Source of the DNA: Cenococcum geophilum
Taxonomy: Eukaryota
Assembly (NCBI GenBank): GCA_050273025.1
Contig: CP158635.1
Coordinates: 7,874,001-7,938,000, forward strand
Direction of reading: 5' to 3'
DNA length: 64,000 nucleotides
A program made the translations under genes and the position numbers. Below are positions 1-64,000 of this stretch, piece after piece; position 1 is the first letter of the stretch; every line of letters starts with the position of its first letter. The notes under the pieces are model-generated. The model saw only the letters and a list, made by a program, of their open reading frames with translations. It did not search any database and had not been told where the DNA came from.

Positions 1-1455
1 AGGTTAGCTATGGAATATATTATTTAAGTAAAGGCGCTATATAAACTATAGATCCATTCTTTTATAATAGCACCTTTATTAATTTTAAAATCTTTATCTC
101 TCTACTAGAATAAACGTATAATAACGCTAGCTATAGGTATATAGCTGTTACTAAACTTAAAATTTTATAATAACGGAACTGAGACTTTACTAGCTTTTTT
201 TTCGGAATTTTTAGGCCTTATTAGCGAGTTAGATTAGAATAAAGTTACTAAAGTTACTACCCTTTAATAAGCTATTTTAGATAAAATTAAAGCCTAGTTA
301 GTAGGTAGAAAATTACTAAAAGATCTATCCAAATTTACTATAATATGTTAATAAATTAATAAGGACCTTTAATATAATAAATAAACCCGTTTTCTAAAGC
401 TAACTATAGCTTATGTTTAACACTCTATAAAACTAGTATATACCCTAAATCGCGATCTATCTCTAAGACCTAAAAGCCCTATATATAACCCTATAGACCT
501 TAATACTATCTAATTCTATATACCCTTAGGAACTAATAAATAAAGAACTTAAGCCGTAAATAGAGAATGCTTTAAATGCGGTAGAGGGGGATATATTTAG
601 AGAAATTATTAAACTTACCCTTTTAAAAAGGTCTGCTATAGTTCCTTCTAATTATTAAATTATACCCGTTCTATAAATTATACTTAGTTGTTATAAAGTA
701 TCTTACCTTTAGTTAACTTGGAAAACAAATTATCCTAAGGCTAAGTTGCACCTTAAGATAAAAAGTAGAAGAGTATAAGTATTTAGGCTCTTCTAGCGCT
801 AATATATAATATAACTCCCTTAATATACTTAGCGAAATTTAAATACTTAGAAAATAGAAGAAGGTATAAATTCTAATAGATAGCGGGGCTACTAGTATAG
901 GCTTTATTAATATAAACTACGCAAAAACCTAATACCTAAAATTAAAGAAACTTAATAAGCCCTAAGGCCTATAAGGCTTTAACGATAAACCCTTAATATA
1001 TAGTGAACTAATATACTACGCTTTTATATAATTATGGATAGGCAAATACCTTAAATACGTTTCCCTATTTATAATGCCCCTAAAGCATTATAAAGTAATA
1101 CTTAGATATAGATAGCTAAAATAACATAACCCTTTACTTAGCTAGGTTAAAGAAATACTAATGTTCTATATAACCTACTACTAAAGCTATTATTTAAAAT
1201 ACTACCTACACTATAAATATATATAAGATTATTCAAACTTAATATAATATAAACTACCCCTACTATAGACTCTAAACTAAAATAATAAAGCTATAACTGC
1301 TAATTGTAGTAAAGAATATAAAGATATTATACCGAAACCTCTTAAAATTTATATAATATATCCTGTACCTTTTATTTTATTAGTAAGAAAATAAGACTAT
1401 AAAATCTTTACTATAATAATAGAATATATTAAGAAAGCGCTAGAACTAAAGTAAT

Positions 1456-4089
1456 TGTTCGTACTAATTTAATAGTACGAGTGAGTCATATCCCGGGGCA
1501 CGAAATACGTATAGTATTGTATGCTCTTTAGGATAGTGGTAACTGTCTCTTGTATTAAAGCAGACTATGTGGTCTATATACTAATACAACCTCCCCCTAA
1601 TTAGTTAGTACTTCAGGGGTGCACCAAACGCGTAAACGCGTAGTTGGTGTACCGAACGCGTAAGCACGCGGTTGGTATAACAGGTGCTGTAATTATATAC
1701 TAGCGGTACTTAAAAAATGAAACCACCTGTGTACAGCCTCCGTAATTGTTTTAATAGAACCGTAAAACATAAAAGAAATACATAGGAAATCTCTCCCAAG
1801 GTGCCTTCTAGGCTGCCTTCCAGACGGTACTTTAAGCTGGCCGTAAGTCCTGCTTACGGTTTGTAAAGTAAACTATACGGCCTTTTAACGGGCCGTAAAT
1901 AAACCGTACGGCCTTCCGACGGGCCGCAAATGAACCATAAGTGCTCCGTTAGTTACGTTCCACCTATTTTATAACCTTTAGATTAAGCTTATTTGTGTTA
2001 ATTAGGGTTTTTAAAGCTTAACATGGCTTTGCCTTAGTTATGGCATCTGCTGGGTTGTCTCCGCTGCTAATCCATTTGACCTCCGTAATCTTACGTCATT
2101 TATAGGCCTAACGTAAGCACATTAGGTCAACTATAAGCCTCTTCTCCTATATCGTACCTAGTTTAACTAGGCAGTTGTAGAGGGACTTTGAATTGGTATA
2201 TAAAACTAGGGGTAACTGCTCCAGTTATAGAATCTTCTAGACTGTTGATTTAATTGCGGCTGCTATATTAAAGCTATAAGCTAGTGTATATAGTTTAGAA
2301 GCTAGTACACTGCGGGTTACTTATTTGCACTTAATTAAAGACCAGTGCAGTATATTTACGTCCTGATTACGGTCTGTAACTTAGTCGCATTCCATTAGGT
2401 AAGGATATTACGCTTATATTCCGGTCCTTTAAAGTAGTTGCGAGTGGCTTTATATAGCTTATTAAAGGGAACACTAAGGGGGTTGCTCTTAAGGTTGGTG
2501 TAGTAGTGGTTAAGTGCTAGGCCGCGCAGTATGGTAGAGTAGGCTTAGCTGAACTCTTATTTAGGGATATTAGCCTTCTGGCAAAGGTCCGTAAAGATAG
2601 TCAGTTTAAAGTCGAAGTTATCGTTTTCACCACTATACTTAGATTCGTCAGTATAAAGCTTGGCTAGGTTAGCTAGCTCCTTACTATAGGTCTTTACTTA
2701 AGTAGGTTGCGGATCTATAACTTGTAGATCTATAGCTTGCGGATATGTGGCTTACGGATATATGGTTTGCGGATATATAGCTTATAGATCTGTAACTTAA
2801 ATAACAGGGGTAATTTGGTCCGTATTTTAGTTTGTAGGGGTATTATAGTCCGTATTTTGGGTTATAGGGGTATTATAATCCGTAGCGTGGTCCGTAACTT
2901 AAGAGTAGGGTATATTTTAGCTAATAAGGTTAAGTCTAAAGCCGCTTAGGTTTATAGGACGAATTTAGTTAAGTGGGTTAGGTATAAGGCTAGCGATTAC
3001 ATTAAGTTTAGAAGAAGTAAAGAGTTCCTTAATTTCTTGAAACTGGTTTAGGATTTCCTCTTTAGTCCATTCCATTTGGTCCTTCTCGTATATTATATTG
3101 TATAAGGACTATGCAACAGTAACTCGTTTATTCCTTTTAACCCATATACCTTAGTTACGTAAGAGGGTCCGTAGGTTACGGATAGTAGTAGGGTTGTATG
3201 CTTTAAAGATAGCTTCCGTAAAGTCCGTGAAGTCTTCCTAGTATTGCTTCTATAGGTCAACGTTTATAAGCTTAAAATATTTATATTTAAGAACTTTAAA
3301 TTTAATATAGTTGTTAACGTCAGGTATAGACGTAAGGTCGGCTCCCTGCCTCCACTTTTCCTAGCCTTTATTGACTTACTTCCTTAGGTCTGCCATACTG
3401 TATAGTATAGTGTAGTATATAGTGGGTGGAAGAGGTCTTGTAGTGGTCCGTAAAGGCGGTTAATATCCATAATAGTTCGTAGGAGGGTAAGAGGCTTCCG
3501 TAAGGGGTTTGAAAAGGGTTGGGGTACTAAGGGAGGGTATAGTAGGGGTAGGGGTTCAAGGTTTAAGGATAGGGGGTTTAAGGCTCAACGGAGGTTAAGG
3601 GTAGGGGGTTCTGTATAGGTCTGTATTCGCGTCTATTATACTTTTAGTAAACCGTACTAAGACTTAAATAAGTATACAGAGTTGGAAATAAGTCTATAAT
3701 CCCCAACTTCTAACCTTCTAGTAGGTCGTACTAGGAGTCTAAACGGGTAGTTACTGTTAAGTATCGCTTGGGGGGAGGTGTTAAGTAATTGCTAATCTGT
3801 GCGCGCTTACTAATTAGTATTTATACTAATTTAATAGTACGAGTGAGTTATATCCCGGGGCATGAAATACGTATAGTATTGTATGCTCTTTAGGATAGTA
3901 GTGACTGTCTCTTGTATTAAAGCAGACTATGTAGTCTATATACTAATGCGACCTCCCCCTAATTAGTTAGTGCTTTAGGGGTGCACTAGACGCGTAAGTG
4001 GGTGGTTAGTGCACTAAACGCGTAAACGCGTAGTTGGTGTACCGAATGCGTAAGCACGCGGTTGGTATAACAGGTGCTGTAATTATACA
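1456..4089 (-). mobile_element. GalEa-like Copia copy C1, internally deleted (~3.6 kb missing)
   Basis: TG...CA ends; 5-bp TSD GTAAT (1451-1455, 4090-4094); LTRs 1456-1699 and 3818-4089 match C2/C3; gag is fused to RNase H at 2366-2379. Confidence 0.93.
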
Positions 4090-5669
4090 GTAATATATTA
4101 ACCCTTAACCTTATATACCTAAAAAGTACTATAATCTAATTAATAAGTTTAAAAAAATAATTTATAGACTAACTACCCCAGTATTAGGAGGAATATAATT
4201 TTAAAATAAAACTTAAACTTAGTATAATATTAAAGTTCGGTCCGCTATATGGAATATTATAAGAAGAGCTGCTTATAATATAATAATACCTTAAGGAACA
4301 ACTAGAAAAAGAATTTATCCGCCCTAGTTAATTACTATTTACCTTACCTATACTATTCGTTAAGAAGCTAACAGAAGGCTTAAGATTCTATATTAATTAC
4401 TAAGCTCTAAACGCGATTATAATTTAAAACTGGTATCTAATTCCCCTAATCTAAGAGACGCTTAACTGCTTAGTAAAAGTATAATATTTTACAAAGCTTA
4501 ATATAGTCGCTACCTTTAATCAAATTTGTATTTATAAAGGAGATAAGAAATATATGGCCTTCTATATATAATAGGGACTTTTTAAATACCTAGCAATGCC
4601 GTTTAGTATAAAGAACGGTTTTAGTATATTTTAGTAATATATTAATAATACGGCACCGTAAATTCCTTAATATATTTATTACCGCGTATATTAATAATAT
4701 CTTAATCTACTCGTTTTTACTTTCTAAATATTGGAAGTACGTTTAAATAGTCCTTAAACGCCTGCGAGACGTGGGCATATAATATAATATTAAGAAATAC
4801 AAGTTTTACGTGTCTAAAGTTACGTACTTAGGCCTAATTATATCCCGTAATAGAATTAAGATAGACCTTAAAAAAATTGCTGCGATTATAAACTAGGAAA
4901 GTCCTAGCAGTATATAAAATATCTAAGGATTTTTAGGACTTGCAAATTTCTATTATTAATTTATTAATTACTTCTTAAAAATTAATTAGCTATTAGTAAA
5001 CTTAACAAGAAAGAATATAAGATTTAAATGGACTACTAAATATAAATAAGCTTTTAACGACCTAAAATATTATTTTATAACTACTTTAATACTCGCCTAC
5101 TTTAATTCTAACCTTATAAGAAAGAACCGCCTAACATTATCAGCACTTACGCTACTTGCTACCACTGTTAAATCTATATAGGCGATGCGAAGGGACTTTA
5201 TTGTATTAATGCTTAGCCTAGATATTAGTGGTGCCTATAACAACGTACCCCACAAACGCCTCCTATACATCCTTAGGGTAAAGGGCTTCCTAGAATGGAT
5301 TATATAATTTGTTTAAGGGTTTATAGGCCAGAAAAAAACATTACTAGTCTTTAGCGGGTACTAGAGCCCCCCTATTACAGTCGCAATAGGAATACTATAA
5401 GGATCACCCCTCTCGCCTATACTCTTCCTTTTCTTTATAAGCAACCTGCTTAACTCCTTTAAAAAAGGGGCGACTTAGGGGATAGGCTTCGTTAACGATA
5501 TAAACCTAATTATATACGGGCCAACAGTCGTAGAGAATTGTAGAATACTAGAGAAAGCCTATAACACCTATATAAAATAGGCAAGACGATATAGAGTCTA
5601 ATTCTCTCCAGAGAAATACCAGCTAATCCATTTTATAAGAAAACGCAACCAATTTATAGATCTTTAGTA

Positions 5670-6053
5670 ACGTACTTTACAAGCGAGCCGGCCACCTCAA
5701 AACTCACCAAAAATTGGAAAAATCGCACCTTAATATCTCGATAACCACTTAATAATATACTATATAGCTGCTATTACAGTTATATAGTATATAGTTTAGT
5801 AGTTTTTAAGATATAGTAATTTAGCCTTATTTAGAGGCTAAAATAAGGTCAAATTGCTATATCTTAAAAACTACTAAACTATATACTATATAACTATAAT
5901 AGCAGCTATATAGTATATATAAAAGCCTAAATCTAAAATATTAGAATTTATTATTAAGTAGTTGTCAAGATATTAAGGTGCGATTTTTCCAATTTTTGGT
6001 GAGTTTTGAGGTGGCCGGCTCGCTTGTATGGCCGACTCGCTTATGGAGTACGT
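5670..6053. mobile_element. Fold-back pogo/Fot1-type (Tc1-mariner) MITE inserted in the LINE
   Basis: TA TSD; ACGT termini with a CAAGCGAG motif; ~85-bp TIRs plus an internal hairpin with ~78-bp arms (5754-5921). Confidence 0.88.
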
Positions 6054-7087
6054 TATATAATTTATATTTAAGGCTTTAGGGGTTAACTAGTTTAAGGCCT
6101 AAGGGTATTAGGAGTATAGGTAGATAGTAAGCTCTAGTAGAGCGCATATGCGTTATAAGCGGCCTATAAGGGCTAAGCTTAGTATATTACAATATCTAGG
6201 ATTGTTAATTCTATATAGGGTCTATGCTTTTAAAGGTTACGCCTACTATATATAGTAGTTGTCCGGCTAACTATAACGTATAGATCTAGTATTTAGGCAA
6301 TAGGAGAATCTAAAAAAGGCCCCCCTAAATTACTTCTTAAACTACTCCAAAAGGTCCAAATAGCTTACCTTTAGAGTATAATAGGCGGGTATAGGCAAAC
6401 GGCTACAGTACTGCTTGAGAAGGAAGCTAATATCCTCCCCCCTATAATTATATATTAAAGCCGCTGTAAAATAAAGGGTGTAAAAGGAGTATAACTCTAA
6501 GGTTATAAAGTATATTAAAACATACCTAAATAAACTATAGAGGGACCCTAGGGTACCCTATAGGAGAGTAAACCAAATACCGTAAAGTAGGGAAGATATA
6601 TTAGAGAAACAGGTAAAGAAAATAAAAGAAGAATAGTGCTGCGTTAGGGCCTAGGCCTATATAAAGAAGGAAGGGAGACGCGTAAGAGGCCAGTAAAGGC
6701 AATAATAAAAGAGAGAAAGGAGCTAAAGTAAAGTATAAAAAAGTATTAGGAAACTATCTACCGTAATATAATACTGGCTAGACTAACACTAGAGAGGTTT
6801 ATAGAAGTTAAAGGTATAAAGGATAACTTAGGTAAGAGTAACCTAAGCCGTAGTATAATTAACTCTATAGGGGGTAAATACCTAGGGGCTCTAAAAATAC
6901 CTAATAAAGGCAGAAAATATAATACCAATACTTTTAAGAATAGAAATAATAGAACCAAAAGATTGGCTTTACTGGGTGGGTGTCCTAGTAAGTAGCCTAA
7001 GATGCGAATATAGCTAACTAAGATAGACTCCAAAACATATAATACTATTATACCCCTTACGCACTAACTAAGAAGTAATACTCTTAG

Positions 7088-7364
7088 TGTGGGAGGGTAC
7101 GACCTCTCTAAGATGGAAAGTCACAGTGCTGTCAGTCTGTCTATCGGTTAGTTAGTCAGTCGGTCGGTCAGTCGGTCGGTTAGTCAGTCGGTTAGTTATA
7201 ATCAGTCAGTAGAACAGTTAGTAAGAAAGAAAGAAAAGAGTGTATTTCCGGTAACTGGTAGAGTCGTAATATATATAATAGAGGGAAGAAGGAAGGAAGC
7301 CGAAGGCTCTATAAATATAGGAAAATGCCAAGATAGTAGGCGACGTCCAATCTACACCACTATA
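7088..7364 (+). mobile_element. Solo-LTR-like element, family D (copy 1)
   Basis: Starts TGTGGGAGGGTAC, ends CCAC(T)A(T)A; contains GTCA/GTCG repeats and a TATAAATA box; flanked by TTAG/TTAG; homologous to 24770-24993. Confidence 0.8.
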
Positions 7365-9594
7365 TTAGTAGCTGGTATAAAGAACTATAATACACTACTC
7401 TTAATATAAAAAGGTCTTAAGGCGGTTATCTAGTAGCTTATTAGCTAAAATATACTAGACTAGTTCTAGGTTATAAAGGAAATAGTAATAAAAGGCAAAG
7501 GGGCGAGTAATAGGCGTCCCCTAATAACTCTACAGTAGTAGAGTAAAGTTTGCGATACTAGCGCGTCCGTCAGCTTATTACGGCAGCAGTGGTTCTTAAA
7601 AAGGTTAAAAAGTAAGGTAGTAGAGCACCACTAGTAACTTATAGGCGTTAAGTAGGTAAGTTTTAAAAGGCGGGGAGATGGATTACAGGGTTTTCTTAAG
7701 TTAAGTTTTCTCCCTATATATAAATAAGGAGTAGTCCGCATAGGCCTAATAGGGATCTAAATCGGACGTTAAGCAATAAATTATTATTATTATTAATTCT
7801 AAGCTTAAATATATTGTTAAAACAGACTTATCTAATTATATACTAAGAGGAGTATTATCGCAATATAATATAAACAGCGAGCTACACTTAGTAGCCTTTC
7901 CCTCCTAGAAACTCGCCCCTGCTAAATTAAATTATAAAATATATAATAAGGAACTGCTTATAATTATTAGATACTTTAAATAATAGTATTTAGAACTTAA
8001 AGGATTGTTATTCCTAATACGCGTATTAACGGACTATAAAAACCTATAGTATTTTATAACTATAAAGCAATTAATATAATGCTAAATTTGTTAGGCTGAA
8101 TACCTCTTATAATTCGACTTTAAGATTATATTCTAACTTAGCAAACTTAATTAGAAGTCTAATTTATTAATATAGCAATTATAGAACCTATCTATAAACG
8201 CTTTAGATAAATAGATTATATTAGGAATAAGGTAAGCAGTCGTTACGTATTGCCGTAGCACTAGCGTAGCGAGGAGTCTTAAGCTCCTCGTCCTTCCTCA
8301 TTCTAAGAAAAAGCATATTAACCAACATCACTATAACTTACTCAAGTAGTCGTTATTAGTGAGTTACCCTATATAACTAACACTAATTAGTAGTTAAATA
8401 CACAGTCAACTATAAAGTAGCTAAGTTTTTAAATAGAAGAGATAGTCTTATATAGGGGTGCTATATGCGCTTATATAGAATAGATCCTAGTAATACTATA
8501 CTACCTTAAACTTATAGAAAACTAGTAATAGAAGTGTTATTAAATACTAAAAGATACTAAGTTACGTCTATTATATAAAACAACTACATTTATAAAGATT
8601 TGGTTAAGTACTTTAGGTTAGAAGTATTACTAAACCTAAGGTCCTAAGTTAATATCTAAAACGCGTTAAAACAACTATTTTAATACCTTTAGTGTACCTT
8701 TATGGACCGTAGGATTATAATTACTACCTAACTACACGTTAAATAACTTTTATTTCCCTTATTTTTTTTAAAAATGCGTTAAACAACCTTTAATAACAGC
8801 TATTATGGCGTTAACCTATCTAAAAAGTATAAGGACGATATTAACCTAGAGATATAGAAAACCAATATAATTAACCTTAAAGATATTAATTAATAAGATT
8901 TAAATAGATTCTTATTATACCATATAGTATATTATAAAGATAGTAAATATAACGACACTATACTATAGTACTATATAAGGGAGGACTTTATTAGATAGAT
9001 AAAGGGAATATAGAATTTTATAAAGAAGGATATTATATAAGACTTCCGTAACTTCTTATAGGAGTAGAGAGTGTTTATACCTATGGACGGGGGTATTATT
9101 AGAGATAATATTTAGGAGTAGGTTATTAACGTAAAAAAAGAGTATAAATAGACTCTATAAGAGATTAAGCACCAATTACGCACTATAAGGAAGCTTAACT
9201 TATAATAGAATCTAAGCAATATACCTCTAAAGACGAATTTACCTCTGCCTCTAACTTCTCTATATCCAATTTAACCTATAACTTTAACGCTAGATACTAT
9301 ACCCTAATAAGAGCAGGTATAGGATCCTATTATTTTATAATTTAATAACCTTCGGACTCTACTAACTAGACCTATGTCCCTACTATAGTCTATAATATAA
9401 CTCTTACCTTCTTTATTTTAATCTTAAATTAGAGGTATTTTAAAATTACTTACAGAGCTTATAAAGCTCTATTTAGATTAGGAGAAGAAGTTTAGTAGGG
9501 AATTATATAATATTCTTAATTTGAAATTGCGTATCTTCTATAAATATTGCTAGAAGGTAGGAATAGAGTCTAATTAATACTATAACGCCTATTC

Positions 9595-12081
9595 TGTTAT
9601 ACTTAGGGGCCAAGCTAGTACCTTCTATTATAATTATTTAGTAGAAAAAGGATATAACTTTAACTATATAATATATAAGTTAAAATATATTACGGGTCGG
9701 GGGCAGTGGCTATAGAGCGTATATATTCAAGGAGTTTATAAAACGTTACGCGATTAATTATAAGGGTTAAGGGCGTAAGGAGGTAATATACCTACGCGTA
9801 GCTAATATAAGCTATACATAAGGTATATACAAGAGCACAGGGCTCTCCTATAGAGGCCCTAGCGGCAGGGTTCCGTAATACTGCCCCCCTTCCTATAGAG
9901 GCGGAGCTCTACTAACGCTATAGTTACTATATATATATAGAAGGGACGCTTAAGGTATAGAGAAAAAGAAAAGGGGAATATCGTTAAAGGCTTAAAATAA
10001 TATTATATAATAAGGCTTGGCATCTAAGAATTTAACTAATTAGATAACTTTAACTGCTAGTTAAAGTTCTTAGACATCTTAATAATATCCCAGTTATATA
10101 ATCGCACTTTGCCGTAATCTAATAGCAATCTAACGGCAATTTGCCTTTACGTGGCAATATATAACAGTTTAACTCTATAAAGGCTCCTATAGAGGATTAG
10201 GTATAAAATCTCTGCTTAAGTCCGGTTTCTATAGGTTTACGTAATAAAAGTCGCTAATTAAATCCTTTACATTTTTAAAGTCTTCCTATAGTTGCCATTT
10301 TAGCTAATTTATATTAAATCCTATGTATATAGCTCTATAGTAGAGCTATCGTCCTCTACCTTTGCCAAAGTATTTAAAGTTAATAATTTGTTTAACGGTC
10401 TACTCCTTATAGTTTTCGTCTTTATTTTTATTTTAAATTAGTACTAGTAGGGGTTTAGGCTATATCTGCCCTAGTAAGGGGTTAGGCTAATAGAGGTATA
10501 GTAGCTATAGGTAAAATATAGGCTATATCCTATAGGTAGCTAGGGTAGGTAGGAGTTCTAGCTTATATATAGCTCCCCTATTAATAACTTGGTTAATTAA
10601 ATAGGGGCTAAGGTTCTTATAATTAAGTAACTTTATAGGCCTCTGCGTAGAGATATTATGTATATTTTTAGCTATACTTAGTCGCCAACACGCATCTCCA
10701 GTGGTGGCGTTCTATAATAGTTAGCGAAGTAGGCCTACTTTACTTAAGCCTAGGCCATTTCTCCCTTATAGTAGTTAAGTAGATTTTTTATACAGTCTAT
10801 ATACTAGTTAGTAAGTAGTATCTTAAGGCGTTTTTTATATAGTAGTTTCTTATTAATAGGTTCTAGTGGCTTTATACTAGATTAGGGGTAATAACCCTTA
10901 TTCGCGAAGAACGGGGTAAGTCCTATAGTGGTTAAGACGTAATTATTTGCTACAAATTTACCTAATAGGAGGTAATCTACCTAGTCATTTTAACTATAGG
11001 CAACTACCTATTATAGGTACGCTTTTATACTAGTATTAGCGTTTTTTAGTTACTTAGTAGTTTTATAGTAGAAGGATATAAACATCTTAATAGAGATGCT
11101 AAGGCGTTAGTAGATTCGTCTCTATATATCAGAGTTAAATTATATACCTTAGTTGGACGTAATTAAGTTAGGTAACTTATATAGTCAGTAAACTTCGCAA
11201 AAAAAGGCGTTAGTAATATTGCTAATAGCTACGCCTTTAGTTAGGATATAGTGGCGCTCTTTTATAAGTCGGTATATTATTATAAGGATGTTCTTATAGG
11301 TACGGCTATATCGTTTATAGGGTGGTAGGTTAATAACAAAATCTATAGCGATATCTGCCTATTATTATATAGGTACTAGTAAAGAGTGTAGTAGTCCTTA
11401 GTACTTTATATTAAAGGCCTTGGCGCGTTTATAACTATAGTAGGCGCCTATAAAGCGTTTAACTAAGTCTATTATTTTTAGCTAGAAGTAATATCGGCTA
11501 AGAAGCTTATAGGTTCCTCCTCTGCCTAGGTAGCCGCTTAATTAGAGGTTGTAAGCCATTTAGATTAGTTACTATTATAGATTTTCTAAGTTAGGGATAA
11601 ATAGGCGGCCTCTATAATAGAGCCTATTTTTTTTTACTTCTAAGGCTGCTATATTAATCTGGCCTAAGCTTTAGAGGTTAATAAGCAGTATATAGGCGCT
11701 AGCGGTCTTTATAGCAATAAGTTAATATAGTAATAGGTTAATAGAGGTATTATATACCGTAGTAATAAGCTTATTAATTTTAGGAGGTAACTCTAGTTCT
11801 ATAGTATAAAGCTGAGGTATAGTTGGCTCTATTATAAGTAGTATGCCTAGGGCTAAATTTTATACTTTTAGGATTGTTTATTGTTGGAACTAATTATAGG
11901 GGTTATCTTTAGACTAAGAAAGGTCTTATAAGCGGCATATTAGGCTATTAGGTTTAGTACCTTATACTCCTAGTCTATATACAATTTTAAAGTTAAAACT
12001 AAAGAGGAACTCGTTCTAATATACTTAGCGTTAGTTTAGCTACTTTATGGTTATAAAGTACTTCAGGTTATAATAGTTCGT
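9595..12081 (-). mobile_element. Chromoviral Gypsy host G, 3' part (RNase H end, integrase, chromodomain, PPT, 3' LTR ~9595-9880)
   Basis: On the minus strand: TDHxNLKYF at ~12080-12055; DIAIDFVV and FATNNYV-like integrase motifs; chromodomain EWTVEQI...WQPWEDF at ~10410-10270; PPT GGAAGGGGGGCAG abutting T(G)TTACGG at 9880. Confidence 0.8.
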
Positions 12082-12608
12082 TATAATAAAGCCTTATAGC
12101 AGGAACTACGGTAAACTTATTAATGGGCTAGGTATATAGGTAAATAAGAAGTTAATAACATAATAATAACTAGTGGAGTAGTTGCCTAATACATTAACTC
12201 TAATTATATTCTGAGATTTACTATAAAGAGAAGAACTATCTAGGTAGGGACTGTGGTCCTTTAAATATATACTATACTTCTAAGAAATCCTCCTTATATA
12301 TAAGGTACGTCTTATATATAAGGTATATAAGTTCCTCCTATTTCTCTTATTTAATACGTAGTATATTATATAACCTTAGTTACTATTCCTTATTATATAG
12401 TTCTACCGGTTCTATTTTAGACCGTACCTTAATTAACTAACTAGCTACTTTTAACTCCTCTCCTAGTAGTTATAATATTGTACTTAAAGCGTCCGTAATA
12501 CTATCTCCCTCCCTTTTATCTTCGTCCTTAAAGACTTTTAATATCTTTAAGTTATTTATTAGAGGTGTAATATCTATCTAATTAATTTAGTTAATATTAT
12601 TACTTATT

Positions 12609-13292
12609 ATAACTAAAGCTTCTTCTTCTTTATACGCCTAATGTTGTGCCCATACTATTACTGCAATATTATCGCTTAGTAAAATTATACTATCTTTATA
12701 TTCTTATTATGCGAAAGAGGGGTTAGTTTATATTACGTTAATAAGTCCATCTTTATAATAATAGTCCTCTTATTTAAAGTATACTAAAGCGAATATTTAT
12801 TTGTCCTATAACGTTCGCTTTACTTCTAATGCTAATATACGCGTTTTATTACTCTTAATAGTTGTCTAGTTCCCTAGTTAATTTGTTTTAGGGTTTTATA
12901 TTTAATCTACTACTGCTTATCTTAATAGTAAGTTATCTTAAACTTTTACTAAGTTAAAATGTTCTTATAATACGGAACAGAAGGCCTTAAATACATATAT
13001 TACGGCGTTTACTTAGTTACTCCGTCTTAAGAAGGTTTATAAGAAGGTTTATTTTAAAAAGTAGAAACTTATAGAATAAGGTTTATAGGAACTTAGTAAT
13101 AAAAGAATAGATTTTTTTTTAGCTAAGAAGGAAATAAATCTAAGTAGTTCGGCAACTACTGTTTTTAAGTCCCCCTTAGGTAACTTATTTTTTGGTAATT
13201 TTTCTTTATTAATACTGCCTAACCTAATTTCTTCTAATACTCCTATACATTTCTTATAGCGTTTTTTAGATTCTCTAGTAGCTTCTAGGTAG
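12609..13292 (+). pseudogene. Antisense Zn(II)2Cys6/coiled-coil gene of B1 (RIP-inactivated)
   Basis: Colinear with 39459-40143; start ATG mutated to ATA; intron ATACGC...TTAG; 1-nt deletion just before the intron. Confidence 0.7.
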
Positions 13293-14150
13293 TCTTCTTA
13301 TAGCCTATCCACTTAACCTTATACTATATTTTATTATTAATATCCTTATAACTAATAATCTTTAAAACTTGCTATTTATCTTCCTCTTATCCTTTATATA
13401 TATCTACTTTATAGACTAGTAGCTCTATATTTCTATATACTGGCTCTAGTATTGCAATATACTATATAGGGTAGATCTTTATCTTAGCTAATAGGTTTAA
13501 CTTAAATATAACTGGTGAAATCCTTTATATAATTTTAAAAGGTCCTAGTTTAATATAGTTTAACTTCTTACTTAGTTATTAACTCTTAAGATTTTTGTAT
13601 AGTAGCTATACTTTATCCCCCTCCTTAAGATCTAGTCCTTTAGATTTCTTAGCATTATAGTACTTTTTTATTTTTTCTTATACCCTTTTTACTAATTCTA
13701 TAAGGTCCGTATAAAGATTTATTAGTATCTTTATCCTTTCTTTAGCTATACTACTTATTTTTTTTTATACTTATTATAGTAATAATAATATACCTATAAT
13801 TTGCCTTAAATAATAATATGCCTATTCCTTCTTATAGTATTATATTATATATAAACTGCGTAATTAGTAATAATAATACTGTATAATTACAGCACCTGCT
13901 GTACCAACCGCGTGCTTACGCGTTCGGTACATCAACCACGCGTTTACGCGTTCGGTGCACCAACCACCCGCTTACGCGTCTGGTGCACTCCTAGAGCACT
14001 AACTAATTAAGGGGGAGGCGCATTAGTATATAGACTACGTAGTCTACTTAATATAATTAACAGTTACCACCATCCCAAAGAGCATACGATACTATACGTA
14101 TTTCGTGCCCCGGGATATAACTTAATTATATCATTAAGTTAATACAAACA

Positions 14151-14176
14151 CTAATTAGTGAGCGCGCACAGATCAG
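14151..14176 (+). promoter_or_regulatory. Hairpin site at the PBS position (GalEa-type conserved hairpin site)
   Basis: CT(G)AT(C)AGTG-AGCGCG-CACAGATCAG lies directly after the 5' LTR; also present in C3 (28408-28433) and C1 (~3792-3817); no TGG tRNA-type PBS. Confidence 0.7.
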
Positions 14177-14578
14177 TAATTACTTAACACCTCCTACCAA
14201 GCGATACACGACAGCGACTACCCGTTTAGACTCCTAGTATAACCTACTAAAAGGTTGGAAGCCAGGGATTACGGAACCATCACTAACTCTATATACTTAT
14301 TCAAGTCTTAGTACGGTTTACTAGAAGTTTATAAACGTAAATACAGACCCTTATAGAACCCCCTATCCTTAAACCCCTTAAACCTTAAACCCCTCCGGAC
14401 CTTTTACAGAAACCCCTTACCCTCCTATAAACTATTACGTACCTATTAATTACCTTTACGGACCATTATAAGACCTCTTAAACTATTACGGACCCGTTAA
14501 TCGATTTTACGGACCGTTATAAGACCTCCCCTACCCGTTATAAGCTACTACCACCCGCTACATACTATACTATATAGT

Positions 14579-17500
14579 ATGGCAGACACAAGCAAGCAGA
14601 TTAATAAAGGTTAAGAGAAATAGAGACAAGGAGTCAACCTTACGTCTATAACTAACGTTAACAACTATATTAAGTATAAAATCCTTAAATACGGATATTT
14701 TAAGCTTATAAATGACGACCTATGGGAGCAATATAAGGAAGACTTTGCGGACTTTACGGAAGATATTCTTAAAGCTTATAACCCTACTACTATCCATAAC
14801 CTACAAACCCTTTTACGTCACCAAGGTATATAGGTTAAAAAGGATAAACGAGTTACTGTTATACGGTCCTTATATAACATAATATAGGAGAAGGACCAAA
14901 TGGAATAGACTAAAGAGGAAATCCTAGACTAGGTTAAAGTCACTAATAAACTCTTTGCTTCTCCTAAACTTAATAGCATCGCTAGCCTTATACCTAACCT
15001 ACTTAACCAAATTTGTCCTATAAACCTAAGCAATTTTAGAATTAATCTTACGGGCCAAAGCACACCTAGTACTTAAGTTACGGACCGTAATACCCCCATA
15101 AACCAAAATACGGACTAAAACCCTCCCATTACCTAAGCTACAGATCCGTAACCTACCCAAGTCATAGATCCAAAAACTACCCAAGCAAAGACCTACGGTA
15201 AGGAGCTAGCTAACCTAGCTAAGCTCTATACTAACGAATCCAAATACAGCAGTAAAAACGACAACTTTAACTTTAAACTAACCATCTTTACGGACCTCTA
15301 TTAGAAGGCTAATATTCCTAAATAGGAGTTTAGCTAAGCCTACTCTACCATACTACGCGGCCTAGCACTTAACCACTACTACACCAACCTCAAGAATAAC
15401 CCCCTTGGTGTTCCCTTTAATAAGCTATACAAAGCCACATACAACTACTTTAAAGGACCAGAATATAAGCGTAATATCTTTACCCAATAGAATGCGACCA
15501 AGTTACGGACCGTAATGGACAAGAACACTAAAAAATTGACCATAGAGTGCCTGCAAATCCTTATTAAAGACCTCCACCACCTACAGCACGGTCTTAATAT
15601 CAAGCTTTAAACGGACGACTTCCTGCACAATAAACTTATTACGGCTTGCTAGGAAATAGAACCTTATAAATACACCTATTACAAGCCCGCAAACACCGTA
15701 GCTAGCCTTATTAACGATTTACAGTCCTCTATTACAACGTACAAAGCCTCAAACCCACTAGGCAGTACTTAAGCCTTTATTACGGACCTATAAAATCCAC
15801 AAACCGACTCAGATGCCTACTTTACGGACCGCCGCTACTGCTAGCAGCACCCACATTGACCAGGTCCTACCCATAACCCCCACACTAACTCCCATATAAA
15901 AGCATACCCCCATAGATAAACCAATTAGAGGTGCTTTATATATAGCAAGGAAGGATATTAGTCTATAAGGCACACCTAGGAAGAACATAATAAGTCTAAG
16001 AAGAGATTTAACAATTAGATTAACCAGTTTATCTTAGACTATAAAAAAAAGAAAGCAAAGGAGTCCCTTAACAAGTCAATGGAAGCCCTTATAATTAACT
16101 TTAACTTAGACACTCAGAAACAGAAGACCTTAGAGACGTTCCTAACCACTTTCGGACCTTTTACGGACGGCTAAGCCTTTAATATTACGACCGTATTAGC
16201 TAACCGCTCCTTTATACACTTAATTGCACCCAAAAACTAGCCCATAAATACACCCATTAGACCTATTACGGACATTATAGACCGCGAATAGGACCCATTT
16301 ATATATATTACTATAGAACGCTATACCCCCAAAGAATTCTATAGCGTTATAATCGATATAGGTGCCTTTAAGAAGTCTACTATAGGTTACGGACAGTACC
16401 TTATATATAAGACTACCGTAAATAACAATATAAACATTAATACTATGCAAACTAGGGCCGTAAACGTCTAATTCGGCATTAGCTTAACCGCATTAATTAA
16501 ATTAGCTAAAGTTAAAACTCCAATTAGCCTAGTTAACTTCCATATAGTAAAAGCGGATACCCCTTTCCTACTCTGCCTTACGGACATGGATAGGTTATAG
16601 GTCTACTATAATAACGTTACGGACACCTTAATTAGCCCTATAACTGCCCCAGGAAGTAAGCATATTACCCTACCAATTATACAACGATTTGGACACCCGT
16701 TCCTTATATAGGGAGAGACTTTACGGACCTCTATTCAGGAATCTTTTAACCACAACCCATACTACCTTACCAGTACTAAAATCCACCGACTGCACCGCCG
16801 TTTTAGCTACCTGTTAGCCGAATAGCTATATAGAGTCCTTAAACGCTCTAGATATAACGTCAATAGGAAAGCAATTAACCACCTAACCAAATACTGCTCT
16901 TTTTACCAGAAATACGGACGTTCCCCAGGCAGATTCAAGTTTACCCTTTATAAGGACCTTAACTTCAACCACTTAGTATACGTGGACATTATATACATTA
17001 ACGGCAGTCTAGTATTATATATAATTAATAAGGCAACCCGCTATTAAGCCGCCCGTTAATTGCAAAATATATCTATAAAACATACTTAGGACATTTTACG
17101 GACCTACTAGATTGATATATACCTTAGACCTCCTAAGTATATTACCCACAACGCTAGTAGGAACTTTATCAGCAAGGAATTCCAGTAGTATATTACGGCC
17201 ATAGCTATATCAACAAAAGCCGTTCCAGTTAAGGCTTATTAAGCGAGCTTACCTAGCTTTATAGAGAGCTTACTAGATTATTATGGACAAGTATAAGAAC
17301 ATCTAAAAGGAACTAGCTTTATAGATAGCCGTAAAAGCCGTTAATAACACCACTAGCCCTAACGGACTAGTACCTACCCTCTTAGTCTACGGAGCCTACC
17401 TAAGGATAAGCAAACTAGACCCTCCTGCCCTATCTATTACGGATCAAGTAGCTATAATACGGAAGGCAATAGCCGAAATAGTTAAATTACGGGCCAAATA

Positions 17501-19517
17501 AACTATTAATAACGCCCTATACTACCGAAACGGACCTAATATAACCCTAGTACACAACCTCCCGCTTAATTCTAAAGTCCTCATATAGCGTAAAAGCAGC
17601 AATTGGACTAGACCTTACCGTCTACTAACCGTAGAAGATAAGACCTACTGTATACAGCTCCCTAGCGGACCAATAAGCTTTAGAAGCACATCCATAAAAC
17701 CCTATTTTCGGTCCGAAAACACCTATAACGTCAAGCCAGACGAACTAGAAGCACCTGCCGAGTTAGACAAACCAGAAGCACCCGCCAAATTAGATAAACT
17801 AGAAGCACCCTTACCTACCCCAGAGGTCCCCCAGAAACCTACTAAACCTACTAAACCTGCCATAAAGCGTGGCCAAGGACGCCCCTACAAGAACCCTATA
17901 ATAGAGAATTACCTAACCTCTATAGGCACATCCGCAAAGCAATCTCCGCCTATAGATATATTAGTTCTAGTACAGGAAACCCCTTTTACGGACTTATAAC
18001 GCAAAGAGATTAACGGACTACTTAAAAAGGGCGTCTTTACGGTTATAACGGAGAGAGAGGTTCCGCAAGGCGTCCGTATATTTAACTCGCGCTTTATTAA
18101 CAAAATTAAGCACCCTAGTACTAATAAAGCCTTTAAAAAGTCAAGGCTCGTTATACAAGCTTATAATAACTAGGGAAAGGACTTAGTCCTTACGCAATCG
18201 CCTATAATCTAATGAGTCAGCCAACAGATTATACTTATACTTACCCCCGGCCTATAGTAAAGTAAACCCGTAGCTCTTTACCTACGGGACATCTTATAAG
18301 CCTACATACAATCCAATACCTACCTAAGTAGGGACATCTTTATATAACTACCGCTCGAGCTTAATTTGCAACTAGGAATAATTTTATAGGTTATAAAACC
18401 ACTTTACGGAGTGCTAGAAGCTAGAAACCACTGGTTTAAGACGTATTACTAACATTACGTCCGTAAACTTAAGATAGAGCAGTTAGCCTATAACCCTTAC
18501 CTCCTATACACCCTATTAAACGGCCTTAGTATTATTAGGCTCTAAATAAATAATACTCTCTTTTTAGCGAACCAGACTTTTGCGGATATAGAGGAAACTA
18601 AACTATAAGAAGCTAAGTTCCTAGCAAAGCCGCAAGAGTAGTTAACTAAGTAGACTCCAATTAAGTTTAACGGAGGCTTAATTACATAAAAGGGCAACTT
18701 AATCTAGCTAACCTAGGAACGCCAAACTTAAAACCTAAAGCTTATTACAGTAAAGCCTACGGACCTTACCAGTTCCTACGGAGAGACCTATAAGACTATA
18801 AATACAAAGGACCAATACGCTGCACAGCGTGTAAGAGGCGCCTATATTGCCACAGTCTGCCAACCTAAATCTGCCTACGACTTATCCTTTACGGCCCAGG
18901 CAGTAAATCCGCAAGAAAAAAATATTAAGCAGCTTAATAAGCGCATTTAATAGCAGATTAATAATGCGATAAAAGGACTTACTTTTATACCGCTAGACCT
19001 AAACTCTATTAGCGTAATAGTATTTACAGACGCCTCCTTCGCCAATAATAGGGACCTGTCATCGCAAATCGGCTTTATAATTATACTTACGGACCGTAAT
19101 TAAGACGCAAATATACTATATTGGTCTTTAATTAAATACAAATAAGTAACCCGCAGTGTACTAGCTTCTAAACTATATATACTAGCCTATGGCTTTAATA
19201 TAGCAGCCATAATCAAATTAACGATCTAGAAGATCCTACAATTAGAGTAGCTACCCCTGGTTTTATACACCAATTCAAAGTCCCTCTATGACTGCCTAGT
19301 CAAACTAGGTACAATATAAGAGAAGAGGCTCATAGTCGACCTAATATGCTTACGTTAGGCCTATAAACGACATAAGATTACGGAGGTCAAATAGATTAGT
19401 AGCGAAGACAACCCAGCAGACGCCATAACTAAGGCAAAGCCGTGTCAAGCTCTAAAAACCCTAATTAACACAAATAGGCTTAACCTAAAGGTCATAGAAT
19501 GGGTAGAACGAGACTAA
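14579..19517 (+). pseudogene. Copia gag-pol polyprotein of C2, RIP stop codons
   Basis: RIP-reversed: DLWEQYKEDF; CFICSKEGCWS; IDTGA at ~16352; LHRRF.H...C..C; KSRLV(V)QAY; LRDISQAY; KPLYGV(P)EAGNHWF; LQTDDTL; FTDASFAN; NPADAMTK. The true start could lie further upstream. Confidence 0.88.
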
Positions 19518-20802
19518 CGGAGCACCTACGGTCTATTTACGGCCTGTCGGAAGGCCGTACGGTTTATTTACGGCCCGTTAGAAGGCCGTATGGTACATTT
19601 ACGGCCCGTTAGAAGACCGTATAGCTTATTTTGCGGACCGTAAGCAGGACTTACGGCCGACTTAAAGCACCGTTTAGAAGGCAGGCCAGAGGGCACCTTA
19701 GGAGGGATTTCCTATATATTTTCTTACATGTTCTACGGTTCTATTAAGGCAATTACGGAGGCTATATATAAGTGGTTTCATTTTTCAAGTACCGCCAGTG
19801 TATAATTATAGCACCTGCTATACCAACCGCGTGCTTATACGTTTGGTATATTAACCACGCGTTTACACGTTCGGTACACCAACCACCCGCTTACGCGTCT
19901 GGTGCACTCCTAGAGCACTAACTAATTAAGGGGGAGGCGCATTAGTATATAGACTACGTAGTCTACTTAATATAATTGATAGTTACCACCATCCCAAAGA
20001 GCATACGATACTATACGTATTTTGTGCCCTGGGATATAACTTAATTATATTATTAAGTTAATACAAACAAATACCTAATTATTCTATATGTAATTAATAT
20101 AATGTCTTAAATACTATTCTAGCATTTAGTTTAATCTTTCTATTTATCTATCCATCTGCAGATAATATATAATAGAAGTTACTACTCTAACTTCTTATTC
20201 CGCTAAAAATACCTTCTAAAATACTGCTATAAATCTTAGGTCTTTATCCAATATAATCTTACTTAATACTCCGTGTTTTATAAATACTTCTTTTATAACG
20301 GAACCTTATAGTAAGTACTACGATAGGCTTATTAATGGGCTAGGTATATAGGTAATACAAAATAAAGTTAACAACGTAATAACAACTGGTGGAGTAGTTG
20401 CCTAATAGATTAACTATAAGAAAGGAACTATCTAGGTAGGGACTAAGGGTCCTTAAATATATAACCGTACTCTTATAAAATCCTTCTTATACGTAATATA
20501 CGTATACTCTATTTACTCTATTATAGATTATACAGATTGTATAGATTATATAGATTACGTTATATAACCTTAGTTACCATTCCTTATTATATAGCTCTAT
20601 TAGCTTTATCCTAGACTATATTTAAATTAACTAACTAGCTTCTTCTAACTCTTCTTTAAGTAGTTATAATATTATACTTAAAGCGTCCATAACACTATCT
20701 CCCTCCTTTTTATCTTTATCCTTAAAGATTCTAAATATCTCTAAGTTGTTTACTAGAGGTATAATATCCGTCTAATTAATTTAGTTAATATTATTACTTA
20801 TT

Positions 20803-21509
20803 ATACCTAAAGTAATTTCTTCTTCTTTAACCGCTTGTCGTACTCGCACTATTACTATAATATTGTCTCTTAGTGAGATTATATTATCTCTATGTTCTTG
20901 TTATTTAAAAGAGGGGTTAGTTTATATTATATTGGCGAACCTATCTTTATAATAACTGTCTTTTTATTTAAAGTGCACTAAAGTAAATATTTATTCGTTC
21001 TGTAACATTTACTCCGTCTTTAATGCTAAATATACGCGACCTATTACTTTTAATAGTCGTTTAGTTCCCTAATTAATTTATTTTAGGGTTTTATATTTAA
21101 TCTGCTGCTACGCGGCTAAATAATAAGCTGTTTATTACTCTTACTAAGTTACGCTATTTTTAGGACGCTAAGTAGGAGGCTGCTAATGCTTAGTAACGGG
21201 CCCTTAAGTCTTGTCTGGTGGCGTCCGCTTAGTTAATCTATCTTAAAAAGGTGTATAAGAAGGTCTGTTTTAAGGAGTAAAAACTTATAAAGTAAGGTTT
21301 ATAGGAACTTAGTGATATAAAAACGGATTCTTCTTTAACTAAAAAGGAAATAGATCTAAGTAGTTTGGCAACTACTCTTTTTAGGTCCCCCTTAGGTGAC
21401 TTATTCTTTAGTAATCCTTCTTTATTAATACTACCTAACCTAATTTCTTCTAATACTTCTATACCTTTCCTATAGCGTTTTTTTTAATTCTCTAGTAGTT
21501 TTTAGGTAG
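20803..21509 (+). pseudogene. Antisense Zn(II)2Cys6/coiled-coil gene of B2 (RIP-inactivated)
   Basis: Retains Cys1 TGT, Cys5 TGC and Cys6 TGT; has an in-frame 21-nt (one heptad) insertion in the coiled coil relative to B1/B3. Confidence 0.72.
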
Positions 21510-22550
21510 TCTTAGTATAGCCTATCTACTTAACTTTATACTATATTTTATTATCAATGTCTTTATAGTTAACAATCTTTAAAACTTACTATTTATCTTC
21601 TTCTTATTCTTTATACGTGTCTGCTTTGTAAATTAATGGCTTAATATTCCCATATACTAGCTTTAGTATTGCGATATGCTATATAGGGTAGATCTTTATT
21701 TTAGCTAGTAGGTTTAACTTAAACATAACTAGTAAAATCCTTTACTTAATTTTAAAAGGTCCTAGTCTAACATAGTTTAACTTTTTGCTTAGCCATTAAC
21801 ACTTAAAATTTTTATATAGTAGCTATACTTTATCTCCCTCCTTAAGATCTAGTCCCTTAGATCTCTTAGTATTATAATACTTTTTTATCCTTTACTATAC
21901 CGTCTTTACTATTTCCGTAAGGTTTTTATAAAGATTTATTAATATCTCCATTCTTTACTTAGCTATATTACTTATTTTCTTTACTTAATATAGCGATAGT
22001 AATGTTCTTAGCTTATATCCATAATTCGCCTTAAATAGTAATATACCCATTTCTTTTTATAGTATTATATTATTGTTTATACCAACTTAATAGTACAGGC
22101 GAGTCGTATCCACGGGCACGAAATACGTGTAGTATCGTATGCTTGTTTGGATGGTGACTGTCGATTATATAAAGCAGACTACGTGGTCTATATACTAATA
22201 CACCTCCCCCCTAATTAGTTAGTGCTTTATAAGTGCACCAGACGCGTAAGCGAGTGGTTGGTGCACTGAACGCGTAAACGTGTACCTGGTGTACCGAACG
22301 CGTAAGCCCGCGTTTAGTATAACAGGTGCTGTAATTATATACTGGCAGTACTTAAAAAATGAAACCACCTATATATAGCCTCCGTAATTGCTTTAATAAA
22401 ACCATAGAACATAAAGGAAAATACATAGGAAATCTCCCTGAGGTGCCGTCTAGGCTGCCTTCTAAACGGTGCCCCAAGCTGGCCGTAAGTTCTGCTTACG
22501 GTCCGTAAAATAAACCGTACGGCCTTTTGACGGGCAGTAGATGAGCTATA

Positions 22551-22725
22551 AATCAGATTTTAAGGGCCGCTAAGGCGCTAGTGCTAAGCGAACCAATGGC
22601 GATTTTTTATCCCGGGGATAGAAAATCGTAATTAGTTAATTTAACCACCCTGCAAAATTCGGCAGGTTACGTGAGTTTACTAAATTCTACCGTAGCTTTC
22701 TACCGTTTTCCACCTATACCGTATA
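22551..22725. mobile_element. Unclassified 175-bp insertion with ~10-bp TSD and an internal hairpin
   Basis: Absent from C1 and C2; flanked by ATGAGCTATA / ACGAGCCATA (differing only by C>T); hairpin CGATTTTTTATCCC-G-GGGATAGAAAATCG. Confidence 0.65.
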
Positions 22726-24769
22726 ACGAGCCATACGGCCTTCTAACGGGCTGTAAACATACCATAGGTGCTCCGTTAGTCCCGTTTTACCTATTTTATA
22801 ACTTTTAGGTTAAGCTTATTCGTGTTAATTAGGGTTTTAAGGGCTTAACACGGCTTTGCCTTAGTTATAGCGTCCGCTAGGTTGTTTCCGCTGCTAATCC
22901 ATTTAACCTCCGTAATCTTACGTTATTTATAGGCCTAACGTAAGTATATTAGGTCGACTATAAGCCTCTTCTCTTGTGTTATACCTAGTTTAACTAGGCA
23001 GTCGTAAAGGGACTTTAAATTAGTGTATAAAACTAGGGGTAACTACTCTAGTTATAGAATCTTCTGGACCGTTAATTTAATTGCAGCTGCTATATTAAAT
23101 CTATAAGCTAGTGTATATAGTTTAAAAGCTAGTACACTATAGGTTACTCGTTTGCACTTAATTAAAGACTAGTATAGTATATTTGCGTCCTAATTGCGGT
23201 CCGTAAGTATAATTATAAAGCTAATTTGTAATAATAGGTCTTTGTTATTAGCAAAGGAGGCGTCTATAAATGCTAGTAGGCTAAGGGAATTTAGGTCTAG
23301 TGGTATAAAAGTAAGTCCCCTTGCTGTATTGTCAATTTGTCACTAAATACGCTTATTAAGCTGCTTAATATTTTCTTCTTACGGATCTACTACCTAGGCC
23401 GCAAAGGATAAGTTATAGGTAGATTTGGGTTGGCAGACTATAACAATATAGGCGCCTCTTGCACGCTATACAGCGTATTAGTCCTTTATATTTACGGTTT
23501 TACGGGTCTCTCCGCGGGAACTAGTAAGGTCCGTAGGCTTTGCTATAACGAGCTTTAGGTTTTAAGCTTAGCGTTCCTAAGTTAGCTTAATTAGGTTGCC
23601 CTTTTATATAATTAGGCCTCTATTAAACTTAATCGGATTCTGCTTAGTTAACTACTCTTACGGCTTTACTAGGAACTTAGCCTTTTATAGTTTAGTTTCT
23701 TTAGCGTCCGTAAAGGTCTAGTCTGCTAGGAATAGGGTATTGTCTATTTAAAGTCTAATAATACTAAGGCCGTTTAATGGGCTGTATAGGAGGTAGGGGT
23801 CGTAGGTTAACTATTCCATTTTAAGCTTACTAACGTGATGCTGGTAGTACGTCCTAAACCAGTAGTTCCTAGCTTCTAGTAATCCGTAAAGAGGTTTTAT
23901 AACCCGTAAAATTATTCCTAGTTATAGGTTAAGCTCATGGGGTGGTTGTATAAAGATGTCCCTACTTAGGTAGGTATTAGACTGCACGTAGGCTTGCGAG
24001 ATATCCCGTAAGTATAGGGCTACGGGTTTAGTTTGCTGTAGTCCCGGCGTAAGTGTAAGTATAATTCGTTGGCTAACTCGTTAAATTATAGGCGATTGCG
24101 TAAGGACTAAGTCCTTTCCCTTATCGTTATAAGCTTGTACGATAAGCCTTAATTTCTTAAAGGCTTTATTAGTACTAGGGTGCTTAATCTTGTTAATAAA
24201 GCGTAAGTTAAATATACGGACGCCTTATGGGACGTCTTTCTCTATTATAACCGCAAAGACACCCTTTTTAAGTAGTCCGTTAATCTCTTTACGTCGTAAG
24301 TCTGTAAACGGGGTTTCCTATACTAAAACTAATATATCCGCAGGCGGAGATTGCCTTGCGGATATTCCTGCGGAGGTTAGGTAATTTTCTATTACGGTAT
24401 TCTTAGTTACGGGGTGCTTTTAGGGGTGTCCTTAACTACGCTTTATAGTAGGTTTAGTAGGTTTAGTGGGTTTCTAGGGGACTTCTAGGGTAGGTAAGGG
24501 TGCTTCTAGTTTATCTAATTCGGCGGGTGCTTCCGGTTCGTCTAGTTTAATAGGTGCTTCTAGTTTGTCTAGTTTAACGTCATAGGTGTTTTTAGGCCAA
24601 AAGTAGGGTTTTACGGACGTGCTTCTAAAGCTAGTTGGCCCACTAGGAAGCTATACGCAGCATATCTCGTTTTCTACGGCTAGTAGACAATAAGGTCTAT
24701 TCTAACTGCCGCTTTTACGCCATATAAGGACTTCAGAGTTAAACGGGAGGTCGTATACTAGGGTCGTAT

Positions 24770-24993
24770 TGTGGGAGGGTACGACCACTCTCAGATAGGA
24801 AAGTCACAGTGCCGTCTGTCTGTCGGTCAGTCGGTCGTCAGTCGTAATCAATCAGTAGGAAAGCAGTCAGTAAGAAGAAAGGAAAGAATGTATTCCGGTA
24901 GGTCGTGATGGTCCAAGAAGGAGGGAAGCCGAAGGCTCTATAAATACAGGAAAATGCCAAGGTACTAGGCGTGAGACATTTTACCCCACCACA
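24770..24993 (+). mobile_element. Solo-LTR-like element, family D (copy 2)
   Basis: TGTGGGAGGGTA...TACCCCACCACA; 4-bp TSD GTAT, confirmed against the empty site in C2 (~17540); little RIP. Confidence 0.85.
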
Positions 24994-27900
24994 GTATTAG
25001 GTCCATTGCGGTAGTGTAGGGCGTTATTAATAGCTTGCTTAGCCCGTAGCTTAACTATTTTAGTTATTGCCTTCCGTATTACAGCTGCTCGTTCCATAAT
25101 AGACGGGGCAGGAGGGCCTAGGTTGCTTATCCTTAGGTAGGCTCTATAAACCAAGAGGGTAAGTACTAGTCCGTTAGGGCCAGTGGTGTTATTAATAGCT
25201 TTTACGGCCATCTGTAAAGCTAGTTCCTTTTAGATGTCCTTACACTCGTCTGTAATGATCTGGTAAGCTCTCTATAAGGCTAGGTAAGCTCGCTTAATAA
25301 GCCTAATAGACTAGTACGCCTTAACTGGAATAGCTTTTGTTAATATAGCTATGGCTATAGTATACTGCTAGAATTCCTTACTAATAAAGTTCTTACCAGT
25401 GTTATAGGTAATATACTGCGGAGGTCTAACGTATGTGTCGATCTAGTAGGTCCGTAAAATATCCTAAGTGTATTTTATGGATATATTTTATAACCAACGA
25501 GCAACTTAATAGTGGGTTGCCTCGTCGATTATATGTAATACTGGACTGCCGTTAATATATATAATGTCCACGTATACTAAGTGGTTAAAGTTAAGGTCCT
25601 TATAAAGGGTAAACTTAAATCGGCCTAGGGAACGTCCGTATTTCTGGCAGAAGGAGCAGTATTTGGTTAGGTGGTTAATTGCCTTCCTATTAACGTCGTC
25701 ATATCCAGAGCGTTTAGGGACTCTATACAGCTTTTCGGCTAACGGGTGGCCGAAATGGCGGTATAGGCGGTAGATCTTAGTACTAGTAAGGTAGTATAGG
25801 TTATAGTTAAAAGATTTCTAAATATAGGTCTGTAAAGTCTCTCCCTATATAAGGAACGGGTGTCCAAATTGTCGTGTAATTAGTAGGGTAATATACTTAC
25901 TTCCTAGGGCAGTTGCGGGGCCAATTAGGGTGTCCATAACATTATTATAGTACACCTATAACCTGTCTATGTCTATAAGATAGAGTAGGAAAGGGGTGTC
26001 CGCTTTTACCACGTAGAAGTTAACTAGGCTAATTAGAGTCTTAACTTTAACTAATCTAATTAATGCGGTTAAGCTGATGCCGAATTGGACGTTTACGGCC
26101 CTAGTTTGCGTAATATCAATGTCCGTATTATTATTTGTGGTGGTCCTATATATAAGGTATTGTCTATAGCCTACGGTAGACTTCTTAGAGGCACCTGTGT
26201 CGATTATAACACCGTAGAATTCCTTAGGGGTATAGCGTTCTGTAGTAATATATGCAAATAAGTCCTGCTTATAATCTATAATATTTATAACGGGGGTACT
26301 TACAGGATAGTTTTTGGGCGTAAGTAAGTGTATAAAGGAGTGGTCAGCTAATACGGTCGTAATATTAAAGGCTTAGCTATCCATAAAAGGTCTAAAAGTA
26401 GTTAAGAACGTCTCTAAGGTCTCTTATTCCTAAGCGTCTAAGTTAAAGTTAATTATAAGGGCTTCTATTAACTCATTAGGGGGCTCCTCTACTTCCTCTC
26501 CTTCGTATTCTAAAATAAACTGGTTAATACAGCTATTAAGTCTCTTTTTAGACTTATTACATTCTTCCTAAGTATGCCTTGTAGACTAATATCCTTCCTT
26601 ACCGTATACGAAGCACTTCTGGCTAGTTTGTCTGCGGGGGTATATTTTTATACGGGGGTTACTACGGGGGTTATAGGTAGGACTTAGTCGGTACAGGTGC
26701 TGCTAGCGGTAGCGGCGGTCCGTAAAGTAGACGTCTAAGTCTATTTACGGATATTAAATATCCGTAACAAAGGCTTAAGTGCTGCCTGGTAGGTTTAAGA
26801 CTTCATACGTTATAATAAAGGAGCGTAGGTCATTAATAAGGCTAGCTAAGGTATCTATAGGCTTATAGCAGGCGTACTTACAGGGCTCTACTTCCTAGCA
26901 GGCCGTAATAAGTTTATTATACAGGAAGTCGTCCGTTTAAAGCTTAATATTAAAACCGTGCTGTAGGTAGTAGAGGTCTTTAATAAGGATTTGCAGGCAC
27001 TCTATAGTCGATTTTTCAGTATTCTTATCTATTACGGTCCGTAGCTTAGTCGCATTCCATTAGGTAAGGATATTACGCTTATATTCCGGTCCTTTAAAGT
27101 AGTTATATATAGCTTCGCATAGCTTATTAAAAGGAACACTAAGGGGGTTACTCTTAAGGTTGGTGTAGTAGTGGTCGAGTGCTAGGCCGCGCAGCATAGT
27201 AGAGTAGGCTTGGCTAAACTTTTATTTAAAAATATTAGCCTTCTGGCAGAGGTCCGTAAAGATAGTTAGTTTAAAGTTAAAGTTATCGTTTTCGCCGCTA
27301 TACTTAGATTTGTCGGTATAGAGCTTAGCTAGGTTAGCTAGCTCCTTGCCGTAGGTCTTTAGTTAGGTAAGTTGCGGATCTATAACTTACAGATTTATAG
27401 TTTGCGGATATATAGCTTGCGGATCTGTGACTTAAATAACGGGGGTAATTTAGTCCGTATTTTGGTTTGCGGGGGTATTACGGTCCGTAACTTAAGTACT
27501 AGGTGTGCTTTAGCCCGTAAAATCAATTCTAAAACTACTTAGGTTTATAGGATAAATTTGGTTAAGTGGGTTAGGTATAAGGCTAGCGATTACATTAAGT
27601 TTGGAAGAAGTAAAGAGTTCCTTAGTTTCTTAAAACTGGTCTAGGATTTCCTCTTTAGTCTATTCCGTTTAGTCCTTCTTGTGTATTATATTATACAAGG
27701 ACTGTATAATAGTAACTCGTTTATTCCTTTTAACCCATACACCTTAGTTACGTAAGAGGGTCCATAGGTTACGGATAGTAGTAGGGTTGCATGCTTTAAA
27801 GATAGCTTCCATAAAGTCCGCGAAGTCTTCCTAGTATTGCTTCCATAGGTCAACGTTTATAAGCTTAAAATATTTATATTTAAGAACTTTAAATTTAATA

Positions 27901-30900
27901 TAGTTATTAACGTCAGGCATAGACGTAAGGTCGGCTCCCTACCTTTACTTTTCCTAGCCTTCATTAACTTGCTTCCTTAGGTCTGCCATACTATATAGTG
28001 TAGTATAGTACGCAGTAGGTAGAAGAGGTCTTGTAGTGGTCCGTAAAGGCGGTTAATATCTATAGCGGTTTGTAGAAGGGTAAGGGTGTCCGTAAGGGGT
28101 TTTAATAGGTCCGTAATAGTTCGTAAAAAGGTAGGGGGTCTTCGTAAGGGGTCCGAAAAGAGGTCGGGGGTATTAAGGGAGGGTGTAGTAGGAATAGGGG
28201 TTTAAGGTTTAAGGGTAGGGGGTTCCGTATAGGTCTGTATTCGCGTCTATTATACTTCCGGTAAACCGTACTAAGACTTAAATAAGTATATAGAGTTGGA
28301 GATAAGTCCGTAATCCCCAACTTCCAACCTTCTAGTAGGTCGTACTAGGAGTCTAAACGGGTGGTCGCTGTCGTATATATCGCTCAGGGGGAGGTATTAA
28401 GTGATTGCTGATCTGTGCGCGCTTACTAATCAGTGTTTATACTAACTTAATAGTACAGGCGAGTCGTATCCACGGGCACGAAATACGTATAGTATTATAT
28501 GCTTGTTTAGATGGTGACTGTCAATTGTATAAAGCAGACTACGTGGTCTATATACTAATGCACCTCCCCCCTAATTAGTTAGTGCTTTATAAGTGCACCA
28601 GACGCGTAAGTGAGTGGTTGGTGCACTGAACGCGTAAACGCGTACCTGGTGTACCGAACGCGTAAGCACGCGTTTGGTATAACAGGTGCTGTAATTATAC
28701 AATTATATATAAACTATATAATAGGTAATAATAATACCTAATTATTCTGTACGTAATTAATATAGTGTTTTAGATACTACTCTAGTGTCTAATTTAGTCT
28801 TTCTATTTAACTATCCGTCTGCGGATAATATACGGTAGAAGTTACTACTTTAACTCCTTATTCCGCTAAGAATACCTTTTAAAATACTGCTATAAATCTT
28901 AAATCCCTATCCGATATAATCTTACTTAGTGCTCTATATCTTATAAATACTTCTTTAATATAGATTCTAGCGATATCTTCTACTAATATTTCTTCTATGT
29001 ATGCTATAAAGTATCTCTACTTCATAAGCTTATCTACTATTACTAAAATTATATTATAATCTTATCTGGTAATAGGATCTCTTAACCTTAGTAACTTAAT
29101 AATAAAGTCCTATAATATAACTTCCTATAGTCTCTCTAGTATTTTAATAGGTTATAGCCCTCTATATAGCTTATGCCTTATTAGTTTATTCCTCTAGCAA
29201 TTTAAATATTTCTTTATAACTTTTCGCGCTAAGCCCTAAATTCTATTAATAATATACTCCTCTTAAAGTCTTAACACTAAGCCTATAGCTCCATTATATT
29301 CTTAAGTTAATCCCCTATAGAAATTTTCTATAAAATGCTCTACTATACTTTTTAGGATATACTTTACTTCTTAATTTTTGTATATATCTATTTATGGATC
29401 TTTTAGCTATACCTTTAGAATTCTTTATATCTAAAAGCTTTCTGGTAACTTATAAACCCTATCTAGTTCCTCTTAAGTTATTATAATTTTTAGATAATTA
29501 TACCTAATTAGTCCGTCTGTATCTTTTTATAGTAAAGCCCCTAATAGCTTTTTATTGTTTTATAGTTTAGTCTTCTAACTTAAAGTATCTGCTTATATAT
29601 TATTTATGCCCTTAGTATACTAAATCTTAAAATGGTATTCCGTAAGCATCTCTACCTATTTAACCTATCTTTAGTTAAGTTCCTTTATTATTAGGAATTC
29701 TATTAGGTTCTTATAATCTATTTTAACTATAAATAGTTTCTCTATACCTTATAAGAATGCTCTTTATTTCTTTAGTGCTATAACTATACCTAATAACTCC
29801 TTATTATAGATGTTATAGTTTAACTCTAGTAGTGTTATCTTTTAACTATAGTATGCTACTAGGTGCTATCTATCTTAGTATTTCTATATAAAGTATACCC
29901 CTAGTATAAAGTCTAATATATCCGTTTTTATAACCGTCTCTAGTCCTAGTTAATAGATTTTAAGAACTGGCTCCTAGGTAAACAACTCTTTAACTTTTTT
30001 AAAGAGTTCCCTTTATTCCTCTGCTTATGCCTATAGTTCTTTTTTCTTTATTAATCGCGTAAATGGTTTAATATCCTTTAACTATTACGCTATAAACTTT
30101 TTATAGTAATTGCAAAACCCTAGGAACGATTTTAACTATATAACGTTCTCTAGTTCTTACTAATTTACTATAGCCTTAATCTTTTTTAGATCTATACTAA
30201 GTTAGCCTAGTTTAATAATAAATTTTATAAAATTGGTTTTCCTAATAAAGAACTTGTATTTCTTAATTACTACTAGTATTTATTCCTCTTATAGTCTCTT
30301 TAAGACCTATTTAACGTATTCCCCGTATTCTTCCTTTATTATTAAGTAGATAATAATAATATTAAGATATACTCTAATAAATTTATCTAAGTGTTCTTCT
30401 AATATATTGTTAATATATTTCTAGAATATCGCTAGTATATTTATAAACCTAAATTGTATAACTAATGGTTTATATAGTTTTTCCTTTAATTTAAAGGCTA
30501 CCTTTTATTTGTCGCCTTCCTTAATTCTAATCTAATGGTACGCCTATCTTAGATCTATCTTTGTAAAGATTTATATATTACTTATCCTGTCTTAGATTTT
30601 GCTAATTAAGGGTAAAAAATACCTATCCTTTCTAGTAATGCTGTTTAACTATCTATAGTTAATATATAGCCTTAGTTTACTATTTTTCTTTAGTATAAAT
30701 AGTACTGGATAACCCGCTAATAACTGTAATAGTCTAATATATCCCTTTTATAAGTTTTCCTAGATAAACTCTTTTAATGCTCTACCTTCTTCTTTGGTAA
30801 GCTTATAGATTAGAAAAAACCTTAAACTTATTCCTAGTTTTAATTCTATTTTATAGTCCTATACTATATACTCTAATAGCTTTTTACTTTCTAGTGACCA

Positions 30901-33193
30901 TAGTTTCTTGCTATACTTATAATATCTTTTTAGTATATAGCTTAGTCCTTTTTCTGTTTCTTTATAGGTCGCTCTTACTTAATACTATACTAACTTAGCT
31001 TATTATTACGTCTTATATTGTTAAGTATTTCTAATATTAACCTAACCTATAACCTAATCGATCTTTAGATTATATTTCTATAACTAAGGCATTCCTAGTA
31101 CTGCCTTATTATTCCCTAATAGTAATATATTAAAAGACATCTTAATCTATCTCCCTTTAATAGTTAACTAAATAGGTCCTGTTTTAAGATTAATAATGCC
31201 TCCTCTATAGGTTATTAGATCTCCTAAAATTGTTACTAATAGGTAAGGGTGCTTCTTTTTCCTATATGGTAAACCTATCCTTTTAACTGCTATTAGCGAG
31301 ATATAGTTCCTTATTGCTCCACTATCTATTAATACCTTAAACTGTTAATCTTACCACTTAACTTATAAATTTAGGTGTCATCCTTAAATTTCTTTAAGGG
31401 TCTAAGGCTCTACTACTAGTTCCCTCTAGTTTTATAGGCCTCTACTTTTCCTAACTATTAGTTACTTAATCTGGTTTATACTTAGTCCTCCTTTAGCTAA
31501 TACTTAGTTTGCTTTTTATCTTTAATATACTATAGATATATATTTTTTAGGCATTCTCACTACTATTATCCGTTTAGGCATTCTTCTGTAAGGAATCTTT
31601 CTAGCTAAAGTATTAAGTCTCTTAACTCCTAAACTTCTACTAGGTGCCAGCTATATATATACTTAATATTTTTATATTTTTATTCTTCTACTATCTAATA
31701 TATCCTTATAGGGTATTTTTAATACTTATCCTTAGGTGCTCTATATATATTATACGCATTATCTACGTATATAATTTATACTAATATATAATATGCCTGG
31801 TGTTTTAGGTTAACTCTTAGCTCGTTTTTATCCTTAAGTTTAAACCTTTCTCATGTTAATCTAAACGTCGCGACTTTATTTATAGGTACTAAAATACGTC
31901 TTTTATTTCTCTAGTCCTCTAAACGCTCCTTTAAATCCTTTAATATTATAATTAAGGCTCCTTTAGATTCTTTAATATTATAATTAAGGCTCCTTTAATG
32001 TGATTTATAGCCTTTTCCGTAATTAGGTAGTCTTAAATAACTTTCTCATCTAACTATATATAAAAATCTTCCCACTTATCATTATGCCTTTGCCTATACC
32101 ACTTTTGGTATAGCTACTAAAGTATATACGGCTCGTCTATAAGGAAGTATCTTTTTATTACTATATTGTAATAGCCTTTAATGTATCGTTCTTCGAACCT
32201 GGTTAGAATCCCTAAATCCTCTTCTTATTTTAGTTTAATAAGCCACTTAGCTTTTAGTGTGCCTATTCTAGGCCTATTAGTGATTCTTTATATAGGTACT
32301 TAGTCCCTTATACGGCCTAGTATACTAGATCTTTTGTTTAGTTTCTGCTCTTGCTATAAGGTAATTCTTACTCTAAACTCCTTTATAGTTTCTTTCCTTT
32401 CGCGTCTTATAAGTGGATCCTTAAAGTCTCCTCGCTTCTTAATCTCGTTAATAGTCCTTATTTATGTCTTAAAATCTTAGTTCTATAGAATTCTTAATCC
32501 TAAGCTTACTTCTGTCTTAAGCTTTGCTCCTACCTTAGTCTAACTAGGCTTAGGTGTTCCTATCTTATCTTAAGAGTTTTAAATCTTACTTGTCTTGTCT
32601 TAAGAGTCTTATACCTATAGGAAACTCTATCCTAAGCTTATTTGTATATCCTTAAACTAAGCTATTGCCCTGCTCTATTGGTTTCTATTCATTATAGGTC
32701 CTAGGGTATACCTTATCTTATCTTTGTTACGGACGCTTTAAGTACAATATTACGTCTACTTGGAGAAGAGACGGAAGAAGCTAGTTGGTTAATTTAGGCA
32801 CGGTCTAGGATGGAGCCGATAGAACCATATAACGAGGAATAGTAACTAAGGTCACATAATGTGCTACGTATTGAACGAGAGGAACGAGAGGAACTTACGT
32901 ACCTTACGTATAAGACGTACATTACGTATAAGAAGGATTTTATAGGAGTACGGTTGTGTATTTAAGGACCCTTAGTCCCTACCTAGATAGTTCCTTCCTT
33001 GTAGTAATTCTTAGAATATAATTAGAGTTAATCTATTAGGTAACCACTCTACCAGTTATTATTACGTTGTTAACTTTTGTACTTGCATTTCCTATATACC
33101 TAGCCTAATAACGAGCCTATCGTAGTTCTTGCTACAAGGTTCCCTTATACAATTACTACCTAGTTATAGTATTAATATAAGAAGTCGAATAAC

Positions 33194-36100
33194 ATGCCAC
33201 TAAAAGTAGCTACTATGACGCCATTGACGGCAGCAACTACTTTAAGGACAGGAGGTGATACCAGTATGGCAGATACTGACTTATAGCAACCTATAACGGT
33301 CGGATAGCTATAGGAAATAGTTAACTAGCTAACAGCTAATAATACAGTATTAAAAGAAAGACTTAACGGGATAGGAGCAGTAAAGATTAAGCTACTATCA
33401 ATTAAGAGATTTACAGAAGAAAGGTTAAAGCTTAAAGGGTTCCTTACGCAGATGTACTTTAAGGTCTTACAGGAGGGAGCAAAGTTACCTATACTTGTGG
33501 ATCGGATAGCCTACGCAGGACTATTCTTATTAGGAAAAGCACTTAAGTAGTTTAAATTTTACCTTACGGAGATATAGGCAAATGGAATGACAACCACTAA
33601 CTAAGATGTGCGATTTATATTCTTAAGTTGGGAAGAATTTATAGAGCGACTTACGTAGATATTTGGAGACCTGGAAGAAACAACTATAGTGGAAAGAAAA
33701 CTCCAGAACCTTATGCAATAAACTTTAGCAATTAAGTATATAATATAGTTCTAGACACTAGCAATATAAGTAAAGTGGAATAATAGGGCGCTTATAGTAT
33801 AGTATAAACAGGGACTTAAGGCTAAAGTCTAGGACGCGATTATCCTAATAGAAGATACGGACACCCTAAGGGAACTAATAGATTAGGCGATTAAGATTAA
33901 TAATTAAATCTACTAAAGGGAATAGGCTAAGAGAGGCTAGGATAGAGTTCTATAGTTGTATAAGGCGCAAAATACGCAACGATAAAAGCTAAGTTAAAAA
34001 CTATAGTATAGCGCAGAGCCAATAGACCTAAGTAGTACTAAAGAAGCCTATAAAAAATGGAATAAACTATAGAAACCTAGAGGACAAGGATTAAGTAATT
34101 AAAGGTTTAAGAAGTAAAGGCCGAATTAGGGATCTTAGTAGCAGAAGACATTTAGGCGGACTCCATAGCAAGAGAAATGGTTTAAAGAAGGAGCTTATAT
34201 AAATTACGGAAAACAGGGTTATTACGTTAGAGACTATAGAAGTAGGTAGAGTTACTATATAGTAAAAGGTATAAGACTAGTAGACGATATATATATACAG
34301 AGGGATAATAATATACTATAAGGAACAAAAGAATATTTAATTAGAAGTTTTGCGTTCTGTTATAATAACGTATACTAAATTTATAAGGACGCTAAGTATA
34401 GCGTAAGCTATTAGCCACAAGAGCCAGCACCTATAGGATATAAAGGAACTAACGAACTAGTTCGCAGATTGGATATTAAAGACAATAAATTCGACCTAGG
34501 CGAAATATTCCATAATAATAAGGTAATAAGGGCCGCTTACTAGGAGCGAGTAGACCTTAAAGATGTTATACTAGAGGTAGAGGATAATTCCACTATAGAA
34601 TAGGGAACATTAGTAGGGATCGAAACCCCACTAAATATAATATCTATCGCTTTATAAGACGCAAGAGAAATAAGATAGTAAACCACTTCAGCACTTAATA
34701 AAGGCAAAAGGCTAAAGGCTTAAGATTCTTAAAACGAGATAAGAGACGACTAAGATTCTTAAAATAAGATAAGGTAAGCTTAAGGACCCACAACGGACGA
34801 AAACTAATAGAGTAGGGTAGTAGCTTAGTTTAGAAATATATAAATAAGCTTGGGATAGAATTTCCTATAGGTATAAGACTCTTAAGACGAGATAAGTAAG
34901 ATTTAAGACTCTTAAGACAAGATAAGAATATTATAAACGCCTAGTTAGACTAAGGCGGGAGCTAAGCTTAAGTTAGAGGTAAGCTTAGGATTAAAGAATC
35001 TAAGGGACCAAGATTTCGGAGTATAAATAAGGACACCTATAGGTAAGAGGTAAGAAGCTTCTTTATAGACTAGAGAATCTATAATATAAACAGCAGTTAG
35101 ACTAGGAGATAAATATATAGACCTAAAGAACTTACTAGGGGAACGCAGTGTTTAGCCTAAAGATTAAAAGTTTAATACTAGGATTAAGAAGCAAGACGAC
35201 TTTAAAAATTAGAGTATAAGGCGCAAACTAAAGGAAACTATAAAAGAGTTTAGGTAAAGAATTATTACATAGTAAGAATAGAAACTAAATAAGAGATTTA
35301 GTATATTAGGACGTATAGAGGACAAAGCACTAGTATAAAGAATTACTAATAGGCCGAGAGTAGGCACACTAAGAGCTAAGTGGCTTACTAAACTAGAAGA
35401 TAAAGAGGATCTAGGGATTCTAACTAGGTTTAAAGAATAATATATAAAGGGCTATTATAATATAGTAATAAGAAGATACTTTCTTACGGATAGACCGTAT
35501 ATACTCTAGCAGCTATACTAAAAGTGGTATAGGTAAAGACATAATAATAAGTAGGAAGATTTCTATATATAGTTGGATGAAAAGGTTATTTAGGGCCACC
35601 CGATTATAGAGAAGGCCATAACATATATTAAAGGAGCCTTAATTATAACGTTAAAGGATCTAAAGGAATGTTTAGAGGACTAGAGAAGCAAAAGACGCAT
35701 CTTAGTACCTATAAATAAAGTTATAACGTTTAGATTAGCATAATAAAGGTTTAAACTTAAGGATAAAGACGAGCTAAGAGTTAACCTAAAGCACCTAGCA
35801 CACTATACGTTATTATGGATTATGTGCGTAGACGATATATATAAAATATATAAGAATCTAAAGGAAAAGAATCGGAAATACCCTATAAGGATATACTGGA
35901 TAACGGATAAGTAATAGTATAAAAATGCTAAATATATATATAAATAGCATCCAGCAGAGGTCTAAGAGGAAGGAAGTTTAGTACTTTAACTAGGAAGATT
36001 CCTTACGGAAGAATGCTTAAACGGATAATAGTAGTAAAAATGCCTAGAAAACACGTGTCTATAGTATATTAAAGATAAAAAGTAAACTAGATATTAGCTA

Positions 36101-39100
36101 AAGAGGGAGCTAAGTACACTAGGATTAAGTAGCTAATAGTTAGGAAAAGTAGAGGCCTATAGGACCAGAGGGAGCTAGTGGTAGAGCCTTAGACCCTTAA
36201 AGGAATTTAAGGACGGCACCTAAATTTATAAATTAATTAGTAAGATTAGCAGTTTAAAGCGCTAATAGATAGTAGAGTAACGCGAAACTATATCTTACTA
36301 GTAGTAGTTAAGAGAATGGGACTACCTTATAGATAAAAGGAGTAACCTTACCTATTAGTTATAATTTTAGGAGATCTAATAACCTATAGAGGAGGGATTA
36401 TTAATCTTAAAATAGGACCTATTTAGATAACTATTAAAGGAAGATAAATTAAGATGTCTTTTAATATCCTACTATTAGGATAGGACGAGGTAGTATTAGG
36501 TATACCTTAGTTATAGAAATATAATCTAAGGATTAACTAGATTATAGGTCAGGTTAATATTAAAGATACTTAATGCCGTAAGATGTAATAATAAGCTAAG
36601 TTAGTATAGTACTAAGTAGGAGCAACTTATAAAGAAACAGAAAAAGGACTAAGTTATATACTAAAGAGATACTATAAGTATGGTAAAAAACTATAATCAC
36701 CGGAAAGTAAAAAGCTGTTAGAATATGTAGTATAGGACTATAAGATAGAGTTAAAACCAGGAATAAGTCTAAAGTTCTTTCCAATCTATAAGCTTACCAA
36801 AGAAGAAGGTAGAGTATTAAAAGAGTTTATCTAAGAAAATCTATTAAAGGGATATATTAGACCATTATAGTTATTAGCGGGTTATCTAGTACTATTTATA
36901 CTAAAGAAAAATAGTAAACTAAGGCTGTATATAGACTATAGATAGTTAAATAGTATTACTAGGAAGGACAGGTATCCTTTACCTTTAATTAACGAAATCT
37001 AAAATAGGATAGGCAATGCGCAAATCTTTATAAAGATAGATCTAAGATAGGCGTACTATTAGATTAGAATTAAGGAAGGCAACAAATAAAAGGCAGCCTT
37101 TAGGTTAAAGGAAGGACTATATAAACTATTAGTTATACAATTTGGGCTTATAAACGCACTAGTAACGTTTTAAAAGCGTATTAATAATGTATTAGGAGAA
37201 CACTTAGATGAATTTATTATGGTATACTTTAACAATATTATTATTTACTTAATAACTAAGAAAGAATATAGGGAATACGTTAAATAGGTCTTAAAGAGAC
37301 TATAAAAAGAATAGATGTTAGTAGCAATTAAAAAATACAAGTTCTTTACTAGGAAGACTAATTTTATTAGATTTATTATTAAATTAGGCCAACTTAGTAT
37401 AGATTTAAAGAAGATTGAGGCTATAGCAAATTGGCAAGAACTAGAGAACGTTATATAGTTAAAATCATTTCTAGGGTTTTGTAATTACTGTAAAAGGTTT
37501 ATAGCGCAGTGGTTAAAGAATATTAAGCCATTTACGCGGTTAATAAAGAAAGAAGAACTATAGGTATAGGGAAAGGAGTAAAGAAAACTCTTTAAGAAAG
37601 TTAAAGAGTTGTTTACCTAGGAGCCAGTTCTTAAGATCTATTAACTAGGACTAAAGATAGTTATAAAAATAGATGTATTAGACTATATACTAGGGGCGTG
37701 CTTTATATAAAGGTATTAAAATAAATGGCATCTAGTAGCATACTATAGTTGGAAGATGACACCACTAGAGTTAAACTATAATATCTATAATAAGGAGTTA
37801 TTAGGTATAGTTATAGTACTAAAGGAATAAAGAGTATTCTTATAAGGTACGGAGAAATTATTTATAGTTAAAATAGATTATAAGAACCTAATAGGATTCC
37901 TAATAATAAAGGAACTTAACTAAAGATAGGTTAGATGGGCAGAGATGCTTATGGAATACTATTTTAAGATTTAGTATACTAAAGGCACAGATAATACGCG
38001 GGTAGATACTCTAAGCTATAAAGCTAAACTACAAAATAAGGAAAAGCTATTAGGGGCTTTATTGCGAAAAGATATAGACGGATTAATTAGGTATAATTAT
38101 CCAAAAATTATAGTAACTTAAAAAGATAATAAACTAGAGAAAGTCTATAGGATACTAGAAAGCTTTTAGGTATAAAGGATTCTAAAAGCATAGCTAGAAG
38201 ACCTATAGATGGATATATATAAGAATTAAGAAGTAAAGTATATCCTAAGAAGCATAGTAGAGTAGTTTATGGAAGACTTTTATAAGGGATTAACTTAAGG
38301 ATATAATAGAGCTAAGGGCTTAGTATTAAGACTCTAAGAGGAGTATATTATTAACGGAATCTAAAGGATAGCTAAAAAAAGTTATAAAAGAGTATCTAGA
38401 TTGCTAAAGAAATAAACTAATAAAACATAAGCCGTATAGAGGGCTATAACCTATTAAAACACCAGAGAGACTATAGGAGGTCATATTATAGGACTTTATT
38501 ATTAAGTTACCAAAATTAAAAAATCCTATTACTAAACAAGATTATAACGCAATCTTAGTAATAGTGGATAAGCTTATAAAGTAGGGATACTTTATAGCAT
38601 ATATAGAAGAAATCTTAGCGGAAGATATCGCTAGAATCTATATTAAAGAAGTATTTATAAGATATAGAGTACTAAGTAAGATTATATTAGATAGAGACCT
38701 AAGATTTATAGTAGTATTCTAGGAAGTATTCTTAGCGAAGTAAGGAGTTTAAGCAGTAACTTCTACCGTATATTATCCGCAGACAGACGGTTAAATAGAA
38801 AGATTAAATTAGACGCTAAAGCAGTATCTAGGGTATTATATTAATTATATATAGAATAATTAGGTATTACTATTACTAGTTATATAGTTTACATATAATG
38901 CAACACCTTAAGAAGAAATAGGTATATTACCATTTAAGGCAAATTATGGATATGAGCTAAGAATATTGTTATTACTATAGTAAGCGAAGAAAATAAGTAG
39001 TACAGCTAAAGAAAAAATAAAGGATTTAATAAATCTTTATGCAGACCTTATAGAATTAATAAAAAAAGTATAAGAGAGAATAAAAAAGTACTATAATACT

Positions 39101-39566
39101 AAGAGATCTAAGGGACCAGATCTTAAGGAGGGAGATAAAGTATAGCTACTATACAAAAATTTTAAGAGTTAATAACTAAGTAAGAAATTAAACCATATTA
39201 GACTAGGACCTTTTAAAATTACATAAAGGATTTCACCGGTTATATTTAAGTTAAACCTACTAGCTAAAATAAAGATCTACCCTATATAGCATATTGCAAT
39301 GCTAAAGCTAGTATATAGGAATATTAAGTTACTAGTTTATAAAGCAGATATATATAGAGGATAAGAAGAAGACAAATAGTAAGTTTTAAAGATCGTTAAT
39401 TATAAGGACATTAACAACAAAATATAGTACGAGGTTAAGTAAATAGGCTATACTAAGACTACCTAGGAGCCACTAAAGAATTTAAAAAACGCTAGGGGAA
39501 AGGTATAGGAGTATTAAAAGAGATTAGGTTAGGTAGTATTAATAAAGAAAAATTACTAAAGAATAA
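33194..39566 (+). pseudogene. gag-pol of B3: gag, CCHC, ~2-kb extension, PR, RT, RNase H, integrase, chromodomain
   Basis: ATG at 33194; CxxCGKQGHYxxxC at ~34196; LIDSGAT at ~36262; Y(L)DDI at ~37225; TDG(Q)TER at ~38784; chromodomain EDEW..KIVDH...YEVKW.GY..TTWEP at ~39368-39480. Confidence 0.9.
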
Positions 39567-40143
39567 GTCACCTAAGGGGGACCTAAGAAGAGCAGTTGCC
39601 AAACTACTTAGATCTGTTTCCTTCTCTATTAGAGGAGAATCCGTTCTTTTATTACCCAGTTCCTATAAACCTTATTTTATAAGTTTCTACTCCTTAAAAC
39701 AAACCTTCTTACAAACCTTCTTAAGATAAAGTAGATAAGCAAACGCCGCGATTTAAGTATCTAAAGCCTTCTATTCTGCATTATAAGAACGTTTTAACTT
39801 AGCAAGGGCTTACAACAGTTTACTATCTAGCCGCGCAGTAGCAGATTAAACACAAGACCCTAAGATAAATCAATTAGGGAACTAGACAACTATTAAGAGT
39901 AATAGGTCGCGTATATTTAGTATTAAAAGTAGAGCGAACGTCATAAAACAAACAAATATTTACTTTAGTATACTCTAAGTAAAAAGACAGTTATTATAAA
40001 GATGGGTTCGCTAACGCAATATAAACCAATCCCTCTTTTAAACAACAAGAATATAGAGACAGTATAATCTTACTAAAAGATAATATTGCAGCAATAGTGC
40101 GAGCACAACGTTGGGCGTATAAAGAAGAAATTGCTTTAGGCAT
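39459..40143 (-). pseudogene. Antisense spliced gene in B3: Zn(II)2Cys6 cluster, coiled coil, acidic tail (~209 aa; intron 39860-39914)
   Basis: Intact ATG at 40143; 685 nt minus the 55-nt intron is 630 nt, in frame to TAG; four-copy consensus gives C-x2-C-x6-C-x13-C-x2-C-x8-C. Confidence 0.78.
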
Positions 40144-41655
40144 AATAAGCAATAATATTAACTAAATTAATTAGACGGATATTACACCTCTAGTAAATAA
40201 CTTAGAGATATTTTAAATCTTTAAGGACGAAAATAAAGAGGAGGGAAATAGTGTTACGGACGCTTTAAGTACAATATTACGTCTACTTAGAGAAGAGACG
40301 GAAGAAGCTAGTTGGTTAATTTAGGCATAGTCTAAAATGGAGCCAATAAAACTATATAATAAGGAATAGTAACCAAGGTTATATAATATGCTACATATTA
40401 AATAAGAGGAATAAGAGGAACTTACGTACCTTATATATAAGACGTATATTACGTACAAGAAGGATTTTATAGGAGTATAGTTATATATTTAAGGACCCTT
40501 AGTCCCTACCTAGATAGTTTCTTCCTTATAGTAATTCTTAGAATATAATTAGAGTTAATCTGTTAGGCAACCACTCCACCAGTTATTATTACGTTGTTAA
40601 CTTTTATACTTGCATTTCCTACACACCTAGCCCAATAATAAGCCCATCGTAGTTCTTGCTATAAGGTTCCGTTACAATCTTAAGAGTTTTAATTATCTCT
40701 TATCTCGTCTTAAGAATCTTAAGCCTTTAGCCTTTTGCCTTTATTAAGTAATAAAGTAGCACTAGCAGTTATCTGCTTACTTAGTCTATATAAAACACTC
40801 TTCCTTTTATCTTATAAAGTAATAGATGCCGTATCTAACGGTATTATAATACCCGTTACTGAACCTTACTTTATAGCGGTCTTAGTTTCTACTTTTAATA
40901 TAACTTCTCTAAGGTTTATACGCTCCTAGTAAGCTACCTTTATTTCCTTATTATCTGTAAATATTTTACCTATATTAAACTCGTTATCTTTAATATCTAG
41001 TCTACGCGATAGTTTGTTAGTTCCCCTATATTCTAAGGATTCTGGCTCCTATAGCTAGTAGCTTACGTTATATTTAGTATTTTTATAAATTTAGCATACG
41101 TTATTATAACAAAACGCGAAACTTCTAATTAAATATTCTTTTGTTCCTCGCAGTACACTATTATCCCTCTATACGTGTATATCTTCTACTAGTTTGGTTC
41201 CCTTTATTATATAGTGACTTTAACCATTTTTATAATTCCTTACGAAGTGACCTTATTTCCTATAATTTATATAAGCTCTATTTTTAAACTACTAACTTTA
41301 CTATAGAGTCTGCCTAAACGTCTTCTGCTATTAAGATCCCTGGTTTAGCCTTTACTCCTTAGTCCTATAATTACTAGATCCTTAACCTCTAGGTTTTTAT
41401 AGTTTCTTACTCTATCTCTTATAGGCTTCTTTAGTACTACTTAGGTCTATTAGCTCTGCGCTATACTATAATTTCTAACTTAGCTTTGGTTATTACGTAC
41501 TTTACGCCTTATATAACTATAGAACTCTATTCTAGCCTCTCTTAGCCTATTCCCTTTAGTAAATCCAATTGTTAATCTTAATTACTTAATCTATTAATTC
41601 CCTTAGGGTATCCGCATCTTCTTTTAGGATAATCGCGTCCTAGACTTTAGCCTTA

Positions 41656-42064
41656 ACGTAGTTTACAAGCGAGCTGCGCACCTCAAAACTCACCAAAAAA
41701 TAGAAAAATCGCACTTTAATATCTCGACAACCACTTAATAATAATTAATGCAAATTTAATAGCGGCCTATTAATGTAATAACTAACTTATATAGGAAGTA
41801 TTGGAGATCTTATATAAGCGGAAGTATGTTAAATAGAAAAAGTGAGGCAATTCCGCCCCCACTTTCCTATTTAACATACTTCCGCTTATATAAGATTTCC
41901 AATACTTCCTATATAAGTTAGTTATTACATTAATAGGCCGCTATTAAATTTGCATTAATTATTATTAAGTGGTTGTTGAGATATTAAAGTGCGATTTTTC
42001 TATTTTTTGGTGAGTTTTGAGGTGCGCAGCTCGCTTGGGTGCGCAGCTCGCTTGTAAACTACGT
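41656..42064. mobile_element. Fold-back pogo/Fot1-type MITE (copy 2)
   Basis: TA TSD; ACGTAGTTTACAAGCGAG termini; near-perfect palindrome with ~190-bp arms; termini homologous to 5670-6053. Confidence 0.92.
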
Positions 42065-42067
42065 TAA

Positions 42068-42735
42068 GGGTATGTTCGGTTGCAAATCGGCTCCATCTCA
42101 TAACTGTTCAATCCGTGCGTCTTTTAGTGTCGCCCGTTCTGTAATTAGTGGCGGCTACCACCATGGCTCGTTTAAATCTGTAATAAAGACGATTGTTCGG
42201 TGGCTCCAGATAAGGCTCCAGATAAGGCTCCAGATTTGACTTCGCACAATGCGCGATTGACGTCAGTGAGCGATTCGAGTGAGCCCCTCTCTGCCACCAG
42301 GCCTCTATCGCAACTCCCCACTTTGGTGTAGTAATAGAGCCTCCTGCTCGGCCAACGCCCTCTGCGATCGACGCTTTCTACACCTTTGCCCACCTCCCAT
42401 AGGAGCCGTAGTAGAGTTACAGTGACGCCCGCAACGCCCGCGACGCTCCGAAAATAAGCTTATTATAATTACGAAGGTAATAATATTATATAAGGCCCGC
42501 AAATACGATAGCAGTATCGCGATTGGAGTGTGTGGAGTCGCCGTATTACAAGAAGTCGTGCATACGAGAGCTCCAGATTGATATGGAATATGGAACGGGA
42601 GCTCGAAGGCTACATATTGAAACGGTGCCAAGAACCTCATTTCAACTACCGTATACAGTATAGCTTGCAAATTTGACGCGCTTACCGATATGGAGGAGCT
42701 CCATATTCGTAACGGAGGTGCAACCGAACAACCCC
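42068..42735. mobile_element. Non-autonomous PIF/Harbinger element (668 bp), essentially un-RIPed
   Basis: TAA TSD (42065-42067, 42736-42738); TIRs GGGTATGTTCGGTTGCA / GGGGTTGTTCGGTTGCA; repeated GCTCCA(G)AT motifs. Confidence 0.88.
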
Positions 42736-45700
42736 TAAGTCTTTATTTATACTATACTATAAGCGCCCTATTATTCTACTTAACTAATATAGCTAACGTC
42801 TGGAACTGTGTTGTATACTTAATTGCTAAGGTTTGTTACGTAATGTCTTAGAGTTTTCTTTCCGCCGTGGTTATTAATTTTAGGTCTCTAAATATTTACG
42901 TAAGTCGCTCCGTAAACCCTTCTTAATTTAAAAATATAAATCGCATATCTTGGTTAGTAGTTATTATTCCGTTTGCCTATATTTCTATAAGGTAAGGCTT
43001 AAACTACTTAAGTGCTCTTCCTAATAAGAATAGTCCCGCATAGGCTATTCGATCTATAAGTATTAGTAGCTTTACCCCTTCTTATGTAACTTTAAAGTGC
43101 ATTTATATAAGAAATCCTTTAAGCTTTAATCTCTCTCCTAAAAATCTCTTAATTAATAGTAACTTAATCTTCGCCGCTCCTATCCTATTAATCCTATTTT
43201 TTAATATTGCATTATTCTCTATTAACTAGTTAACTATTTTTTATAACTGTCCAACCGTTATAGGTTGCTATAAGTTAGTGTCTACTATACTAGTGTCGTT
43301 TCCTAATCTCGAAGTAGTTGCCGCCGTTAATGGCGTTATAGTGGCTGCTTTTAGTGGCATGTTATTTAACTTTTTGTATTTAATATTATAACTAGGTAGT
43401 AATTGTATAACGGAACCTTGTAGCAAGTACTACGATAGGCTTATTAATAGGCTAGGTGTATAGGTAATATAAAGTAAAGTTAACAACGTAATAATAACTA
43501 GTAGAGTGGTTGCCTAATAGATTAACTCTAATTATATTCTGAGAATTACTATAAGGAAGGAACTATCTAGGTAGGGACTAAGGGTCCTTAAATACACAAC
43601 CGTACTCCTATAAAATCCTTCTTATATATAATGTATATATACTCTATCTACTCTATTACGGATTATACAGATTATATAGATTATATAGATTACGTTATAT
43701 AACCTTAGTTACTATTCCTCGTTATATAGCTCTATCGGCTCTATCCTAGACCGTGCCTAAATTAACTAACTAGCTTCTTCCGACTCTTCTCTAAGTAGTT
43801 ATAACATTGTACTTAAAGCGTCCGTAATATCTTTAATATAGATTTTAGTAATATCTTTTACTAAGATTTCTTCTATATATGTTATAAAGTAGCCCTATTT
43901 AGTTAACTTATCTACTATTACTAAGATTATATTATGCTTTTATCTAGTAATAGGATCTCTTAACTTTAGTAACTTAATAATAAAGTCCTATAATATAACC
44001 TCCTATAGTCTCTCTAGTATTTTAATAGGTTATAGCCCTTTATATAGCTTATGCCTTATTAGTTTATTTCTTTACTAATCTAAATACTTTTTTATTACTT
44101 TCCTAGCTATGCCCTAGATTCCGTTAATAATATATTCTTCCTAAAGTCTTAACACTAGGCCTACTACTCTATTATATCCTTAAGTTATTCCCTTATAGAA
44201 ATCTTCTATAAAATACTCTGCTATACTTTTTAGGATATACTTTACTTCTTAATTTTTATATATATCTATCCGTAAATTTTCTAGCTATACTTTTAGAATT
44301 CTTTATACCTAAAAACTTTTTAGTATCTTATAGACTCTTTCTAGTTTATTATCCTCTTAAGTTACTACTAGCTTAGGGTAATTATATCTAATTAATCTAT
44401 CCTTATTTCTGCGTAGTATTACTCCTAATAGTTCCTTATTATTTTATAGTTTAGCTTTCCTACTAAGTATATCTACCCTTATATTCTTAGTCCCTTTAGT
44501 ATACTAAATCTTAAAATAGTATTCTATAAGTATCTTTGCCTATTTAACCTATCTTTAATTAAGTTCTTTTATTATTAGAAACTCTATTAGGTTCTTAAAA
44601 TCCGTTTTAACTATAAATAGTTTTTCTATGCCTTATAAGAATGCTTTTTATTCCTTTAGTACTATAATTATATTTAATAACTCTTTATTATAGACGTTAT
44701 AGTTTAACTCTAGTAGTGTTATCTTTCTACTATAATATGCTACTAGGTACTATATATCTTTATACCTCTATAGTAAGTATACTTCTAATATATAGTCTAA
44801 TACGTTCGTTTTTATAACTATATCTAATCCTAGTTAGTAGATTTTAAGGATTAGCTCCTAGGCAAACAGCTTCTTAAGTTCCTTAAATAGCTTTTTTTAC
44901 TTATCTCCCTATGCCTATACTTCCTCTTTCTTTATAAGCCTAGTAAATGGTTTAATATTTTTCAATCACTGTACTATAAACCTCCTATAGTAATTGCAAA
45001 ACCCTAAAAATAACCTTAATTATATTATATTCTCTAGTTCTTACTAACTTACTATAGCTTTAATTTTCTTTAGGTCTATACTAATATAACTTAGTTTAAT
45101 AATAAATTTAATAAAATTAGTCTTTTTAGTAAAAAACTTATATTTCTTAATTATTACTAGCATTTATTCTTCCTATAGTCTCTTTAAGACCTATTTAATA
45201 TATTCCCTATACTTTTCCTCAGTTATTAAGTAGATAATAATATCGTTAAGATATACTATAATAAACTTATTAAGGTGCTCTCCTAATATACTATTAATTC
45301 TCTTCTAAAATATTATAAGTGTATTTATTAACCTAAAGGCTGCCTTTTATTTATTACCTTTTTTAATTCTAATCTAATAATATGCCTATTTTAGATTAAT
45401 CTTTATAAAGATTTGCGTGTTACCTATCTAATCCTAAATTTCGCTAATTAAGGGTAAAGGATACCTATCCTTTTAAGTAATGCTATATAACTATTTATAG
45501 TTAATGCATAGCCTAAGTTTCCCGTTCTTCTTTAGTATAAATAGTACTAGATAACCTACTAATAACTATAATAGTCTAATATATCCCTTTTATAAGTTTT
45601 TCTAAATAAACTCTTTAAGTACTCTTAATTTTTCTTTAGTAAGCTTATAGGTTAAAAAGAACCCCAGGCCTATTTTTAGTTTTAAGTTTATCTTATAGTC

Positions 45701-45842
45701 CTATACTATATAATCTACTAGCTTTTTACTTTTTAGGCTCTATAGTTTCTTACTATACTTATAGTATTTCTTTAGTATATAACTTAAGCCTTACTTAGTC
45801 TCTTTATATATTGCTCTAACTTAGTACTATATTAACTTAGTC

Positions 45843-48800
45843 TGTAAGCTTTGCAGTGCGAAGAATTGAATAAACGACTTAATTGTGAATGTAGCTCTAA
45901 AGCGTCTATATATACACGAAGTGGGTAATAAGAAGATAATAACAATGATGCTCAATTGCCGAGGTAGACAGCGCTTACAGTTGGTAATAGGTAATGAAAA
46001 TAGGTAGTGAGACATATGATGTGAGACATACGAGGTGGTGAGCCACGAGGTAATGCAAGCCTCGGTAGTCGGTTACACACCCCCCCAGATTTAACGGTGT
46101 AGTTAAAGCTATAGAAAACAAAAATAAAGGTAGAGGTTATACCAAAATAGGAAATTTAGATACAATTTAGGAGTAGCAAAAGGGTAGGGTAATTAAAATG
46201 GCATATTGCGAATATCGTGGATATTGCGGATATCGCGGACATTGCGAATGGAATTAATTGATCTAATGTCGAATATCCACCAAATTCAATTGCTTTATCC
46301 AAGCTTTGTGCTTTTAACGAGGTAGGATCTTAGTAAGGCCGTTGGTAGGTATCTTATCTATAGGGACCTATTGGACGTCGATCTTTTTGTCTTGGACTTT
46401 CTGTCTCAGCTAGTGCTGGTAGACGTCGATATATTGAAGCTTAGTGTTAAGCTTTAGTGTATCCTGTCTTAAGAGTTGTATAGTCTGCATATTGTTGCAG
46501 AGTACGGTAAAATCGCGTTCTAAGTTAAACCCGATTGCCTTAAAGAATTATTACCACCAGATAATTTCAACGGCAGCAGTAGATAGGGAGAGAAGCTCCG
46601 CTTTGGTAGTTAAATGAGTAACTAATCGTTGTAAGGTAGCTTTCCAATTAATTAGTCCTCCAAATAGCATAAATAGGTACCCTTAAGAGCTCCGTCTAGT
46701 CTCCTTATTGTCCGCAAATGCTATATCAGATACTCCGTAAAAGGTGACGTCTTCTCCTTTAGGGTTTCTAAAGTAGATATAGGCTCCAAATACTTCGCCA
46801 GAGTATTCAATAGCTGTAAATTTTGTTCCAAGATAGTAAGCAATAGCTTGGTTTGCTGCGTTAAGGTGTTATTAATTTAGATTAATAAGGAATTCGGCCA
46901 GCTTAAAATGCGTCTTAGCAATATCAGGTCTTCTAAATACGGCAAGGTATGTAAGTGACCCTACTCATTACTAGTAGGCTAGGGTTCTTCGTTTGCTAGT
47001 CGGACGGAATTAGTTCTTTGGCAGGAAGTAGTAACTTAGGAAATCTTTCTGGTAGTTAAATATTAAATCAATTGGCTATCTTTTTGATATAGGAGTCTTG
47101 GCAGAGCTAGAGCTTTCAACTTAGTCGATCTCGTTCGATTCGAATTCCTAGGAACCACTGTGGGTCTCCTAGTGCACGGATCTCGTATCAGTGCAGCAAT
47201 TTTGCTTCAAATTCTTCAAGTTTTAAAAGGTCCTTCTTGGCAAATAGGACGGCAATATTATCTACATAGAAGAAGACAATAAGTCGTCCGTCGGTAAATA
47301 GACAGTTAGTACCTAGTACTGGTTCTAATTCAAATTTAGCCAGTGTATTGGTAAGCTCTTTATACTAAAGTAGTGGTGAGATTTTCAATCCATATAGCGC
47401 CATAAGTAGCTTTAGGATATGTCCGTTTTAATCAAATCCTTCTAGGCAGTAGCAGTAGATTGGTTTACTAAGCTTGGCGTTTATAAATACGTTTACAGCG
47501 TCATACTGTCGAATTTCCAGGTTAAATGCGGCTGCTATAGCCATAAGAGCACGGAATATTCAAGCAGCTAGGGTTGCTGTATAGGTCTCTTCCTCTATAA
47601 TCTACAGGTCTCCGCGGACGCATAGTCTAGCTTTAAGCTTTTAAAGGTAACCGTTGCTGTCGAGCTTATATTTAAAGACCCATTTTAGTAGAAGGATCTG
47701 CTCGTTACCTGCTTCTACTTTTGGTACAGTCTTAAATGTCCCTTAGCGTTTTAGGTCATTGTATTCTTTTTCCATAGCCTTTTAAAAACCAGTAGTCAAA
47801 GGATGCTTTCTCAGTTCTTTAAGATTCTTTAGTTTAGGAGGAAGATTGTTATAATATAGAGATAAGGATCTAGTTCGGTCGATGTCCTTTACTAGTCCTA
47901 TAGCAAATCCAGCGTAGTAACCAAATAGGGTAGATAGATTGGCTAGTGCTGCTGCATGCGCTTAACGTCGAATTCATTTTAATCCTTCTGGTAGGATAAG
48001 GTCGGTAGAAGGTTTAGCCAAGACTTCGTCAGCTCGTGGAGCTGTATTAGTTGCTCTATTAGATAGTTCTAGAGAGCTTGGCTAGGTAGGAATTGTTTCA
48101 ATTATATCCAGGATGTCGTCTTAAAGTCCTTGTGGTGAGGCGTTCGATTCTGGTAAATCTGAAGATACCGTTCTGCTAGGTGTCAGTAACTGCTCAGTAT
48201 CCTTCGTACGAAGCTCTGCTAAATCGTTCGATTTAGATATAGTCGTTTAATCTACACCTAAGGTAGATCTTTAAGGGTCCAGATTAACTGTATATAGGAT
48301 TGATTCGTCCTTAGATTTGTCCTTATAGAGAGGTTCTGGTAGACTAATTGTCTAGAGGGTGTCTTCTAATGCTTCCCTTAGTAGGTAGTCGATGTCTTGA
48401 CCCCTTGGGGTCATAGAACGAGGTCTTGTTAAATATAACGTCTCTGGTTCGAATAACCTTGCGGAGACTTAGGATCCAGATTTAATAGATATTAGTTGAA
48501 TCGTAGCCGACTAGGTGTCCAATTAATGCACGAGGAGCTAGCTTGTCTCCCCTTTTAATTTATTTATCCAGTGTATAGGTCTTATAACCGTATACATGCA
48601 TATGGGTAAGTAACGGTGGCTTGCCGTAGGCGATCTCGTACGGAGTTTTCTATCCTAGTTGCTCATTTGGGGTTCGATTAAGTGCGTATCCGGCAGTAAG
48701 GAACGCCTCTAGTCCTAGAGACGGGGGTAAGGAAGCTCCTAGCTGCATAGCCCTAGATCGTTCTATAAGGGTTCGTCCAGATCGTTCAGCTCCGCCATTT

Positions 48801-51383
48801 TATTCTTCTGTATACGAGGCTCGGCATTTAAAAGTAATGCCTTTGTCTGCGCACCATGTCTATAGGGTGTCTCCTATCTGTCCAAAAGCTCGTTCGTTAT
48901 CACTCCAGAAGAAGACGACGTCTTAATAAAATCGTATTTTGATCAAACGGTAGGTCTTACGGATGGTAGGTAGGACGGTAGCTTTGTCCTTATTCTTAGT
49001 GGTAGATATAAAATTAAATTTGGAATATGTGCAATAGAAGTGTATCACGTATCTATCGCCGTTATACCCTAGTTCTCTAAGGGTAATAATATTGAATACT
49101 ATCCGCTCAAATGGTTGAGTAGCTGGAAATTTGTGTTGTTATCTTCGAGAGATCTGCTGCGTATGCTTTGCTAATAAGCAGACTTCGCATTTAATTTTAA
49201 GCGGTGCTCGTTCGTCGATTAGCTCTTCAAGCTCTACGCCATTAACGTGCTTAGAAAGCTGCTTAATAGCGTCAGGTCCTGTATGGCCAAGTATTATATA
49301 CCATTTTATAGCTGTGGCTCCGACTAGTTTACGGGCCATTCTGCTTAGTTAATATCTTCTTATTAAGAAGGTCGATTGAGTTATCGAATCTAGGGTAGGC
49401 TCTCTGTGCATCAGTGCCTAGTGGCCCCCTAGTCGTTTCGCATAGCATACTGTTTCGCCAGTTGCTAGACAGTATAGCAAGTTTCGTCCTAAGTCGAAAT
49501 GGATATCGTTATCAGTAGCTCTTAATAGTGCTACAATATTTATAAACATGGTAGGTACTAATGCTACATAGGATAGCTTCATTTTTGAGCTCCCAGTAGG
49601 TGTATTAACAGTAATCGTTACTGTTCCGTAAGCTTATATCTTTTCAAAATTTCCGCCAGCAATCAGGTAGTCGTCTTCTGCAGCTAGGTAGGAGAAGGTA
49701 AAGTCTTCTTAGTTGTTGTAGACGTGGGTATCTATACTAGGGTTAAGTATCTAGGTGTTCTAGAGTTCGAATGGAAATTAACTAGTACTGAACACGGCAG
49801 CATAGCTAGTTGGGGTCTTAGACGGTAGGGTTTTAGAATTAAAATCTATTATAGATTCTGTGTTCTTCTTTGCTTCCTATTCTCTTTTTAAGATAAGGTT
49901 AACAATACGTTTAATCCAAGGTGTAGATAAGATCTTTTCGTCTACTTCCTTCTGGACGTCTGGGTTTGGCTTCTATCCTTAAGGGCGCTTCCGCTTAACG
50001 ATATAGAAGCAGTCGCCAAATTAATACTTAAGGTCGCATACGCATATCTTATTCCATTTGGAATTGGAATTGGAATTGCCGTTGGAATCTAAATTAGAAT
50101 TCGAATTACCTAGGGTTGTAAAAGCAGAATTATTGGCAGGGGTAGCAGAGGATGCTGCTTGCTGCATGCGGTAGTGCTCCTTAAATTCCTCAATTAGATC
50201 GATAATAGATGGGGCGGCTTCATCCTTCCGTTCTTTCCTGATGAGGTCTACTTCTAGTGCTCCTACGAAACTAGAAGAGATAGGTTTGATTGCTTGAACG
50301 AAATTATAGTGTGGCCTAAATCCCTGCATATCTAGTAGCTTTAATTGTTCCGCAAGCTTGTAGACATTCCGCCAGTTGTTTAACCATTTGTCGATGTTCT
50401 GCTTTTTATTATAGGCTTTCAAAGCCGTGTACTGATTGAGGACGTCTCGTTTTTGACCTGAGGTGGTAGGGGCTAGTGCAGTCTTAAGTGCTTGAAGCCG
50501 TTCGTGTACCGTGTTGAGGTCGTCGATGAGTGGAAGGTAGGCTACCGATGTGGTGCGAACGATATAGTTACTGATATCGTTTATAGCCTGTTTTTCCTTC
50601 TGGTGTACGCGTAGATCGTCCTTATATTCGGCATAGAGCTAATTATAGGCAATGAGTTGGTTTGGGTCTAGCTTAGCTATCAATGTAGCATTAGGAAGTA
50701 CGTCCGCTGGTATGGGTCGATGCGGTGGTTTTAGCTTTGGAAGCTCGCCTTTCGTGGATGGGTCGATGTACTGCCATACCTCGTTGGTTTTGGCTGTGTC
50801 TTGGATGATAAAGAACCACTGTGTCCAATTAGAAGGCTGGTTAAGGATGAGGTTGACTTTTGATTCGTTGGTGGTCGTCATTTTTAGGATTTTGACAGGT
50901 CAGGCAGGGTCCAATTGGCGTCTTAGCGAAACCTTATTTTAACGTTCCGAACTTTTAATTTGATTCGTCAGTTCGTTCGTCGGCCGAGTACGTACGTCGA
51001 CTGGGGTCGATCGTCCGTTCGTTTGATAGATAAAGAAGCTCGAGACACTGCAAAGGTAGTAGAAGTAGTGACTTCTTGAATGAGGTAGTAGATTAATGAT
51101 GCAACAGGTAGATTAATTGCTCAGCAGGTAGTGCGATCCGGGCTCAACTGTAAGCTTTGCAGTGCGAAGAATTGAATGAACGACTTAATTGTGAATGTAG
51201 CTCTAAAGCGTCTATATATACACGAAGTGGGTGACAAGAAGATGATGACGATGATGCTCAATTGCCGAGGTAGACAGCGCTTACAGTCGGTAATAGGTAA
51301 TGAAAATAGGTAGTGAGACATACGATGTAAGACATACGAGGTGGTGAGCCACGAGGTAATGCGAGCCTCGGTAGTCGGTTACA
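45843..51383 (-). mobile_element. Full-length Ty1/Copia element E (5541 bp), lightly RIPed
   Basis: 235-bp LTRs at 45843-46077 and 51149-51383; TSD TAGTC; G-rich PPT next to the 3' LTR; PBS-position sequence GTTGAGCCCGG. Confidence 0.96.
46250..50881 (-). pseudogene. Copia gag-pol polyprotein of E (end approximate)
   Basis: ORF-track fragments 50639-50881, 50021-50422 and 49139-49339 (W..LGH...C..C integrase zinc finger); WIL(D)P protease at ~49750; FYVD(D)I at ~47270; KLQHID at ~46440. Confidence 0.88.
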
Positions 51384-54300
51384 TAGTCTATTATTATATC
51401 TTATATTATTAAGTATCTTTAATATTAACCTGGCCTATAATCTAATCAATCTTTAAATTATATTCCTATAACTAAGGTATTCCTAATACTGCCTTATCCC
51501 GTCCTAATAGTAGGATATTAAAAGATATCTTAATTTATTTTCCTTTAATGGTTATTTAAATAAGTCCTGTTTTAAGATTAATAATTCCTCCTCTATAGGT
51601 TATTAGATCTCCTAAAATTATAACTAATAGGTAAGATTACTCCTTTTATCTATAAAGTAATTATATTTTTTTAATTACTATTAATAAAATATAGTTCCGC
51701 GTTACTATACTATTTATTAATACTTTAAACTATTAATCTTACTAATTAACTTATAAATTTAGGTGTTATCCTTAAATTTCTTTAAGGGTCTAAGGCTTTA
51801 TTACTAGCTCCCTCTATTTTTATAGGCCTCTACTTTTTCTAACTATTAGCTATTTAATCCTATTATACTTAGCTTATTTTTTAGCTAATGCCTAGTTTAC
51901 TTTTTATCTTTAATATAGTTACTATAGATATATATTCTTTAGGCATTCCCACTACTATTATCTATCTAAGTATTCTTCTATAAGGATTTTTTTTATTAAA
52001 GTATTAAGTTCTCTAACTCTTATACTTCTGTTGAATGCTATCTATATATATACTTACTATTTCTATACTATTACTTATTTAGCGCCTAATATATTCTTAT
52101 AGGGTATTTCCAATTCTTTTTTTTTTAGGTTTTTATATATTTTGTATATATTGTCTATATATAATCTATAATAGCATATAGTGCGCTAGGTACTTTAGGT
52201 TAATTTTTAACTTATCTTTATTTTTACGTTTAAACCTTTACCGTATTAATCTAAACGTTATAACTTTATTTATAGGTATTAAGATATATTATTTGCTTTT
52301 CTAGTCCTCTAATTATTCCTTTAAATCTTTTAACGTTATAATTAAGGCTCCTTTAATGTAAGTTATAGCCTTCTCTAAAATTAGGTGGTCCTAAATAACT
52401 TACTTATTTAACTATATATAGAAATCTTCCTACTTATTATTATATCGCTATCTATACCACTTTTAGTATAGCTACTAGAGTGTATACGGCTTGTCCATAA
52501 GGAAGTATTTTCTTATTACTATATTATAATAGCCCTTTATATATTGTTCTTTAAATCTAATAGAAATCCCTAAATCCTTTATATTTTCTAGTTTAATAAG
52601 CTACTTAGCTCTTAGCGTACCTACCCTAGGCCTATTAATAATTCTTTATATAGGTACTCTGTCCCTTATATAACCTAGTATACTAAATCTCTTATCTAGT
52701 TTCTGTTCTTGCTATACAGTAATTCTTTACTTAAATTCTTTTATAGTTTCTTTTGGTTTATGTCTTATAAGTAAATCCTTAAAGTTCTCTTACTTCTTAA
52801 TTATAGTATTAATATTTTAATTCTGCTGCTAAGCCTTACTTATAATTTCTTTAATGGTCATTATTCTATTACTAAAATCTTAGTCATATAAAATTCTTAA
52901 TTCTAAGCTTACTTCTGTCTTAAGCTTTACTTTAGCCTTAGTTTAATTAGGCTTCTTTAGTATTCTTATCTTATTTTAAGAACCTTAAATCTTACTTATC
53001 TTATCTTAAGAGTCTTATGCTTTTAGGAAACTTCGTCCTAAGTTTATTTATATATTACTGAACTAAGCCGTTACTCTACTCTATTGGTTGTTGTCTATTA
53101 TAGGTTCTTAAGCTTACCTTATCTTATCTTAAGAATTTTAGTTATCTTTTATCTCTTTTTAAGAATCTTAAGCCTGTGGCCTTTTGCCTTTATTAAGTGC
53201 CGAAATAATTTGCTATTTTACTTTTTTTGCGTCTTATAAAGTAATAGATATCGTATTTAATGGCGTCTTAATCCCTACTAATATTCCCTATTCTATAGTG
53301 GAATTATCCTTTACCTTTATTATAATATCTTTAAGGTCTATATGCTTCTAGTAAGCTGCCTTTATTACCTTATTATTACTAAATATTTTGCCTATATTAA
53401 ATTTATTATCCTTAATATCCGATCTATAAACTAGTTTATTAGTTCCTCTAAACTCTAATAATTTTAGCTTTTATGGCTAATAGCTTATGCTATACTTAGC
53501 GTCTTTATAAATTTAGTATGCGTTATTATAATAAAACACAAAACTTTTAATTAAATATTCTTTTATTCCTTGTAGTATATTATTATCTGCTAGTTTTATT
53601 CCTTTTACTATATGGTAGCTCTAACTACTTCTATAGTCTTTAACGTAATAACCTTATTTTCTATAATTTATATAAGCTCCTTCTTTAAACTATTTTTTTT
53701 TGCTATAGAGTCCGCCTAAATATCTTTTGCTGCTAAGATCTCTAGTTTAGCCTTTACTCCTTAGACCTTTAATTACCTAATCCTTATCCTCTAGGTTTCT
53801 ATAGTCGTTTATTTTATTTTTTATTTTCTTTAGTACTACTTAGGTCTATTAGCTCTACGCTATACTATAGTTTTTAACTTTAACTTTATTATTATGTGCC
53901 CTACGCCTTATATAACTATAAAACTCTATCCTAACCCTTCTTAGCCTACTCTCTTTAGTAGATCCTATTATTAATCTTAATTGCTTAATTAATTAAATCC
54001 CTAAGAGTATCCATATCTTCTATTAGGATAATTATATTTTAGACTTTCGCCTTAAGTCCTTACTTATACTATACTATAAGCGCCTTATTATTTTATTTAA
54101 CTTATATTGCTAATATCTAAAACAACGTTATATATTTAATTGTTAATGTTCTTTATATTAGGTTTTAAAGCTTTTTTTTACTATAGAAGTTACCTCTAGG
54201 TCTTTAAATATTTGCGTTAATTGTTCTATAAACCTATTCTAACTTAAGAATATATATTATACCTCCTAGTTAGTAGTCGTTATGCTATACTCTTATACCT

Positions 54301-54714
54301 CTATAAGGTAAGATTTAAACCACTTAAGTGCCCTTTTTATTAAAAATAATCCTATATAAGCGACTTAATCTATAGGCGTTTTTAGCTTTACCCCTTCCTA
54401 TATAACCTTAAAGTGCATTTATATAAGGAATTCCTTAAGTTTTAACTTCTTTCCTAAGAATCGCTTAATTAAGGGTAACTTAACCTTAGCTGCTCCGATT
54501 CTATTAAATCTTTCTTTAAATATCCTATTATTATCTGTTAATTAATTAACTATTTTCTATAGCTGTTTAACAGTAACTAGTTGTGAGTTAGTATCTATTA
54601 TACTAGTGTTATTACCTAATCCTAAGGTAGTCGCCGCTGTGGACGCTATTATAGCTGCTACTTTTAGTAGCATATTATTTAGCTTTGTTAATACTATAAC
54701 CTTAATAGTAAATA

Positions 54715-57700
54715 TATAACGAAGCCTTATAGTAGGAACTATGGTAGACTTATTAATAGGCTAGGTATATAGGTAAATAAGAAGTTAATAACGTAATAAT
54801 AATTAGTAGAGTAGTTGCCTAATAGATTAACTCTAATTATATTCTAAGAAGAACTATAAAGAGAAGAACTATCTAGGGAGGGACTATAGTCCTTTAAATA
54901 TACAACTATACTTTTAAGAAATTCTCCTTATATATAAGATACGTCTTATATATAAGGTACGTAAGTTCCTCTTATTCCTTTTATTTGATACGTAGCACGT
55001 TATATAACCTTAGTTACTATTCCTCGTTATATAGTTTTATTGGCACCATTCCTCGTTATATAGTTCTATCGGCTCCATTCTAAACCGTGCCTTAATTAAC
55101 TAACTAGCTGCTTTTAACTCCTCTTCTAGTAGTTATAATAATATACTTAAAGCGTCCGTAATACCATCTTTTTTCCTTTTATCTTTGTTCTTAAAGACTC
55201 TTAATATCTCTAAGTTATTTACTAGAGGTGTAATATCTATCTAATTAATTTAGTTAATATTGTTACTTATTATACCTAAAGCTTCTTCTTTTTTATACGC
55301 CTAATGTCATGCCCGCACCATTGCTGTAATATTATTACTTAGTGAAATTATACCGTCTTTATATTCTTATTATGCGAAAAAGGGGCTGGTTTATATTACG
55401 TTAGTAAGTCTAAGCGATAACCGTCCTCTTATTTAGAGTGCACTAAAGCAAATATTTATTTATTTTATAATGTTTACTCTACTTCTAATATTAAATATAC
55501 GCGTTTTATTACTCTTAATAGTTATCTAATTCCCTAGTTAATTTGTCTTAAAGTCTTATATTTAATCTACTGCTATTTATCTTAATAGCGAGTTGTTTTA
55601 AACTCTTACTAAGTTAGAATGTTCTTATAATGCGGAATAAAAGGCTTTAGATACTTATATCGCGGTATCTACTTAGTTACTTTGTCTTAAAAAGGTTTAT
55701 AAAAAGGTTTATTTTAAGGAGTAGAAACTTATAGAATAAGGTTTATAGGAACTTAATAATAAAAAAATGGAATTTTTTTTAGCTGAGAAGGAAATAAATC
55801 TAAGTAGTTTAGTAACTGCTTTTTTTAGGTCCCCCTTATATAACATATTTTTTAGCGATTCTTCTTTATTAATGCTATCTAACCTAATTTCTTCTAATAC
55901 TCCTATACCTTTCTTATAGCGTTTTTTAGATTCTCTAGTGGCTCCTAGGTAGTTTTATTATAGCCTATCTACTTAACCTTATACTATATTTTATTATTAA
56001 TGTTCTTATAACTAACGATCTTTAAAACTTATTATTTATCTTCCTTTTATCCTTTATATATATCTACTTTATAAACTAGTAGCTTAATATTCCTATATAC
56101 TGGCTCTAGCATAGTTATATACTGTATATAGTAGATCTTTATCTTAGCTAGTAGGTTTAACTTAAACGTAACCGGTAAAATCCTTTATATAATTTTAAAA
56201 GGTCCTAGTCTAATATAGTCCAACTTTTTACTTAGTTATTAACTCTTAAAATTTTTATATAGTAGCCATACTTTATCCCCCTCCTTAAGATCTAGTCCCT
56301 TAGATCTCTTAGCGTTATAGTATCGTTTTATTCTTTTTTATACTTTTTTTACTAATTCTATAAGGTTTATATAAAGATTTATTAGTATCTTTATCCTTTT
56401 TTTTTTAGCTATACTACTTCTTTTCTTTTCTTATTATAGTAATAACAATATTCTTATCTTATATCTATAATTTGCCTTAAATAATATGCCTATTCCATTT
56501 TATAGTGTTATATTATATATATACTGTGTAACTGGTAATAATAATACCCAATTATTCTATACGTAATTAATATAATATCTTAGATACTATTCTAGCGTCT
56601 AATTTAATCTTTCTATTTATTTATCCATCTGCGGATAATATATAGTAAAAGTTGCTGCTCTAACTCCTTATTCTACTAAGAATACCTCCTAAAATACTGC
56701 TATAAATCTTAAATCTTTGCCTGATATAATTTTCCTTAGTACTCTATATTTTATAAATACTTCTTTAATATAGATTCTAGTAATATTTTCTACTAAGATT
56801 TCTTCTATATATATTATAAAGTAGCTCTATTTAGTTAACTTATCTACTATTACTAAGATTATATTATACTTTTATCTAGTAATAAGATCTTTTAACTTTA
56901 GTAACTTAATAATAAAGTCTTATAATATAACCTCCTATAGTCTCTCTAGTATTTTAAAAGGTTATAGCCCTCTATATAGCTTATGCCTTATTAGTTTATT
57001 TCTTTAGTAATCTAAATACTTTTTTATTACTTTTCTAGCTATGCCCTAGATTCCGTTAATAATATATTCTTCTTATAGTCTTAACACTAAGCCTATTACT
57101 CTATTATGTCCTTAAGTTATTCCCTTATAGAAATCTTCTATAAAATACTCTGCTATGCTCTTTAGGATATACTTTATTTCTTAATTTTTGTATATATCTA
57201 TCCGTAGATCTTTTAGCTATACTTTTAGAATTTTTTATACCTAAAAGCTTTCTAGTGTCTTATAAACTCTTTTTAGTTTATTATCCTCTTAAGTTGCTAC
57301 TAGCTTAGGATAATTATATCTAATTAATCTATCCTTATCTTTATATAGTATTACTCCTAATAGTTTCTTATTATTTTATAGTTTAGCCTTTCTGCTAAGT
57401 GCATTTACTCTTGCATTTTTAGTCCCTTTAGTATACTAAATCTTAAAATAGTATTTTATAAGCATCTCTACCTATCTAACCTATCTATAATTAAGTTCTT
57501 TTATTATTAAGAACCCCGTTAAGTTCTTATAATCTATCTTAACTATAAATAGTTTTTCTACGCCTTATAAGAATGCTCTCTATTTCTTTAATGCTATAAT
57601 TATACCTAACAACTCCTTATTATAGACGTTATAGTTTAACTCTAGTAGTATTATTTTTCTACTATAGTATACCACTAGATGCTATATATCTTTATACTTT

Positions 57701-60700
57701 TATAGTAAGTATACTCTTAGTATATAGTCTAATATGTCTATTTTCACAACTGTGTTTAATCCTAGTTGGTAAATTTTAAGGATTAGCTCCTAGGTAAATA
57801 GCTCTTTAAGTTCTCTAAATAGCTTCTTTTATTTATCTCCCTATGCCTATAATTTCTATTTCTTTATAAGCCTAGTAAACGGTTTAATATTTTTTTAACC
57901 ATTATGCTATAAACCTTCTATAGTAATTATAAAACCCTAAGAATAACCTTAACTATATTATATTCTCTAGTTCTTGCTAACTTACTATAGCTTTAATTTT
58001 CTTTAGGTCTATACTAATATAACTTAATTTAATAATAAATTCTATAAAATTAGTCTTCCTTATAATGAACTTATACTTCTTAATTGCTACTAGTATCTGT
58101 TCTTCCTATAGTCTCTTTAAGACCTATTTAATGTATTCCTTATACTCTTCCTTATTTATTAAGTAGATAATAATAATATTAAGGTATACTATAATAAATT
58201 TATTAAGGTATTCTCCTAATATACTATTAATTATTTTCTAAAATATTACTAGTATATTTGTTAACCTAAATTATATAACTAATAGCTTATATAGTTTTTC
58301 TCTTAACCTAAAGGCTGCCTTTTATTTATTACCTTCCTTAATTCCAATTTAATAGTACGCCTATCTTAGATCTATCTTTATAAAGATTTACGCATTACTT
58401 ATTTAATTTTAAATATCGCTAATTAAGGATAAAGGATACCTATCCTTTTAAGTAATACTATTTAACTATTTATAGTTAATGTATAACCTAAGTTTTCTAT
58501 TCTTCTTTAATACGAATAGTACTAGATAACCTATTAATAACTATAATAGTCTAATATATCCCTTTTGTAAGTTTTCCTAAATAAACTCTTTAAGTGCTCT
58601 TAACTCCTTTTAAGTAAGCTTATAGGTTAGAAGGGACTTTAAACTTATTTCTAGTTCTAACTCTATTTTATAGTCCTATACTATATAATCTGCCAGCCTT
58701 TTACTTTCTAGGCTCTATAGTTTCTTACCATATTTATAGTATCTCTTTAGTATATAGCTTAAGCCTTACTTAGTCTCTTTATATATTACTCCAACTTAGT
58801 ACTATACTAACTTAGTCTATTATCGCATTCTATGTTATTAAGTGTCCCTAATATTAACCTAACCTATAATCTAATTAATCCTTAAATTATATTCCTATAA
58901 CTAAGGTATTCTTAATACTGCCTTATTCCGTCCTAATAGTAGGATATTAAAAGATATCTTAATTTATCTTTCTTTAATAGTTATCTAAATAGGTCCTATT
59001 TTTAGATTAATAATCCCTCCTTTATAGGCTATTAGATCTTCTAAAATTATAACTAATAGGTAAGATTGCTCCTTTTATCTATAAAGTAATCCTATTTTTT
59101 TTTAACTACTATTAGTAAAATATAGTTCTATATTACTCTACTATTTATTAGTACTTTAAACTATTAATCTTATTAATTAACTTATAAATTTAGGTGTTAT
59201 CCTTAAATTCCTTTAAAGGTCTAAAGCTCTATTACTAGCCCCCTCTAGTTTTATAGGCCTCTACTTTTCCTAACTATTAGCTACCCAATCCTATTACACT
59301 TAGCTTACTTTTTAGCTAATACCTAGTCTGCTTTTTATCTTTAATATATTATAGATACGTATTTTCTAGGCATTCCTACCACTATTATCTATCTAAGTAT
59401 TTTTTTATAAGGAATCTTTTTAGTTAAAGTATTAAGTCTCCTAACTCTTATACTTCCGTTAAATGCCATTTATATATATACTTATTATTTTTATACTATC
59501 GCTTATTTGGCGCCTAATATATCCTTATAGGGTATTTCTTTTTTTTATATATAGATTTTTATAAATTTTGTATATATTATCTATATATATAATCTATAAT
59601 AGCGTATAGTATGCTAGGTGCTTTAGGTTAACTTTTAACTTATTTTTATTTTTAAGTTTAAACTTTTACTATACTAATCTAAACGTTATAACTTTATTCG
59701 TAGGTACTAAAATATATCTCTTACTTTTTTAGTCCTCTAACCGTTCCTTTAGATCCTTTAACATTATAATTAAGGCTCCTTTAATATAAGTTATAGCCTT
59801 CTCTATAATTGGGTGGTTTTAAATAACTTATTTATCTAACTATATATAGAAATCTTCCTACTTATTATTATATCGCTGTCTATACTACTTTTAGTATAGC
59901 TACTAGAGTATATACGGCTTATTTATAAGGAAGTATCTTCTTATTACTATATTATAATAGCCCTTTATATATTATTTTTTAAATCTAGTAAAGATTTTTA
60001 GATTCTCTTTATTTTCTAGTTTAATAAGCTACTTAGCTCTTAGTATACCTACCTTAGGCCTATTAGTAATTCTTTATATAAGTACTCTATCCCTTATATA
60101 ACTTAGTATACTAAATCTCTTATCTAGTTTCTATTCTTATTATGCAATAATTCTTTATCTAAATTCTTTTATAGTTTCTTTTGGTTTGCGTCTTATAAGT
60201 AAATCTTTAAAGTTCTCTTACTTTTTAATTATAGTATTAATATTTTGATCCTATTGCTGAGCCTTACTTATAATTTCTTTAATAGTCCTTATTCTATTAC
60301 TAAAATCTTAGTCTTATAGAATTCTTAATCTTAAGCTTACTTCTTTCTTAAGCTTAGCTCCTGCCTTAGTCTAACTAGGCTTTTATAGTATTTTTATCTT
60401 ATCTTAAGAGTCTTATACTTTTAGGAAACTTTATCCTAAGCTTATTTATATATTACTAAACTAAGCCGTTACTCTACTTTATCGGTTATCGTCTATTATA
60501 GATCCTTAAGCTTACCTTATCTTATCTTAAGAATCTTAGTTATCTCTTATCTCTTTTTAAGAATCTTAAGTCTGTGGCCTTTTGCCTTTATTAAGTACCG
60601 AAGTAGTTCACTATCTTACTTCCCTTACGTTTTATAAAGCGATAGATATCGTGTCTAGTAGGGTCTTAATCCCTACTAATATTCCCTATTCTATAGTAAA

Positions 60701-62535
60701 ATTATCCTCTATTTTTTATATAATATTTCTAAGGTCTATATACTCCTAATAAGCTGCTTTTATTACCTTATTATTACTAAATATTTCGCCTATATTAAAC
60801 TTATTATCCTTAATATTTAATCTATAAACTAGTTTATTAGTTCCTCTAAACTCTAATAATTTTAGCTCCTATAGCTAATAGTTTACGCTATACTTAGCGT
60901 CTTTATAAATTTGGTATATATTATTATAGTAAAACGCAAAACTTTTAATTAAATATTCTTTTGTTTCTTATAGTATATTATTATCCCTTTATATATATAT
61001 ATTATCTACTAGTCTTATTCCTTTTATTATATAGTATCTTTAACCACTTCTATAGTCTCTAATATAATATTATTATTTTTCGCAATTTATATAAGCTCCT
61101 TTTTTAAACTATTTTTCTTGCTATAAAGTCCGCCTAAACGTCTTCTGCTACTAAAATCCCTAGTTTAGCCTTTGCTTTTTAGGCCTTTAATTACTTAATT
61201 CTTATCCTCTAGATTTCTATAATTTTTTATTTTATCTTTTAAATTTTTTAGTACTACTTAGGTTTATTAGCTCTGCGCTATACTATAGTTTTTAACTCTA
61301 ACTTTATTATTACTTACCCTACGCCTTATATAACTATAAAACTCTATCCTAACCCTTCTTAGTCTGCTCTCTTTAGTAGATCCTATTATTAATCTTAATT
61401 ACTTAATTAATTAAATCCCTAAGAGTATCCGCATCTTCTATTAGAATAATTACGTCCTAGACTTTTACTTTAAGTCCCTATTTATACTATGCTATAAGCG
61501 CTTTATCATTCTATTTAACCTATATTACTAATATTTAAAACTACGTTATATACTTAATTGCTAAAGTTCTTTATATTAGGTTTTAAAGTTTTCGTTCCGC
61601 TATAGTAGTTATCTTTAAGTCTCTAAATATCTATATTAAGCGTTCTATAAACCTATTTTAACTTAAAAATATATACTATACCTCCTAGTTAGTAGTTATT
61701 ATACCGTACTCCTATACCTCTATAAGGTAAAATTTAAACTACTTAAGTACCCTTCCTGTTAAGAATAATCCTATATAAGCGACTTAATTTATAGGCGTTC
61801 CTAGCTTTACCCCTTCCTATATAACCTTAAAGTGCATTTACGTAAGGAATTCCTTAAGCTTTAACTTCTTCCCTAAGAATCGCTTAATTAAGGGTAACTT
61901 AACCTTAGCTACTCCGATTCTATTAATCCTTTCTTTAAATATCCTATTACCACCTGTTAATTAATTAACTATTTCCTATAGCTATCTAATAGTAACTAGT
62001 TGCGAGTTAGTATTTACTATACTAGTATTATTACCTAATCCTAAGGTAATCGCTGCTATAGACGCCGTTATAGCTGCTACTTTTAGTAGTATATTATTTA
62101 ACTTTATTAATACTATAACCTTAGTAGTAAATATATAATAAAGCCTTATAGTAGGAACTACGGTAGACTTATTAATAGGCTAGGTATATAGGTAAATAAG
62201 AAGTTAATAATGTAATAATAACTAGTGGAGTAGTTGCCTAACAGAATAACTCTAATTATATTCTAAGATTTACTATAAAGAGAAGAACTATTTAGGTAGG
62301 GACTGTGGTCCTTTAAATACATAACCGTACTCCTAAGAAATCCTCCTTATATGTAAGGTATATAAGTTCCTCTTATTCCTCTTATTTAATACGTAGCACG
62401 TTATATAACCTTAGTTACCATTCCTTGTTATATAGTTCTATTAGCTCCATTCTAGACCGTGCCTTAATTAAATAACTAGCTGCTTTTAACTCCTCTCCTA
62501 GTAGTTATAATATTGTACTTAAAGCGTCTATAATA
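54715..62535 (-). mobile_element. Chromoviral Gypsy copy B4, in tandem with B1 and sharing LTR 54715-55163
   Basis: The reverse-complement PPT directly follows the shared LTR; full internal region; 5' LTR 62134-62535. Confidence 0.92.
55272..55952 (+). pseudogene. Antisense Zn(II)2Cys6/coiled-coil gene of B4 (RIP-inactivated)
   Basis: Colinear with the B3 copy; retains Cys5 TGC; 4-nt deletion in the Cys3-Cys4 loop. Confidence 0.7.
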
Positions 62536-64000
62536 ACTAGAGTTCTTTCTAGTGCCTATTTATATCTAAGTAGAGTTATACTATATAGGTAATCTCCTAT
62601 ACGGTATAACTACTATTAGCAAGTTATAGGGCGCGGGCTTTAGTAAGGGGTAAGGTAGGTAGGCTATAAGTATATATAAATTAGGTATTTATAAATTTAT
62701 TAATAGCTTTGTAATTAATTATAGAACGGCTTTTATATTATTTTTTAGCAGTAGTTCCTATTATAGGTAAAACTATCTATTTCTGTCTATTTATTTTTAC
62801 TAAGTTATTTATTAAGTAAACCGATATATAGGTTCCTCTGTTATTAGAGCGTCTTAACCTATAACTTAGAGCTAGGACTTAGCGTTTTCCGCTTCCGTAT
62901 CTAACTTTAATACTATTACTATATCTTTATCTTATATAGTAGTAGTATATAGCAACATATTTAGTGTTTAGGGTATTAGGTTAGGTATTAGGCAGTAGCT
63001 ACTAAACCTAGCTATTAAGCAGTTTAGGTTATTATAATAGTAGCTTTCTTAATAGTATTTATAGCAGCGTCTTAGTCTCTAGAGTAGCTTACGCTCTTTA
63101 TCTAGAAGTTTTTATAGAAAGGTTAGTATAGAGAGGTTGATATTAGCTTTAGTGGTATTTAAGGTAGTAGGCGTTAGTGGCTTAGTATATATAGGTTTAG
63201 TAGGTCCGGAGGGCTTCTATAAGGAGGTCTTTAGGTAAGGGTTAGTAATAGCAATCTAATTTAGTTATCGTTTAATCTTCTATAGAGCTGCTACTATATT
63301 ATAATTATTATTATAATTATGGCTAGCGGCTGCGTAACTAAGGCAATAAGTGACTTTTTTAAGGAGATCTTTTTAGTCTTTAGTATCGTCTCGGGCGAGA
63401 GCTTTACTATATTTCTAGAATTTAACATAGAACTTACTAAATAATTTAGTAGGACTTATTTTTAGGCCACGTAGTTTAGCTTAGTTAGTGGCTAGTAGGT
63501 TGTAGTTATAGTATATTAGGTTAAGATTGTTAAGGACTTTTTAGTAGGACTACCACTTCTAAGGGCTACTAGTCTCCTATTAGGCGAAGAGTCTATTAAA
63601 TAGTGTACTCTTTATTCGCCTAATAATGTATCTAATTTTAGTATCTTCTATAGGAAAAAGGTAGGCGCTCTAAGTTAGTTTCTTATAGATTTGTATCTTT
63701 TAGTAGCTATATTTCTTACGGTCTCCCTAAAAGATTATAGAATTAAAGTAATACGTATTAGACCCTATAGTGGCAACTTAGGTCTAATTATTATAGCTTT
63801 TATTATTACTGCTTTAGTAGGGGTTCCTATTAAGTGAAGCTACTTAGCGCTAACCCTCTATTAAGCGTTAAGTAGGTAAAGTTACTAGGGGTATAGAGAC
63901 TTAGGTGGCGTTATATACAGTAAAGAGGTATCTAGCGTTATTATAAATATGCTCGTTAAGCTAAGATTATAGGTATTTAATTATACCTTCTTTTTTAGTA
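62536..64000 (-). mobile_element. Gypsy gag/protease relic, possibly the 5' part of host G
   Basis: On the minus strand: GGAAAACGC gag end at ~62890, then RIP-reversed (M)IDC.A..EFID...LP.P..L.LADG protease-like sequence at ~62725-62590. Confidence 0.6.

Follow-up and report, generated by a model that had tools for sequence, protein, structure and literature searches.

A selected, sense-oriented word repeated along a Copia retrotransposon family of Cenococcum geophilum

In an active Copia family, the 8-nt word TTACGGAC forms a cis-element that is under selection and tied to one orientation, with about 20 sense copies between the LTRs. We describe the array in C2, a RIP-degraded element within a 64,000-nucleotide stretch of Cenococcum geophilum DNA (the window), and in less degraded relatives; it is maintained by natural selection and not by mutation damage. 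Some cell factor probably reads it, and recognition sites for a sequence-specific factor are a reasonable class of explanation. To our knowledge, apart from RIP and RNA silencing, little is known of the host factors that retrotransposons of filamentous fungi use. A docking role for the word, if confirmed, would give access to one such factor, on which the elements depend or which they exploit, with the word itself as bait.

The motif array in Copia element C2

The C2 family is a Ty1/Copia LTR retrotransposon, with an LTR-flanked gag-pol in which the integrase precedes the RVT_2 reverse transcriptase. C2 is 77% identical to its intact homologue P0003, and its reading frame shifts near 17235 (Table 1). 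By exact word search we found 17 copies of TTACGGAC on its sense strand, from 14456 to 19087, and a single copy on the opposite strand at 18459, all of them exactly where the initial annotation, made from the sequence alone, had placed them. Three copies are in the leader and 14 in coding sequence, whereas both LTRs were counted and contain none. In the whole window there are 38 matches; dinucleotide shuffling (100 replicates) gave 1.24 ± 1.04 and never as many as 38. Markov models of orders 1, 2 and 3, trained on the internal region of C2 (14151–19798), predicted 0.13, 0.87 and 3.95 sense copies, respectively, with a maximum of 10 in 500 simulations, compared with the 17 observed.

The core of the word is TTACGG, to which AC is usually appended and, in many copies, a further C. 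In the non-coding leader and 3' UTR, where its density peaks (12 and 16 per kb, respectively), TTACGG is found 10 times in sense and once in antisense. The copies had been described as falling in different reading frames, and there are indeed three coding contexts besides the leader, but a single frame, NTT-ACG-GAC, accounts for 10 of the 14 coding copies and encodes a hydrophobic residue and then Thr-Asp; the others are TTA-CGG-ACC (Leu-Arg-Thr, three copies) and x-TAC-GGA (Tyr-Gly, one copy). The three interrupted palindromes TTACGG-A-CCGTAA recognised earlier were recovered at 15078, 15503 and 19087.

Two further members of the family lie in the window in the opposite orientation, and the mirror motif reported for them corresponds to 3 (C1: 2587, 2890 and 3446) and 11 (C3) copies on the minus strand, which is their sense strand. 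C3 carries its antisense copy at 24611, and other ancestral sites of this element now read TTATGG, TTACAG or TTATAG. Copia E (45.9–51.4 kb), noted earlier for its lack of enrichment, has no copy in either orientation. Flanks of normal GC likewise show no enrichment, with 21 ACGGAC in 34 kb versus ~17 expected.

Table 1. Coordinates of the features in the window.
Feature	Position	Strand	Basis
Copia C1, partial rearranged copy; 3 sense TTACGGAC	1456..4134	-	
Copia C2, RIP-degraded; LTR-leader-gag/PR/INT/RT/RH-3' UTR-LTR	13880..20069	+	self-BLAST LTR pair, RVT_2 match
C2 5' LTR, no motif	13880..14150	+	self-BLAST, count
C2 leader (5' UTR); 3 TTACGGAC, 4 TTACGG, all sense	14151..14578	+	
TTACGGAC, leader; also TTACGGAC in L010	14456..14463	+	exact match
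TTACGGAC, leader; RIP-made from TTACGGGC	14486..14493	+	exact match, L010 alignment
TTACGGAC, leader	14507..14514	+	exact match, L010 alignment
C2 gag-protease-integrase frame; 37 RIP stops, 11/14 coding motif copies	14579..17236	+	
TTACGGAC, Val-Thr-Asp; palindrome TTACGGACCGTAA	15078..15085	+	exact match
TTACGGAC, Phe-Thr-Asp	15288..15295	+	exact match
TTACGGAC, Leu-Arg-Thr; palindrome	15503..15510	+	exact match
TTACGGAC, Ile-Thr-Asp	15780..15787	+	exact match
TTACGGAC, Phe-Thr-Asp	15822..15829	+	exact match
TTACGGAC, Phe-Thr-Asp	16161..16168	+	exact match
TTACGGAC, Ile-Thr-Asp	16266..16273	+	exact match
TTACGGAC, Tyr-Gly	16387..16394	+	exact match
TTACGGAC, Leu-Thr-Asp; family-variable (L010 TTGCAGAT, L006 TTGCGGAC)	16578..16585	+	exact match
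TTACGGAC, Val-Thr-Asp	16617..16624	+	exact match
TTACGGAC, Leu-Arg-Thr	16721..16728	+	exact match
TTACGGAC, Leu-Arg-Thr	17096..17103	+	exact match
C2 integrase C-terminus, RT and RNase H frame; 33 stops, 3 motif copies	17235..19514	+	
TTACGGAC, Phe-Thr-Asp	17986..17993	+	exact match
TTACGGAC, sole antisense copy of C2	18459..18466	-	exact match
TTACGGAC, Leu-Thr-Asp; palindrome	19087..19094	+	exact match
C2 3' UTR; ~31-nt repeats, each with TTACGG/TTGCGG (5+1 sense, 1 antisense)	19515..19798	+	
C2 3' LTR, no motif	19799..20069	+	self-BLAST, count
Copia C3, sister copy of C2; 11 sense + 1 antisense TTACGGAC	22069..28708	-	
Gypsy B 5' LTR; starts TGTTACGGACGC, one arm of terminal inverted repeat; outside the array	32725..33147	+	
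Gypsy B 3' LTR; starts as the 5' LTR, ends ...TTCCGTTACA	40252..40674	+	

Intact relatives and selection on the word

L010 is an intact copy of the C2 family (GC 49%), with one 1769-codon ORF (3998–9307) that contains gag_pre-integrs and rve domains at residues 749–896 and RVT_2 at 1175–1396; apart from this ORF, which has Copia domains only, no extra protein was found in the element. It carries 20 sense copies and 1 antisense copy of TTACGGAC, 17 of the 20 being within the ORF, in contexts unrelated to one another, whereas those in the leader and 3' UTR, and these alone, fall in short repeats. RNA-library contigs cover the element almost fully at ~99% identity, although such contigs prove neither transcription nor strand, and a single raw-read RNA run placed almost no reads on the element body. 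Across the family, sense copies outnumbered antisense copies in 75 of 77 rows, the other two being 0:0. A low-RIP relative that is 84% identical to L010 at the nucleotide level (L002; GC 0.50, TA/AT 1.08) has 11 copies in 3.8 kb.

An origin of the array by RIP was rejected, as 20 sense copies are present in intact L010 and 11 in L002, and synonymous shuffles fail to reproduce it. In the alignment, L010 already has TTACGGAC at 15 of the 17 C2 sites, the other two having arisen from TTACGGGC and from a TTGC-type state; four further ancestral sites were lost to RIP in C2, and a fifth is an alignment gap. RIP accounts for at most two of the 17 sites, in agreement with the earlier argument that it cannot create the core, and the enrichment predates RIP. 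We infer that most C2 copies outlasted RIP because the word lacks CpA and TpG on both strands. This calls for caution in RIP and k-mer analyses, as words that are conspicuous in DNA degraded by RIP may be functional elements of the ancestor, preserved by their freedom from CpA and TpG.

The codon-shuffle check suggested with the initial annotation, run on the L010 ORF, left the enrichment in place, with 17 copies compared with 1.28 ± 1.10 (maximum 6) in 2000 synonymous-codon shuffles, a 13-fold excess. In an unbiased k-mer scan, TTACGG-type words ranked at the top; TTACGG without the AC was also enriched (10 versus 2.5), as was the half-site CCGTAA on the sense strand (13 versus 3.5). The Copia protein itself is bent to carry the word, via Thr-Asp, Leu-Arg-Thr or Tyr-Gly and the codons ACG-GAC. 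Thr-Asp occurs 24 times in the L010 protein when 9.8 are expected, 18 of them as ACG-GAC, whereas just 20 of the 128 remaining Thr codons are ACG. Motif-compatible peptide contexts number 19 in L010, 17 of them used, compared with 1–4 in each of eleven more distant homologues. The word is under purifying selection: in L002, 9 of 12 sites are exact, and where the amino acid is the same in these lineages, which are 16% apart, the codon is identical at 29 of 32 positions inside motifs versus 688 of 1007 outside (Fisher p=0.0035). As a docking site, the word would also demonstrate that a second, nucleotide-level code can be present in the coding sequences of transposons and can be powerful enough to reshape the protein, Thr-Asp being over-used 2.4-fold in this family and written almost exclusively as ACG-GAC.

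That the array is a functionless by-product of RIP convergence, RIP-proof codon choice or host codon-pair bias is largely refuted, and we consider it very improbable. The word is RIP-proof, a mild RIP-like skew already exists in the intact copy (TA/AT 1.36–1.39, GTA 35 versus GTG 7) and up to two C2 sites were RIP-made, all of which would fit such an origin. However, it is at odds with the 20 copies in the intact, ORF-bearing element, with the 13-fold excess over synonymous shuffles and with the copies in the non-coding leader and 3' UTR. Moreover, ACC-GAC, which is equally RIP-proof, is used once versus 18 times for ACG-GAC, and neither Copia E and the Gypsy B body in the same nest nor the normal-GC flanks are enriched in the word.

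Candidate readers of the array

The orientation bias of 17:1 in the L010 ORF is real and does not derive from coding constraints, because both orientations are about equally encodable: the coding capacity is 31:19 (sense:antisense) in 12 homologues, or 23:18 without P0006, and given this capacity the binomial probability of 17 sense copies out of 18 is ~5e-4 to 2e-3. An RNA-level or strand-specific reader fits better because of this bias, the motif-free LTRs and the presence of only 3–4 sites with paired CGG/CCG. We tentatively favour a selected, orientation-specific cis-element of the Copia RNA with a host RNA factor as its putative reader. On this view, a sequence-specific factor encoded by the host would recognise the word on the RNA of the element, and the many sites, each weak, would add up to promote export, stability, translation or recruitment into particles. 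Rfam gave no match for the array, and the predicted RNA accessibility of the motif was not above that of controls (0.42 versus 0.49 unpaired), with the CGG mostly paired.

Among known systems, the Mmi1 DSR of fission yeast, a repeated hexanucleotide UNAAAC in meiotic transcripts, offers a fungal precedent, consisting according to the available part of the source of many short sense-strand words read additively by one RNA-binding protein (PMC4077057). The Copia copies are likewise almost confined to the transcribed strand (20:1), with a bias beyond coding constraints. In contrast to the 8-nt Copia word, which is unrelated in sequence and, being selected, presumably benefits the element, the DSR as described there sends host mRNAs to destruction.

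The main rival is an array read on DNA, in which sites for a host transcription factor (zinc-cluster, bZIP or similar) would form an internal enhancer or an anti-silencing platform, as in Ty1 or VANDAL21; we regard it as possible but rather unlikely. Fungal zinc-cluster sites typically have a CGG core, and 3–4 of 20 sites are TTACGG-A-CCGTAA palindromes. In C2 the full palindrome is present at 3 of 17 sites and in L010 at 3 of 20; the wider core CGGACCG (CGG-A-CCG) is found at 7 of 20 in L010, and the remaining sites have a single CGG. The excess of CCGTAA (13 versus 3.5) could be explained by a dimeric DNA binder, and the array is 5'-biased, with 17 of the 20 L010 copies in the first 3.6 kb. 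Nevertheless, the sites extend across 5 kb and are not only start-proximal, the LTRs, which are where promoters lie, are free of them, the element encodes no extra protein, and the orientation bias persists despite nearly equal coding capacity. The initial annotation had inferred an array of sites for a CGG-binding protein; the enrichment is real and under selection, and recognition sites are a reasonable way to explain it, but the strand bias, the motif-free LTRs and the scarcity of paired CGG make a Gal4-type reading of double-stranded DNA less probable.

Published DNA-level parallels, taken from those parts of the sources that were available, also point both ways. The Ty1 promoter reaches into the TYA (gag) ORF, which contains promoter/enhancer sites such as Tye7 E-boxes (PMC3384299), which gives a precedent for host factors acting at sites in the coding sequence of a Copia-type element, downstream of its LTR; however, those are few sites for several factors within the first kilobase, whereas the C2 family has one word ~20 times over 5 kb, in one orientation and never in the LTR. 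In Arabidopsis VANDAL21, the VANC21 motif YAGTATTAY forms DNA-bound arrays of uniform orientation, in which density counts more than any single site (PMC5735166). The likeness drawn earlier to these arrays holds insofar as both are dense, short, family-specific and of one orientation (20:1 in L010, 17:1 in C2), but VANDAL is a DNA transposon whose motifs are mainly non-coding tandem repeats and which encodes its own double-stranded DNA binder, VANC (PMC5735166). The Copia copies are mostly dispersed in coding sequence and point-made, their strand bias does not come from tandem duplication, and the element is gag-pol only. A Trichoderma bZIP protein was reported to bind TACGGAC by yeast one-hybrid and EMSA; this support is weak because, in the same partial account, any 4-mer of the word was also sufficient (PMC12963027).

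Each Copia motif contains GGAC and in this resembles m6A cores. DRACH is the m6A methylation core, and a cluster of such sites was rejected as an explanation, since DRACH outside the motif occurred 117 times versus 119.0 ± 6.5 and GGAC outside it 33 times versus 25.7 ± 3.6. Because DRACH is not enriched and TTACGG without AC is, the selected unit is the whole word and not a methylation core, which in yeast is RGAC according to the portion of the source at hand (PMC6667471).

The word in Gypsy elements

The same word recurs in an unrelated Gypsy element (L028:10117–16304; RVT_1, RNase H and rve) from the metagenome samples that hold most copies of the Copia family, with 8 sense and no antisense copies of TACGGAC versus 0.3–1.9 expected. 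A sister copy (L068) has RIP-type derivatives at all 8 sites, so that this convergence is based on one less-degraded copy and one sister. On the favoured RNA-level reading, this unrelated family would have taken up the word on its own sense strand. With still more reserve, we suggest that a host factor, likeliest an RNA-binding protein, may have had its 8-nt word written independently ~10–20 times by the Copia clade and by the Gypsy family, at the cost of changes in their own proteins. If true, this would be a previously undescribed addressing signal that plugs fungal retrotransposons into a host RNA pathway.

The Gypsy copies also bear on a further reading, which we find unlikely, in which the Gag of the element itself would recognise dispersed signals for packaging or dimerisation. 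In single-stranded RNA viruses, dispersed packaging signals are stem-loops with covarying stems, and like them the Copia array consists of many small signals in coding RNA with the protein preserved. Copies are sense-only inside the transcribed region, with the highest density in the leader and 3' UTR, and hairpins are possible between some motif pairs. Yet unlike those signals the Copia word is linear, shows no loop preference and is common to two elements whose Gag proteins are unrelated. With palindromes left out, TTRCGG did not pair with a CCGTAA further downstream significantly more often than expected (7 versus 4.6, P=0.13).

Finally, the initial annotation had named a Zn2Cys6 protein of Gypsy B as a candidate binder of the Copia array, pointing to the shared motif at the start of the B LTRs, which begin with TGTTACGGACGC. 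This link is extremely improbable. A search of all six window frames that also accepted Cys-to-Tyr RIP changes found no Zn2Cys6 cysteine pattern (CX2CX6C...-type), and a Pfam scan of the first ORF of B (5' half, upstream of 36.7 kb) and of the intact homologues P0272, P0274 and P0278 found no Zn_clus; these contain only Retrotrans_gag, Ty3_capsid, a CCHC knuckle and CX(n)CX4CX2H-type motifs. The body of B is not enriched in the word, and its copy belongs to the terminal inverted repeat of the LTR, there being one per LTR within the imperfect repeat (TGTTACGGA...TCCGTTACA). The shared motif itself was confirmed: TG/TA-TTACGGACGC opens Gypsy B LTRs at 5 places.

Copies of the word in the Copia family and their origin

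All 17 plus-strand copies reported for the Copia element C2 were confirmed as exact occurrences of the 8-base word TTACGGAC (UUACGGACC as RNA), with a sole minus-strand copy at 18459. As the initial annotation had described, they occupy the leader (three copies) and several reading frames, ten reading NTT-ACG-GAC (hydrophobic-Thr-Asp), three TTA-CGG-ACC and one TAC-GGA, and three of them form the palindrome TTACGG-A-CCGTAA. The sister copies C3 and C1 (partial; three sense copies) bear the word too, whereas another LTR retrotransposon of the window, Copia E, has none. The whole window holds 38 copies against 1.24±1.04 expected from dinucleotide shuffles, a total reached in 0 of 100 shuffles. 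Markov chains of orders 1, 2 and 3, trained on the internal sequence of the element and therefore already absorbing much of the signal, predicted 0.13, 0.87 and 3.95 sense copies in C2, with a simulated maximum of 10 (n=500) against the 17 observed. Between 14201 and 19700, TTACGG occurs 32 times and TA precedes 45 of the 70 CGG triplets. C2 is interrupted by 70 in-frame stops (X codons in two read-through translations). Both C2 and C3 were inserted into copies of the Gypsy B element (window 12092-13879 and 20070-22073), giving the window a nested arrangement of B, C and Copia E elements.

Coordinates of the elements that carry the word
Feature	Position	Strand	Content
Copia C2, RIP-degraded	13880-20069		
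C2 LTRs	13880-14150 and 19799-20069		
C2 gag-PR-INT frame	starts at ATG 14579		
C2 frame change	near 17235		
Copia C3, sister copy	22069-28708	minus	11 sense copies of the word
Second Gypsy, unrelated to Copia	L028:10117-16304	plus	RVT_1, RNase H, rve

The read-through RT region, used as a protein query, identified an uninterrupted homologue, P0003 (77% identical); the more distant named relatives were from Leotiomycetes, including Erysiphe, Podosphaera, Monilinia and Sclerotinia. Metagenome contigs were then scanned with an aligned set of the nearest homologues, which gave 79 loci, the majority being further copies of the same Copia family from two metagenome samples, both of which also contain Gypsy B copies. 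Sense copies outnumbered antisense copies in 75 of the 77 loci with a usable match, the remaining two being 0:0. The least affected by repeat-induced point mutation (RIP) were as rich in the word as the degraded ones; sense:antisense counts were 11:2 in the 3.8 kb of L002 (GC 0.50, TA/AT 1.08) and 9:1 in L001. Locus L010, an intact relative of C2, has a single uninterrupted ORF of 1769 codons with ordinary Copia domains, and carries 20 sense copies and one antisense copy between its LTRs.

This intact natural copy took the place of a deRIP consensus. RIP is not the cause of the array, since 15 of the 17 C2 sites are already TTACGGAC in L010 (C2-L010 alignment) and at most two were made by RIP, one from TTACGGGC and one from a TTGC-type state, in agreement with the earlier caveat that RIP can convert related words into the motif but cannot create its core. 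Four ancestral sites were lost to RIP in C2, and a fifth falls within an alignment gap. Almost all differences between C2 and C3 are transitions, and the C3 counterparts of TTACGG in C2 are often TTATGG, TTACAG or TTATAG, which identifies the C and G as ancestral; TTGCGG and TTACGG alternate at a few sites. Many CpG steps of TTACGG are mutated to these same three forms in C3 and in L068:9600-14620, so hypermutation here hits CpG too and not CpA/TpG alone.

Selection on the word and its orientation

The synonymous-codon shuffle proposed as a check was run on the natural L010 ORF with protein and codon pool fixed, and the enrichment persisted: 17 sense copies were found against 1.28±1.10 (maximum 6, n=2000), and one antisense copy against 0.046. 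When every 5- to 7-mer was ranked against such shuffles in an unbiased scan, the top k-mers were TACGG, TTACGG (27 versus 3.8 expected) and TACGGAC (22 versus 2.4). A second enriched word, TCCGCAA (8 versus 0.67), was ruled out as an antisense form of the array; six of its eight copies read x-Pro-Gln, and three of these six lie in a 15-nt tandem repeat in gag (L010:4921-4957) that encodes T-x-P-Q-P three times.

The L010 protein itself is shaped to carry the word. Composition predicts 9.8 Thr-Asp pairs, yet the protein has 24; ACG-GAC encodes 18 of them, whereas among the other 128 Thr codons ACG accounts for just 20. Of the 19 word-capable peptide contexts in this protein 17 are used, and such contexts number one to four in each of eleven more distant homologues and eight in the closer relative P0006. 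Avoidance of RIP targets fails to explain the choice of ACG-GAC, since ACC-GAC, equally free of CpA and TpG, is used once. We regard it as very improbable that the array is a mutational by-product.

The two orientations are about equally encodable in the protein, with a synonymous capacity for sense and antisense of 31:19 across 12 homologous proteins and 23:18 without P0006. Nevertheless, 17 of the 18 copies in the ORF are sense (binomial p ~5e-4 to 2e-3). The non-coding leader and 3' UTR of L010 (753 bp) are the densest part of the element, with TTACGG ten times in sense and once in antisense, although part of these copies lie in short tandem units, which alone preserve a single orientation. 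No copy of the word was found in the LTRs of L010 and C2. The 3' UTR contains three to four repeat units of ~31 nt (window 19515-19700; L010:9308-9420), in each of which TTACGGCC and a downstream GGCCGTA can form a 7-bp hairpin. The Copia LTR has three tandem units of a CG-rich CTTACGCGTTCGGTGCACCAACCAC-like word (window 13900-13990), distinct from the array motif.

Loci L002, L001 and L008 form one lineage with 81-84% nucleotide identity to L010, and nine of the 12 L010 sites covered by L002 are exact there. Among codons with unchanged amino acid, those whose third base falls inside the motif were identical between L010 and L002 in 29 of 32 cases, compared with 688 of 1007 elsewhere (Fisher p=0.0035); the figures were 24/27 versus 662/973 for L001 and 34/34 versus 673/1001 for L008, which is partly RIP-affected. 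L007, at 71% nucleotide identity, has a count of 2:0 in 1.5 kb, and five loci at 59-63% protein identity (L069, L070, L072, L075 and L078) have zero or one copy in 2-6 kb. The array is thus a trait derived and conserved within a single Copia clade. The intact, probably active Copia family thus carries a selected, sense-oriented array of the word within its transcribed part.

The word in Gypsy elements

The flanks outside the Copia family (~497 kb across loci) gave 35 hits of the word. Nine were unmasked Copia leaders, and most of the rest mark the beginning of LTRs, either those of Gypsy B or those of a further LTR family, which also opens with the word directly after its polypurine tract. Another five, all on the same strand, fall in L028:11.5-16.1 kb, within the second Gypsy, where TACGGAC occurs eight times in sense and TTACGGAC five times, neither in antisense (Markov expectation 0.3-1.9). 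At each of the eight sites, a more degraded sister copy in L068 shows TATAGAC, TACAGAC, TATAAAC or TGCGGAT; as RIP produces only C->T and G->A changes, the C and G of the CpG step are ancestral at 8/8 sites, one of which may originally have read TGCGGAC instead of TACGGAC. The array word is common to the Copia family and this unrelated Gypsy, the convergence being read from a single informative copy (L028). The array is not a genome-wide habit, since ACGGAC is not enriched in 34 kb of normal-GC flanks (21 versus ~17 expected) and the word is absent from Copia E and from the body of Gypsy B.

The initial annotation had connected the array to Gypsy B and proposed a Zn2Cys6 protein of that element as the binder. 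The word does open the B LTRs, but within B it is found only there, and because these LTRs start with TGTTACGGA and end with TCCGTTACA, it represents one arm of the terminal inverted repeat. One copy per LTR in a single family is weak evidence for any link between B and the array. The proposed protein was not recovered: the Zn2Cys6 pattern is absent from all frames of the window, and a Pfam scan confined to the 5' half of B, with its first ORF, and to the intact homologues of that ORF detected no Zn_clus. This ORF is unusually long (window 33149-36748, plus strand; intact homologues P0272, P0274 and P0278, 925-1003 aa, about 950 aa as a rule) and, like its homologues, combines a Gag capsid and a CCHC knuckle with a ~600-aa C-terminal extension. 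The extension has three CX(4-8)CX4CX2H-like motifs but matches no Pfam domain. The ORF may be the source of the proposed six-Cys protein.

Candidate readers of the word and expression of the family

The presence of the word in two unrelated elements, together with the lack of any additional coding content in the Copia, suggests that the factor reading it would be host-encoded; as the array is biased in orientation and missing from the LTRs, this factor would act on RNA or another strand-specific form. We tentatively favour this combined reading. The main rival, which we consider possible but rather unlikely, is a factor binding the array as double-stranded DNA. Palindromic sites, CGG cores, the enrichment of CCGTAA (13 versus 3.5) and the 5'-biased positions of the copies are consistent with such a binder. 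Published cases also speak for it, namely factor sites inside TYA of Ty1 (PMC3384299), VANC21 arrays in one orientation (PMC5735166) and, in one weak report, a Trichoderma bZIP binding TACGGAC (PMC12963027).

TTRCGG is followed by CCGTAA within 60 nt in 10 of 14 cases against 5.06 expected (P=0.008), and without immediate palindromes in 7 against 4.56 (P=0.13). Recognition of the word by the element's own Gag is improbable, as the motif shows no preference for hairpin loops and the unrelated Gypsy has converged on the same word. An m6A core as the selected unit was rejected (DRACH outside the word, 117 versus 119; TTACGG without AC, 10 versus 2.5), and complementarity to the 18S rRNA 3' region was dropped, a 6-7 nt match being expected by chance. 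Rfam gave no match on L010. The anticodon loop of tRNA-Arg(ACG) may resemble UACGGA; no gene for this tRNA was found in the 58 loci searched.

Transposon arrays that recruit factors (VANDAL/VANC), additive RNA word arrays such as the Mmi1 DSR (PMC4077057) and factor sites in Ty1 gag are already known. Literature searches with the exact strings TTACGGAC, GTCCGTAA, TTACGGACC and TACGGAC returned the Trichoderma bZIP paper and otherwise only an unrelated one on 16S, and a search on retrotransposon, m6A and fungus returned nothing relevant. These exact-string and topical searches yielded no precedent for a word repeated ~20 times through an LTR-retrotransposon coding sequence, at a protein cost and with Copia-Gypsy convergence.

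Sequence of L010 is present in runs labelled with one coded organism. Contigs of the RNA-type run X1 cover L010 3728-9188 almost continuously at ~99% identity, the RNA-Seq run X12 covers most bins, and the raw-read RNA run X22 gave 34 reads only, mostly from the LTR. The L010 family is likely expressed, although the contigs show no strand and are not proof of transcription. A>G changes at motif adenosines (A-to-I, Thr to Ala) were absent among the 40 listed of 176 contig differences, contigs being prone to drop rare variants; distant homologues mostly lack Ala at the motif Thr sites. One RNA-type contig of X1 omits 34 nt of the leader (L010:4018-4053), and as the ends of this gap, AA..AG, are not intron-like, it is probably a copy variant in a repeat region.
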